Below the pieces are notes generated by a model. That model had not been told where the DNA came from and searched no databases. It was given only the letters and a program-made list of their open reading frames with translations. Both the position numbers and the translations under genes were made by a program. Of a stretch of 64,000 nt of DNA, positions 1-64,000 are shown one piece after another; within the stretch, counting starts at the first letter, position 1; every line of letters starts with the position of its first letter. This DNA is from Octopus vulgaris (Eukaryota), in NCBI GenBank assembly GCA_951406725.2, contig OX597818.1:95852001-95916000 (forward strand). The letters are read 5' to 3'.

Positions 1-1
1 T

Positions 2-45
<44 letters not shown>

Positions 46-545
46 TTTCTTATACAAATGTGTGTGTGTATAAATATGTGAATGTATGTATGACTGCATT
101 TGGTAGAGAGCAGAAGTGTACTGCACACATGCACACACACACACACACACACACAAAATGTGTATAGGTGTGTGTTCATGTCTGATTCAACATCACAAGT
201 TAAAAAAAAATGATGTGGTGTCAAAAAGGTAATTTAGTCATTTGATAAAAATATAGATCAATAAAATAAGCACGAGACTGAAACAAATACTGGGATTGGT
301 ATGAGCAACTAATTTCTTGAAGGTGGTACTCCAGCATAGTCACAGCGCAATGATTAAATGATTGAAATCAGCAAAAGAATAAAAGAAGATATCTATGTAT
401 CTATCTATGTATCTATCTATGTATGTATCTATCTACACACACACACACACATATATATATAAAAAATATATATATATATATATATATATATGCATACACC
501 TATATATATATGTACATACATGTGTATATGAATGTGTATGTGTGT

Positions 546-577
<32 letters not shown>

Positions 578-584
578 ATTTGCT

Positions 585-740
585 TGTGTGGCTATGTGGC
601 TAAGAAGCTTACTTCTCAACCATGCGGTCTTAGATTTAGTCCCACTGCATGGCACTGTGGGTAAGTGTTTTCTACTATAGCCTTGGGTCAATGAAAGCCT
701 TATGAGTTGATTTCATTAATGAAAATTGAAAGATGCAAGT

Positions 741-745
<5 letters not shown>
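585..745 (+). mobile_element. Degenerate tRNA-derived SINE, 5' part
   Basis: GTGGCTATGTGGCTAAGAAG...TTTAGTCCCACTGCATGGCAC...GGGTAAGTG matches the head of the intact copy at 17805-18198 and other copies in the window. Confidence 0.7.
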
Positions 746-799
<54 letters not shown>

Positions 800-1153
800 G
801 TATATATGTGTTTGTGTTTGTTCGTACTTTTATCTAGACACCACGTGATTGTTGTAAATGAGCATCATTTATCATGATGATGATGAGGATGATCATCATC
901 ATCATCAACATCATACAAATGATGTTTCTTTCCAGTTTTCTGTTGTAAATATGCCCAACTATGAAGAATCATTATCTTGCTTGGAAACAAGTGAGGGTTG
1001 GTAACGGGAAGGGCATCTGATTGTAGAATATCTGCTTTAGCAAATTCTTTCTGACCTATGCAAGCATCAAAAAGTGGATTTTAACTGATGTTGTTGCTGA
1101 TGATGATGATAATAATGATGATAGTGATGACAGACACCCTGCCACACACACAA

Positions 1154-1195
<42 letters not shown>

Positions 1196-1542
1196 AGCAC
1201 ATTACATAAAAATTTGACATTTTACTCAGTTTCACCTTAGGCTAGGCTGTCCATGTTTGTTGAGCACATCAAGGGATTTGCAATTTTTATGAGCTTAGGT
1301 GGATGCTAGTTGTCTTTCGGTGGCTAGGATTATCAGTATCTTTATCTTTAATACTAGTTTAAACATGTAGGGACAATATTTGAATTCATTGCTAAAAATG
1401 TATGTGTGGTAGAGACACTCCCACTATCTTAGGATTTAACTGAATTTTTTTTTAAATGTCGGTTAAAATTTTAGGATTGATTTTTGCTCTGGTGTAAATT
1501 CAGGGTGGTTGATTCAGTTGAAGGAACAAAGAAATGTAGATG

Positions 1543-1574
<32 letters not shown>

Positions 1575-2485
1575 CCATCATCACCATCATCACCACCACC
1601 AGCACCAGCACCACCACCACCACCAGATTCAGTCATGTTGCAGATCTGCATGGTTGAAGCATAGGTGACAGGTGAAAGTTGTAACTTACTGTGAACTTCC
1701 AGCTGGTTAAGTCTGCACATATCATGATCCCTCAATTGCCTTCAGATTTCCAGTAGGTGGAATGACCAGTGAGGTCACCATAAAGATACATCTGTGCACC
1801 ATTGGATTATTGTGATAAATACTTGTAGAATATGTGTAACACTCTCTGCATCTCCATGATTAGTAACTAGTGACAGGCTGAAGCAAGATGAGTTTAACCT
1901 GCATCCAGTAGTGGGGCTCTAGTTTGGGAGTTCCAGGGTCTTGAGAAGTATAGAACCATCTCTTATTCGTTATTGCTTCCAGGTCCACTCTAACCTGGAG
2001 TATTAGTAGTACCTGTCAGAATTCCAGCTATGGATTAACTAGAATATATAATGACTATCTGAGCTTAGTGATGCAGAAATACCCTTGGTTTGTGTCAAGG
2101 CACATGAGAAAATCATCATGAAGGAGGGACCCCTAACTGTTGTCACAGCATTCTTTTAGGGATGCTCTGATGTAAAACACACACACACACATATATACAC
2201 ACATATTTATAAGTACATACATATATATGTGTGTATGTGTGTATACATATACATTCATACAGCTTTTCTATCCCCAAATTTTGAATTCACATTTACGCCA
2301 GCAGTAATTGGTGCATTTGATTTTGTTGGTAAATGCATAAGCCAGGATTTCTAGAAAAAGAACTCAACTCATGTAGAATGCAATCTGTTAGTGGAACAGT
2401 ATCTATATCCAAGATTTTTTTCAAGTTCAATATGTGACGTTTTTGTTATATATATTCCAATGTTGGAGTTGTGTATCTATATCTA

Positions 2486-3775
2486 CGAGGGGCGTTCAAT
2501 AAGTAATGCCCCTGACTCACTTCTCATAGCAGTAGAGCAACGAAACTTGGCACAGTTATTAGTCTTTTTCTACATAGGAACCACCCAGAGTTACACATTT
2601 CTCCCATCGTTTGATGCAGCTCCGGAGACCATTTTTGTAGAGGACCCCAGCTTGGTCCTCCAACCACGACGTGACTTCAGAAATCAAGGCTGTATCATCT
2701 GGGAAACGCTTTCCTTTCAAAAACAACCTCATGGCTGGGAAGAGGTGAAAATCAGAGAGTGCAAGGTCAGGAGAGTTGGGGGATGGGGGAGGAGTTCATA
2801 GCCGCACGCCTGTGCTTCTGATCTGGCAACACGTGAGTTGTGGACTGGAGCGTTGTCCTGCAGGAGGAGGATGCCTTTGCTGATCTTGCCCCACCTCTTG
2901 ATTTTGATAGCTTCTCTTAATTTCCTCAAAAGTGAAGCATAATAGGCTCCTGTAATTGTGGAACCCTTTGCCAGGAAACCTGTCATCACTATTCCGTCCT
3001 GGTCCCAGAAGACTGTGAGCATGACCTTATCAGCGGAGGGCTGCACCCTTGCCTTCTTTGGAGGAGGTGAGTCATGGTGCTTTCGCTGCATTGACTGGGC
3101 TTTGGTCTCTAGATCATAGTGATGGACCCAGGTTTCATGCTGGGTAATCAGTCTTTTGAAAAATTTTGACTCATCTTCTTGGCACATCTCCAAATTCATC
3201 CTTGAGCACTCAACGCGTTCTTGCTTCTGGAAAGGTGTGAGCAACTTGGGAATCCATCTGGCAGACACCTTTTGCATATGCAAATGGTCATGAATGATAG
3301 TTTCCACAGACCCGGTACTAATCTTGACCTCATAGGCTATTTGGCGAATAGTTATGCGTCGATCTTCCAAAATGGCAGCCTCAACTTGACGGACAGATGC
3401 CTCATCAATGGCAGAAAGGGGGCAACCAGATCTGGGAGCTGTTTCCAGAGTTCCGACCATGTTTGAATTCACGATGCCAGCGTTTTACAAGGTCATATGA
3501 TGGGGCATCATTACCATAAGTTACTTTCATTTCATCAAAAGTCTCCCGTGGTGTGCGTCCTTTCAAATACAAAAACCGGATCACTGCTCGACACTCAACA
3601 GGCTCCATTTCACACTTGACTCAGTTCAAACACCTGTAAATCAGAAACCACAATTAGTTCAGAGCTGTAATTTGCCACTTAATCTATAGAGATAGAAATG
3701 ATTTCACATGCAAAATTTCAGCTAGATCAAACAACTGCAAGTGGGTCAGAGGCATTACTTATTGATCGTCCCTCG
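2486..3775 (-). mobile_element. Full-length (1290 bp) mariner transposon, irritans-like TIR, frameshifted transposase
   Basis: TA at 2484-85 and 3776-77. TIR CGAGGGGCGTTCAATAAGTAATGCC at both ends with a few mismatches. Transposase is split over ORFs 3405-3608 (HTH N-terminus) and 2729-3472 (WIPKLL, HETW for DETW, QDNAP). Confidence 0.95.
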
Positions 3776-3830
3776 TATGTTAGAAACTAGTCTCTTCTTT
3801 ACAGGAAAACTTTAAACAATTAAAGATAGA

Positions 3831-3869
<39 letters not shown>

Positions 3870-4319
3870 ATGTTCATAGATACAAACATACATATGTATA
3901 TGCACACTTACATACATATGTATTATATTCACCAATCCATCTATCCATCTGTCCATCTATTCATCCATTCATCCATCTATCCAAACAACCCCCATACACA
4001 TACATACATACATATATACATACATACATATGTGCATGTATACAGATGAATATATAGATATGTTTATGTGTGTATATATTATCATTTTTTATGGTATCAT
4101 AGATTGAACATGTGTGCACTGCAGTCACTGATCTTAACCCTGTATCATTTCATCTGTGAATCCCAAGATCGGGAGTCTGATCCAATCATTTTCTCAAAAG
4201 TACTGTCCATATGATTTTTAAAAAAAATAGAATTTAAGTATAAAAATGTGGTGCCCTCTTTCAGAAAGCCAAATCATTTTTATTTTGGTGTCAAGGAGTG
4301 TGTTGTTGATATCTTTTAT

Positions 4320-4492
4320 CTTTTGGTGCACCACCTTGAAAGGTTTTAGTTAAACAAATTGATCCCAGTGCTTTTTAAAGCTTGATACTTATTCTATTGA
4401 TCTCTTTTATCAAACCATTGAGAGGGCATGAACAAACCAACAACAATTGTCAAGTGGTGGTGGGCACAAACACAAAGACAGACAGACAGACA

Positions 4493-4545
<53 letters not shown>

Positions 4546-4682
4546 GACTTCTTTTAGTTTCCATCTACAAAATCTATTCACAAGGCTTTGGTTAGTCTGA
4601 TGCTTTAGTAGAAGACGCCATACGATGGGATTGACCCAAGAACCATGTGGTTGAAAAGCAAACTTCTTACCATACAGCCCAG
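4320..4682 (-). mobile_element. Degenerate tRNA-derived SINE with internal (CA)n
   Basis: Collinear similarity to the SINE at 17805-18198. Confidence 0.7.
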
Positions 4683-5886
4683 TATGTATCTGGTATTTTT
4701 ATTTAGTCAATATCAGGTGAATAGATGTGGAAGAAAACTTCAACAGGCTTTGTAATTGAAACTGTCATACAACAAATTTGCCATGAAATAATTAAATCAT
4801 CACTAAATTTCTTGTATATCTCACTTCTGAGACACTTATCCAAACCCTAACTTCCTAAAAGAAAAATATAGATTTAAAAGTGATGATGATAATGATGATG
4901 ATGATGATGATGATGAGGAGGACGACGACGATGACGATGAGGTGGAGGGAGAAGCAATCAAAAGGGAGGAACAGATCAAGGAGTTGAGAAGGAGGAAAAG
5001 GCTGAGGAGGAAGAGGTCAAAGAGGAGGGGGAAAGAGAAGAATGAGGAAAAGGAGAAGAACAAGGGTCGTGATGATGATGAGGAGGAGCAGAAGGATGAT
5101 GATAATGAGGAGGAATAGAAAAAAAAGATGGAGAAGAATGATGATAATGATGATGCTTTCAACAATTCATTTTTTGAAGTGTTTCCCCATTTCAGTAACT
5201 GGCCAGTGACAATATCAACTAATTACAGCAATGTGATAGATATTTTAAATAAGATATCACCATTAACAGTAAATATTGATCACTAATATAGATAGAAGGC
5301 CATAAAATTGTGGGGAACAATTAGTACTTGACTGGTGTTTATTTTATTTTATCTATTCAGGAAGTATTAAAATTAATGTTGACTTTGAGGGATCTGAACT
5401 CAGAATGTAAACAGCAGTAATTAAGTACTACAAGGCCTTTTGTAAATACTCTAATGATGTAGCAAATCCACTGATCTACCATTAAATATCTATATTTAAT
5501 GACAAAACAGTATTTAAGAAAAAATAAACATTAATGATATGAGATCCTGAAGTTGACCTGTAGGAAACGAAAAGTTCAGTTTTTGTGTTTTGGGAGATCA
5601 GATGACTTGGCTGCAATTGATTCATTGAAATGTTTGGCATTGTCTGGCACTGGCTTTTATCCAGAGACTAGAATTGTGCTTACTACATGCACACATGGAT
5701 GATAGAATGAAGGAATGCTATGATAATAAGATCGGTTGATAGTAAGGTAGATGGTAAGGTGGTCAGATGGCAAGGAATTTCTTTATTGATTTATTAAAGT
5801 ATGTTTCTGCCAAACTTCAAAATTATTCCAACTGACAGGCATTGTTATATATATATTATATATATTATGTATATACATATATAATG

Positions 5887-5939
<53 letters not shown>

Positions 5940-6004
5940 ATATATGTATATATATGTATATATGTATGTATATATATATGTATGTATATGTATGTATATA
6001 TATA

Positions 6005-6048
<44 letters not shown>

Positions 6049-6139
6049 TACATATATGCATATATATGCATATATATATGTATATATATATATGTGTGTA
6101 TGAATATATATATGTACACACACACACACACACACACAC

Positions 6140-6185
<46 letters not shown>

Positions 6186-6826
6186 GTACACATGTACACA
6201 TGTATGGAGAAAGAGTGAGAGAGAAAGAGAGTGAGGGAGAGAGAGTAAGAAGATAGATATGTGTTTAGGCACAGGCATTACTTGTGTGGTTAAGAAGTTT
6301 GCTTCCTAACCAATGGTTTAGGTTCAGATGCAGTGGAAGGCATCTGGGAAATGGGAAGTGTCTTTAATGATAGCCTTCAGCCAACCAAAGCCTTGTGGGT
6401 GGATGTAGAAAATGGGAACATATGTGTGTGTGTGTGTATGTGTGTGTGTGTGTGCATGTGTGTGTGTGTGTGTGTATGTACACACACATACATATCTGTA
6501 TGTGTATATACCTATCTATATCTATATCTGTATCTATCTATATATATATAGGCATATATACATATGTGTATATATATATGTCCTCATCTCTAATTTCACT
6601 GTAGGTCCTAGTGTAGGTCTAGTGCTTCATATAAAAGCTCCTCTGGTATAGACAAGTAAAATTGGGTGAACCTTGCTCTACCCCTTTTGCTATTGGATTC
6701 AAACTATGTTATGACCTTGCTCAATATTTTTATTGATTTTTCTGATCACCTGTTTGCTCATCAGGCTGGTCTTAGGCTTCACAGGGCTGATAAGGCAGTA
6801 TTTGGAGTTAAAAGCAAAGGAAGACA

Positions 6827-7210
6827 ATGGATTTCCTTGATGTGACAGTGGACTTGGAATCCAGTGTCTATAAGCCTTGTTGTAATCTACACAAGTGGCT
6901 GATATATATTAATACAGATTTCGGTCACCCAGCCAAAGTGTTTAGGAATCTGCTCTAATGGGCAACCAAACATGCAGAAATATGTGAGTAATAATGGAAG
7001 ATCCCTTTAGAATCAGATTCAGAAACCAAATGTCCTCCTTCAATATCCCAGAGAGACAAAATGCCACAGCCCTGGCCAGGCGCATATGGTTGTTTAAAGA
7101 AAGCACTATGGAGTATAGCAGAAGTGGAAAATTGTAGCCAAGTGCAAGGCTTATTTTAATGGTAGTAGGAAGTGATGGTTATGCTTAGCCAAGAAAAGAA
7201 TCATGTTAAA
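6827..7210 (+). pseudogene. Decayed, internally deleted Penelope-like (Naiad-type) RT/GIY-YIG remnant
   Basis: Hand translation gives MDFLDVTVDLESSVYKP...YINTDFGHPAKVFRNL, TALARRIW and KWKIVAKCKAYFNGSRK*WLC. These align to VNFLDISLDLNKNMYKP...YINVGSCHPPIVFKNL, TQLSNHIW and WKILARCKPYTNGSGRCGLC of the element at 19929-22008. Confidence 0.8.
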
Positions 7211-7905
7211 GAGCTCTCAATACCCAAATATCTATCTAAACTACAAAGGTGAAATTTTTAACCCTTGCCCACATGAACCAAGGTATGTTTTATCCTACCT
7301 TTGAGCCCTATTATGACCCTCACCAGTTATCTGCCCTTTGGCTCTTTCACCAACATATCTTGAGAAACCAGCAGACTTTAACCAAAGCATACATAGACAA
7401 ACACACAGACACATATGCGCCCTAATATGGGCTTAAGCATTTGGGCATCCATCCATAATTCCCATCCCCACCCCCTCAAAATAGCCTAGCATATAATACC
7501 CTTACACACATTCCAACCCTACGCAGATACCCATACATAACCTCTAGATACATTTTCAGAAAACTCTAGTATACTTACCTCTCAGAAACCTTTGGGGGCC
7601 AAGGGACATTACTCTTAATGGAACCCATGTTCAGTTTATTTCATCTTTTTCACAGCATCCACAAACTGGATGTGGTTCCTTCCCCTCCAGTAACAGAGAG
7701 CAGTTGCCACTTATTTTTTTGCATATATGCCATCTCTGACAAGCATGTAGTGTTATGTAACCATGCTGTTATCTAACATCTAGTTTAATACCCAGTGTGA
7801 AACCAGTTGGTAAGATTCACCATAACAGTTATACAATACTGCATCCACTCTTTTAACAAATATACGAGTGCATATTTTTTCTGACCTATGTATTCCCAAA
7901 TGATT

Positions 7906-7953
<48 letters not shown>

Positions 7954-8328
7954 CTAGCACTATGACCCGGCAACGCCAGGTCATAGTGCTAGTGCATGCA
8001 TATACAGCTGCATGCGTGTGCACATACAAGCGAGCACTGTCCAAATCTCCAACCAATCACATAGAGCTAGCTGGCATTCAATTGGTGTATCAAGTTTCAG
8101 GCATTTTGATTGGGTTTTGGATAGAAAATTCACAAAAAGTCACTTCTATTGATTTTTTAATGGCTTTGCAGGGTGACTGGGGAAACGTAAAGATGTGCAC
8201 GACCACCCTTGGACGGTTTTGAAAGACCATAGAAAGTGCGAGCCCTCTAACTGAAAAATTGTGGATTTTTATAAAGGACACGCACACACAGAGACAGACA
8301 GACATTTTGCCGTTTATATAGAGAGAGA
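7954..8328 (-). mobile_element. Non-autonomous Helitron (375 bp)
   Basis: The minus strand starts A|TCTCTCTCTATATAAAC and ends with a hairpin plus CTAG|T. It sits in an AT dinucleotide with no TSD. Confidence 0.8.
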
Positions 8329-8392
8329 TATATATGTTTATGTGTGACATTTAGTGACATTTGTAATTCTCCTTTTTGGTGAAACAGTTTTA

Positions 8393-8609
8393 TGAGGGTT
8401 TGCTGAAAAGTTCCCGGCTTTGGGTAAAAGGATATACAGGAGGATCAGTTAGTTATGATTTTATTCAACATATGCCCCTCTCAGATTCACACACTTATTG
8501 CAGTGGTCCTTCGGTTTTTCTAAGCCTGGTATAAGAACTTTGAAAGTTGGGCCTCCAACCAGGCCTTTTGTGATACCCTTAAAGCCAGGAACTTTACAGC
8601 AACCCCTTG
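8393..8609 (-). mobile_element. Mariner-derived MITE (217 bp)
   Basis: TA flanks and ~29-bp TIRs (TGAGGGTTTGCTGAAAAGTTCCCGGCTTT / AAAGCCAGGAACTTTACAGCAACCCCTTG). It retains the transposase C-terminus KCVNLRGAYVE*. A second copy is at 57698-57896. Confidence 0.85.
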
Positions 8610-8902
8610 TATGTGTGTGCGTGTGTGTGTGTGTGTGTGTGCGCATGTGTGTGTGTGTGTAACTGCAATTAATCTGCCAGAGAGGAAAAATTTGATAATT
8701 AATATGTATGAAAAATTATCTTACACACTGTTAAACATAGGATTTAATAAAATTTCTATAAAAAGCATTTTAGAACTAGACTTAAAATAGCAAGACTAAT
8801 ACTCAAGCATATTTGTGTATTCAATAATACATTTAAATGGAAAATTTTTCCCTACATACACACCTGCATGTACATCCTCAAACATATCTATGTATGCATG
8901 TA

Positions 8903-8951
<49 letters not shown>

Positions 8952-9144
8952 ATATATATGTTGATTGATTGATTGATTGACTCATTGATGGATTGATTGA
9001 TCGAGTCATTGTCCAGGTGATCAAGGGTGGTTTGTGTCTCCATGGCGTCTTAGATTTTAATTAAATATTTCTGTCTGGAAACATCATACTGCTAAATTAA
9101 TCAAGGCACTGCTAGGCTAGAAGTAAGAAGAGAAAAGGAAATTA

Positions 9145-9192
<48 letters not shown>

Positions 9193-9849
9193 ATGCTTGC
9201 ATACACACTCACACAAGCACACACACACACATACACCTATTGAAATGGATTGTATGTTCATTGCAAGCCATTTTTGTTGAAGCATGTGATGAAATAAATA
9301 AACTTTTAAATATATAGGCTGACAAACAAACAGACAAACAGACAAACATATGTACCCTCACCCATCAAACATGCAATCACACATACCTTTCCATACACAC
9401 ATGCACACACTCATACAGACACATCCACATGCACTTTCATACTCGTATGCATGCATACAGATTGACAGCAGAGAGTTGGATCAAATTTGAATGAAGAACT
9501 GAATTTTTTAGGTAAGAGTGACTGATATCAAGTTTATCTATTCATGGACCTTACTTTTTATAGCAGCATGGATATGGCTATATGGTTAGTTCACTTCACA
9601 ACCACATCATCCTAGGGTGATGGTACTTTAGGTAAGTGCCTTCTACCATAGCCTTGGTTTGATGAATACCTAATAAATGGAATTTGATTGATGGAAATTA
9701 TATGGAAGGTCATTGCATGTGTGTGTGTGTGTAATCATCATCATCATCAACATCACGACCACCACTACGACGATGACCACCACCACCACTGCTGCCACTG
9801 CCACCACCACCACCGCTGCCGCCACCACCACCACCACCTCCACCTCCAC

Positions 9850-10205
9850 CATCATCATCATCATTAAATATGTTTTCTATGATGGCATGGGTTGGATGGT
9901 TTGACAAGAGCTAGCAAGCTGGAGAGCCTTACCAGGTCCCAATTGTCTGTTTTGTCATAGTTTCTACTTCTGGATGCCCTTCCTAGCACCAAACACTTTA
10001 CAGAATGTATTGAGTGCGTCCTATATGGCACCAGCACAAGTGCTTTTTACATAGCACCAGTATGGGTATTTTCTACATGGTACCAGCATGGGTGCTTTTT
10101 ATGTGGCACCAGCACAGGTTTTGTTTTATTTTGGCACCAGCATGGCTGCTTTTTATGTAGCACCAGCTCAGGTGATTTTTATTTGGCACCAGCACAAGTA
10201 CCAGT
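9850..10205 (-). mobile_element. RTE-type 3' tail fragment with expanded ~25-bp tandem unit
   Basis: (CAT)n followed by GGCATGGGTTGGA...GGATGCCCTTCCTA, as in the LINE tail at 51063. About 7 copies of TTTTATGTGGCACCAGCAY occur at 10015-10200. Confidence 0.7.
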
Positions 10206-11568
10206 GGAGTTGCCAACCTAAGTTTCATTATCACCTGTCTCAATTACATTGTTCAGTTGTCTGTCACATTTTTGTCATTGTCAACTTTAATTTCATCATC
10301 AACAATGTTTTTTATTATCAACATATATTGACATCAATGATTACTTGTCTAGAATTGTAAAAGAATGTAAACATTAAAATGTTTTACAAAGGATTACAAG
10401 TTTTGCATAATATAAATTGTTGCATCTTATATTACTGTAAACATACAAACATTTAGAACCTTACTTGTAAAATTATACATTATATTATATAAACATGACA
10501 AAAACAAAAATAAATAACATGAGTTTAAGTTTCTATTCATTATTTCCATTTCTTAATGCTTATCATATTCCTAAAAATATCCAGCACAATCATCATTATC
10601 ATTATTATCCTCACCAATGTCACCGTCATCGTTATCGTCATCATTACCATCACCATCATCATCATTGACATCCTCCTCCTCCTCCTCCTCCTCCTCATCA
10701 TCATCATCATTTAACAGCCTCCTTCCATGCTGGCATGGGTCAATCACCCCATAATCAGTCAACCCATAATCAGTCACCCTGTAATCAGTCACCCTGGTGT
10801 CGATCAATATATTCACCTCATCACTATTCCTTGGTTCACATTTTGTTACATAATTCTTCCACTTACTAAACATTTTCAGTGAGGTTATCCTGAGTTGTTT
10901 ATAGGAGTAAGAATTGCATATCGTGGTATCTTGATGTAATTAACTGATAAAAACCCTGGTTGTATGAAAAGGAAGATTATCCCAAATCAGTATACAATTC
11001 TCCATTTTTCAGTGATCCATTTAAGAAATGTATCAATAAAATCATAAAAGCTTAAGGAATTCAAGGCATCAGTTCTCGTGTATAGTTGATTTCTACAATT
11101 TTGTCCATGGCACAACGTATATTCAGCCTATTTCAGGAACACAATCCAGATCTCAAGCAAATGTTGAACTCAAATTCATCTATAAAAAAGTTTCCTCACA
11201 GACTTTTCTGTCAAAAGATCTTGAATTTCTTTGGTATAACTTATTCTTCATGTAATGTTTTCTAAAGACAAAGCTCATTTAGAAATCACTTTACATCTCT
11301 TGAATGAGCAGTGGACTTTTAAGGCATTTATCAACACTTATCAACACTTGCTCAAAAACTATGTTGGACAGTATTTTTTGTGAAATGAAGTTTTTGATTT
11401 CTTTTGAAATTTTTCTGTTTTGAAAATTGCCTTGATTCTTTTATTAGACACAACCTTCTTGTTTATAGTTAAATAAAAGTTTGAAAACATGCATACGAGG
11501 GGCGTTCAATAAGTAATGCCCCTGACCCACTTCCCATAGCAGTAGAGCAACGAAACTTGGCACAGTTA

Positions 11569-12381
11569 TTAGTCTTTTTCTACATAGGAACCACCCAGAG
11601 TTACGCATTTCTCCCATTGTTTGATGCGGCTCTGGAGACCGTTTTTGTAGAAGAACCCAGCTTGGTCCTCCAACCTCAACGTGACTTCAGAAATCAAGGC
11701 TGCATCATCTGGGAAACGCTTTCCTTTCAAAAACAACTTCATGATTGGGAAGAAGGGAAAATCAGAGGGTGCAAGGTCAGGAAAGTAGGGGGGGATGGGG
11801 AGGAGTTCATAGCCATACGCCTGTGCTTCTGATCTGGCGACAAGCGAGTTGTGGACTGGAGCGTTGTCCTGCAGGAGGAGGATGCCTTTGCTGATCTTGC
11901 CCCACCTCTTGATTTTGATAGATTCTCTTAATTTCCTCAAAAGTGAAGCATAATAGGCTCCTGTAATTGTGGTACCCTTTTCCAGGAAATCTGTCATCAC
12001 TACTCCGTCCTGGTCCCAGAAGATTGTGAGCATGACCTTGCCAGCGGAGGGCTGCACCCTTGCCTTCTTTGGAGGAGGTGAGTCACGGTGCTTCCACTGC
12101 ATTGACTGGGCTTTGGTCTCTGGATCATAGTGATGGACCCAGGTTTCATCCTGTGTAATCAGTCTTTTGAAAAATTTTGACTCATCTTCTTGGCACATCT
12201 CCAAATTCATCCTCGAGCACTCGACGCGTTCTTGCTTCTGGAAAGGCATGAGCAACCTGGGAATCCATCTGGCAAACACCTTTTGCATATGCAAATGGTC
12301 ATGAATGATAGTTTCCACAGATCCGGTACTAATCTTGACCTCATGGGCTATTTGGTGAATAATTATGCGTCGATCTTCCAA
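11569..12381 (-). pseudogene. Mariner transposase catalytic region (DD34D), N-terminus frameshifted and truncated
   Basis: WIPRLL, TQDETW, QDNAP and YFPDLAPSDF motifs, with 34 residues between the second and third Asp. Confidence 0.9.
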
Positions 12382-12611
12382 AATGGCAGCCTCAACTTGA
12401 CGGACAGATGCCTCATCAATGGCAGAAGGGGGTGACCAGATCTGGGAGCTGTTTCCACAGAGTTCCGACCATGTTTAAATTCACGATGCCAGCGTTTTAC
12501 AAGGTCATATGATGGGGCATCATCACCATAAGTTACTTTCATTTCATCAGGATGTAGCCTGGAGGGTTTTTTCGTATTAATCATTTGGACTTTGTGAACA
12601 CATACCAATTA

Positions 12612-12866
12612 TCTATATATATAAAGCTGAAGTTGTCTGTGTATGGCAGGTTTGGTAGCCTTCAACTAACACTATCTCCTCCGAGACCCTACGGCACAAG
12701 TTGACCAAAATTGAGAGTATGATAGAAGAAGGCTTGCTCTTCCTTCCATAGAAGAAAAATTCAAATCGGACCATGTTAACACCAAAAATTATTTACATCA
12801 ATAAGGTGCTTTTTTTCTATGAAAATCCCTATTTTTTTACGATTTTTTGACTGTCGCCATTTTTCG
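12612..12866 (+). mobile_element. 5' fragment of a non-autonomous Helitron inside the mariner
   Basis: Starts A|TCTATATATATAAAGCTGAAGTTGTCTGTGT, a typical Helitron 5' end similar in layout to the element at 7954-8328. No 3' hairpin or CTRR is present. Confidence 0.6.
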
Positions 12867-14102
12867 TGCACCCTTGCCTTCTTTGGAGGAGGTGAGTCAC
12901 GGTGCTTCCACTGCATTGACTGGGCTTTGGTCTCTGGATCATAGTGATGGACCCAGGTTTCATCCTGTGTAATCAGTCTTTTGAAAAATTTTGACTCATC
13001 TTCTTGGCACATCTCCAAATTCATCCTTGAGCACTCAACGCGTTCTTGCTTCTGGAAAGGTGTGAGCAACCTGGGAATCCATCTGGCAGACACCTTTCGC
13101 ATATGCAAATGGTCATGAATGATAGTTTCCACAGAGTTCCGACCATGTTTGAATTCACGATGCCAGCGTTTTACAAGGTCATATGATGGGGCATCATTAC
13201 CATAAGTTACTTTCATTTCATCAAAAGTCTCCCGTGGTGTGCGTCCTTTCAAATACAAAAACCGGATCACTGCTCGACACTCAACAGTCTCCATTTCACA
13301 CTTGACTCAGTTCAAACACCTGTAAATCAGAAACCACAATTAATTCAGAGCTTTAATTTGCCACTTAATCTATAGAGATATAAATAATTGCAAATGCAAA
13401 ATTTCAGCTGGATCAAACAACTGCAAGTGGGTCAGGGGCATTACTTATTGAACGCCCCTCGTACCCTTTCTTGTTGACTGCAATTTTTTCAGTTATATAT
13501 GTGTGTGTGTGTGTGTGTTGTGTCTTTGCACCTATTTGTTCTTCACCACCGCTTGGAAACTGATGTTGGCATGCTTATGGTACCTTAGCTTAGTGGTTCA
13601 TCAAAAGAGTCTGATTGTATCAGAATTAGAAAAATTAAAAAAAAGTACTAGTGTCAATTCGTTTGACTAAAATTCATCAAAGTGGTGTCCCTGCATGTCC
13701 GCAGTATAATGACTGAAGCAAGTATAAGATAAAAAATTGTTCCAGGAATATCTAATATAGTGCCAATTTATTTTAGTTACAATATGACCTTCAACTATTA
13801 TTTGATGATAACTGTTCTGACTTCATTGGAAATTCTGTTTCTCTGGTTGACTACAATAGCTGATGAACAATAGCACTGATAAATACTTAATGTAAGTTGA
13901 CAATAACGAAATTAAAATTAATGGCAAAAATAAAGTTGATGACGATCAAATTAAAGTTGGCAATGATATAATCAAGACAAATGACACCATAGCCAAGATA
14001 GCTGAGAACAAGAATGAGGCTGATGTTGATTTGATAAGTTGATAATGTCAGATTTGAGGGGGAAATCCTGTATGTGTGTATGTGTGTATGTATGTATGTG
14101 TG

Positions 14103-14174
<72 letters not shown>

Positions 14175-14178
14175 CACA

Positions 14179-14402
14179 TTGGGTTGTCCGGAAAGTTCAT
14201 GCCGATTTATAGTAGCTTACCTTTCGACTTATTTTAGAACATGGTTGAGTCCATGAAATAGGATTTGATTTACACCTCCATTTAGAGCACAGTTTAAGCT
14301 ATCTTTTCGTGGAAGAAGGTTTATGTTCCTATAACCTGTGTTAATTCTGTAACCCTTTAAAATGGAAGATAAGAAAGTTCATTTTCGGCACTTGATGCTT
14401 TT
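14179..14402 (+). mobile_element. 5' fragment of a second mariner family
   Basis: TTGGGTTGTCCGGAAAGTTCATGCCGATTT TIR-like end, then an ATG reading MEDKKVHFRHLML, a mariner-type N-terminus. Confidence 0.7.
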
Positions 14403-14429
14403 CTTTTTCCGTAATGCTTCACAATCAAC

Positions 14430-14937
14430 CAATACATTGAGGTCCTGGAAACAATTGCTAAGCCCTAGATAGACTGTGTATGAAATGGAAGGCCATATGT
14501 GTTTCAGTAAGACTCTGCACTATCACACATGACTCTAGTAACACAAGAATGGATGGCTGAAAATTTTCATGATCACATAACCCCTAACATTTGGCCTCCT
14601 AATTCCCCAGATCTCAATCCATTGGACTATTACATATGGATTGCTGTTGAGAGAGAGGTCAATGAACACACCCATAACACTAAAGATTCTTTGAAAGCTG
14701 CTATAGTCAGAGTAATGTCCAAAATGAACCAGGACCACTTGATTCGAGGATGTAGATGATTTAGATCTCATATACAAGCAGTTGATGAAGCTGAAGGTGG
14801 CTTTATTAAATAACATCACAGAATAGAAGGTTTATTTTTATCGTCATAGCATTTTTTGATAAATAAAGTTATTATCTGTTATTATGTATCTGTTTTTTAT
14901 AAACATAAATCTGTCCTCAAATATCTCATGCACCCTG
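14430..14937 (+). mobile_element. 3' fragment of a DD37D (maT) transposon
   Basis: YVFQ*DSA...WPPNSPDLNPLDYYIW with 37 residues between the Asp residues. Ends in ATCTCATGCACCCTG|TA. Confidence 0.85.
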
Positions 14938-15433
14938 TATATATCTGTTTCTATCTCACTCTGTCTCTGTAGTCTATATTCTCTGTTATGCTCACCTTCT
15001 TGTACCTTAAGAGCTTGCTCTGGCACTCTGTCACTACCTTCCTATTATCTCCTTCAGCCATGTAGCTCCTCTATTACAAGGCAATGATGCTTGTCCTTCT
15101 ATCATACTTTAACCTTCTAACACTCTCTCAAATACCTTCCACTTAGTAGTGGGGACTTTTTTGTCTTCATTTTCCATGTTCTTTTTTCTGTCTTGTAAGT
15201 TACACAGCAACCCTAAAGCTGCCCAAAAATAAAAAAGAAAGCATGCAGTACACCCTCTAAAGTGTTTGGTGTTAGGAAGGACATTCAGTCAAAAACCATG
15301 CCAAAACTGATATTGGAACTTGACACATCCTTGTGACTCACTAGATCCTTTCAAACTGTCCAACCCAAACTAGCATGGAAAGTGGGCATTAAATGATAAT
15401 GGTAATGATGATGATCTCTCTCTCTCTCTCTCT

Positions 15434-15528
<95 letters not shown>

Positions 15529-15544
15529 TAATAATAATAATAAC

Positions 15545-15984
15545 AATAATCTTTGGATAGAATTTATAGATATTTTAATGATTGCTCTACATGTTTCCAC
15601 AAATTACACGTCTCTTAAGATCATAGTCCATATTCCAGGGATAATTAAGATGTAGTCTGTAGTATCCATGGGCATCAGGTAGATCATCTTCCTGGATTCA
15701 TTTCTTCAGGTGATATAGCATTAATGGATGTTTAACTGAGGGTTGTTTATCACTTTTGATCAAAAAGGTCAAAAAGTGATAAATAACCCTCAGTTAAACA
15801 TTCATCTATGTTACATCATCTGAAGAAATGAATCATGAAAATGATCTAACTGATGCCCATGGATACTACATACTACACTGTGATCATCCCAGGAATATGG
15901 TCTGTGATCTTTAGAGACATGTGATTTGTGGAAACTCGTGTAGCAATGTGTTAAAATATTTATAAATTCCATCCAAGGATTATT
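15545..15984. repeat. ~440-bp foldback palindrome
   Basis: Arms 15545-15761 and 15767-15984 are diverged reverse complements around a 5-nt AAAAA spacer. (AAT)n lies to the left and (ATT)n to the right. Confidence 0.92.
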
Positions 15985-16129
15985 ATTATTATATCTATCC
16001 TACATTATATCATTACAGCTTGGTGCAACCGCAAAATATTGGTTCACCAGATAGCATCATTAGACTGTAGCCAACATAATGGAATAGGAGCTTTATTTGT
16101 GTATTCAAAAATTTCCTGTAAACAAATTT

Positions 16130-16181
<52 letters not shown>

Positions 16182-16524
16182 ATGTGTGTGTGTGTGTGTG
16201 TGTGTGTGTCAGAATGTATCCTTTTGGGTTTCATAAAAACAACAGTACCATTGATGTCATTGGACTTGTTCAATTGCTAAAGTGTGAGAGCATTAGATGA
16301 GATGCCTTTTTGTATCTGTGAGTTCTGATTGCAAAGATTGGGATGACACTGCTCTCAAACTTACTGGCATTAGCTATTTATCAGGAAAGCATCAGCAGCC
16401 TGGGGAGAAGCAAGTTAAATGGATGGGTGCCTACAGGTCTTTCATGAAACTTAAACCAGACTTGTGCCTCGGAGAGTATCTTTCCTGGTGGAGATCTATA
16501 AGCTCAGAAGACATACAGGGGCTG

Positions 16525-17732
16525 TGAGGTTTATTTTTCAACACAGTTCCCTTTGTGGTCCACATATTTCTTCCATCAGTGTTGCTGTGCTTTAATTCCA
16601 TTGGTGAAGAGGCTTTCTTCCTGTTGGTAAAAAAGGTCATCAACAGCAGATATGACATCATCATCACTGTGATACTGGTTCTCAGCCAAGTGCTTTTTCA
16701 TGTTGGGGAACAAATGATAGTCAGATGGGGCCAAATCAGGAAAATATGGAGGGGTAATCAACCAGTTCAAAGCCACAGTCATACACAGCAGCCATTGAAA
16801 GCAAGAACTTGTGTGCTGGAGCATTGTCCTGATGAAACAAGTCCTTGTTTGTCAATTTTCCTGCTTGTTTGGTCTTGATAGCCTTTTGTAACTGCCTTAG
16901 CAAGTTGGCATAGTACTCTCTATTGGCAGTGTGGCCCTTTTGAAGATAGTCAATAAACCCAATGCTTTTTGCATCCTAAAAAACTGAGGCCATCACCTTT
17001 CCTGCAGATGAAATTACCTTGGCCTTTTTTGGAGCAGGTGAGGTGGGATGTTTCCACTGCATGGATTATCTCTTTGTCTCTGGCTGTAAGTGATAAAGCC
17101 AACACTTATCCAAGGAAACCCCCTGGAAATGCCTCAAACAATGTCAGATTTTCCATGATGTGATCAGCCTGGTGCACTTTTGATCTGTTGTCAGAAGTCA
17201 GGGCACCCACCAAACAGAAACCTTTGTCGTGCCAAGTTTATTATGCAGAATATTCTCAACTCACTCACAGGATATGCTAATAGCATATTTACAGTCAATC
17301 GCTTGTCATCTAGTACCATGTGGTGAACATGATCAATGTTTTCCTCTGTGGTGGCAGTTGCAGGATGTCCAGATGTTGGATCAACTTTAAGACTCTCCCT
17401 TTTCCTCCTAAATTCAGCTGCCCACTTTTGCACTGTTGATAAAGCTGGAGCATCATTCCTTAATGTAGCAACCATGTCTACATGAATGCTCTAAGGGGCT
17501 AAAGCCTTTTTCTGGAGGAACTTCATAACATGGCAATGCCAACTTTTGTCCATTTTCAAGAGAAGTTGGTACTAGTTACTTTTGAAGGTCATCTTTGAAC
17601 AGTGAATTGTCAGTTTACCTGGAAAGAAACAATGTAGTTATTAATGAGAAGGGGTGAAATTAATGCATGCAAGATTTTACAGCTCTAGCATGACTCCTTC
17701 ATAGTCAGCCTATGAACTTCTCAGCTCACTCA
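16525..17732 (-). mobile_element. Decayed mariner, one TIR lost
   Basis: ORF fragments QKWAAEFRRKRESL...SGHP and PPYFPDLAPSDYHLFPNMKKHL. A TIR-like end GTCAGCCTATGAACTTCTCAGCTCACTCA is at 17704-17732. Confidence 0.88.
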
Positions 17733-17804
17733 TGTGTGTGTGTGTGTGTATATTCATTCATTCATTCATTCATTCATATATATATATATATGTATATGTA
17801 TCTC

Positions 17805-18198
17805 TTTCTCTTTTACTTGTTTCAGTCATTTTGACTGCGGCCATGCTGGAGCACCGCCTTTAGTCAAGCAAATCGACCCCGGGACTTATTCTTTGTAAGC
17901 CCAGTACTTATACTATCGGTCTCTTTTGCCGAACCGCTAAGTGACGGGGACGTAAACACACCAGCATCAGTTGTCAAGCAATGCTAGGGGGGACAAACAC
18001 ACACACACACACATATATATATATACACATATACGACAGGCTTCTTTCAGTTTCCGTCTACCAAATTCACTCACAAGGCATTGGTCAGCCCGGGGCTATA
18101 GCAGAAGACACTTGCCCAAGATGCCACGTAGTGGGACTGAACCCGGAACCATGTGGTTGGTTAGCAAGCTACTTACCACACAGCCACTCCTGCGCCTA
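17805..18198 (-). mobile_element. Near-intact tRNA-derived SINE with internal (TG)n
   Basis: Minus strand reads AGGCGCAGGAGTGGCTGTGTGGTAAG (A-box-like), GGTTCAGTCCC (B-box-like), TTGGGCAAGTG, and ends GACTGAAACAAGTAAAAGAG. Many diverged copies occur in the window. Confidence 0.85.
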
Positions 18199-19894
18199 TG
18201 TATACGTACATATATTTATGCGCATATATTTATGCGCCTATGTATACGTACATATATTTATGTATACGCACTCATTCACACATGTGTATATTCAATTATA
18301 TATATATATATATACACACAATTATATATATATATATATATATATATACTGTATACATCTAGAGATGAATGATTCTATTGACAAGGCAGTAAAAGAAGAT
18401 ACAAGATACAACAAGTAAATAACATTGATTTCACCTAACCTAAAATGACAGCTTCTTGTATACATATTTCAAGTTAACATGTGAATACAAGCATCCATGT
18501 TTATGCATGTATGTGCATGTATTTGCAACAAAAGTTATACTGGAAGTGAAAGGTGTCTTGGTCCAAAGCACTATTGTTTATGGATGCATGACAGAGCTTT
18601 AGATGCTACAAGATATATGAGCACATATGCTTAACAACTGAATTATCACTAGAAAGTAGAAATGATATTAAGGGGTTCTTAAGTAAATTCATTAAAGAAA
18701 GTGTATCTGATAAAGCACTCATGGAGGAAAAATCTACATCAGCATTTTGAACATTTTTTTGTAAAAATATTTTCATGTTTTACTTGAAAGATATTCTTTA
18801 GCTTAAAATGTTTGTAATACCAGATAATAAGCATTTATTAGCATGGAATGAACGAACACCAACATGATAGAGCAAAAACATTCTTTACAACTCATTTCTA
18901 ATGAAATCAATCCAAAGTACTGAGGTTGATATGATTGACTTAAACGATCAAAAGTGGTCATGATCATAGTCTTGTAACTGAAACCAATTCAGAATTATTT
19001 ATTGAGAGTATATATGTTATATGTGTATGATAAAATTTATGTAATATGCCATAGAACAAGTGCATCCCTTCTAAGTAGTTATAGGATCACACAGTTATCT
19101 AATATATATGTTTTCTCTGGGTAAATTGCCAAGATAATGACTGAATTGGTAGGGACAGTTTTACCAATCTGGTAGAATCTGAGTTGCTGATTTAAGAAAA
19201 CATTGATTTCTAACATAGGCATAAAGCCACAGCCACAAATTAATGGGATTACAGTTGATAAAGACTAATACCAGTTGACTCAACTGATATTTGAAATCAG
19301 AATACAGAGTATCATATTAGCACTGTACTGTCATGGATGGTTGAGTTTTGACTTCACTTGTGCCACATTCCTAGCAATGGTGTCTGTTCATATATCTCCA
19401 AGACTTTCTTTAACAGAAGGTAGATCTTGTTGGAGGGAAAAAAATTCCCGGTTTTTATCAATATACCAGATTATGAAGGACATACTTAAATGACACTGTA
19501 GAATTGTTGAAAGCAATTGAAATGAATATTTTATAGATCTTCTCATTGATGCACCTGCTTACTATCTTTACTAAACTGCAATCAAGTTCACTGCAGTAGT
19601 TATTGCAGTAATCACCATTGTTGTAAATATGCAAACTAGGGTTTCATGATGCAATAAATATCTGCAGTAACAAAGCTGCGGAAGAGTTATAAGCTTACTT
19701 CAATGGTTGTAAAATAGTTCTGAAAGATTTATGCTTACAAATAATTACACGCATACATACACATATCACACATATTGGGAAATACATATATATATTTTAA
19801 ATTTGTATGTATTTTTGTGCAAGCATATCTTTCTCTCCCCTTTTCTGCCTCTCTGTCTCTGTTTCATTCTCTCTCTCTCTCTCACTCTCTCTCT

Positions 19895-19931
<37 letters not shown>

Positions 19932-20029
19932 TAAAACGGTAAGATAACAAAAGAAAGAAAGAGACCTCAATATTATGTAAATAGAGGAAATTCATCTATA
20001 CAATAATATGTTACATTACTCGATAGTCA

Positions 20030-20089
20030 AGATAAAACTCTGAGTTTCAGATGCCGAAGTGGGAATCCACGACATCTCTTCGGTTATCT
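20030..20089 (-). ncRNA. Type I hammerhead ribozyme-like fold (CCGAAGA core variant)
   Basis: AGAUAA-CCGAAGA-[GAUGUC GUGG AUUC CCAC UUC GGCAUC]U-GAAA-CUC A GAG-UU-UUAUCU. Stems I, II and III all pair. Hammerheads are established in PLE terminal repeats. Confidence 0.75.
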
Positions 20090-20167
20090 GGCTATTTGAA
20101 AACGCTATGAAAAAATACCGTTATACAAAGGGAAATTACTGTGTTATAACTCTGCTTGCCTGCGTAC

Positions 20168-22008
20168 TTATACATCGCTCGTATTTTTCGCCATAAAAAT
20201 TATATAAAAATACATAAAAAATATATAAAAAATATATAAAAATATACCTAAAATATATGATAGAAGGTGCGATGAGGTAAAAAAAAACCTTCTTGGGACA
20301 TAACATAGAAAGCATGTTCTATCTGTTTTCTTTAGGGGACCAAAACGTAACAGAAATTTAGTCACATGTTGGCATGATCCGAAAAGTTCTGTCCTTGTGT
20401 TTAGACATGTAGTAGGGTCTAAGCTGCTTTTCCAGATAAGCCATCTCTCCATGTCGCATAGACCGCACCTTCCGCTGCCGTTGGTATAGGGCTTACATCT
20501 GGCCAAAATCTTCCAATGTATGTTATAATCGACACCTTTATCTCTTAAAGACCAAATATGATTAGATAATTGTGTCGCTTTTCTTTTGTTCCAGTGCCTA
20601 AAGCTCAAAGTGTGGTTATTGAACCTGGCCTTGAAGTTACCCTCTGTAAGGCCCGTGTATTTCTTCGTCGAAACGGTGTCTTTAGTGGTTATAGAGTCTA
20701 CGGTAGCTTCATATATGATGGTCTTGGACATGCAAGCTCCATTTAGCGGGCACAGTTCTTTATTCCTGCATGAACAGCTGTTTTCTTGTTGTGTTTTTTG
20801 TATGTTATGTTTGATTATGTTTTTAAAATTGGTAGTGGAACTAAAACTAATTTTTAAATTGTGTCTATTGAAGAGTTTCCTATAAGTATGGTTAACTGGA
20901 AAATGTCTATCTATCAGTGCTAGGAAACATTTACCTATATTGAAGGCCACCACGGGTGAGTAAGGGGGCGTAAACCAGATGACCTTCCTATTTCTATTAT
21001 TCCTTTTCCTTACTGTTGGGCTAGTAATGGGTGTATATTTTATTTTTTCCTTAAAACCACTATCTTTTAAAGCCTTATTATAAACTGGAGCAACGCTATT
21101 GAAGATGTCCTTATCAGAGGAGAGGCTAGAAATCCTCTTACTAATATTTTTAACTAAATTTTTGAATACTATAGGGGGATGGCATGAACCTACATTAATA
21201 TAACTTAGTCTATCATTGGGCTTCCTATAAGGCTTATACATATTCTTATTAAGATCTAAGGAAATGTCTAAGAAATTGACAACCATCAGGTTAGTATCTA
21301 TAGTTATACTAAGTCCGAAGTATTTCATTAACTGGATAATATCCTTCCTAAAACGATCTTGTGCTGGTCCATTTGTATTAGCTGTTAAGGCGAGGGCATC
21401 ATCTTTGTAGATGGCGAAATGTACGTCAGGGAATGTCTTACCTAAGGTATCTAGGAGAAAAAGTCCAATTAGATTGCAGATGTCTGCCCCATCATATGAA
21501 CCCATGCTCACATCGAAATCGCCCTCTGTGTCGGTGTTTTTTACCCACTTTGCGTTCTCACTGAAAAGTAAGGTCTTTCTAGCATGGAAGATTATGTCCT
21601 TATCATTTGTACTAATTTCTATGAAGTCGCTAGCGAAGACGAGGGCTTTATCTAGCAGTTCTTTAGAGATAGAAGCATAAAAATCAACAATATCGAATTG
21701 TGTGAACCTCGCTTTTTTCTTACTCTTAATGGCTTTAAACCAGTCTACGACTTCTATACTATTGGACCATTGTACTAGCCTAGTATCGGTCTTAATTTTC
21801 GCATTTATTTTATCTAAAATTTCTTTACTAATAATCCCAAGTTCTGACTTGGCTGGGTTGATAAGCCTACATTTAGGGTTGGAAAGGAAGTTATCTTTGT
21901 GATCTTTAATAGTAATAAAGGCCTCTTTTTGGGGGAGGGCTTCTATTTTTTTATCTAATTTAAGTTTAGCGGCAATGACGCTAGCTTCTTTATTAATTTC
22001 GTTATATG
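20168..22008 (-). CDS. PLE reverse transcriptase + Cys-rich linker + GIY-YIG endonuclease (5'-truncated, no start codon)
   Basis: Hand translation extends the track ORF without stops: AFITIKDHK...PKCRLINPAKSELG, FDIVDFYASI, MGSYDGA, YKDD, FLDI, WFTPPYS, CSCRNKELCPLNGAC, IIYEA...KYTG, RFNNH and CGLCDME. Confidence 0.9.
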
Positions 22009-22070
22009 TCTGTGTATATATATAAATATATACACATATGTGTATGTGTGTGTGTGGGAGAGAGGGTTTG

Positions 22071-22124
<54 letters not shown>

Positions 22125-23735
22125 TATCATTTTCATCATCATTTTACTAGCTATTTTGTTCTGCAAGTATGGTTTAATATGTCTACAATACTGCACCTCT
22201 TCATGAATTTTGATGCTGTATCATATCATATTTGTAAGACTCAATATTCTAACACATGTCCTAATGATTTCATCTTCTACACAACCTAATTTTTGTCTAA
22301 CATGGTTTATTCATATTACATGTACACATTTTACACATATAAATTTAGTCTCTATGTTTACTGTACCAGGTTTCCTACACATATAATGTCATGCACCTGA
22401 CATTTTGTGTCCCTGTCACTGCTTGACAACCGCTGTTGGTGTGTTTATGTCCCTGTAAATTAGCAGTTCAGCAAAAGAGACTAATAAAATAAGTAATAGG
22501 CTTTAAAAAAAATAAGTTGATTTGTTTGACTAAAACCCTTCAAAGTGGTGCTCCAGCAATGCTGCAGTCAAATGACTGAAACAAGTAAAAGAATAAAAGA
22601 ATAAAAGAAGTGTCTGATACACTTGCTGTCTGTATTTCCTTATTGTACAGAATATCATATTGTAAGTACAAGAAAAGAAATCCTTTGTTGCCAACAAAAG
22701 ATAATCATCTAACTGTCTTTCATACACTAGGTAATACATAGTCATTCAAATGATTTACATCCTATTCCAGAATTTCTATACTAGCATATCTATCGTCAGT
22801 TATGTTGTTCCCTTCAAAGATGATGAGTCCTTCCATCAGGCATCACATGGACACTAATGTTCTTTCTGCTGTGTAACAACCATAGCATAATTGGTGTTGT
22901 CAGTTTTGCTTTTGTGTTAGTTCTGCATGTTGTTTCAACCGATTCAATTGTCTTTACTGTATTAGCTCTGATTGTTGTTTCAACTCTGGCAATTACTGTT
23001 GACTCTGTTGTTGATTTACTTGAGCTAGTCCTGTATCAACAGCTCTATGGCAATGAGGAAAGCTGATCTTACAAAGCATTTTCTCATCATTTCTATGTAT
23101 AGCCAACCCATGGGGCATGTTGTTCTAAGAACATGAGAATGATATTTCAAAGACAGTAGTACATTTAGGGAGGAAACTTTCAGTGTTTTATTGGATAAGT
23201 CCAATAGAATATGTGGAAGATTTCTCTTTGACAATTGAAAATGTTGTTATTGTTGTTATTTAACCTCAGTTGGGAAGTTATTTTCTTGTGACTTTAGAAA
23301 TTTTAATGCTTAAAATACTATGGTAAGGAGCTTTTCCTAATCACCTTTTGTAACTCTTCTCTGTCTTCTTTTCCTTTTCTCCCCTCCCTCTCTGCTTCCT
23401 CCTCCTCCTCCTCCTCCTCCACCACCACAACCACCACCACCACCACCAGTCCTCCACCTCCACCGCCACCACCACCACCACCTCCACCACCACCACTGCT
23501 GTTGTTACCACCTCTACCACTTCAGGCGCCACAGCTGCAGTTGCCACTGCTTCCGCCACTACCAACACCACTGTAGCTGTCATCATTCTCTCTATTACCA
23601 CACTACCATCACCACATCCACCACAACCATAACAACCCTTACTATTGCTTTTGCTGCACATTTTCATTTTATAACACAGCAAATGCCTTCTTATTTTCCA
23701 CAAAAATCTTCATTCTCATACATTACAAGTACCTT

Positions 23736-23739
23736 ACTA

Positions 23740-23828
<89 letters not shown>

Positions 23829-23833
23829 GCTGT

Positions 23834-23883
<50 letters not shown>

Positions 23884-23895
23884 CTGCTGCAGCTG
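23736..23895. repeat. Compound trinucleotide repeat (CTA)n(CTG)n(TTG)n(CTG)n
   Basis: Directly visible. Confidence 0.95.
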
Positions 23896-24457
23896 CCATC
23901 TTGATCCCTACTAGCAACACCACTACAATCATCAATACACCAATACCTTATAACACCTGACTTCATTATAATATGACCTCTGTCTTTGACCAGTTACCCT
24001 TTTTGTGGTTTCTCAAATGGAAAGAAATAACAGCCAAAACTTTTAAACTGTCTTATATAAGGAAAGGACAGAATGGATAATGTAGTCCTGCTTACATAGC
24101 TCTAAAAAGACACCATGGAACGTTTTTGGTCATAAATCTGATAGGTCAAGGTTGATGAGGTGGGGAGGCTACAAAGCAACAACTATATGCAATATATGCA
24201 TATAGTTGGTTGGGAATGACAACAAACTATATGCATATGAAAACACCCATCAGATGTGAATAAAAATATATATGAATGTAAGAGTGGTGCATGCATGTGT
24301 GTGTATATGTATACATACATACACACACACACACATATATACACGAATGATAAGAAGACAAAGAAAACTCTTTAACACATCTTTAATGATTCATTACTAT
24401 TGTTCCTGTATCAACTGTATTTGCAATGCCAGTTTATGTGTGTCTCTGTGAGTGTCT

Positions 24458-24603
24458 ATTTATATATATGTATATATATATATAATAAATATGTATATAT
24501 ATATATGTATATATTTATATATATATGTATATATATATATATGTATATATATATATAATGTATATATATATATAATGTATATGTATATATATATATATAT
24601 ATA

Positions 24604-24686
<83 letters not shown>

Positions 24687-24841
24687 CATATATATATATA
24701 TATATGCATATATATATATATGTATATATACGTGCATATGTATGCATATATATATATATGTATGCATGTATATATGTATGTATGCATGTATGAATATGAA
24801 TATATATGTATACATATGTATATATATATATGCATATATGT

Positions 24842-24911
<70 letters not shown>

Positions 24912-24916
24912 ATATG

Positions 24917-24948
<32 letters not shown>

Positions 24949-24975
24949 TGTATGTATATATGAATACACACATAT
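24458..24975. repeat. Long degenerate (TA)n/(TATG)n microsatellite
   Basis: Directly visible. Similar tracts are at 5845-6200 and 45524-45885. Confidence 0.95.
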
Positions 24976-25258
24976 AGATCTACATGTGTGTGCGGGTGTT
25001 TTGTGAGTTTTATGTGTGCATATATTTATGAAATAATATATTGCCACTCAGCTTAAAGTTGTGTATATTATTTCCCTTCAACCATAATGACTTCTTAATA
25101 TTTTATCATCTTTTACATAACTCATGTCTTCTGACTTCCACATCACTCATTGTCTATATAAATCACCCACACATATAGCTGTATGTCAATAAAGGCAGAC
25201 TTTTAGTAATGTGTGTGCATATATAAATATAAATATATATATGATGATGATGATGATG

Positions 25259-25289
<31 letters not shown>

Positions 25290-25355
25290 TACATAGACAT
25301 ACATGCATACATCCCAACCCATTCCAGCATGGAAACCAGATGTGAAATTATGTAT

Positions 25356-25392
<37 letters not shown>

Positions 25393-25394
<2 letters not shown>

Positions 25395-25620
25395 CCGATC
25401 GTGACGATGCCGGACCCTCCGGCCCCTGTGCAGGTGGCACGTAAAAAGCACCCAATCCACTCACGGAGTGGTTGGCGTTAGGAAGGGCATCCAGCCGTAG
25501 AAACTCTGCCAGATTCAGACTGGAGCCTGGAGCGGCCCCTGGCTTCCCAGACCCAGTCGAACCGTCCAACCCGTGCTAGCGCGGAAAGCGGACATTAAAC
25601 GATGATGATGATGATGATGA
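25393..25620 (+). mobile_element. Young 5'-truncated RTE-type 3' tail ending in (GAT)n
   Basis: GGTTGGCGTTAGGAAGGGCATCCAGC...CCAACCCGTGCTAGC...AAACGATGATGATG matches the LINE tail at 51063-51260, with CpGs retained. Confidence 0.8.
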
Positions 25621-25739
25621 TATACATACACACACACTCATATAAGTATTTTGCATTATATAACTATGTCCATATAAGTGTATATACATAGATACATATA
25701 CATATTTTATGTATGTGTGTGCGTGCATGTGCATGTGCT

Positions 25740-25770
<31 letters not shown>

Positions 25771-25887
25771 ATTATGCATTGCTGAAAGTATTAGAGAGTG
25801 CTATTTACTTGAAACAGGATCTTTTATTTCTACTTCTATACTCTGATTTAATTCAAGTTTACATACCACATGCACATGTTGTCATGC

Positions 25888-25933
<46 letters not shown>

Positions 25934-25974
25934 TTACTTGTCTGTTTGTCTATCTGTATGTGTATATGCATGTT

Positions 25975-26028
<54 letters not shown>

Positions 26029-26079
26029 GTGTATGTGTGTGTATGTGTGTGTGTGTGTCTGTATTCATATATATAAATA

Positions 26080-26485
26080 TCTAATATAATAAATGCAAAA
26101 ACTAATTTCTGTATATCAGGGTGTCACACTTAGACCCCCCTCTCTCACTATTCAATGACAGCCCTACTATTCCTCATGATGGGGTGAGAGTAATAGTAGG
26201 CATAGAGATGGTGAGGGTAGTGGCTAAGACAGAGAGAATGAGAGAAAGAAAAAGAGAGGTAGAGGAAGAGAGACAAGAGATTTAGGGAGAGTTGATGATG
26301 TTTTATTAAAAGTAGTAGTGTTGATGGTGGCAGTAAGAGTAATAATAAAAGAGAGAGAAAGAGTGTGTATGTGAGAGAAAGGGGGAGATGATGTAAAATT
26401 TTGTTTAACCATGTCTCTTTGACAGAAATTCCTGTTGCCAACATACTGAGCACTATCATTTTTGTTTTATTTTTTGCTCTCTTTA

Positions 26486-26516
<31 letters not shown>

Positions 26517-27310
26517 AATACACTTTAATTGAAATAAAGTTTCCCCAAATTAAAACATATCTGATATATTAAACATGAATGTTAGTGTGTCACACTTTTT
26601 CAACATTAATAAGTCCTTTCTACTGGAAGCACAATTTTGGGGGAAGGGATTAAATCAATTACATTGACACCAGTACGTAATTGGTGGTAATTTTATAGAT
26701 CCTGAAAAGATGAAAGGCAAAATCGACCTCATTGGAACTTGAAATCAAAGCCTAACGGCAGATGAAATACTGCTAAGCATTTCACCCAGCGTGCTAACGA
26801 TTCTGCCAGCTCACCATTTTAATATAATATAATAAATGTGATTGTCAGTGTGTCATACTTTTTCAATTTTACTCCTAGAGACCATAACCCAAAATATACC
26901 ACTTTGGAATCAGGTTGACTCTGTGAGTAAATTAAGAACATTCCAGGCTAAATCCAGACCCATAATCCTGAAATTTTGGACTTCAAGTTTCCATTACTGT
27001 GATTGTTTTCAGCGCTTTTTTTTACATGACTTTTTGCAGCAAATTTTTTTGTATGATAACAATTTTTATAATCTAAAGGCTAACTCCTAGCCGAATCCAG
27101 ACTGCAATCCTGAAATCTTGGATTCCTATCTTTACATTACTGCAATTGCTTTCGGTGATTTTTTTTTACATGATTTTTTGTGACGAATATGATCACCGTT
27201 GGGATATGACACTGGAGGAAGAAATTGCAACAAATTCTCCAAAACAAGCCAGAGATCTGTTTGCAGATCTTCCCACTCAGTGTCAGTTGCTTAAAAGCTA
27301 TATACTAGCT
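26080..27310 (+). mobile_element. Possible old Helitron-like element interrupted by a SINE and microsatellites
   Basis: A|TCTAATATAATAAATGC start, recurring GTGTCACACT, and an internal ~140-bp duplication. CTAG occurs near 27306, but the 3' end is uncertain. Confidence 0.35.
26615..26815 (-). mobile_element. tRNA-derived SINE, second family
   Basis: Matches 47690-47917 (GATGAAAGGCAAAATCGACC...TGCTAACGATTCTGCCAGCTC). Confidence 0.8.
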
Positions 27311-27456
27311 TAAAAGCTGCACAAGTACATATACACATATCCTATCTATCTATATTATATATTCTTTTGTCTGTCTGTCTTTCCAAATACACACATATAA
27401 TATAAATGCACATAGAGATATAGACATAGGCATGAAAATCTACATACATTGAAACA

Positions 27457-27543
<87 letters not shown>

Positions 27544-28899
27544 AACTCGGAAAGCTATAGATGATATTGCTTTAAACTGTATGAAAACATGTGATAACTT
27601 GTATTTGACAATCAACACCAGTTTGCATACAAGAGCTATTATTCTGAAACAATGCCTATGAGACAGCTGTAATGAAATTACCTAATACTAGCCATACAGA
27701 TGGTTATTAAGCTAGAAAAAAAGTCACTAAGCACTGCAGAATTCAATATATAAATACTGTCATAAGGTGATGGTAAAGAACAAATGTGCTGCACACCAAT
27801 TTCATATGAAAAATGTATTGTTTACATTGTACATTAATACTGAAATCTACACTCTTAAGGCAAATTAATAACTCTGAAACATAACCACAAAACTTTGGGT
27901 GATAAACTCTATTACCAAAAATGATTAACATCATTGAGTATAAGTTTATATCTAATCTACAATTGCATATCAGAGAATATGCAATTAGAATAGCCTCTTC
28001 TGAAGATTTTAAATCATTTTCATTTAAGATCTTGAAACAAAAAATAAATGTGAGTGTTTACTATTATTCATTATGTATAAATACAGTCAAAAGAAAATAT
28101 TGTATAAACACCAACATTTGGAACATATTCAATTAAATATTTACATATTTGAGTTGAGCTTTTCCTTAATAAAATTATAATTTTTCTTTATTAACTTCAG
28201 ATGTACTTGTGTGTTTGTGTTTCTTTATATCTGCACTTGCTTATCTGAAAGTTATGATGTTCAAGCATTGTTGTTTTTGGTGGTGTTGTTGACAATACTG
28301 CTGTCAGTAAATCATCTGCTAACATTATGCCTTTAAAGTCGTGTTGAGTAAGAGGTCTGTTACTTAAAAAACAGATAAAGGTTATCCCCATGAAGTGTAT
28401 CTGGCTGTAGAACAAAGCCTTAATAACATATTTGTCAAACCCATGCTATTATGCAAAATGGATGTAAAAGGAATGAATACTATAATTTGATCAGTTTGAT
28501 CTCTGTCATCAGGTCTGTAATATTTGTTTATTTTTAAACTAAGAATAATGAATGTGATTAGTTTAGTAATAAATCTAGTTCAAGTCAGTCTCGGATTATG
28601 TACACTTGTCAAATCTAGTGTTTGATATCCAAGAGTTAGCCACTAGATGACAGTTTGAGATCAAATCAATAGCTACAAAGTATAAAGATAAATATTGAAA
28701 ATAAACACTCTAAAAATGAGGTTAACAGTCTGTAAAATTATAATCTTACAAAGTATCAGCTCTAAAATTTTCATTAAAGCTGTAGGAAATCTACACAATA
28801 GTAAGACAAGACATGAAGAGACTTAATAGTTGGATACAAGTATATGATGCTGCTGTTCTACAGAAAGCCCTACCTTTGTATAGTACAAAATACTACATA

Positions 28900-29600
28900 G
28901 CACAATTGATATATCTAATTGGTTTGCCATAGCGCAAAGAAGTCTTGTTAGCAGGAATGAAAACAGCCACTTGACAGAAAAACTATAGGCCTGTTACATG
29001 CTTAAACAGCTTTACACAAACTGTTCCAACAAAATTTTTTCAATACAATTGTGAATCTAATAAGGTGGTGACAGAAAATAGGTGTGAAAAAATTTTTGCT
29101 AAACTACTTTTAGTTTATAAACTTCTGTCTGAAATTAAAAGGGAACAATGCTGAAATTTTGCAACAGTGTGGTTTAACTATAGAAAAGCATTTAACTGTT
29201 TCTCTAGTGATGACTGTAATAATCCCTATACTTGACCTTTGTTGCTGTTATTGCAAAGCTCGTGAAGACTTGGCCAACCATCCTAGTCTTTGTAACTGAT
29301 GCTACAGATTTTCCAAAAGGAATATTCCAAGGACATAATCTTTATGTTTCTGTTTATTTTGGAAAAAAATCCACTGCCATTTCTGCAGCTGCAGTAAAAG
29401 TTGAATGGTTATTTTCTAGGATCTACAGCAGCAAGAAAGATCATGTAGCCTAAAATTTTTATATTGATAATCTAAAGGTTGAAACTGGAAATATCCATTA
29501 TTCTAAGAAACTGATGGATCTGATAACATTTTCAGGTGAAATAAGGATAGAATTTGGTCAAAAGAAATGTTTGCATTTCATAGCTGAACGCAGGAAAACT
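28900..29600 (+). pseudogene. Highly decayed non-LTR RT (R4/Dong-like)
   Basis: Collinear motif remnants NYRPVTCLN, FNYRKAFN, KGIFQG, FYIDNLK and IRIEFGQKKC. Confidence 0.7.
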
Positions 29601-29980
29601 TATTTATATCATGATTTTCTCTGTTTTTCCTATTTCTACACAATGAGTATTACAAGTATCTCATTATTTGTGAAAATGTATTGTACAAAGATGCCCTGAT
29701 CAAAGTTGCAATGACTAAGGAATATTACACTGAATTTACTAAACATGGTAGTCAGATACTTTCTTCTCACAGGATAATATTTTACTTTGCATTTGCAGTA
29801 AAGGTATCAGCTTTGGGGAAATTTGACGAGATTACATAGGAAACTTGTTCTATCAATATTAAAACCTGTATGTCTCTAGTATAAATTGAAAGCCTCTACA
29901 CAATACTAGATTTAGGCTTAAGCTAAACAGACTACCACTTAAGACTTAACAATTTGCAAGGGTCTTAAAATAACTAAAAG

Positions 29981-30041
<61 letters not shown>

Positions 30042-30062
30042 GACACACACACACACACACAC

Positions 30063-30096
<34 letters not shown>

Positions 30097-30706
30097 CACA
30101 TTTTCAATTTTTGTGATACATTCTGGTGTAATTCTTTAACAAGATTTCCAGGCTTATATAGCTTAGAGCCTCGCTAAATCTAAACATGGTATGGTGATAT
30201 TGATAGACTTTAACTGAGAGAACAGATAAAGTAGAAATCTGCAGTCCATTAAGATTTAAATCATGTAGAGCTTATTTTAAAGTTGGTAAAGGATGTTGCC
30301 ACCTGTGAACTTCAGATATTTCTGATGTATGATTCATGTGTTGCTGCTATTTTGTATCAGGTCAACCTTGATCAAGTAGACACAAGGTCTCTAGAATTAC
30401 ATTATTCAAAGTAACTTTCCATTTTCAGAACATGATATGTGAGAGGTTTAACTGGTATTTCTAGCAGTTCAAGTGACTATACAGAGGCTTGCTCATTGGC
30501 TCATCATTGTCATTTAGGGTTGAATTGGTCCTGAAATTGAGCTGAACTATATTGAAAGGCATTCTAGCAGCGACTATCCTGTCTTTATTTTTAAATATAG
30601 TATATGCCAGACTTTATCCAATTTGTCCTTCATCTTTTAAGACAACAGATCATAATGTAAGAAGCATTTGTGTGCTAATAGTATCAGACTGAGTGACCAT
30701 GTAGAA

Positions 30707-30849
30707 CAGTCATGGGCAAATTGCAGTCCAAGGGACATTCTGAGTGGCATGCCTAATGAAAAATTATGTCAAACCTTTTTAGTAGTGTTGTATGCCTAAT
30801 GATGGGACATGATTCATGCAGCCTGCTTTTCAAAAGTTGCCCATGTCTG
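30707..30849. mobile_element. hAT-like MITE (143 bp)
   Basis: TIRs CAGTCATGGGCAA / TTGCCCATGTCTG. No 8-bp TSD is recognisable. Confidence 0.6.
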
Positions 30850-33800
30850 GTGTTGTCGGAGTCTTTGTTGTTTCTGCTGTTGGTCATAGTGTAAGGAGTG
30901 CAATAATAGTGTCATATCTTTGACATGTTGCACTGGACTAAGAAAATGATCTCCTTCTCTACCACCAGTGGATTAAAAATCAGCAATAATACAAGGATGG
31001 CTTCCCACTCTGATGTTAAGTTATTACAGTAACAAAATTGTTATAATGTTTCTCCCCAGCCAATGAACAATGCCACACCTGCATGTAGTCCCCACCTTCC
31101 TTCTATTCTAAACAATGTTCTTATTCCATTCTTTCTTAACTCCATTGCAGTCTAGTAATGCACCAACATTACTATGAATATTTAATTATTTTCATGTACA
31201 AGTTGCATTTCCACATCACTGCACCACTAAAAATATTTAAAATTATTATCAAACCTTTGTTGCACAATTGTTAAACTTCAAACTAGATTCTCATCTAATA
31301 TTGCTTTTTATATTTATTTGTCCAATTGTGTCATAGTAAGAAAAATAACATTTTGAAATTGCAACTTGATCGATTCCCTGAATCATCTATGCGCTTTGTG
31401 CATCATTAACCATGAAGCTGTCTACACAATGTGACTGAATTTAGGGCATACACTTGTATGGAAGAAAATCAATTGATGTGGCTTGACTGAATAGGTTTGA
31501 TGACTGATTAGAAGGTTTGGTTGGTAGCTCTGTATCATTATGTTTAGGTAAATAGGATGTTATCTAATAGTGTGGCGGTTACTGCAGATGATTCTGACAC
31601 ACCTAGAGCTTGTGGTCAATGTTGGCCAAGAGACAGCTCAACACAGATCTTTGTCTGTTGGTGGTTCAATTAATCAATCAAGCAATTAATCAATACTTAG
31701 CTATCTCGTGCAGCAATTGCTTGACTTTTTCTAATGAATAGATGTCCATCAATAGATGATTTGTGCTATTGACTTGAAGAGAGTTTCTCTTGGATTTGCT
31801 CATGAGATAATTTGAGCTCAGCTATGCTGGCCAACATTAATTTGTTACACAGAATTGCAACTGAAAAAGTTGTAAGTAGACACCGCTTCTTGTTATCTAC
31901 ATACAACTAGGAGCAGTGCTTTAACTATGGCACTGAAAAAGCTGTACATCATTTAGTGTAAATTCAGAATCTTAGTAAACTGGTGGTCAGCCATATCAGT
32001 AACTATTAGTCCTTAGGAGAGTTCTAGGAGACCTCGAGAAGTTCAGTATATTGCAGGGTGGACTAAAGAATATAATGTTTCAGGCCCTTACTCTTTGTTT
32101 ATTGTTTTGCTTGAAATCAGTAGGAAAAAAAAATAGTGTTTAACTGTGTGGATTGTAAAAGGGTAGTGAGGACATGTAAGTTGTGTAGTTTTCTAGTGAA
32201 GGCATATTGTAAGAGGTGTAGTGTGACAATGATGATAGGTTATGCGGGGTACATATGTTAATGAAAACATGTATAGGATATAGTGATGATATGCTGTTTG
32301 GTATGTAGTGTGGTACTGAGGAGAGTATGTTGTGTGGGATGTTTGGTGGTAGCTAGAACATGATGCTGAAGTTTGCAGTATGATAGCAAGGATATTATGT
32401 GTGGAGTGTAGAGTAGCAGTGTGGAGTGGAGTGTGGTATGTGGGAAGTGTTTTAAGTTAATGAGATAATGCTGTGTTGTGTCATGATAGCATTTTGTTCT
32501 GTGTGTAATGGGTCAGTGAGAACAGGTGTGACTAGACTGGTAGTGAAGATGTCATTGCATAGCCTCAGATCAACTCTGCCTGAGAGGACCTATGACAAAA
32601 AGCATTCTAGCTGTGACTGCCTCAGCTATTTCTTTTCCCAGACTAACTTTTTTTTCTTGTTTCCTAGGACTCATACGGCTGGTTACCTGGTTTTCATGGC
32701 ATATGAGTGACCAAGATCACAACATTCTCCATGAATGGGATCCTGGTCTGTTGCTGGGCTGAGGACAGCAATTTTTAAGGGGAGTGGGAAAGTTGATTAT
32801 ATTGATCCCAGTACTTGATTGGCACTTTATTTTATCAATCTTGAAAGGATGAAAGGCAAAGTTGACCTTAGTGAGATTTGAACTCAAAATGTAAAGAGCT
32901 GGAAGAATGCCATTAAGCAGTTTGTCTGATTCTGTTAGCTCATTGCCTTAGATTATCTAACTAGGACTAACTACATTATCCAATATGTATTTTCACAAAT
33001 TGGCATGAAAATAGAGTGTGATTAGATAAAGGCTAAGTAAAGGACCCTTCTTTAGCTTAAATGAGAATGCCTAGGATAGAGTGTAGTTGGAAAGTCATGT
33101 TGTTTGAGGTGGGGTGTGACAGTGATGTGAGATAAAATGTTATGTGGCATATAGAGTGGTCACAAGTGTATGTTGTGTGGTATACAGTGAAATAGAGAAG
33201 GTGGGGTATGTTACATTTATTTTATGATCTAGTTTCTTCATATATCAGTGAGAGCCATGGTAGTGGCCTGAGTTATGATGGTCAGGTGGAACTTTGGTGA
33301 AAATACTTGACATCTTTTATGTTGATTGTCAAAACAGCATATCATGTGTATGTCATGCAACAATAGCTGTTATATTTCATTTGAAGTATATATGTGTGTC
33401 TTGTGTTTTTCTGATATAAGTGGGAGATATGGGGTTTTTAGAACAGTGTTGTGGGTTTCCTCTCTCATCTGAGCTCAAATCCTTCTGGGAGTTGTTAAAA
33501 TTGGCAGCAGAGTTATTCAGGGATCAATTCAAGTGAACATAATATTTCTGTTGCAAAGCTTAACTTGTAACTTAAGTTCATCATCATCATCATTATCATC
33601 GTTATTCTTCAAAATTTTTCCCTGTCAGTTAAGTAATTCTTTTGAATGTACAGAATCAGTAGAGCACTAGAGAGTACAAATCACACTGGTGTTGAATTTA
33701 TTCTCATTCTTCCAGAATCAGTTAATAAGTTATAACAAAATACTGGGGTCAATATAATTGACTGTTCTACCAACAAAATATGTGGCCTTGGCTTACATTA

Positions 33801-33973
33801 GAAATCATTGTTATTAAGTAATCATTAATATTAATGTTGCTATAGTTGTTAATAATGCAGTCATACTGCTTGATTGTTGCTATTGTTTTCATTATCATCG
33901 TCTTCATTATCATCATCATCATCATCATCATTATCGTATCTGTGTCTGTCTGCCTGTCTAAACTTTTAAGTTA

Positions 33974-34331
33974 CAGTAGAACCTCACAGTATGAGTGCCC
34001 CATTGTATGAGTAATTTGCTATATGAGCTGAGACTCATGCAAATTTTTGTCTTGAATTACAAGCGGAAATCCTCAGTAGGAGCACACAAATTGTCCTATC
34101 TTTAAGGTAATTCAGTTAATAAAACCAGTTTACATATTTCTTTTGCATTCTCTTTTTTATAATTGTCATTTTACTTTTAACTACATCTTTTCTATTTTAA
34201 AACACATAAAAAATTATTTTTGAGTGGTTTTTGGGGGCTGGATTAGATTAATTATATTTTAGTTAAATGAGTAAATCGTAAGACAAGCTTGGTCATGGTA
34301 CAAATTAAACTCATACTGCGAGATATCACTG
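33974..34331. mobile_element. pogo/Tigger-like MITE (358 bp)
   Basis: TA|CAGTAGAACCTCACAGTATGAGT ... ACTCATACTGCGAGATATCACTG|TA. Confidence 0.75.
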
Positions 34332-34775
34332 TATTTATATTTTGACAACCCAACATAACCAGTAAAGATTAACTGGTGAATAGGCATGTGCTATATGACA
34401 TGCTTATTATTGTTGAAAATATGAAGTAATATGAAACTCATTCTCATCTTTAAATATTGCAAGCTATTTGTCAACAATTAAAATCCCTCATGTATAGCAC
34501 TCCAGCATTGGTTTCCACTTTCTCTCTGACCATGCACCATTTACATGCATCCAACACACCACATGCCAAACCTGCTCAGGTTCCACAACCAAAAATTTGC
34601 CATGCCAACCTTGTTTCTTATAACTGAGAAAAAAACAAAACAATCAAGCACTGCTCATATCAAGAAAATACCACTGTACCATATTCTCTCTAAACCTGTG
34701 TACCACTCAATTACAGTCCTTACTATCACTCCAAATACTGTGCCATGAATGCATTGTGAGGCTCACTCTGACATA

Positions 34776-36052
34776 TTGGATCATCCCATAAATAATATGG
34801 TTTTTTTCAATTGCATGAACTAAAAGTTGGAGGGGGATGGGATAAACTACCTGCATCAACTTGCTATAAAAGCAGGTAGTAAGTTTACTTTGCCCTTATT
34901 CTTAGTGCAAATTTTGAAGAGTGCAGGTCGCTTTTAACAGTTATTTTTTCAAAACTATAATGGAAGTGACAAAGGAGCATATTTGGTATATTTTGCTTTA
35001 TGAGTTTAATAAAGGCAACAACACAACAGAAAGTGCAAGGAATATTAATACAGTATATAGAGATTGGACGATAAGTGTAAACCAGTGTCAATGGTGGTTC
35101 CAGAAATTCCAAGCCAGAAACTTCAGCCTAGAAGATGATCCTTGTCCTGGAAGATTTGTAGATTTCGATGAGGACAGCTTGCAAATCCTGGTGGAACAAA
35201 ATCCCATTGTAGCTGTTGAGGAACTAGCAGAGAATCTTGGATTTGGTCATTCAACCATTCATCGGCACCTGTATGCCATCAGCAAAGTCATCAAATTGGG
35301 TCAATGGGTTCCTTACAAACTATCTGAGTTTAATCATGCATAGAAAGTGAATGTGTGCTCTTCTTTGCTGTCATGTCTCACAAATGAACCTTTTTTAGAT
35401 TGAATAGTGACTGGTGATGAGAAATGGGTTCTCTATAAAAATGTCAAGTGCCGAAGACAATGGGTAGGGAAAAGAGAAACACTGGCACTCCAGGCTAAAA
35501 AAGGTCTTCACCCATATAAGGTGTTATTATCTGTTTGGTGAGATATGAAAGGTTTAGTCTACTTTGAAATTTGAAACCCAAACCAAATGATAACAAAGGA
35601 GATCTGCTGTGAGCAGCTTGAGTGGCTTAAGTGACCTCTAGAAGAAAAATAACCATCTTTAGTTTCAAGACAAAAGGTGTTCTTCTATCTGGATAATGCT
35701 TGACCACACACAGGAAGGACAACATTCCAAAGGCTTGAGCAGTTTGAATGGGAAACGATGCCCCACCCACCATATTTGCTGGACATTGCCCCATCTGATT
35801 ATCATTTATTCCCCAGTCTTCAAAATCATTTGGACAGAAAAAATATGAATTCTGTAGACAAGGTCAGAACAGTACTGGAGTATTATTTTTTGTCATGGAC
35901 AAGTGAATTTTGGAAGAGGGACCTTGCAAGTCTACCAGATATATGGAAGAACATTGTAGAAAATGAAGGAGAATATATTCTAAATTAAAAAGAACTTTAT
36001 TTTAATTTTTGAAAAATAGAAGTATAAAAAAAACCGCATTATTTATGGGATG
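34776..36052 (+). mobile_element. Near full-length mariner, transposase inactivated by stops
   Basis: TIR CATCCCATAAATAAT / ATTATTTATGGGATG. The frame 34960-35988 spans 343 codons with WVPYKL, VTGDEKW, DNA and YLLDIAPSDYHLF motifs and several in-frame stops. Confidence 0.92.
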
Positions 36053-37157
36053 TCTTTTTGTTCATTAATGGCCTACATACTGTACTGTTACCAACAACTA
36101 CACATATATTTCAAATAAGATGACACTTCTATGAACCCCACCTTGACCTTCCATGCAAAAACAACAACTTAGCTCATACTGGATATGATAAGTTGTTTAT
36201 AGTAACGACTAAAGAAGAAAAGAAAAGCAGTGCATCCTCAAATAGAGGTATGGCAACCTAATCTATTTCAGCAGCCCACAGTTATAATTACAGCTATTCA
36301 CAATAAAAGGAACAGTCTTGCACTACATTCTCCATATATGACACTAAAATTCTTTAAGTTTCTACAAATGCTAACCACACAATCTCTGATGAACTTTCAT
36401 AGTGACTTTACATGTTCAAAATATATAAACTTCATTACATACATAATTTTTTTGTGAACACAGATAGAGTTTAAGTACGAGCTACCTTGAAATATTGCTC
36501 ACAGAATGTTATTGCTATGCTCACAAACATATCACATCAAGTCCAAAAGAAGGCTGTTTGAATTATTGGTGAAGATCGATACACTAACACACAACAACTA
36601 TGAAGTACAGGTGAAGTTTGGGGCAGAGTGATAGAAAGTAATAGAGGTAAAGGTGGTCAATAGTAAAAGTGAGTGACAGATGTGACAGATGTGAATGGCT
36701 GGTAGGGAGAGAAAATGGTGACTGGCAATACAGAGAGTTAATGATATGGAGTATCTGGTATTGTCTCCATTAGTTACACTAGCAGAATAATATAGCAAAG
36801 GAGGAAAAAAGATTGAGTAAAGAGAAGGGTGGGGCAGTGATGGAGTTATGAATGGATAGAGAAATAAGTACTAGAGAGATGAAGGACATAGAGGTAAGAG
36901 GGTAACAGATGCAGACTTGGCAAAGACATATTGAGAGACCCAAATATATGCACATACACATATACATGCACATAAGTATACTTACACATATATGTGTATG
37001 TATACACATATATTGTGGCGCAACTGAGCACTGTATACAATAATTTCATTATTATATATAAATACATTCCTAAGTATAGGTGTGGCCATGTGGTAAGAAG
37101 TTTACTTCCTAACCACATGGCTCTGGGTTCAGTCCTATTGTAATGCACCTTGGACAA

Positions 37158-37193
<36 letters not shown>

Positions 37194-37197
37194 TTAT

Positions 37198-37571
37198 ATA
37201 ATGAAATGTTAGTGCCAAGCAGTGTTTAGGCACAAGCAAAATTTAGGTTAGTTAAAATTTTAACTGCTAAAGCAAATTCACTGCAGCTATCATGGAGAAA
37301 AGGTGTGAAGACACCTAGTTTGTTCAGTGTTGCCATCTATCAGGAATCCCAGACATCGACGTTTCAAGTATTTGAAACATCCCATCTTGTCAATGGTATG
37401 TACCTAACAGAAGCAACTCTGAACAAACATATTGTATAAAGCAATAATTTTATGTAAAATTTAGTCAACAATGTTGACTGTTTTGCACTGGTAAATTTCC
37501 CAATTGAGGAAAATAATGAAATGTTAGCACCAAGCAGTGTTTAGGCATAAGCTAAATTTAGGTTAGTTAAA
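37198..37571. mobile_element. 374-bp element with 59-bp direct terminal repeats (PLE/retrozyme-like)
   Basis: 37198-37256 and 37513-37571 are near-identical direct repeats with a period of 315 bp, flanked by TA-rich sequence. Confidence 0.6.
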
Positions 37572-37622
37572 TATATTTGTTACACATATAGTTTTATTAA
37601 AGCTGCAGAATTATCACAAAAT

Positions 37623-37714
37623 TGTTACTCAGAGTTTCACATTCCCATTCATTGGACAGTGAAAATTTTCATTACAACTGTCCGACAAATGGGGACGTGA
37701 AACTCTGAGTAACA
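37623..37714. repeat. Inverted repeat whose two arms are degenerate hammerhead cores
   Basis: Plus arm: ACTGT-CCGACAA-ATGGGGACGT-GAAA-CTCTGAG-TA-ACAGT. Minus arm: ACTGT-CCAATGA-ATGGGAATGT-GAAA-CTCTGAG-TA-ACAAT. Confidence 0.8.
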
Positions 37715-37956
37715 GTTTTCTGTTACTGTTTAGTTTATGTCAAACCTGTTCTAACAGCTCTTCAGTCAAGCATATTCCAACCATGTCCATCCCATCTTTT
37801 ATTTCAAACATAGTTTATATCAGATTACATTATTTACTGTATCCTTCCTTTTTAAAGATGGCAGGGTATGATTTGAGGGAGATTTGACTGCTTTTCTTGT
37901 AAGCCAATTGACTACATAGAGGATCCCTTACTCACTTTTGTTTTACTGATGATGGC

Positions 37957-38033
<77 letters not shown>

Positions 38034-38043
38034 CTGCAATAGT

Positions 38044-38102
<59 letters not shown>

Positions 38103-38105
38103 CAG
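37957..38105. repeat. (TAG)n(CAG)n(TAG)n repeat
   Basis: Directly visible. Confidence 0.95.
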
Positions 38106-39517
38106 TATTGAAGTTAATGTGGTGGTGGTGATGATGGTGGTAGTGATGATCAATTAAGACAACCAGCAGTTATATCTGAATAAAATATCTGTTTGCTGTG
38201 ATGGGTGGAGTTAAATTGTGAAATAACCATATTTGGTGGTTGGTAGGATGTTACTTATAGAGTAACTAATTCTCAACCTTAGCAGAGTCCAAGCATTAAG
38301 GAAGTTGATGTCAAGTAAGAAGGTGATGGATAGGTGTTATGGCTAAAGAAATATATTATGGATAAAGCGAAGTGTAATAAATCATAGAGGTTGCAGAGTA
38401 TAACTATTTTCTATGGCAAAATACAATAGTGTGTTATAATTTATATGCTGATGAACTGTAATGTATACATACACTGGTGTACATACTGCATGCATTAGTG
38501 TATTGTAAAGTATACAATTGTATACTGGGATATACATATAATATACCAGTGTACTGTAATCGTATATACATTAGGGTAGTATAGATTGACAGAATCATTA
38601 GAGATAGAAGAATTGCTTTGTAGTATTTGTTCCAACACTTTAAATTCTATTTTCAGATCCTGCCAGACTCAATTTTGCTTTTCATCCTTTCAAGGTTGAT
38701 AAAATAAAGTACCAGTCAAATTTTGGGGGTTGTTGGTATTGATTAATCCCCTTTCTTCAAAATTGCTGGTCTGGTGTGCCAAAAATTTAAACTATTATTA
38801 TTATTATCATTATTATTATTATTATTATTATTATTACTTTTTTTTTTCTTCTTTCAAATTTTCTTCCATTTCTTGCCGAGTGTCTTCCCGACTCCTAGGG
38901 CAAAGAAACTCATAGTGTATATTATTATTATTATTATTATTATTATTATCATTATTATTATTGTTGTTGTTGTTGTTGTTATTATTATTACTGTGTCAGA
39001 GAGCAATGCATGCCATTAAAGCAAGACTGGGGTACAAATATATGAAGCTCAATATACCTATCATAACTACCCATCTGGTAAGGGTACACCAGGCACATAC
39101 ATCACAACCACAAGTATACAACATGATGATCTCATATCAAGATAAATGGTACATGACTTTGCAGGTGAGGCCCAGTTAGAATTTTATTCAGGTCAAGTAG
39201 CCCATCCCACTCAAAGGTCTTTGAATAAAGTTTGTTTAAGGATGATGAATGAAACCCCATGTTTCCAGAGGTGAATTATTCAAACCCTAAAGAATTTCTT
39301 TCAACACATAGCTATGATACTCCCTCATTATTCCTGCTTATGATCAGAGTTGCATATATCATCAGCCACTATGAGACATGCTCAACTGATTAAGTTCAAG
39401 CAACTGACTAGCAAATCTGAGGTATTGAGCAGAATATTTACTATAGCCCATCTTTTATACCAAGACAAAACATGTATATAACACTTCCAAACAGTTAAAA
39501 TCAGAAGCCAAGAGCCA

Positions 39518-39549
<32 letters not shown>

Positions 39550-39551
<2 letters not shown>

Positions 39552-41710
39552 GAAATCTAGTGTATGTTAAATCAGAGATGTTATCCTGATGTTTAGTGGC
39601 AACAAGTCTCCTTCATTCTCAAGAATCCTTGTTAGGGTTCATGTAGAATGTAGGATGGCACTTTCCTGAAAGTAAACAGTATGTATTTCGGTTCTAATAT
39701 CCTTCCTTCAGCCGCTTATGTAGCAATTTGGACATTATGCAAGCCGTACCAATTACCACAGGAACAACTATCCCCTTTGGGTTCCACAATTTCTGCTTCT
39801 TTCTGGCTAGGTCGTAATGTTCTTAAATATTCTTAGCTTCCTTGATATCCACTTAATATCATATGGAGTTGCAAAATCAATGATCAGTAAAAGGCTATTC
39901 TTCTGAGTTCTTGTTGGGTGAAATTTCCTGGGATTTTGTTGATGAATCTTTCTAGTCCCTTTCTGGTTATTCCAAGTCCTCTGATTATTACTGGTATGTT
40001 AACTCTCTATGTCCTTTACAATCATGCCTAGTTTCCTTGCTTGATAGTTTGGTCAGTCTCTATGAAACAATCCCATAAAATTCTGTAATTATGGTAGCTT
40101 CTAGCTCATGTTCTTGCCACTTTTTCATCACTTCAAATTCACAATCTTGGCTAACATCCAAATTCACTCTTTTACTGACATAGTCATGCTTGCATTTATA
40201 CTTTTTTGTACTAGCTTATTGTACTCAACTTTGGAGGTAGTTAATTCATTTGTCCTCTTTTCCACACATTATCTTGCTTTCCATTGGTAATTTCATATGA
40301 CTTTCTACTGCACCACTTGTTGCACCTCCATGTTTCTGAGGTGTGTGCAGCACTATGTTCTTATTTTTGTGGGGACTGGGGGAATATAGACTCCTCCTGT
40401 TGATGCACTGCATCAGTTTGTTTTGTTGTGGGGTATTGTTTCTGTTTCTTGTCATATGAATATGTGTTCTGTGGTGCATAGTGTGTATAATGTGGATTGT
40501 GCATGTTTATTTTGTATAGTATATGTTGCATAAGTTGTGTTGTTTTAGATTATTATATGCTTATTGTATAGATTGTGTATTGTGTGTGAAGATCATTCTA
40601 TTTCAGTTATTCTATTGGACCATGAGCTATTGGATCATGGCCATGTTGTTTTGCCTTCTGTTTTATTCTGTGTGCAAAAGATTTTGCTTCAGTTTCATTT
40701 TGTGTTAATTCAGGGATAGTTCTTGTGAAAATTTTCTTGTTTCTTTTATGACTAAGAATAGTTTTTCCTGATGATGTTTGACAATTCCTAGAAAGAAGTT
40801 TTGTGGTATTGAAAGATAGGTGTCTAGGTCCATGGTAGTGATTTTGTAAACTAGTTTGAACTGTACAAAGCCTCTACATCCCTCCACTCTTGGTAGGTAA
40901 ATAAATTATCATCTGCCTTTGAATGGTATATGTTAGATATGTTAGCTTTTCTTCTTGTTTTACTACCTCATTTCATAATTTCATTTACTGTCCTGTTTAT
41001 AATATTGTAACTGTATGTTACCACAGCAATAGCTTGAGTATTGATGGTTAAAATCAGTTATATGCATTTAGTTCAGTCTTTAGTATGATTCTTACTTTAC
41101 TGCAATACTCTTTTCAATTTTTCTCTTTTCTGGCAGAATGTTATATGTCATCATCTTCATTTACTCCTAGGTATTTGTCTGTGCCTTTCCAGTTAAGCTC
41201 CTTGATTTAGGTGTCATTATTGGGCATATGTTATGTGTTGCAGTAAGCTTACTTCTTGTGAATGTAACCTAGGCACATTTATTTAATCTAGACTCCATTT
41301 TAATTTCATCACTGAAACTTTTTACAAAGGTTAGTAGAACAGCTTGTTTTACATTCTTGATAAAAGTTTTTAAATCATTCATATAAAACAGATAGCTCAA
41401 TTTACTATTTTCTGTTTCATACAAATAGTTACTGTTGATCCTTCATTGTGGTTTAGAGTTAGTGTTATTTTTCAATAATTTTTCATATTGTCTTTTATGC
41501 AATTTTGTTATTGGACAGACTTTATAGATCTCAAGACTCTTCACTGTTCAGATTTGTGTCAAAGGCTTTTCTTGTAGTCAATCCTGGTTGTTGACAGGAC
41601 TTTATTTTCTTGATTTGGCTTCCTTAAGCATTATTTATTTATATTATCTATAAACTGGTCTTTGCAACTATAGCTTCTCTTTCTATATCCTTTCTGTTTG
41701 GCTGGTAGCA
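39550..41710 (-). pseudogene. Fragmented R4/Dong-like non-LTR element (RT and restriction-like endonuclease remnants)
   Basis: Minus-strand remnants QKGYRKRSYSCKDQ, DYKK, LFYMNDLK and DEIKMESRLNKCA (RT), plus IIDFATPYD and VPVVIG (RLE). The 3' end abuts (ATT)n. Confidence 0.7.
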
Positions 41711-41727
41711 AGTTGTTGATTAAAAAG

Positions 41728-41779
<52 letters not shown>

Positions 41780-41962
41780 GGCACGGGCATGGCTGTGACA
41801 TATATCTCACACCTCTGTCAACATTGTACCTTGCCATTGTGACTCAACACTATTCCACATGATTGCCAAATAACACTATACTACACCAATTCAAGTTGTC
41901 AGCATATTGTAATTTGCCCCCAAGCTTATATGAAATAATACTTTTCTTTCCATTTCTTTCAG

Positions 41963-42358
41963 GTTTCCTATCCCCTCTCACCAGTTTCTCTGCCTCCTCC
42001 CACCACCATGCAAGCTACAGGCGTATTCACATGGCGACAGCCGATGGACGTTAGCTTGTACCCACCAGTAGGGAACCCTTGTGCCTACTTACTAGAAAAT
42101 GCTCTATGCTACATTATATCTGGATTGTTGCTGCTGGTTGTTGGAGTTATTATCACATCACTGACCTTTCAGAACCTTGAGGACTACAAAAATGAGCATG
42201 TCAACCGATACGCAGGGCCTGTCCTGATAGGGGCAGGGATTTTGGTTATCGCTCGCGGTGCCTTAAGTCACCTTTGCCCCCAAAGGTCACAGTTTGCTCG
42301 GCAAAGGTCTTTGCTGCGGAGATATGTGAGAGAATTGTATACGAGGCCTATATTAGGG
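41963..42358 (+). CDS. Host gene exon: two-transmembrane protein (TMEM171/174/200/PIRT-like architecture)
   Basis: Strong acceptor TTTCTTTCCATTTCTTTCAG, ACCATG at 42008 (frame also open from the exon start) and donor GGG|GTAAGT. Two hydrophobic helices (ALCYIISGLLLLVVGVIITSLTF and AGPVLIGAGILVIA) are followed by an Arg-rich segment. The family assignment is an inference. Confidence 0.85.
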
Positions 42359-43335
42359 GTAAGTAGCTGTTGTTGTAATTATTGTTGAAGCATCCCACAG
42401 CCTCTTCTTTATATCCTGTAATTTCACTTTCCCAACAAGGGAAATCTGAAGAAAATTATTTGATATTGCCAGTAATTGTTGAGCATTTGAAGATCTAGTC
42501 TTTAGTGTTTCATCCATGTTGGTGATAAATAATAATTTTTACGCTGGTATAATTTGTAGAGGAGAGGGTAGAGTTGATTGAATTATTTCTAATACATGAC
42601 TAGTTGCTTCATTAAACTTGTTGGTACATGTCACTTGCACTATCTCTTTTACAAGGTGATATAAAATAAAAACTGTTTTACCCAAGAAGAATTTACCTCA
42701 GTTAAAAAAAGATCTGGCAGTAGGTAGGGAATTAACAGATGTTTCACCCATAATATGGTACAAAAGAATCCAAAGACTCAGTCTTCTAACAACAGTTCTA
42801 AAAAAATATTTTAAAAAACCTCCAAAAAACTCATGCTTGACCCTGGAGATTTTGCAAAAAATCAATAGGACATAGATGGAAGAAAGTAAATAATGTAAAG
42901 CAGTTTGGCTGGTGCACTGTAGGGAGCTTCTACTACTCCCTTAATCCTGTGCTAATATTGAATCATATGTAGTAAACATACTGAGTGACATAAATGGCAA
43001 AGTGCCAGATTGAATGGCATAATGTGTTTAGTTTCATCTTGGTATATTCTGAGTTCAAAAACAGGTAATGCAGTGGGACTATATTAGTTTTGCATCTCTC
43101 AGTGGTCAATAAAGTCAATACCAGTAATACAGTTCAAATTAATTATGTTGACTATAGTTGCAAATAGTTACTTATGGCAAAAGACACTTCCCCAAAGTGC
43201 TGCTCACTGAGATAAAAAAAAAATGGAACTAGGTGTTTGAGGAACCAACTTTTTAAACCACAGTTTGACTTTCTATAACCCTTTGATAAATGGTTTTGAT
43301 TTATTGTCAGGGGACATACACACACATATACACAC

Positions 43336-43376
<41 letters not shown>

Positions 43377-43387
43377 CATACATATAT

Positions 43388-43760
43388 ATCATCATCATCA
43401 TCATCATCATCATCATCGTTTAACGTCTGCTTTCCATGCTAGCATGGGTTGGATGATTTGACTGAGGTCTGGCAAACCAGACTACAATCTGATCTGGCAG
43501 AGTTTCTACAGCTGGATGCCCTTCCTAACGCCAACCACTCTGAGAGTGTAGTGGGTGCTTTTACGTGCTACTGGCATGAGGGCTAGTTTGGCAGTACTGG
43601 CAACAGCCACGCTCAAATGATGCTTTTTATCTGCCACCTGCACAGGAGCCAGTCCGGCAGCACTGGCAACAACCTCGCTCGAATGTTTTTTTTTTCACAT
43701 GCCACTAGCACAAGTGGTAGTAAGGCGATGCAGGTAACGATCATGCTTGAATGGTGTTAT
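43388..43760 (-). mobile_element. RTE LINE 3' UTR fragment
   Basis: Closely similar to 51063-51400, including the (CAT)n tail. Confidence 0.85.
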
Positions 43761-44406
43761 ATACATATTTATATATCGGTATATATTCGGCAAAAGAGAC
43801 ATCAGAATAAGTACTGGGCTTGATTCATTCAACTAAACATTCTTCAAGGTTGTGTTCCAGCATGGCTGCAGTCTAATGACTGAAACAAGTAAGAAGTAAA
43901 AAATAAAAGATATAAAAATGACTGATTGACACCAGTGATGTACTGGTGACAGTCAGATCAACTGCATCTCATCTCTTGCAAAGAGTGGTCAACTCAACAG
44001 ATTATTCTTATTAGCAGTTTTATTAAACCTGGAAACCTAAGAAATGGGACAAGTTGTAAAGAACCAGCTAGATTAAATGCTTTGCAGTGTTTAAGTATGA
44101 TCTGTTTTTACTTTGAATTTAAATTATACTTAAGCTGACTTTTGTTTTTATTTCTCCAAGTTTGATAAACTGTGTTTAGAATCAAGTATGAAATGAGGTT
44201 TATTCAACCAGCTATATCCCTACTCTATAAGTTGGTGGCATTGTGCCAACATCAAGAAATATTGCTAAATATGAGTTGGGCAAGATCTTTCCTTCACCTA
44301 CCCCCATTGCTTTCAACAGTGCTGAAAGCTAGCTCTATCTTTCCTTCCCTCCTCTCTCTCTTTGTCTCTCTTTCTGTATATGTGTGTTTAAGAGAGAGAG
44401 AGAGAG

Positions 44407-44455
<49 letters not shown>

Positions 44456-45521
44456 ATGTATGTATACACATACATACATATTAGGCTTTTCTCTGCAATT
44501 ACTGAAGCCTATAGAAATTTTTAGAATCAGATAAGAGTGAACAATTTTCAATGGCTTATCTCCTTATTTCTAGAAGAAATCAATTCCTGCAGATATGTGT
44601 CCATGTTTTGTGTGTGTGTTGGTTGCTTGGTTGTTGTAAATCTATTTGATATTTATATGTGAATGTGTGTTTTTGTGGTGGTATATTTGGTTGTGTGTGT
44701 ATGCATGTTGCAAATATTTATGGTGTGTATGTGTGTTGGGTAAATATGTGTGTGTATAATAACTTTGTTTTGTTGTGTTAAGTGAGAGTATATATGTGCG
44801 TGAATTGTACATGTATGTTGTGCTGTGTGTAGGGTGGAGTATGCATGGATGTGTGCATGTGGAGTTTGTGTGGACATGTACTTGTGTTACACATCTTTCT
44901 AATTTAGTTGTTATATATTGTGTATATTTGTTTTGGGAAATATGTATACATATGAATCGTGTATGTGTATATATGTATGTCACAGTATATTTATGTGGTC
45001 TTTCAATGTGTAAATTTTTACACTGAGTATGCTGTTAATGTCCAGTATGTAATGTTTGTTGATATATAGGAGGACAAACTAAATTCAGTCCTTGAGAACA
45101 AACATGAGATTTTATCATTAAGCCAACAAATTAGGGTAGACCAACTAGTTAATTTAACAGAAGTTTAGCAAGAGGGAATAAAGGGGCAGTTTTCTACAGG
45201 GTGTAGTTGTGAAGAAGCACAAAATTTTCTCTGAGCTATTATATTTGTTAATTAAGATGAATTGGGGGATATACCAAATGGAGTTAACTGGGTGGGGTGG
45301 TAGAAACATTTGTTTATAAACAGGATTAAAAGGTAAAAGAGAGAAAGAGAGAGTGAGTTTATTATGCCTTCGCCTTCATCTTTTATTTTTTACTTTTTAC
45401 TTGTTTCAGTTATTAGACTGCAGCCATGTTGGAACACCACCTTGAAGAATTTTTAGTTGAATGAATCAACCCCAGTGCTTGTTTTTTAAAGCCTGTTACT
45501 TATTCCGATGTCTCTTTTGCC

Positions 45522-45567
<46 letters not shown>

Positions 45568-45572
45568 TTGTG

Positions 45573-45618
<46 letters not shown>

Positions 45619-45714
45619 CATTCATACATATGTATGTATGAGTTTGTTTGTATATATATACACACACACACATACATACATATGTATGTATATATATATA
45701 TACATATGTATGTT

Positions 45715-45747
<33 letters not shown>

Positions 45748-45816
45748 TCACACACATATATATACATATATATTTGTGTGTGTATGTATGTACACACACA
45801 CACACACACACACACA

Positions 45817-45873
<57 letters not shown>

Positions 45874-45983
45874 ACACACACACAAAGTATGGGGGTTTAG
45901 TTCACGGGTGATCTAAATGATTAGGTATGCCAAGTAAGTACTGTAGCAGATCGCTGGAGCTCCATCTCGGCTCTATATATATA

Positions 45984-46215
45984 CAGGGTTAGCCAAAAGT
46001 CACCTGTCAGTAAATCAAAACCAGTTAATTCCAAGATTTATATATGTTTAACAACTGAATGAATTTGATAAAAGCATCTAAATATGAAACATCATGAAAA
46101 TTGTTCAAATGATGTCCTTCATGAGTGACATATTTTCCCATTTGAGCCAATACAGAATTATAGATAGTATTTATGGGATTTTGATTTACTGTCTGGCGAC
46201 TTTTGGCCCACCCTG
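45984..46215. mobile_element. Tc1-like MITE (232 bp)
   Basis: TA|CAGGGTTAGCCAAAAGTCACCTGTCAGTAAATCAAAA ... TTTTGATTTACTGTCTGGCGACTTTTGGCCCACCCTG|TA. Confidence 0.88.
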
Positions 46216-46514
46216 TATATACTTGACTAGCTTCTTTCAGTTTCCATCTGCCAAATACACTCTCAAGGTTTAGTTGCCCCAAAGCTATAGTAGAAGACAC
46301 TTGTCCAAGGTGTCATGTAGTGGAACTGAGCCTGGAACCATATGGTTAGGAAGCAAGTTTCTTACCACACAGCCATGTCTGCACCTATATGTAAAGTGCA
46401 TTTAAAAAGTTGAACTATATTTGTCATTTAATATCAATTCATCTACTATTAAATAAAAACATAAGATCTAATCATTGTTGATTAATTCTCAGATGTATAG
46501 CTGTTATTTTCCAG

Positions 46515-46594
46515 CTTCGCAATGATTCTTCAAATCTCTGTGACATACGAGTATCAGAGTCTCAAGACATAGCAGAAATCCAAGAATGTCCCAG
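46515..46594 (+). CDS. Host gene exon (80 nt, phase 0-2): LRNDSSNLCDIRVSESQDIAEIQECP
   Basis: TTATTTTCCAG acceptor and CAG|GTAAGA donor. Open in the frame left by the exon ending at 42358. Confidence 0.75.
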
Positions 46595-46979
46595 GTAAGA
46601 TTCCTATGGATGTCTGAAGGGAGTTCTTTTGCTATTGGTGGTGGTAGTTGCAGGTAAGTATTGTGACAGGAGCAGGACTAAGTAAGTTTGGTTTTGTACC
46701 AAAGAGATATGTCAAGTGCTTGAGTAAAAGAAATGAAAGTTATACCACTATAATTTACATCTTTAGCTACTATCAACTACCATAATAATGCCCCTATAAA
46801 CTACTATTCTATCTTCTCTTATCACACATCTATGCCACTGTGACTTTTATTTCTAGCTACCATCTACTACCATTACATATTAACACCAGAAGTATTCAAA
46901 GTTGCTAAAATGTTTGACAACACAATTTCTGATGATTTCTCATGACAATCCTGCATCTTTAATATAACCCAAACTCAAA

Positions 46980-47390
46980 GACCAAGCTTTCACTTCAAAG
47001 CCCCCAAAATATTTAATTTCTGATCAGTTACTGACTGAATACACAGCTCAAATAAGATCTACACTGGTGCTCTACATACTTATATGTAATAGTCAGTTGC
47101 TCATCCACAAACATTTTAGACTGTATCCAAAAGAAAACTTTTCAATTGATTTACAATGACTCATTCACAAACACACAACAACCTCTGACTTAGAGTCATG
47201 CTGTTGCTTCTCTCTACTTCTATTGCTATTAAAATGGTGTTCGTTCCTTTGAATTAGCTAGTTGCACACCACCTCTGTTCATCTCTACTTCAGCCACCTT
47301 ACTCTCCTTCTCCCATGAATTTTCTGCATCCCATCTTTTAGACCCCTCCATGAATCATATTATCCAATCTTTTTCACAATCTTTTCAAAT
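46980..47390 (+). pseudogene. Old LINE (Jockey/CR1-like) ORF2 C-terminal remnant
   Basis: Remnants LDCIQKKTFQLI, QPL, HAVASL and FY..NG..ELA. Confidence 0.45.
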
Positions 47391-47689
47391 TCCTACTTCT
47401 GTCATCTTTGCCTACTCTAACAATCACTATCATTGCATACTTATATCACCTTCACCTTACTTTGCTGTTAACAATCCATGTTACCATCACCTACCTCTAC
47501 TATAGCTACTAACCACTACAACCACATGTCTGTACCACTCACCTATCTCTTCTGTAGCTACCAATGCATATCCATACTGATATCACCTAACTCTACTGTA
47601 GCTATCGTCTATGACAATCACATCTTTCTTACCACTGTCACCTACCTCTGCTATAGCCACCGTCTGCTACCTCCATAAATCTATACCTA

Positions 47690-47917
47690 TTTCTTTATTA
47701 CCCACAAGGGGCTGAACATAGAGGGGACAAACATGGACAGACATAGGTATTAAGTCGATTATATCGACCCCAGTGCTTAACTGGAACTTAATTTATCGAC
47801 CCCAAAAGGATGAAAGGTAAAGTCGACCTCGGCGGAATTTGAACTCACAACGTAACGGCAGACGAAATACCGCTAAGCATTTCGCCCGACGTGCTAACGA
47901 TTCTGCTAGCTCGCCAC
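47690..47917 (-). mobile_element. Young tRNA-derived SINE, second family (Meta-domain-like core)
   Basis: Minus strand reads GGCGAGCTAGCAGAATCGTTAG, GAGTTCAAATTCC (B box) and CCTTTCATCCTTTTGGGGTCGATAAATTAAG. The domain name is from memory. Other copies are at 32770, 38580 and 60510. Confidence 0.85.
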
Positions 47918-48293
47918 CTATACCACCTCACTCACCTCTATTATGTAGCTGCAACTTAGGACCACCACATGTCCACACCACTGTTACCACTTACCTCTGC
48001 TGTAGCAACTATCAACTGTCGTCATATGTCCACATCACTATCACTTACTTTTACCTTTGCTATCAACTACTATCAGCACATGTCCATGTTGTCATTATGT
48101 AACTCTTCAGTAGCTGTTATCCATTACAATCACAAGGCTATATATCACTATCACTTACCTATACTATACCTACCATCTACTACCCATGTCACTAATTTTA
48201 TTTATCATTTTAAAATATTTCTTCCTTGTCTTTTTCATCTGAATATTGTTGATCTGAAATGTTAACTTAATGAAATCTTTGTAAACATTTCAG

Positions 48294-48326
48294 ACCAACC
48301 AGACCAACTACACCAACATTTTTGAG
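48294..48326 (+). CDS. Micro-exon (33 nt, phase 2-2): (R)PTRPTTPTFL
   Basis: CATTTCAG acceptor and GAG|GTAAAA donor, frame-compatible with the previous exon. Confidence 0.6.
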
Positions 48327-51062
48327 GTAAAATCTATACATGTTCTTCTTTGTTGTCATGTGTACAAATTTCAGTTTATATTTTTTGTCAACACTGTCAC
48401 ATCACTGAAGACTAGACTTTCGGATCCAAAGAAATATATCGTGTCACAGTTTTAGCAATAATGTCTGTGAATACTCTTCATTCTTGTTTTGTTTTAGTAT
48501 CTATAATGCAATACCACTATTCATGTGGATTATCTCAAATGTGAGCGATCTTTTTGCAGAGAATATCTTTCAAGATCATTGTAGTTGAAGGAACTGAGAC
48601 TGTTAAAAAGCTCACCATCTCATCATCAAAAACCTACATCACAGGAGACAGGTTGTTGCAGCAACAGTGCTCTATAAAATTCACACAATATAAAGCTCTT
48701 CAGTGCATTGAACAATGTTGTCACTGCAGTATGGATGCTATTGTACATATAAAGACTAATACATTCATTCATGCTTATGCATACCCTTCAACACTTGATG
48801 CCAAAACTTACACGTTGGTCAAAATAAGGAAGGAACTTTCAGAAGCTGTCATCAGAGCCATGTCTATAATACACCTATTGTCATTGTCACCATCAGGAAT
48901 ATAGTGAACTAATAGATATCTGGTTATCTGTTTACAATCCTATTAACCCATTAACATCCAGTGGTGCTATTGTTCACAAATGCATCCAGTAAATGAATTT
49001 TAAAAAGTATAGTTTTTGCTAACTGTAAAATTATATATCAGAATATCTTCAGGTAGTTGTTTGTGATTATATCAAACAATAGTGAGGATCTTTTGGCCAG
49101 TTCCTGGGAAACTGGAAGAATGAATTAGAAGCAGAATTATATTCTAAGTCTGTCATGACAGTGTTAGGGGCTCTACAGTATATTCTAAGTAGTCTGTAAC
49201 CAGACGTTCTGTTCAGGTTGCATGTCATTTGTGTTCTGTGTTAATTGGATGCTGATCTAAAATTGCAATCCTATTTCCCCATCTCACACTTTACTATGTC
49301 CCTTGTAGATACATCATGTTCTACTAAAGCATTGTAGAGACACAGAGGGAAGCAGTTCATGTGATGACATAACTCCTGTTCTTATATTCATGCTTGCATT
49401 CAAACATACCTCTACTCAGTCTCTTGATTATAAAATTAACACTCAACCTTATAACTATTTGTAATCATTTACAATATTCATCATCAATACTCATCATCAT
49501 ACTTGTACTCATATGAATACTCATCCCTACACAGCTACTCAGCCTCATACATGTCTTCATCCTCATAACTCTCTCTATCCATATTTCTATTCATTCTCTC
49601 TAATCCCTTTGGTCTTCTTTGCTATTGTGTCTTGTTCCTGAATCAGCATTTATGTTGTATTATGCCTGATGAGAAACAGATTATCCTTCATTTATAGTCA
49701 GCAAGTACACACACACACACGTGTGCACGCACACACACATGCGCATGCGCACTCATGCATACACACGCACACACACACACACACACATACACACACACAC
49801 ACACACACACCGAGCCAACTTCAATCATCAAACAATCATTATGTTTAGACACCATCTAATAATACCTCATATATTTGTAAACATTTCATTCTAGTAAAAA
49901 TAATAACAAAATTTACTTTAAAACACAAAAGGGATGACTCATCTTTGATGTCATCTTTCATTTATCTAGTCTGTTGTTGTTGTTGTCACAATTCTTATTG
50001 TTGTCATTCACACCGTTCCATGCATTGTCTTGTACTTTGTTGTAAAGTTCTATTTTTATTGTCATTGTGTTAAATAAATAATTATACTGGTTTAGGTTGG
50101 TGTTCCTGTTGTTGCTGTTATTATTTTTTAAACTGCTTGAATTTGCTGACGTTACTGTTTTTGCTGCTGTGTTATTGATGTTATTGTAGTTGTTAACTAT
50201 GATGACAATGATGACGACAATATTAATATTAATGATGATGATGATGATGTTAACGATGATGCAGTAAATACATAGTAAATTAAGTGTCATCTAATTTCAA
50301 TTTCTGGTTGAAACTATTTCCACCTTATGAATGCTACATCCAATTTCTTCAGCTCTATAAATCTGGGAGTTCATTTCTATATAAGAAATTATGACCACCA
50401 CCACTAATCATCCTCACTATTGTTGTCAACATCATAGTCCTCATCAATGTATATGTCATCATCATTTGTACTGACATGACTATCACCACTACTACTACTG
50501 CTGCCACCACCACCAACAACAACAACACCGCCGCCGCCGCCGCCACCACCACCACCATCATCAGCATCACCATCATCATCATCATCATCATCATTATTAT
50601 TATTATTATTATTATTAGAGCTACTATTATTAAAGCTGGAATGAATTTATAATGATTGAGCAACGAGCTTGTGGTATTTAGTTGTAACCGTTTAAATTCT
50701 AAGTTCAACTTTGCCTCACATCCAGTAATGTACTAGGTTCACTTTACCTTTTCATTCTTCTATTCCCAAAGTTTTTTTTTTTTACAATAACATTATACTT
50801 ATGCAAGAAATTATTCTTATTATTGTTATTAACTCTTTTGATACCAACCTTCCTGAAATCACCTTTAGTTCCCTGATTCAATTTTCCTGTTTTAAAATTC
50901 TCCAAATTAAAATGTCATATCAAAATTTCACATTAATCTATGCTCCAAACACCATTGTAATAATGACAAAGTTATTTAAGTAAATTTTTCACTATTTTCA
51001 AAATTAATTAAAACAAATGCAGTGTATCTTTGGGTTGATAACATAAGAATCAATTTACTAGC

Positions 51063-53690
51063 ACATCATCATCATCATCATTATCATCATCGTTTAATGT
51101 CCGCTTTCCATGCTAGCATGGGTTGGACAATTTTGACTGAGGGCTGGTGAACCAGATGGCTGCACCAGGCTCCAATCTTGATATCTTGATCTGGCAGAGT
51201 TTCTACAGCTGGATGCCCTTCCTAACGCCAACCACTCCGAGAGTGTAGTGGGAGCTTTTTACGTGCCATTCAGGCGGTACTGGCAATGACCTCGCTTGAA
51301 ACTTTTTACACATGCCACCGGCACAGGTGCCAGTAAGGCGACGTTGGTAACGATCACGCTCGAATGGTGCCCTTTTACGTGCCACTGGCATGGAAGCCAG
51401 TTGGCTGCTCTGGCAACGATCACACTTGGATGGTGCTCTTGCCACCCTACTAGCACGGGCACAAGTGCCAGTAAGGCGATGCTGGTAATGATCACACTCG
51501 AATGGTGTTCTTTTATGTGCTACTGGCATGGAAGCCGGTTAGCCGCTCTGTCAACAATCACACTCATATGGTGCTCTTTGCACCCTGCTAGCATGGATGC
51601 CAGTCATCGAATTTGATTTTGATTTCGATTTCACTTGCTTCAACAGGTTTTCACAAGTAGAGTTTAGTGACCAAAGAAGGAAAAGGTATGCATAAGCGGG
51701 CTGGTTATGCTCCTGGCATAGGCCACAGGTTATGGTCTCATTTGGCTTGCTGGGTCTTCTCAAGCACAGCATATTTCCAAAAGTCTCGGTTGCTAGTCAT
51801 TTCCTTGGTGAGGCCTAATGTTCGAAGGTCGTGCTTCACTACTTCATCCCAGGTCTTCCTGGGTCTGCCTCTTCAACAGGTTCCCTCAACTGCTAGGGTG
51901 TGGCACTTTTTCACACAGCTATCCTCATCCATTCTCGCCACATGACCATACCAGCACAGTCGTCTCTCTTGCACACCACATCTAATGCTTCTTAGGTTCA
52001 ACTTTTCTCTCAAGGTACTTACACTCTGTCGAGTATGCACACTGACATTACACATCCATCGAATCATACTGGCTTCATTCCTTGTGAGCTTACGCATGTC
52101 CTCAGCAGTCACAGCCCATGTTTCACTGCCATGTAGCATGGCTGTTCGTACACAAGTCTCATACGGTCTACCTTTTACTCTGAGCGAGCGGCCCTTTGTC
52201 ACCAGCAGAGGTAAGAGCTCCCTAAACTTTGCCCAAGCTATTCTTATTCTAGCAGCTACACTGCTACACTTTCAGCGCACCCTCCTCTACTACTGACTTG
52301 GTCACCTAGGTAACGGAAGTTATCAACTACTTCTAGTTTTTCTCCCTGGAATGTGGCGGAAGTTGTTATCTGCACATTTTCAGTGTTTATTGCTCAGGAG
52401 CATCTCCCACATACAAAAACTATCTTCCCAGTTAGCCTTCCTTTGATATTATTGCACCTCTTATGTGTCCATAGCTTACACTGGGTACATCTTATAGAGT
52501 TTCTACCTACGCTTCTACTACAGATCGAGCAGGGCCATCTACCTGAAGAGATTTGTGGTTTGCCTGCCTTCCTACTTATTAGGACTTTGGTTTTAGCTAG
52601 GTTGATTCTAAGGCCCTTCGATTCTAATCCTTGTTTCCACACTTGAAACTTCTCCTCTAGTTCTGATAGTGACTCAGCAATTAGAGCAAGGTCATCAGCA
52701 TAGAAGAGCTCCCAGTGGCATCCTGTCTTGAATTCCTCCATTATTGCCTGGAGGACTATGATAAATAGGAGGGGGCTGAGGACTGAACCTTGGTGGACCC
52801 CTACCTCTACTCTGAATTCTTCAGTGTACTCATTGCCAACCCTCACCTTACTTACAGCATCCCTGTACATGGCTTGCACAGCTCTCACTAACCATTCATC
52901 TATCCCTAGTTTCCTCATTGACCACCAGATAAGGGATCGGGGGACCCTGTCAAAGGCTTTCTCCATGTCAACGAAAGCCAGGTACAGGGGTTTATCTTTG
53001 GCTAGGTATTTCTCCTGCAGTTATCTTACCAGAAATATGGCATCAGTGGTGCTTTTCCCTGGCACAAAACCAAACTGCATCTCATCCAAGCTGACTCTCT
53101 CCCTAATCAGTTGGGCTATAACCCTCTCTGTAACCTTCATTACCTGATCCAACAGCTTGATACCTCTGTAATTATTTGTATCTAAAGCGTCACCTTTACC
53201 TTTGTAGCAGTTGACTATTATGCTGCTACACAAGATATTGGGTACGACTCCTTCGTGTATCACCTGGTTAACTATACGGTGACTAGGCTATAGCCGACAC
53301 TGCCAGATATTTTGAGCATCTCTCCAGTAATTCCTGATGGGCCTGGGGCTTTCCCTGTCTTCATACTTCTAATTGCCTTATCTACCAAGGTACTGTCAAC
53401 TCGGATAGCTGGTCCCTCTGTTGAGTCAACATTCGGCAGACACTCTTTCTCCCATTCATTTTCTTTATTCAGCAACCTTTCATAATGGCATCTCCAAACC
53501 TCTCTCTTTGCATCCTCATTTAGAGCAAGTGAACCATCATCCATGCGAACACATTTCTTTCCTACCACATCACGATTCTCTCTCACGTACTGTCTTGCAA
53601 CACGAAATACCTCAAATCTTTGGTCCTCACAGTGCAGAACATTGGCAAATTTTTTCTTATCTGCTTCCCCACTGGCTAAATAAATCTGCC
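51063..53690 (-). mobile_element. 5'-truncated RTE-clade LINE with stops and frameshifts
   Basis: GKAPGPSGI, NYRGIKLL, QFGFVPGKSTTDAIF, DMEKAFDRVPR, GVHQGSVLSPLLF, YADDL, FRYLG and HGSETW motifs. The 3' UTR has ~61-bp tandem units and a (GAT)n tail. Confidence 0.93.
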
Positions 53691-56600
53691 CTGTCCTGCA
53701 AAATTCCAGGCCTTGTGCCTATAATAAAAAAGATTGTTTGCAGAATGGATTATGTTACAAAGAGGAAATGTAAAATATTGCCACATTTAAAATTAAAATG
53801 ATATTTATATTTTATTATCATCATCAACATCACATCATCATCATTGTCACCGTTGTTGTCGTCATCGTCATCGTCGTTGTCATAATCATCATCATTTAAC
53901 GTCCATGTTCCATGTTGTCATGGATCAGTCTCTGGCAACTAAATATGCAACAGTATAACTATGGAGTGTATAACCAGGTTATCACTGCCTCCAAAACTGT
54001 GACATCTTGTTTTGTAAATAGATATATGAAGTTGAAAAAGAAATGTTGTTGATGAATAGGCTGTGTGAGATCTATTGGATGTTTTGTTAAGGTGAAGTAC
54101 AATGGAAATGAAAATGCAACTGACAAACAAATATGTTGGTTCTCCATATAAAATATTATATGTTGTGGTGTCGGGGAATTGGCATGGTTTTATAGTAGAT
54201 GGTGGATGTGATTTAGAAACATAGGTAGAAGAAGGTGGAAGGAGACCTGAGATGCTGTTTTATAGGACCTGTAACAATGTTGTTGATGATGATGACAACA
54301 ACAATGATGATGATAATAATGATTGATATTGTTATATATATAGATTGTTATAACAATAATAGCCATGATGTTGATGATAGAGAGAAATAGGATGTTGAAG
54401 GAAACAACTAGGTTTTATTTCATAACTGGCATTTTTTGCAAAATCTTGTATCATGAGAAAAGGAAAAAAGAATTGAAAATTCTTTCACTTTACCTTCTTT
54501 CTTCTCCTTACATACAAAATATTCCCATTTTTTTTTTTTTTTGTGTTGCAAGTTCATAAATGTGTACAAAACTGCTTTATTGATAAACATCTTAAAGTTT
54601 GGTGCTGATGCTGTAAACTTCTCAGTGAATGTTGAAACTTGTTATGATAAATGGTGCAACTTGCTGTCAATAATGCCACTTAATATGGATTTTGCCGTTG
54701 ATGGTAAAATATGAAGTAGATATTGCAGTGTGCAGTATATGGTTTATGACTTAATGTTGATGGTTAGAGATGTAGTCAATAATTCTATGTACAATAGATA
54801 ATATAACTTTCAAATAATATTGCAACTTAGTGTAAGTCAGCATTGTTGTTACTAACAGTCGTGTGATTGAAAACTGGTTCTTTGCATTTGCTTGTATCAC
54901 ATTCCCAATAATAACCTATTAATTCCTCTCTTGATTTTCATTCAACTTCATTTGGGCCTTGTAGGATTAGAACTGAAGTTTCTTTTCCTAATGTCAGAAA
55001 TTGAATATTTGCAGAGAAGTGACAATTATTTCATTTAGCCAGTACACTGATATGAAATATAATGTAATGTTAAGGGATTCATAACTGATTGCACTTAACT
55101 CAAATTTCATGGACAGGACAACTATGTATCATAGATAATATTCCTAGATGACCTGGTACCTTTAACAGACAGATTGGTTGACTGAGACAATTTAGAATTA
55201 GGAGAAATTCCCCAAATACACCTGATGAGATAGAATTACAAATGAGGTAATCCTTCTGTGAAGTAAATCCCAGCTACTGCAAAGCATGGTGCTGCATCAG
55301 TTATAACTGTCAAGTGATGTTTTGTGCCAGCCAGTCACTTGATATACATAGACTGCAATGACACGGACACCAGAAGAAAGAAAAACAGAACTGTTCCAAG
55401 AAAACCTAGCACTAAATTTTCCAGAAACACCTCAAATACGTGAGAGCTTTTTTGATATGAGTGGTAAGATCTGCAGCAGATTGATCATGCTAGATTGAGC
55501 ATTCTGCCTCATATGTTTCACAGTGCAGAAGGACTTTAAGTCTAAATAAGTAATATGCTGGAGCCTAGCGGCAGGTATTTAAAGGGAAAAATTTGACAAG
55601 TCAGTTAGTCAGTGGCTGACACTCGCTGATGATACATCGAAGAGGCCAGGAAACAGCAGAAAGAAGAAGAAAGAAGACATGCACCCAACACCAGAGCTGA
55701 AGACACCTCCGAAAGTGGGGGCCTCGCCACGTCAAAACGGTAGAGGAGTAGGGGCTGAAACCGGACGTGGTTCCTCCTGATGATGTCTTGAGCTAACTGG
55801 ATCCTATAAAGGAGCTGTTGTGGTAGCAGACCACGAAACATGGTTGTAATTCCTCCATATATGTCTTCTAAACTCTTGTGCTTATTACAATATGTTAAGT
55901 TGATGTGAGATATTTGTCACCCCAGACAGGAAATTGTTATTTTGTAAGTACAATATTCTACAATATTCTAGTATCCATGCTCTGATAGCTTGGTGAGCTA
56001 TGGAAATGTAAAATTTTGAATTAAATCTATGCAGCAAGACTCCTGTTGTGTGTTTGAGCACACATCAAATATATGGTAGTGTAAGTTTGTTCCAGTTTAC
56101 CTTGGAATTGTGATATAACATGCCCATGCAACTTGGAAAGAATGGTGTGATGTACTAGTCACTGTGGCATTATTACCAACTTTGTAAATTGACTTCTGTG
56201 TTGTCTTATAAACAACATAACAAAGGATCAGGATCAGTGACAACATATTATGCAACAAACCAGTTCCACATATGGCAGCTTGGAAATATAAATGTAAAAC
56301 CAAAGATTTCATATATTTACTTTTACAATTTACATTTCAAGTTCAAATATGGCCAACCTTATTATTGATTTTTTTCTGGTAGTAAATAAATAAATTGATT
56401 AAATTACACCCCTTTCAAAAAAAAGTCTTATGGCTATTTAAAACAAATGGTTATTAAACTTGTTGTGGTGAACTGATTACTAAGTCATCTAGTTTTCCCT
56501 GTACCATTTTCCCTTTCTATCAGCCACACTAATGTAACTCTGCACCTTACTCTATTCCTCACCGATTTATATTTCTTACTTTCTCATGTGTCTGTTACTT

Positions 56601-56821
56601 AAACCATACCTCATACGATTACTATTATACACACTGCAACCACTCACAATGACACTCTCAGGATTCACATTATCCCTGCTTACATCATAACTAATACCAC
56701 TGACACCAGCTATTCAAATCACTGCCACTGCTACTACCACTAACACCTATGATATCAGCACCACTCAGTGTTTGACTCAGTAATGTACCAGTGCTGTTTC
56801 AAATTTCTATTTTACTTACAG

Positions 56822-56857
56822 TATCCAGTACAGCCCTGGCCCGCCATCTTACTCCAG
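56822..56857 (+). CDS. Micro-exon (36 nt, phase 2-2): (S)IQYSPGPPSYS
   Basis: TTTCTATTTTACTTACAG acceptor, CAG|GTAACC donor and a PPSY motif. GC-rich island in an AT-rich intron. Confidence 0.75.
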
Positions 56858-57697
56858 GTAACCCACACTTCTAACACTTACCTAAATTTTTCAACTGCCT
56901 TGTTCCTGGTGGAGCTGCTTACATTCTAATAATATCAGTAGGTTTCTGATATATCTTGAATATAAACCCAACCAACATTGAAGTATTCTAGGATGGTGGG
57001 AACACTTAAATCAAAATTCTGTGGAGAGTTACCTTTGTATAAATCCGGATTTAGATATACAAGAAAACCAAATCACACAGCCAGCCATGTATGATGTCTA
57101 CCAAACTTCCACAAATACCTAAACATATAACAGCACACTACAACAATACTACAACAAGAACAAATACATTCCCTGTACTATATGTTCACTCGTCATAAAC
57201 ATGTTAATACATTAAGAACACACTATAACATTAGAACAACACAGATTTAGGTACTCCATCTCTCAGTTCAAAATGGCACACACACTCTTACACTCACACA
57301 CACTTCACAAACACATTTACACACACAAATATATGTACATGTGTACATTAAAACATTGCGGCATCAAAAATTTTATTCGGTCCACAGTATCGCATGCAAA
57401 AATATTTCTACTTTTGTTGTGGACTTTAAACAAAATTAATGGTAAGACGGATGTAATATTACATAGCAAATCATTGAATGATAGAATGTGCATCATGGCT
57501 TTTACACTTGACTTAAGATTGAAATTAGTAGAGTTGTGAGTTGCTCCTAATTGTTCAATCATTTACTTTCTTCTGATCTGATCAAGCAGAGCTGATCACA
57601 GGTGAAAAAATCTTTTTCTTTTCTTAGTTGAATGAAAAGGATTAGAACCTATGATGTCTGTAGGTCCTCAGAGAGTGGTGTGGGTTGAATCCTTGTA

Positions 57698-57896
57698 CAA
57701 GGGGCTGCTGTAAAGTTCTTGGCTTTAAGGGTATCACAAGAGGCCTGGTTGGAAGCCCAACCTTTCACAGAGCTTAGAAAAACTGCTGCAATAAGCATGT
57801 AAATCTGAGAGGGGAATATATTGAATAAAATCAAAATTCACTGATCCTCATGTATTTTCTTTTACCCAAAGCCAGGAACTTTTCAGTACCACCTTG
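57698..57896 (+). mobile_element. Mariner-derived MITE, same family as 8393-8609
   Basis: TA flanks, matching TIRs and a collinear interior in the opposite orientation. Confidence 0.85.
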
Positions 57897-59076
57897 TAAG
57901 TATATAGCTGAAGGAACAACATAGAACTGGTAAAAATTCAAAGAGCTCCAGTTTTGAGTAAAAATGATTGTGTAACATGTTTAGTGCAGGATTTGGAAGG
58001 ATACAAAGATGTGGTTGCATTGTGTGCACTAGGCAGTTGACAGTTTGTAATTTGTTTGTTTGGTTGAACAGAAACCATTCTAATAGTGAGAGAGAGAGAG
58101 AGAGAGAGAGTAAACTATGCCTGTGAGCCAGTAGTTGTCATGTGTTGATGAGTGAATCATTAGTAATCAGTCAGAGCCTTACATGTAATATAGAATATGG
58201 AATATATGTATGTGTCTCTGATCTAAATATGTGAGAAGTTTACAATGTGGGTCATATTTGAACCTTGTAGAATGTCAGCAAATGATAATGGTTCAAATAT
58301 CTTTTAGTTCTGAAGAGAAATATCCTTTGCGATTCACTTTTGAAAATGCTATTTTTCTGAGGTTGCAAAAAGAAATTATCAGAGACTGGGAGTGAAATCT
58401 CTTAGTACTTTGTAACTTTGAGGGCTTTCACTAGGTGTTGTTTAAATGGAGAGTGAGTGTAATAAAAACCTTTTCCTTCATATGTGCAGTAACTGTGTGT
58501 CACTGTGCCATTAAAGGAGACCAAAGTTATTTGTTGATTCTCAACCAACAACATTAGTGTGATATTCAAAGTTAACGTGTGAGTCATTCTACCCTACTAA
58601 TTCTTCTGAGTATTGAATGGTTGGTTACTTATCTGACTCATACTCGTAGATTCAATATATTATTATAAACTGCCATAATATGTGTTCCATATTATATATC
58701 AAAGCTGATTGGAGTAAAAGGACTGGGCAAAAGCACTATTGAAGAGATATAGAAATTCTTTTATTTTCATTAAAGCATCATTGCAAAATGTTGGGCTACT
58801 CCTTATTATGTAATCATTGTAAAATGGGCATTAGCACCCTTGATATGGTCATCCAAAAAGTTTTAATTAAATGCAATTGAGAGTGAGTTTGATCTTTGGC
58901 AGCATGGGCACAACTCCTGACATGCTTCAGTTTTAATAGACTGCTTCAATAAAGTGTGCACATATGTGTGTGTCTGTGAATGTATTTGTGTGTGTGTGTG
59001 TGAGTTTGTCAGTCCATTTGTCCATCATTTGTTTGTATTGGATCTGTGAATCAAATGGTATTATTTCTATTGACAG

Positions 59077-59112
59077 TACACCATACAGTCCTCTGCCACC
59101 AGTGTATACAAG
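59077..59112 (+). CDS. Micro-exon (36 nt, phase 2-2): (S)TPYSPLPPVYT
   Basis: ATTTCTATTGACAG acceptor, AAG|GTAAAC donor and a PPVY motif. Paralogous to 56822-56857. Confidence 0.75.
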
Positions 59113-59804
59113 GTAAACCTATACACTCCCAACAGAACAGCTTTCTCTAGCACTATACTGCATACTAAGCCTTAACTTTCATGTGAGAGAAGATCTGCAC
59201 TTATGTAAACTTGATATCTCAATCCAGTATAATGTACAATATCCCATATCTTGTATTATTGTATAGTATAACACATCCTATTGTAACATGTGCCTCACAT
59301 CATTGCAATATACAGCATTATACTGTCTATATGTTCGTCATGATACAGTGACTACTATCACTGTACTGCATATATGTCTGCCATAATATAGCAACAAACT
59401 AATCACTATACTGTCTAGCTTCCTATCATAGTATAGTAACATATCAATCACTGTATTGTAGTATATCCATCAGTAATGTCAATATATTCACCACCACATC
59501 TATACTTATATTATCTACTCTAAGGTATATTTCTTACAGTTGTAACAAATACTCACAACTCATATGTTTCTATCCATATCTACTATTGTAACACAGTCAC
59601 CATTCCATTTTTTAACAATCAATGCTTTTCCTTTATTTCTGTATCAATCCCAATATCTTCCTCTCCTGATACGATAACGCTTTAGAGCCACTATTCTTAT
59701 GTTGTAACCAATTTCATACAAAATAGACACTCTTTTGCACAAAAGTCTTGTCCATCTTTAAATTTGGTCATCTAATTGTCTACTCTACCTTTATTTCTCA
59801 TTAG

Positions 59805-59840
59805 TGCTCCAGCCACACCACGGCCATTTTTCTTTGGCAG
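59805..59840 (+). CDS. Micro-exon (36 nt, phase 2-2): (S)APATPRPFFFG
   Basis: CTTTATTTCTCATTAG acceptor with CTAAT upstream, and CAG|GTATGT donor. Same length and phase as the two preceding micro-exons. Confidence 0.7.
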
Positions 59841-60813
59841 GTATGTTTATTTCATTCATCTTTAACAATATTAGCGTGAAAATTTGGCAAATATTGTTGA
59901 GAAATCAAATTTACAAACTTGGTTTCAGTTTTTGTGTGGAGTTCATTTAAAATCTTATACACTGCTGATACCCTTGAGAAAGTCATAAATATCACCGTAT
60001 CTCATATACTTCTCATTTGGAGATCTTGTGCTGACATAAATTATTATATATTATATAAATTCATACCTATGTATTTTATACATACATACAAACATATATA
60101 TTTGTTGCTGCCCTTGTGCCAAAATGTGAAACCATTATTATTATTTGAGTTGAAGAAACAGAACAATAAAAGAGTTATATCCTTGCTATCAACAACACAT
60201 TTACCCATTCCCAGACAAAATCAAAATCATCAGTGTCCTCAATGTGACTTCATAGCAAAATCCATACCTGGACTCAAATTACATTCATGCATCCATCACA
60301 AACAGATGCAGCTTCATTTATTCTTTTATTTTTAAAGTTATTCTTTACTTTGTCTCATTATTTTTCTTTCAAATCCTCTCCTTCAAACACTCATACGTCA
60401 AAATTGATGGGAGTGACCAACTACCACCACCACCACCACCACCACCACCACCACCACCACCACCACCACCACCACTACCATCATCATCATCATCATCACA
60501 ATTGTTAACATGCCAGACAAAATGCTTAGCGGTATTTCACCTATTGCTATGATCTGAGTTCAAATTCTGCTGAGGTTGACTTTGCCTTTCATCCATTTGG
60601 GGGTCAATAAATTAAGTACCAGTTATGCAGTGGGTCAATGTAATCGACTTTCCCACTCCCACTAAGTTTCAGGCCTTGTGCCTATAGTAGAAAGGATTAT
60701 TATTATGAATTTTTTCATATACATACGCACAAACTTATATATAATATATATATATATATATATTTATAGAGAGAGAGTAAGAGAGAGAGAGAGAATAAAG
60801 TGTATGTATGCTG

Positions 60814-60844
<31 letters not shown>

Positions 60845-60849
<5 letters not shown>

Positions 60850-61422
60850 CAAAATAGGACAAGAACGCAAAACATCCAGACAACTAGGTGATACAAAAAG
60901 GGACAACAAAACATCTAGATAGACGATACAAAAAAACAAGGATGGGTCATTCAAAGCTTTCTATCCTCAATCAAGAACCAGATCATCCTCTCAATTTTGG
61001 ATGATTAATCTTGAGATTGCTCCAATCTGGCCAGCCCCAAGGAAAAACTAAGCTTAGAGCATTAGATTCCTTGGAAGAAAGCATCGAATGCATACAAAAA
61101 CAAGGATGGAAAAACAGACAATGTTACACAAATATAAATACCATATAAATACTATAAAAATAATAACAGGACATAACAACAGGTGTCTTTTGACTGGGGA
61201 CGAATTGAATTCAGCTGGCATGTGTGGAAATGAAGCCTTACGGCAGAGATACAAAAGTTTCACAAACACAGGGAAGAATATTGATGTTGCACAGACTATG
61301 GTCAGATATATATATGGATACAAAAATTTCACAAACTCAGGGAAGAATATTGATGTTGCATGGACTATGGTCAGACTCAAAAAGGGAGCTAGCAGTCTGG
61401 CCTATGATATATATAATTGGCA

Positions 61423-61425
<3 letters not shown>
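60845..61425. mobile_element. Unclassified ~580-bp repeat inserted in (TA)n with internal duplications
   Basis: Bounded by (TA)n on both sides. A 59-bp duplication occupies 61248-61306 and 61317-61375, with a shorter one near 60867-60935. Confidence 0.5.
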
Positions 61426-61471
<46 letters not shown>

Positions 61472-62695
61472 TTGTTCAAGTTTAATAAAATTTGATATGT
61501 ACTCAATGCATGAAGTATCATTGTTGGGCCTAAGGCCCGATGAAGTGCCTTTCACAGGAGCTAGCTTAAAAGCCACTTTTAAGTGTGTGTATGTGTGTGC
61601 AGGTGGGTGATTACACTATATTTGTAAATAAGTGTCACTGTCACGCAAGTGGAGTTTTTGTTTATAGTCTTCCAAAACATATATGTCTAGAAATGGAGAA
61701 ATATTACCTAGCTTGGAAACAGGTGTATGCTAGTGACATGTAAGGCATTCAGTTGTAGAAAATTTGTCTCAGCAAATTTTGTCTGACCCATGCTCCCATG
61801 GAAAAGTTGATACTAAAATGACAATGATGATATACAGGCACGTGTGTGTGTTTGCATGCCTTCTTCATGTCATAATATTTGCATGCTGATTGAAAAGCAA
61901 GTCACTTCTTATACAAGCAGTGTCAGTTGTTAGCAATCTTCTGATGAGACATGTTTGGCTTTTGAGCTGTTTTTTCTTGATGGATAATTTTAAAGGAAAT
62001 ATTAGTTTTTGTTTGGAAAGAGGTGAGAGTTGGTAATAGAAAAAGCATTCAGTGGTAGAAATTATTGTGCTTAAGTTTCATCTGATCCATGCAAGCACAG
62101 AAAAACAAGCATTGAAATAATGATGATGATAATGATGTGTGTGTGTGTGTGTGGTGGTTGGGGTATGTGTTTGTATTTATTTCACTTCTTGAGAACATAT
62201 GACTATAGCACAATTTTAAGTAGTGTTAAGCTTTTGAAATTTATAGATTGTCAGTTATCTTAACAAAATATGTAAATACTCCTTAATATTTGCTCTAATC
62301 TAACATTTCATATTTTCTTGATCTATCTTGATCTATTTTTTACATTGTGTCTTTTATTTTCATTTCATTTCAAGCTTACTGTCATTTTGTTGACAATCAT
62401 TTATTGCCTATATTTGGAATTTTATAATCATCATCATTGTTTAACGTCCACTTTCCATGCTGGCATCGGTTGGACAGTTTGACTGAGGACTGACAAACCA
62501 GAAGGCTGTACCAGTCTCCAATCTGATCTGGCAAGGTTTCTACAACAGGATGCCCTTCCTAACGTCCTGTTTTAAAATGTACACTGACAGGTGATTGTGC
62601 TTGGTGTTGTGTTACCTCACTACTCATCTGAGCAGGGTAATGTTGCTGGATTGTCTGCTGTTGTAAATTTTCAATACCTCCATTTCGTTACCTCC

Positions 62696-63165
62696 ATGAG
62701 TCATTAATATGCAGGAGGATGTAAAAAACAATTGTATTTTCATAAATGCAATATTTATGGTAATTTTGTCTGGTGTAAATAGAAAATAACTATGGGTGAG
62801 ACCAAACCATTTGAAAACCAAACTCATCTTTCCATTATTATGTTGACAACTGTCATGTAGATAGATCAATTCTTATGGAACATTTGTTACTTGAGTGTGA
62901 GATATTTTGATAGAATATTTAATAATGGGTGTTGCTGTCACTCTTATTGGTTATGGTTTTCTTACTGAAAAATGAATTAAGGTTTTAAGCAGACCCTTCA
63001 TGGTACAATCAGTAAATATATGGTTCAACATATATCTTTTCACTATAAAATGAGTCATTAATATGCAGAAAGATGTAAAAAACAATTGTATTTTCATAAA
63101 TGCAATATTTATGGTAATTTTGTCTGGTGTAAATAGAAAATAACTATGGGTGAGACCAAACCATT
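62696..63165. repeat. 116-bp direct repeat pair
   Basis: 62696-62811 and 63050-63165 differ at 2 positions and are separated by a 238-bp spacer. Confidence 0.92.
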
Positions 63166-63759
63166 GTGATAGTTGCAGTAATCATTGTCATTTAACTGTT
63201 TCTTTTGTTAGACATGTTCCTTCATTGAGTTTCATATAGGACTGAACTATGCCTATTCATAGAACTTACAGTAAGGTAAATGCAGCCAATGTATGAAGAG
63301 CAATTTACTATATCTTTTTACATAGAGATCACTATGATAATGACAATGATATGAATAATGATGATGATAATGACAATAACTATAGGTTTTTTCCTTATTA
63401 TTGTCATCCAGGCCCATTCATTCAGACAATAAAATGTATACAAAGGTGTTACAAAATAGGTGGAGACGAATGAAAGAGAATTAATTATACATAAACAAGG
63501 GGCACACTAAAAACACTAAGCAGTATATTGAAGCATGTTAATTTTCTCAATTTAAAAAAAATTATGCAAAAAAATGAAACATATATGTATGTGTGTGTGT
63601 GCGCGCGCGTATAAATTAACTGTTATATCCATACATACATACATACATACATACATACACACACATATATATATACATACTAATTTTTATTTATGGATTA
63701 ACAAGACAACCGATGATTCCATGTGGAAAACTTTTCCACAATCTTCAAGTGATCCACTT

Positions 63760-63858
63760 GAGAATGTTGGTAATTGTCTCCATTTTGGATGAGAATGCTG
63801 GTAATCACCTCTATTTTGGATGAGAATGCTGGTAATCACCTCTAGTTTGGATGAGAAT
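63760..63858. repeat. 31-bp minisatellite, ~3.2 copies
   Basis: GAGAATGCTGGTAATCACCTCTATTTTGGAT units start at 63760, 63791, 63822 and 63853. Confidence 0.9.
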
Positions 63859-64000
63859 ACATGAGGTTATGCTAGTGTATGTGGGATTTCAAAATAGATA
63901 CACAGATCAGCAGAGGTGACTTATAAGACTTTTTTAATGGTTATCTCTCTTGCATTGGCCCTGGATTTTTGCAAGAATTTACATTCATCCTAAATGATTA

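Follow-up and report, generated by a model that had tools for sequence, protein, structure and literature searches.

An octopus gene with four optional micro-exons, two of which add PPxY motifs to the tail of a predicted two-pass membrane protein

The gene and its exons

The forward strand of a 64,000-nt stretch of Octopus vulgaris DNA (the window) carries a gene that is present in public annotation but uncharacterised (LOC115212097/LOC106881110). A preliminary description had proposed six segments of it as exons, and these are real: each is bounded in the window sequence by AG and GT, the four smallest (cassettes A to D, Table 1) are all symmetric, of phase 2-2 and end in AG|GT, and on computed joining E2, E3, A, B, C and D splice into one frame without a stop. 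Contigs from all four sequencing runs align exactly with E2 from 41963 to 42357, and a genome search gave one match, indicating a single copy. The full coding sequence is 780 nt, with a tail of 176 aa. Besides the predicted helices, E2 encodes a basic juxtamembrane stretch after TM2; the first hydrophobic window begins at residue 25 (by hydropathy alone), and hydropathy and charge suggest that both protein ends face the cytosol.

Table 1. Features of the gene, with positions in the window unless marked otherwise
Feature	Position	Strand	Description
E2	41963..42358	+	start codon ATG 42008, used in most records
Membrane helices of E2 (predicted)	~42095-42169 and ~42209-42268	+	hydropathy; short loop between
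A>G site	42229..42229	+	ATA>ATG in TM2 (Ile74Met); UAG context; editing candidate
E3	46515..46594	+	80 nt, constant, phase 0-2; supported by X10 contig arithmetic
Cassette A	48294..48326	+	33 nt; Pro/Thr-rich; one T-P; PPxY absent
Cassette B	56822..56857	+	36 nt; YSPxPPxY module (PPSY)
Cassette C	59077..59112	+	36 nt; second YSPxPPxY module (PPVY), additional T-P
Cassette D	59805..59840	+	36 nt; one T-P; PPxY absent
Last intron, window part	59841..64000	+	leads to last coding exon
Last coding exon	L002:3562-3772 = G000:C5:95919562-95919772 (outside window)		stop TGA

The last exon begins 3.56 kb beyond the window end. It encodes a constant pair of PPxY motifs, PPPY and PPSY, together with an acidic linker and the C-terminal residues S-R-L, and it contains the TGA. 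It supplies the stop exon that the preliminary description had regarded as not established; the suggestion that the array might continue beyond the window is not supported, since the array ends at D and scans by splice score and peptide motif from E3 to the last exon, including the sequence downstream of D, yielded no cassette beyond A to D. Across the whole window, a hand-made scan for in-frame, phase-2 segments 9-60 nt long between scored splice sites, for which cassette A lies below the acceptor threshold, gave 8 candidates on the forward strand and 2 on the reverse, those with at least three prolines being B, C and D only. Relaxed and confined to the sequence between E3 and the last exon, the scan gave 10 and 1 candidates respectively, five of them proline-rich: A to D and a 54-nt stretch (52256-52309), which was rejected as lying within a retroelement remnant and occurring in no record. 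Peptides resembling the cassettes occur at 47300 and 59485, but neither place is among the splice candidates and both were set aside.

The peptides of all four cassettes match public Octopus protein records letter for letter. Together the cassettes sum to 141 of the 780 coding nucleotides (18%) and 47 of the 176 tail residues, and the tail is thus not built from a micro-exon array, as had been claimed; that micro-exons carry PPxY holds for B and C but not for A and D. Cassettes B and C are identical at 21 of 36 nt, a value equalled by 31 of 100,000 shuffles, and C is likely a duplicate of B. Cassette D is a spacer that separates the optional from the constant PY motifs. In length the cassettes are close to the fly microexon median of 31 nt. 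The acceptors of A and C are weak (scores of -0.2 and 2.2) and the donor of C scores 3.3. Neural microexons dependent on eMIC/SRRM4 are described as having a UGC near the 3' splice site, a long AG-free zone and a strong branch point (PMC8797185); here, UGC lies within 40 nt of the 3' splice site in one cassette of four (B, at -30), and the AG-free zones measure 147, 28, 62 and 57 nt. Exons of that class are included specifically in neurons, under the control of Srrm234.

Exon skipping and conservation across molluscs

In 36 cephalopod protein records, 12 of the 16 possible combinations of A to D occur, A being present in 15, B in 28, C in 14 and D in 20, and 13 of 15 junctions are seen. These isoform records are non-independent, and in RefSeq models short-read junctions may be chained into combinations never read whole. 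The one spliced cassette path that was read directly is a 683-nt contig from run X10, which passes from E2 through E3 and A to the last exon and skips B, C and D. E2 accounts for letters 143-537 of that record and the last exon for letters 1-30, the loose-end letters being exon A, while the 112 intervening letters resolve into 1, 80 (E3) and 31 (A minus the shared AG). The contig follows the expected E2-E3-A splicing, with A joined to the last exon, and with the records it bears out the proposed combinatorial skipping of symmetric exons.

Free inclusion of each cassette is not supported, since C was seen solely with B (14 of 14 C-bearing records), and the number of PY motifs consequently goes from two to three to four. 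This B-before-C rule may stem from the weak splice sites of C and limited sampling. Skipping does alter the number of PPxY and S/T-P motifs, but the idea of four PY cassettes is not supported, as PY is confined to two of them. Over 41900-60000 the run contigs are dominated by repeats, with exon joints absent from the matches listed, and cassette C has a depth of 0 in its bin in contigs of four runs. The kinds of the sequencing runs are guesses, there being no RNA label on record. X10 matched the last exon, and X1, X2 and X3 gave no match to it, possibly a false negative. Contigs of X1 and X3 extend 402 and 377 letters past E2 into unplaced sequence, and a 245-nt contig of X1 (depth 2.2) is unspliced across cassette B.

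Variable inclusion is common to the Octopus records and those of another cephalopod that is ~72-77% identical. Between the two, the residues identical number 11 of 11 in C, 8 of 11 in B, 6 of 10 in A and 6 of 11 in D, against 11 of 38 in the constant acidic linker, and on this comparison the cassettes are conserved in a motif-like and not a linker-like manner. Cassette D has 12 residues in octopus and 15 in the other species, a length change of whole codons. These observations bear on whether skipping is tolerated noise, in which weak sites within long introns full of repeats are randomly passed over, the frame survives through exon symmetry and the isoform mix has no regulated role. The weak acceptors of A and C and the 13 junctions that do occur accord with such noise, but the variable inclusion shared by both cephalopods, the far better retention of the B and C peptides than of the constant linker, and the whole-codon change in D speak against it, and we hold it to be very unlikely.

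Cassettes A to D were not found in the snail and clam relatives examined, and they appear to have been gained within one ancestral phase-2 intron in the cephalopod line, C arising by duplication of B. The constant PPxY pair is present in 20 of 20 tails; cephalopods reach four motifs, gastropod- and bivalve-type tails have two (17 of the 17 counted), and a distant annelid relative also bears PY motifs. The octopus tail contains 16 arginines and no lysine, and the span from 20 residues upstream of the first PY through the last PY is lysine-free in all 20 tails. A class I PDZ-type C-terminus (S/T-x-L) ends 13 of the 20, namely those of octopus, the other cephalopod and all 11 gastropods. The constant PPxY pair, the lysine-free tail and the S/T-x-L end, which form the bulk of the functional argument, had been overlooked in the preliminary description.

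PPxY binding partners include non-ligase WW proteins, and MAGI proteins combine WW and PDZ domains. The tail might dock on MAGI-type WW and PDZ scaffolds or on WW proteins of the Hippo pathway, with the cassettes changing the choice of scaffold at junctions or synapses. The PDZ-type end beside the PY motifs fits such docking; it would leave the missing lysines unexplained, however, and the six bivalve-type tails have no PDZ-type end yet keep both the PY pair and the lysine gap, so that we consider this quite unlikely.

Family affinity and a candidate recoding site

No family is assigned to the protein by Pfam, solved structures, a genome search with TMEM252 or Atlas, on the sequence comparisons that follow. 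Against Pfam, E2 matches PIRT (PF15099; E 0.004, 17.3 bits) and TMEM100 (PF16311; E 0.005, 16.9 bits) over the two helices, where the curated cut-offs are 30.6 and 34 bits respectively. Of 14 aligned members, 12 match the TMEM100 model with E values of up to 0.1, and the best distant relative attains 31.5 bits on PF16311, still below the cut-off. Distant kinship with TMEM100/PIRT is possible on these scores, although models of tetraspanin and CD3-zeta give similar scores, as is usual for hydrophobic helices. In the solved-structure search nothing but CD3-zeta helices came up, with E values no better than 0.29, and NDFIP1/2 appeared among the hits neither as a Pfam family nor as a solved structure. 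Atlas leads to TMEM252-like and unnamed arthropod clusters, with feature scores of 0.84-0.94 for two-pass TMEM likeness (0.93-0.94 for TMEM252, as a lead only), and by its own rating this family assignment is probably wrong. TMEM252 (PF15664) is absent among the Pfam matches for E2 and the aligned members, and its model found eight weak places in the genome, none above the cut-off and none at the locus. The likeness to TMEM100/PIRT, TMEM174, TMEM252 and TMEM51/61/139 consists of a helical hairpin close to the N-terminus, followed by a polar tail of some length, with scores short of the curated cut-offs.

Within TM2, octopus contigs from three of four runs carry an A>G difference at 42229. Among 17 Logan proteins from another cephalopod, 8 show the equivalent Ile-to-Met change, and all 17 genome-derived relatives have Ile at this position. 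It is possibly a site of A-to-I RNA editing. The predicted fold of E2 is no better than that of shuffles (z -0.19), with the candidate A next to the loop of a short hairpin, and a crude search within ~3 kb found no clear partner strand for an editing duplex. Literature searches found no text carrying any of four locus or accession identifiers of the gene, and none joining TMEM100, PIRT and two transmembrane; judged by titles and passages, the papers found on microexons in cephalopods do not treat the gene. Recoding-site tables in supplements could already list Ile74.

PIRT and TMEM100 have roles with TRP channels, and the octopus protein, like these two-pass proteins, might serve an ion channel or transporter as an accessory subunit, its PY motifs setting how long the complex stays at the surface and the cassettes tuning this. 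To this the weak Pfam matches lend some colour, as do the distant relative noted above, the highly conserved hairpin, the basic stretch past TM2 and the candidate recoding site. All matches lie under curated cut-offs, however, other helical models score alike and Atlas favours other clusters instead; we judge a subunit role unlikely, if worth bearing in mind. It overlaps the reading that we prefer, with the hairpin rather than the ligase as the central element.

A tail of graded PY number

The reading that we prefer, with somewhat more confidence than doubt, is that of a two-pass membrane protein whose optional exons set the PPxY number of its tail at two, three or four and which, as an NDFIP-like adaptor, recruits and activates NEDD4-family ubiquitin ligases, splicing being predicted to tune the activation. 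By analogy with known PY-WW biology, the two constant motifs would give baseline ligase binding, to which B, then C, would add a third and a fourth, a stepwise rise in the valence of the tail. In both B and C, an S-P just upstream of the PPxY is a possible proline-directed kinase site, while A and D would shift spacing and add T-P sites but no PY. Partners would probably be held via the conserved helical hairpin or via a PDZ scaffold on the S/T-x-L end, and ubiquitin, given the missing tail lysines, would be placed mainly on these partner membrane proteins and not on the adaptor itself. Lysine deserts are overrepresented among ubiquitin-system proteins, but of the top 200 entries in the human lysine-desert list 41% are plasma-membrane proteins and only 12% belong to the ubiquitin system (PMC10169902), so the octopus tail's missing lysines are suggestive only.

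All three PY motifs of NDFIP2 are needed for full disinhibition of WWP2 (PMC12720080) and dense PY-motif arrays on membranes activate NEDD4-family ligases (PMC5892558). NDFIP1/2, Commissureless/PRRG4, TMEM127 and LAPTM4/5 are likewise small membrane proteins with cytosolic PY motifs (the octopus topology being predicted), and activation by NDFIP-like adaptors depends on PY number and membrane clustering; the Pfam and solved-structure searches found no kinship in sequence with them. We think it improbable, though conceivable, that cephalopods converted an ancient adaptor with two PY motifs into a dial set by splicing. In that case the ordered addition of B and C would step the tail over a clustering threshold of NEDD4-family ligases in chosen cell types, spacing and kinase input would come from A and D, and the hairpin, recoded by A-to-I editing at a site common to distant cephalopods, would hand a different partner to the ligase.

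Fast troponin T, in its exons 4-8, has a row of short symmetric exons that are combined into many isoforms; its cassettes tune charge or length, whereas those of octopus are ligand motifs. The PY exons of WNK1 are large. WNK1 exons 11 and 12 are alternatively spliced and PY-bearing and make a variant a Nedd4-2 target (PMC11381001). WNK1 is a soluble kinase that otherwise lacks PY motifs, whereas the octopus micro-exons supplement two constant ones. In ERBB4/HER4, exon 26 (CYT-1 vs CYT-2) is a short in-frame cassette that adds a PPxY directing ubiquitination to the cytoplasmic tail of a membrane protein (PMC3681029); that exon is a single on/off unit of 16 residues and the receptor kinase is itself the substrate, while in octopus two of the four cassettes bring a PY, so that the count is graded, and the protein is small, is not an enzyme and has no lysine in its tail.

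Schistosome micro-exon genes (MEGs), with which the locus had been compared, have very small symmetric exons, 10-20 in number, that form most of the coding region (PMC4350168; bioRxiv MEG review). The likeness extends to symmetric short exons and combinatorial, frame-keeping skipping, and it ends at share of coding sequence, exon number, copy number and conservation: the cassettes are four and make up 18% of the coding sequence, and the gene is thus not a schistosome-type MEG. MEG products have an N-terminal signal peptide and are secreted or at the surface, and the genes are multi-copy with a fast-evolving mature part, whereas hydropathy gives the octopus protein no signal peptide and its cassettes are predicted to be cytosolic, the gene gives a single genome match and C and B are well conserved. 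A MEG encoding variable surface antigens is thus contradicted and scarcely credible here.

The literature searched yielded no membrane PY adaptor in which an array of micro-exons sets the number of PY motifs. Database models already include the exons, and the splicing of PY cassettes is known from ERBB4 and WNK1; the gene is therefore a good test system and not a new principle; what is new is the C-with-B rule, the lysine-free tail and the recurrent Ile-to-Met change in TM2. WW-HECT ligases sense PY number and density, which in the work cited was probed by mutants and by engineered tethering or polymers. The octopus gene offers a natural series of two, three and four motifs on one scaffold, with the two-motif form of snails and clams as control, and a compact case of post-transcriptional diversity in cephalopods, in which a single intron appears to have acquired four exons, perhaps alongside RNA recoding.

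Exon structure and extent of the gene

The micro-exon gene is real and already annotated, and we have not found it described. The segments of the preliminary description, namely the constant two-transmembrane (TM) exon E2, the constant 80-nt exon E3 and four optional micro-exons or cassettes (A to D), were all confirmed at their coordinates, each preceded by AG and followed by GT; the cassettes measure 33 nt (A) or 36 nt (B, C and D), are of phase 2-2 and end in AG, and the six segments join into one open frame. E2 is single-copy in the genome, and over the part that aligns it is 100% identical to records from Octopus vulgaris, O. sinensis (LOC115212097) and O. bimaculoides (LOC106881110). The matching records from all three species are labelled uncharacterised, and since records of the gene include all four cassettes, database models already contain these exons. 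Searches of open-access main texts found neither a description of the gene nor an adaptor with a micro-exon PY series.

When the whole window was scanned for in-frame phase-2 segments of 9–60 nt with hand-made splice scores, eight candidates emerged on the forward strand and two on the reverse; only B, C and D had at least three prolines, and A was accepted once the splice threshold was relaxed. It had been suggested that the array may run on past the window; instead, the last coding exon lies 3.56 kb beyond its end, and no further exons were found on scanning the interval between D and that exon. The full-form protein has 260 residues, the cassettes supplying 141 of 780 coding nucleotides. 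An upstream stretch gives an 81% match to the coding exon that adds a 39-residue N-terminal extension in O. bimaculoides isoforms; a GT donor is absent at the corresponding place, and in this genome the exon may have a GC donor instead or may not be coding.

Coordinates of the gene and of other features (window positions unless a stretch is named)
Feature	Position	Strand	Remark
Upstream exon match	L010:8721-8798 (G000:C5:95830721-95830798)		
E2	41963-42358	+	constant
E3	46515-46594	+	constant
A	48294-48326	+	optional
B	56822-56857	+	optional
C	59077-59112	+	optional
D	59805-59840	+	optional
Last coding exon	L002:3562-3772 (G000:C5:95919562-95919772)		
Codon 8	42029		
Codon 37	42116		
Candidate recoding site	42229		codon 74
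Open frame, 634 aa	20168-22072	-	presumed Penelope-type
Transposase remnant	2729-3484	-	presumed mariner/Tc1-like
Transposase remnant	11569-13306	-	presumed mariner/Tc1-like
Transposase remnant	16576-17490	-	presumed mariner/Tc1-like
Transposase remnant	34918-35988	+	presumed mariner/Tc1-like
Broken reverse transcriptase	51873-53718	-	presumed LINE-like; A–B intron
Short repeat	47683-47890		E3–A intron

Judged by its motifs, the 634-aa frame is presumably a reverse transcriptase of the Penelope type that ends in GIY-YIG; summed contig depth over the short repeat is very high.

Cassette skipping and the PPxY count

Combinatorial skipping, proposed earlier from exon structure, is borne out by 36 full-length cephalopod records (search matches plus 20 clusters looked up, counting the members listed, no more than 15 per cluster), which are not independent of each other, and by one contig. 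Of the 16 inclusion patterns, 12 were seen among the records listed, as were 13 of the 15 junctions; O. sinensis alone has ten patterns (isoforms X1–X10). Database isoforms can be chained together from short-read junctions. Six patterns occur in seventeen Logan proteins (from assembled sequencing-run contigs, here of 1.2–1.8 kb), which at 72–77% identity to the octopus protein probably represent a more distant cephalopod; these contigs would be spliced transcripts, because the octopus gene spans 26 kb. Contigs of all four runs examined (presumed to be RNA) align from exactly 41963 to 42357, and a 683-nt contig of run X10 follows the path E2-E3-A-last exon and skips B, C and D. C was not seen in the aligned contigs of the four runs. 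The E2 contigs of runs X1 and X3 extend 402 and 377 letters past the E2 donor, unmatched to exons; a filter miss and a novel 3' exon are both possible. Gastropods vary at another junction (records P0011, P0043, P0044 and P0042): in Biomphalaria and Lymnaea the E2 part is followed by an insert of 11 residues, optional in Biomphalaria, and Babylonia has an optional 2-residue insert.

The PPxY modules ascribed to the array are present in B and C and lacking in A and D. Two more lie in the last exon, the four standing at residue positions 162, 174, 200 and 248. Among the records listed, B is present in all 14 that contain C, and the four unseen patterns are precisely those having C without B; the PPxY count therefore steps through 2, 3 and 4. 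Weak C splice sites alone could produce this nesting without dedicated control. B and C share a YSPxPPxY layout and 21 of 36 nucleotides (matched by 31 of 100,000 shuffles), a likeness suggesting that they may have arisen by duplication; codon constraint on the common motif would inflate this identity, and their flanks are dissimilar. In a comparison with the eMIC signature (PMC8797185), one cassette of the four had a UGC less than 40 nt from its 3' splice site (B, at -30), and the AG-free zones measured 147, 28, 62 and 57 nt.

Protein family, evolution and candidate recoding

Both ends are predicted to be cytosolic, given two stretches of hydrophobic residues (19-residue windows that begin at residues 25–40 and 68–72), a short loop between the helices and seven basic residues among the 32 following TM2. 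The 176-residue octopus tail contains 16 arginines and no lysine. In all 20 relatives the PY-bearing stretch, counted from 20 residues upstream of the first motif as far as the last, is lysine-free; so is the whole tail in seven, the rest having one to three lysines. Thirteen of the 20 tails end in S/T-x-L; that the protein serves as a ligand of scaffolds with WW and PDZ domains is, we judge, quite unlikely. Family searches reached no family cut-off, giving sub-threshold likeness alone to TMEM100, PIRT and TMEM174, and Atlas leads were TMEM252-like and unnamed arthropod clusters; a channel accessory subunit is a doubtful reading, at perhaps one chance in several.

In gastropod and bivalve relatives the E3 part joins the last-exon part directly, with exactly two PPxY in 17 of 17 counted, and Argonauta has A, B and D. 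No Nautilus-named records occurred among the search matches, so cassette gain is assigned, undated, to the cephalopod line. When octopus is compared with the other cephalopod, 11/11 residues are kept in C, 8/11 in B, 6/10 in A and 6/11 in D, and 11/38 in the constant acidic linker; tolerated noise is an improbable account of the skipping. A profile search over 1.84 billion representatives returned 34 matches (E up to 0.001), and once the profile was widened it also picked up a Capitella protein (matching the mollusc profile at 97% probability) with PY motifs after the hairpin, three in all. Records P0121, P0123, P0125, P0127, P0128 and P0132 form a remote branch of this two-pass family, Capitella included. 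This branch comes nearer to the model for TMEM100 (up to 31.5 bits, the cut-off being 34) and could connect vertebrate TMEM100 and TMEM174 with the mollusc family.

Contigs of three of the four octopus-like runs have G at 42229, changing Ile74 in TM2 to Met, as do eight of the 17 Logan proteins. The other cephalopod has four variable sites in its first 143 residues (T8A, I37M or V, I74M, I81M), all A>G-compatible; one last-exon change, in 1 of 19 records, is not. Ile occupies site 74 in 17 of 17 genome-derived relatives. Coleoid neurons undergo extensive A-to-I recoding, for which the change at 42229 is a candidate on sequence grounds; an allele is possible, and no long duplex was found around the site. 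The same recoding could apply at octopus codons 8 and 37.

A possible adaptor role

WW domains of NEDD4-family ligases are bound by PY motifs. Full WWP2 disinhibition by NDFIP2 requires all three NDFIP2 PY motifs (PMC12720080), NEDD4-family ligase activation requires PY motifs densely arrayed on membranes or polymers (PMC5892558), and among ubiquitin-system proteins lysine deserts are 2.4- to 3.3-fold enriched, although plasma-membrane proteins make up 41% of the 200 top-ranked cases in human (PMC10169902). On these grounds we lean, at slightly better than even chances, towards an adaptor that would recruit a ligase to its partners in the membrane and would itself escape ubiquitin; inclusion of B and C would increase valence, and that of A and D would change spacing and T-P sites. 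Every step past the sequence facts here we infer.

The principle is already known from ERBB4 exon 26 (PMC3681029) and WNK1 exons 11 and 12 (PMC11381001), PY-bearing exons likewise under splicing control. The suggested likeness to schistosome micro-exon genes goes no further than the skipping of symmetric exons: in these genes 10–20 tiny exons form the greater part of the coding region, the product has a signal peptide, and evolution is fast (PMC4350168, bioRxiv 10.1101/2023.06.21.545858), and three of the four traits tested are lacking in the octopus gene, which leaves a gene of that type scarcely credible. The use of the octopus gene would lie in its natural valence series.
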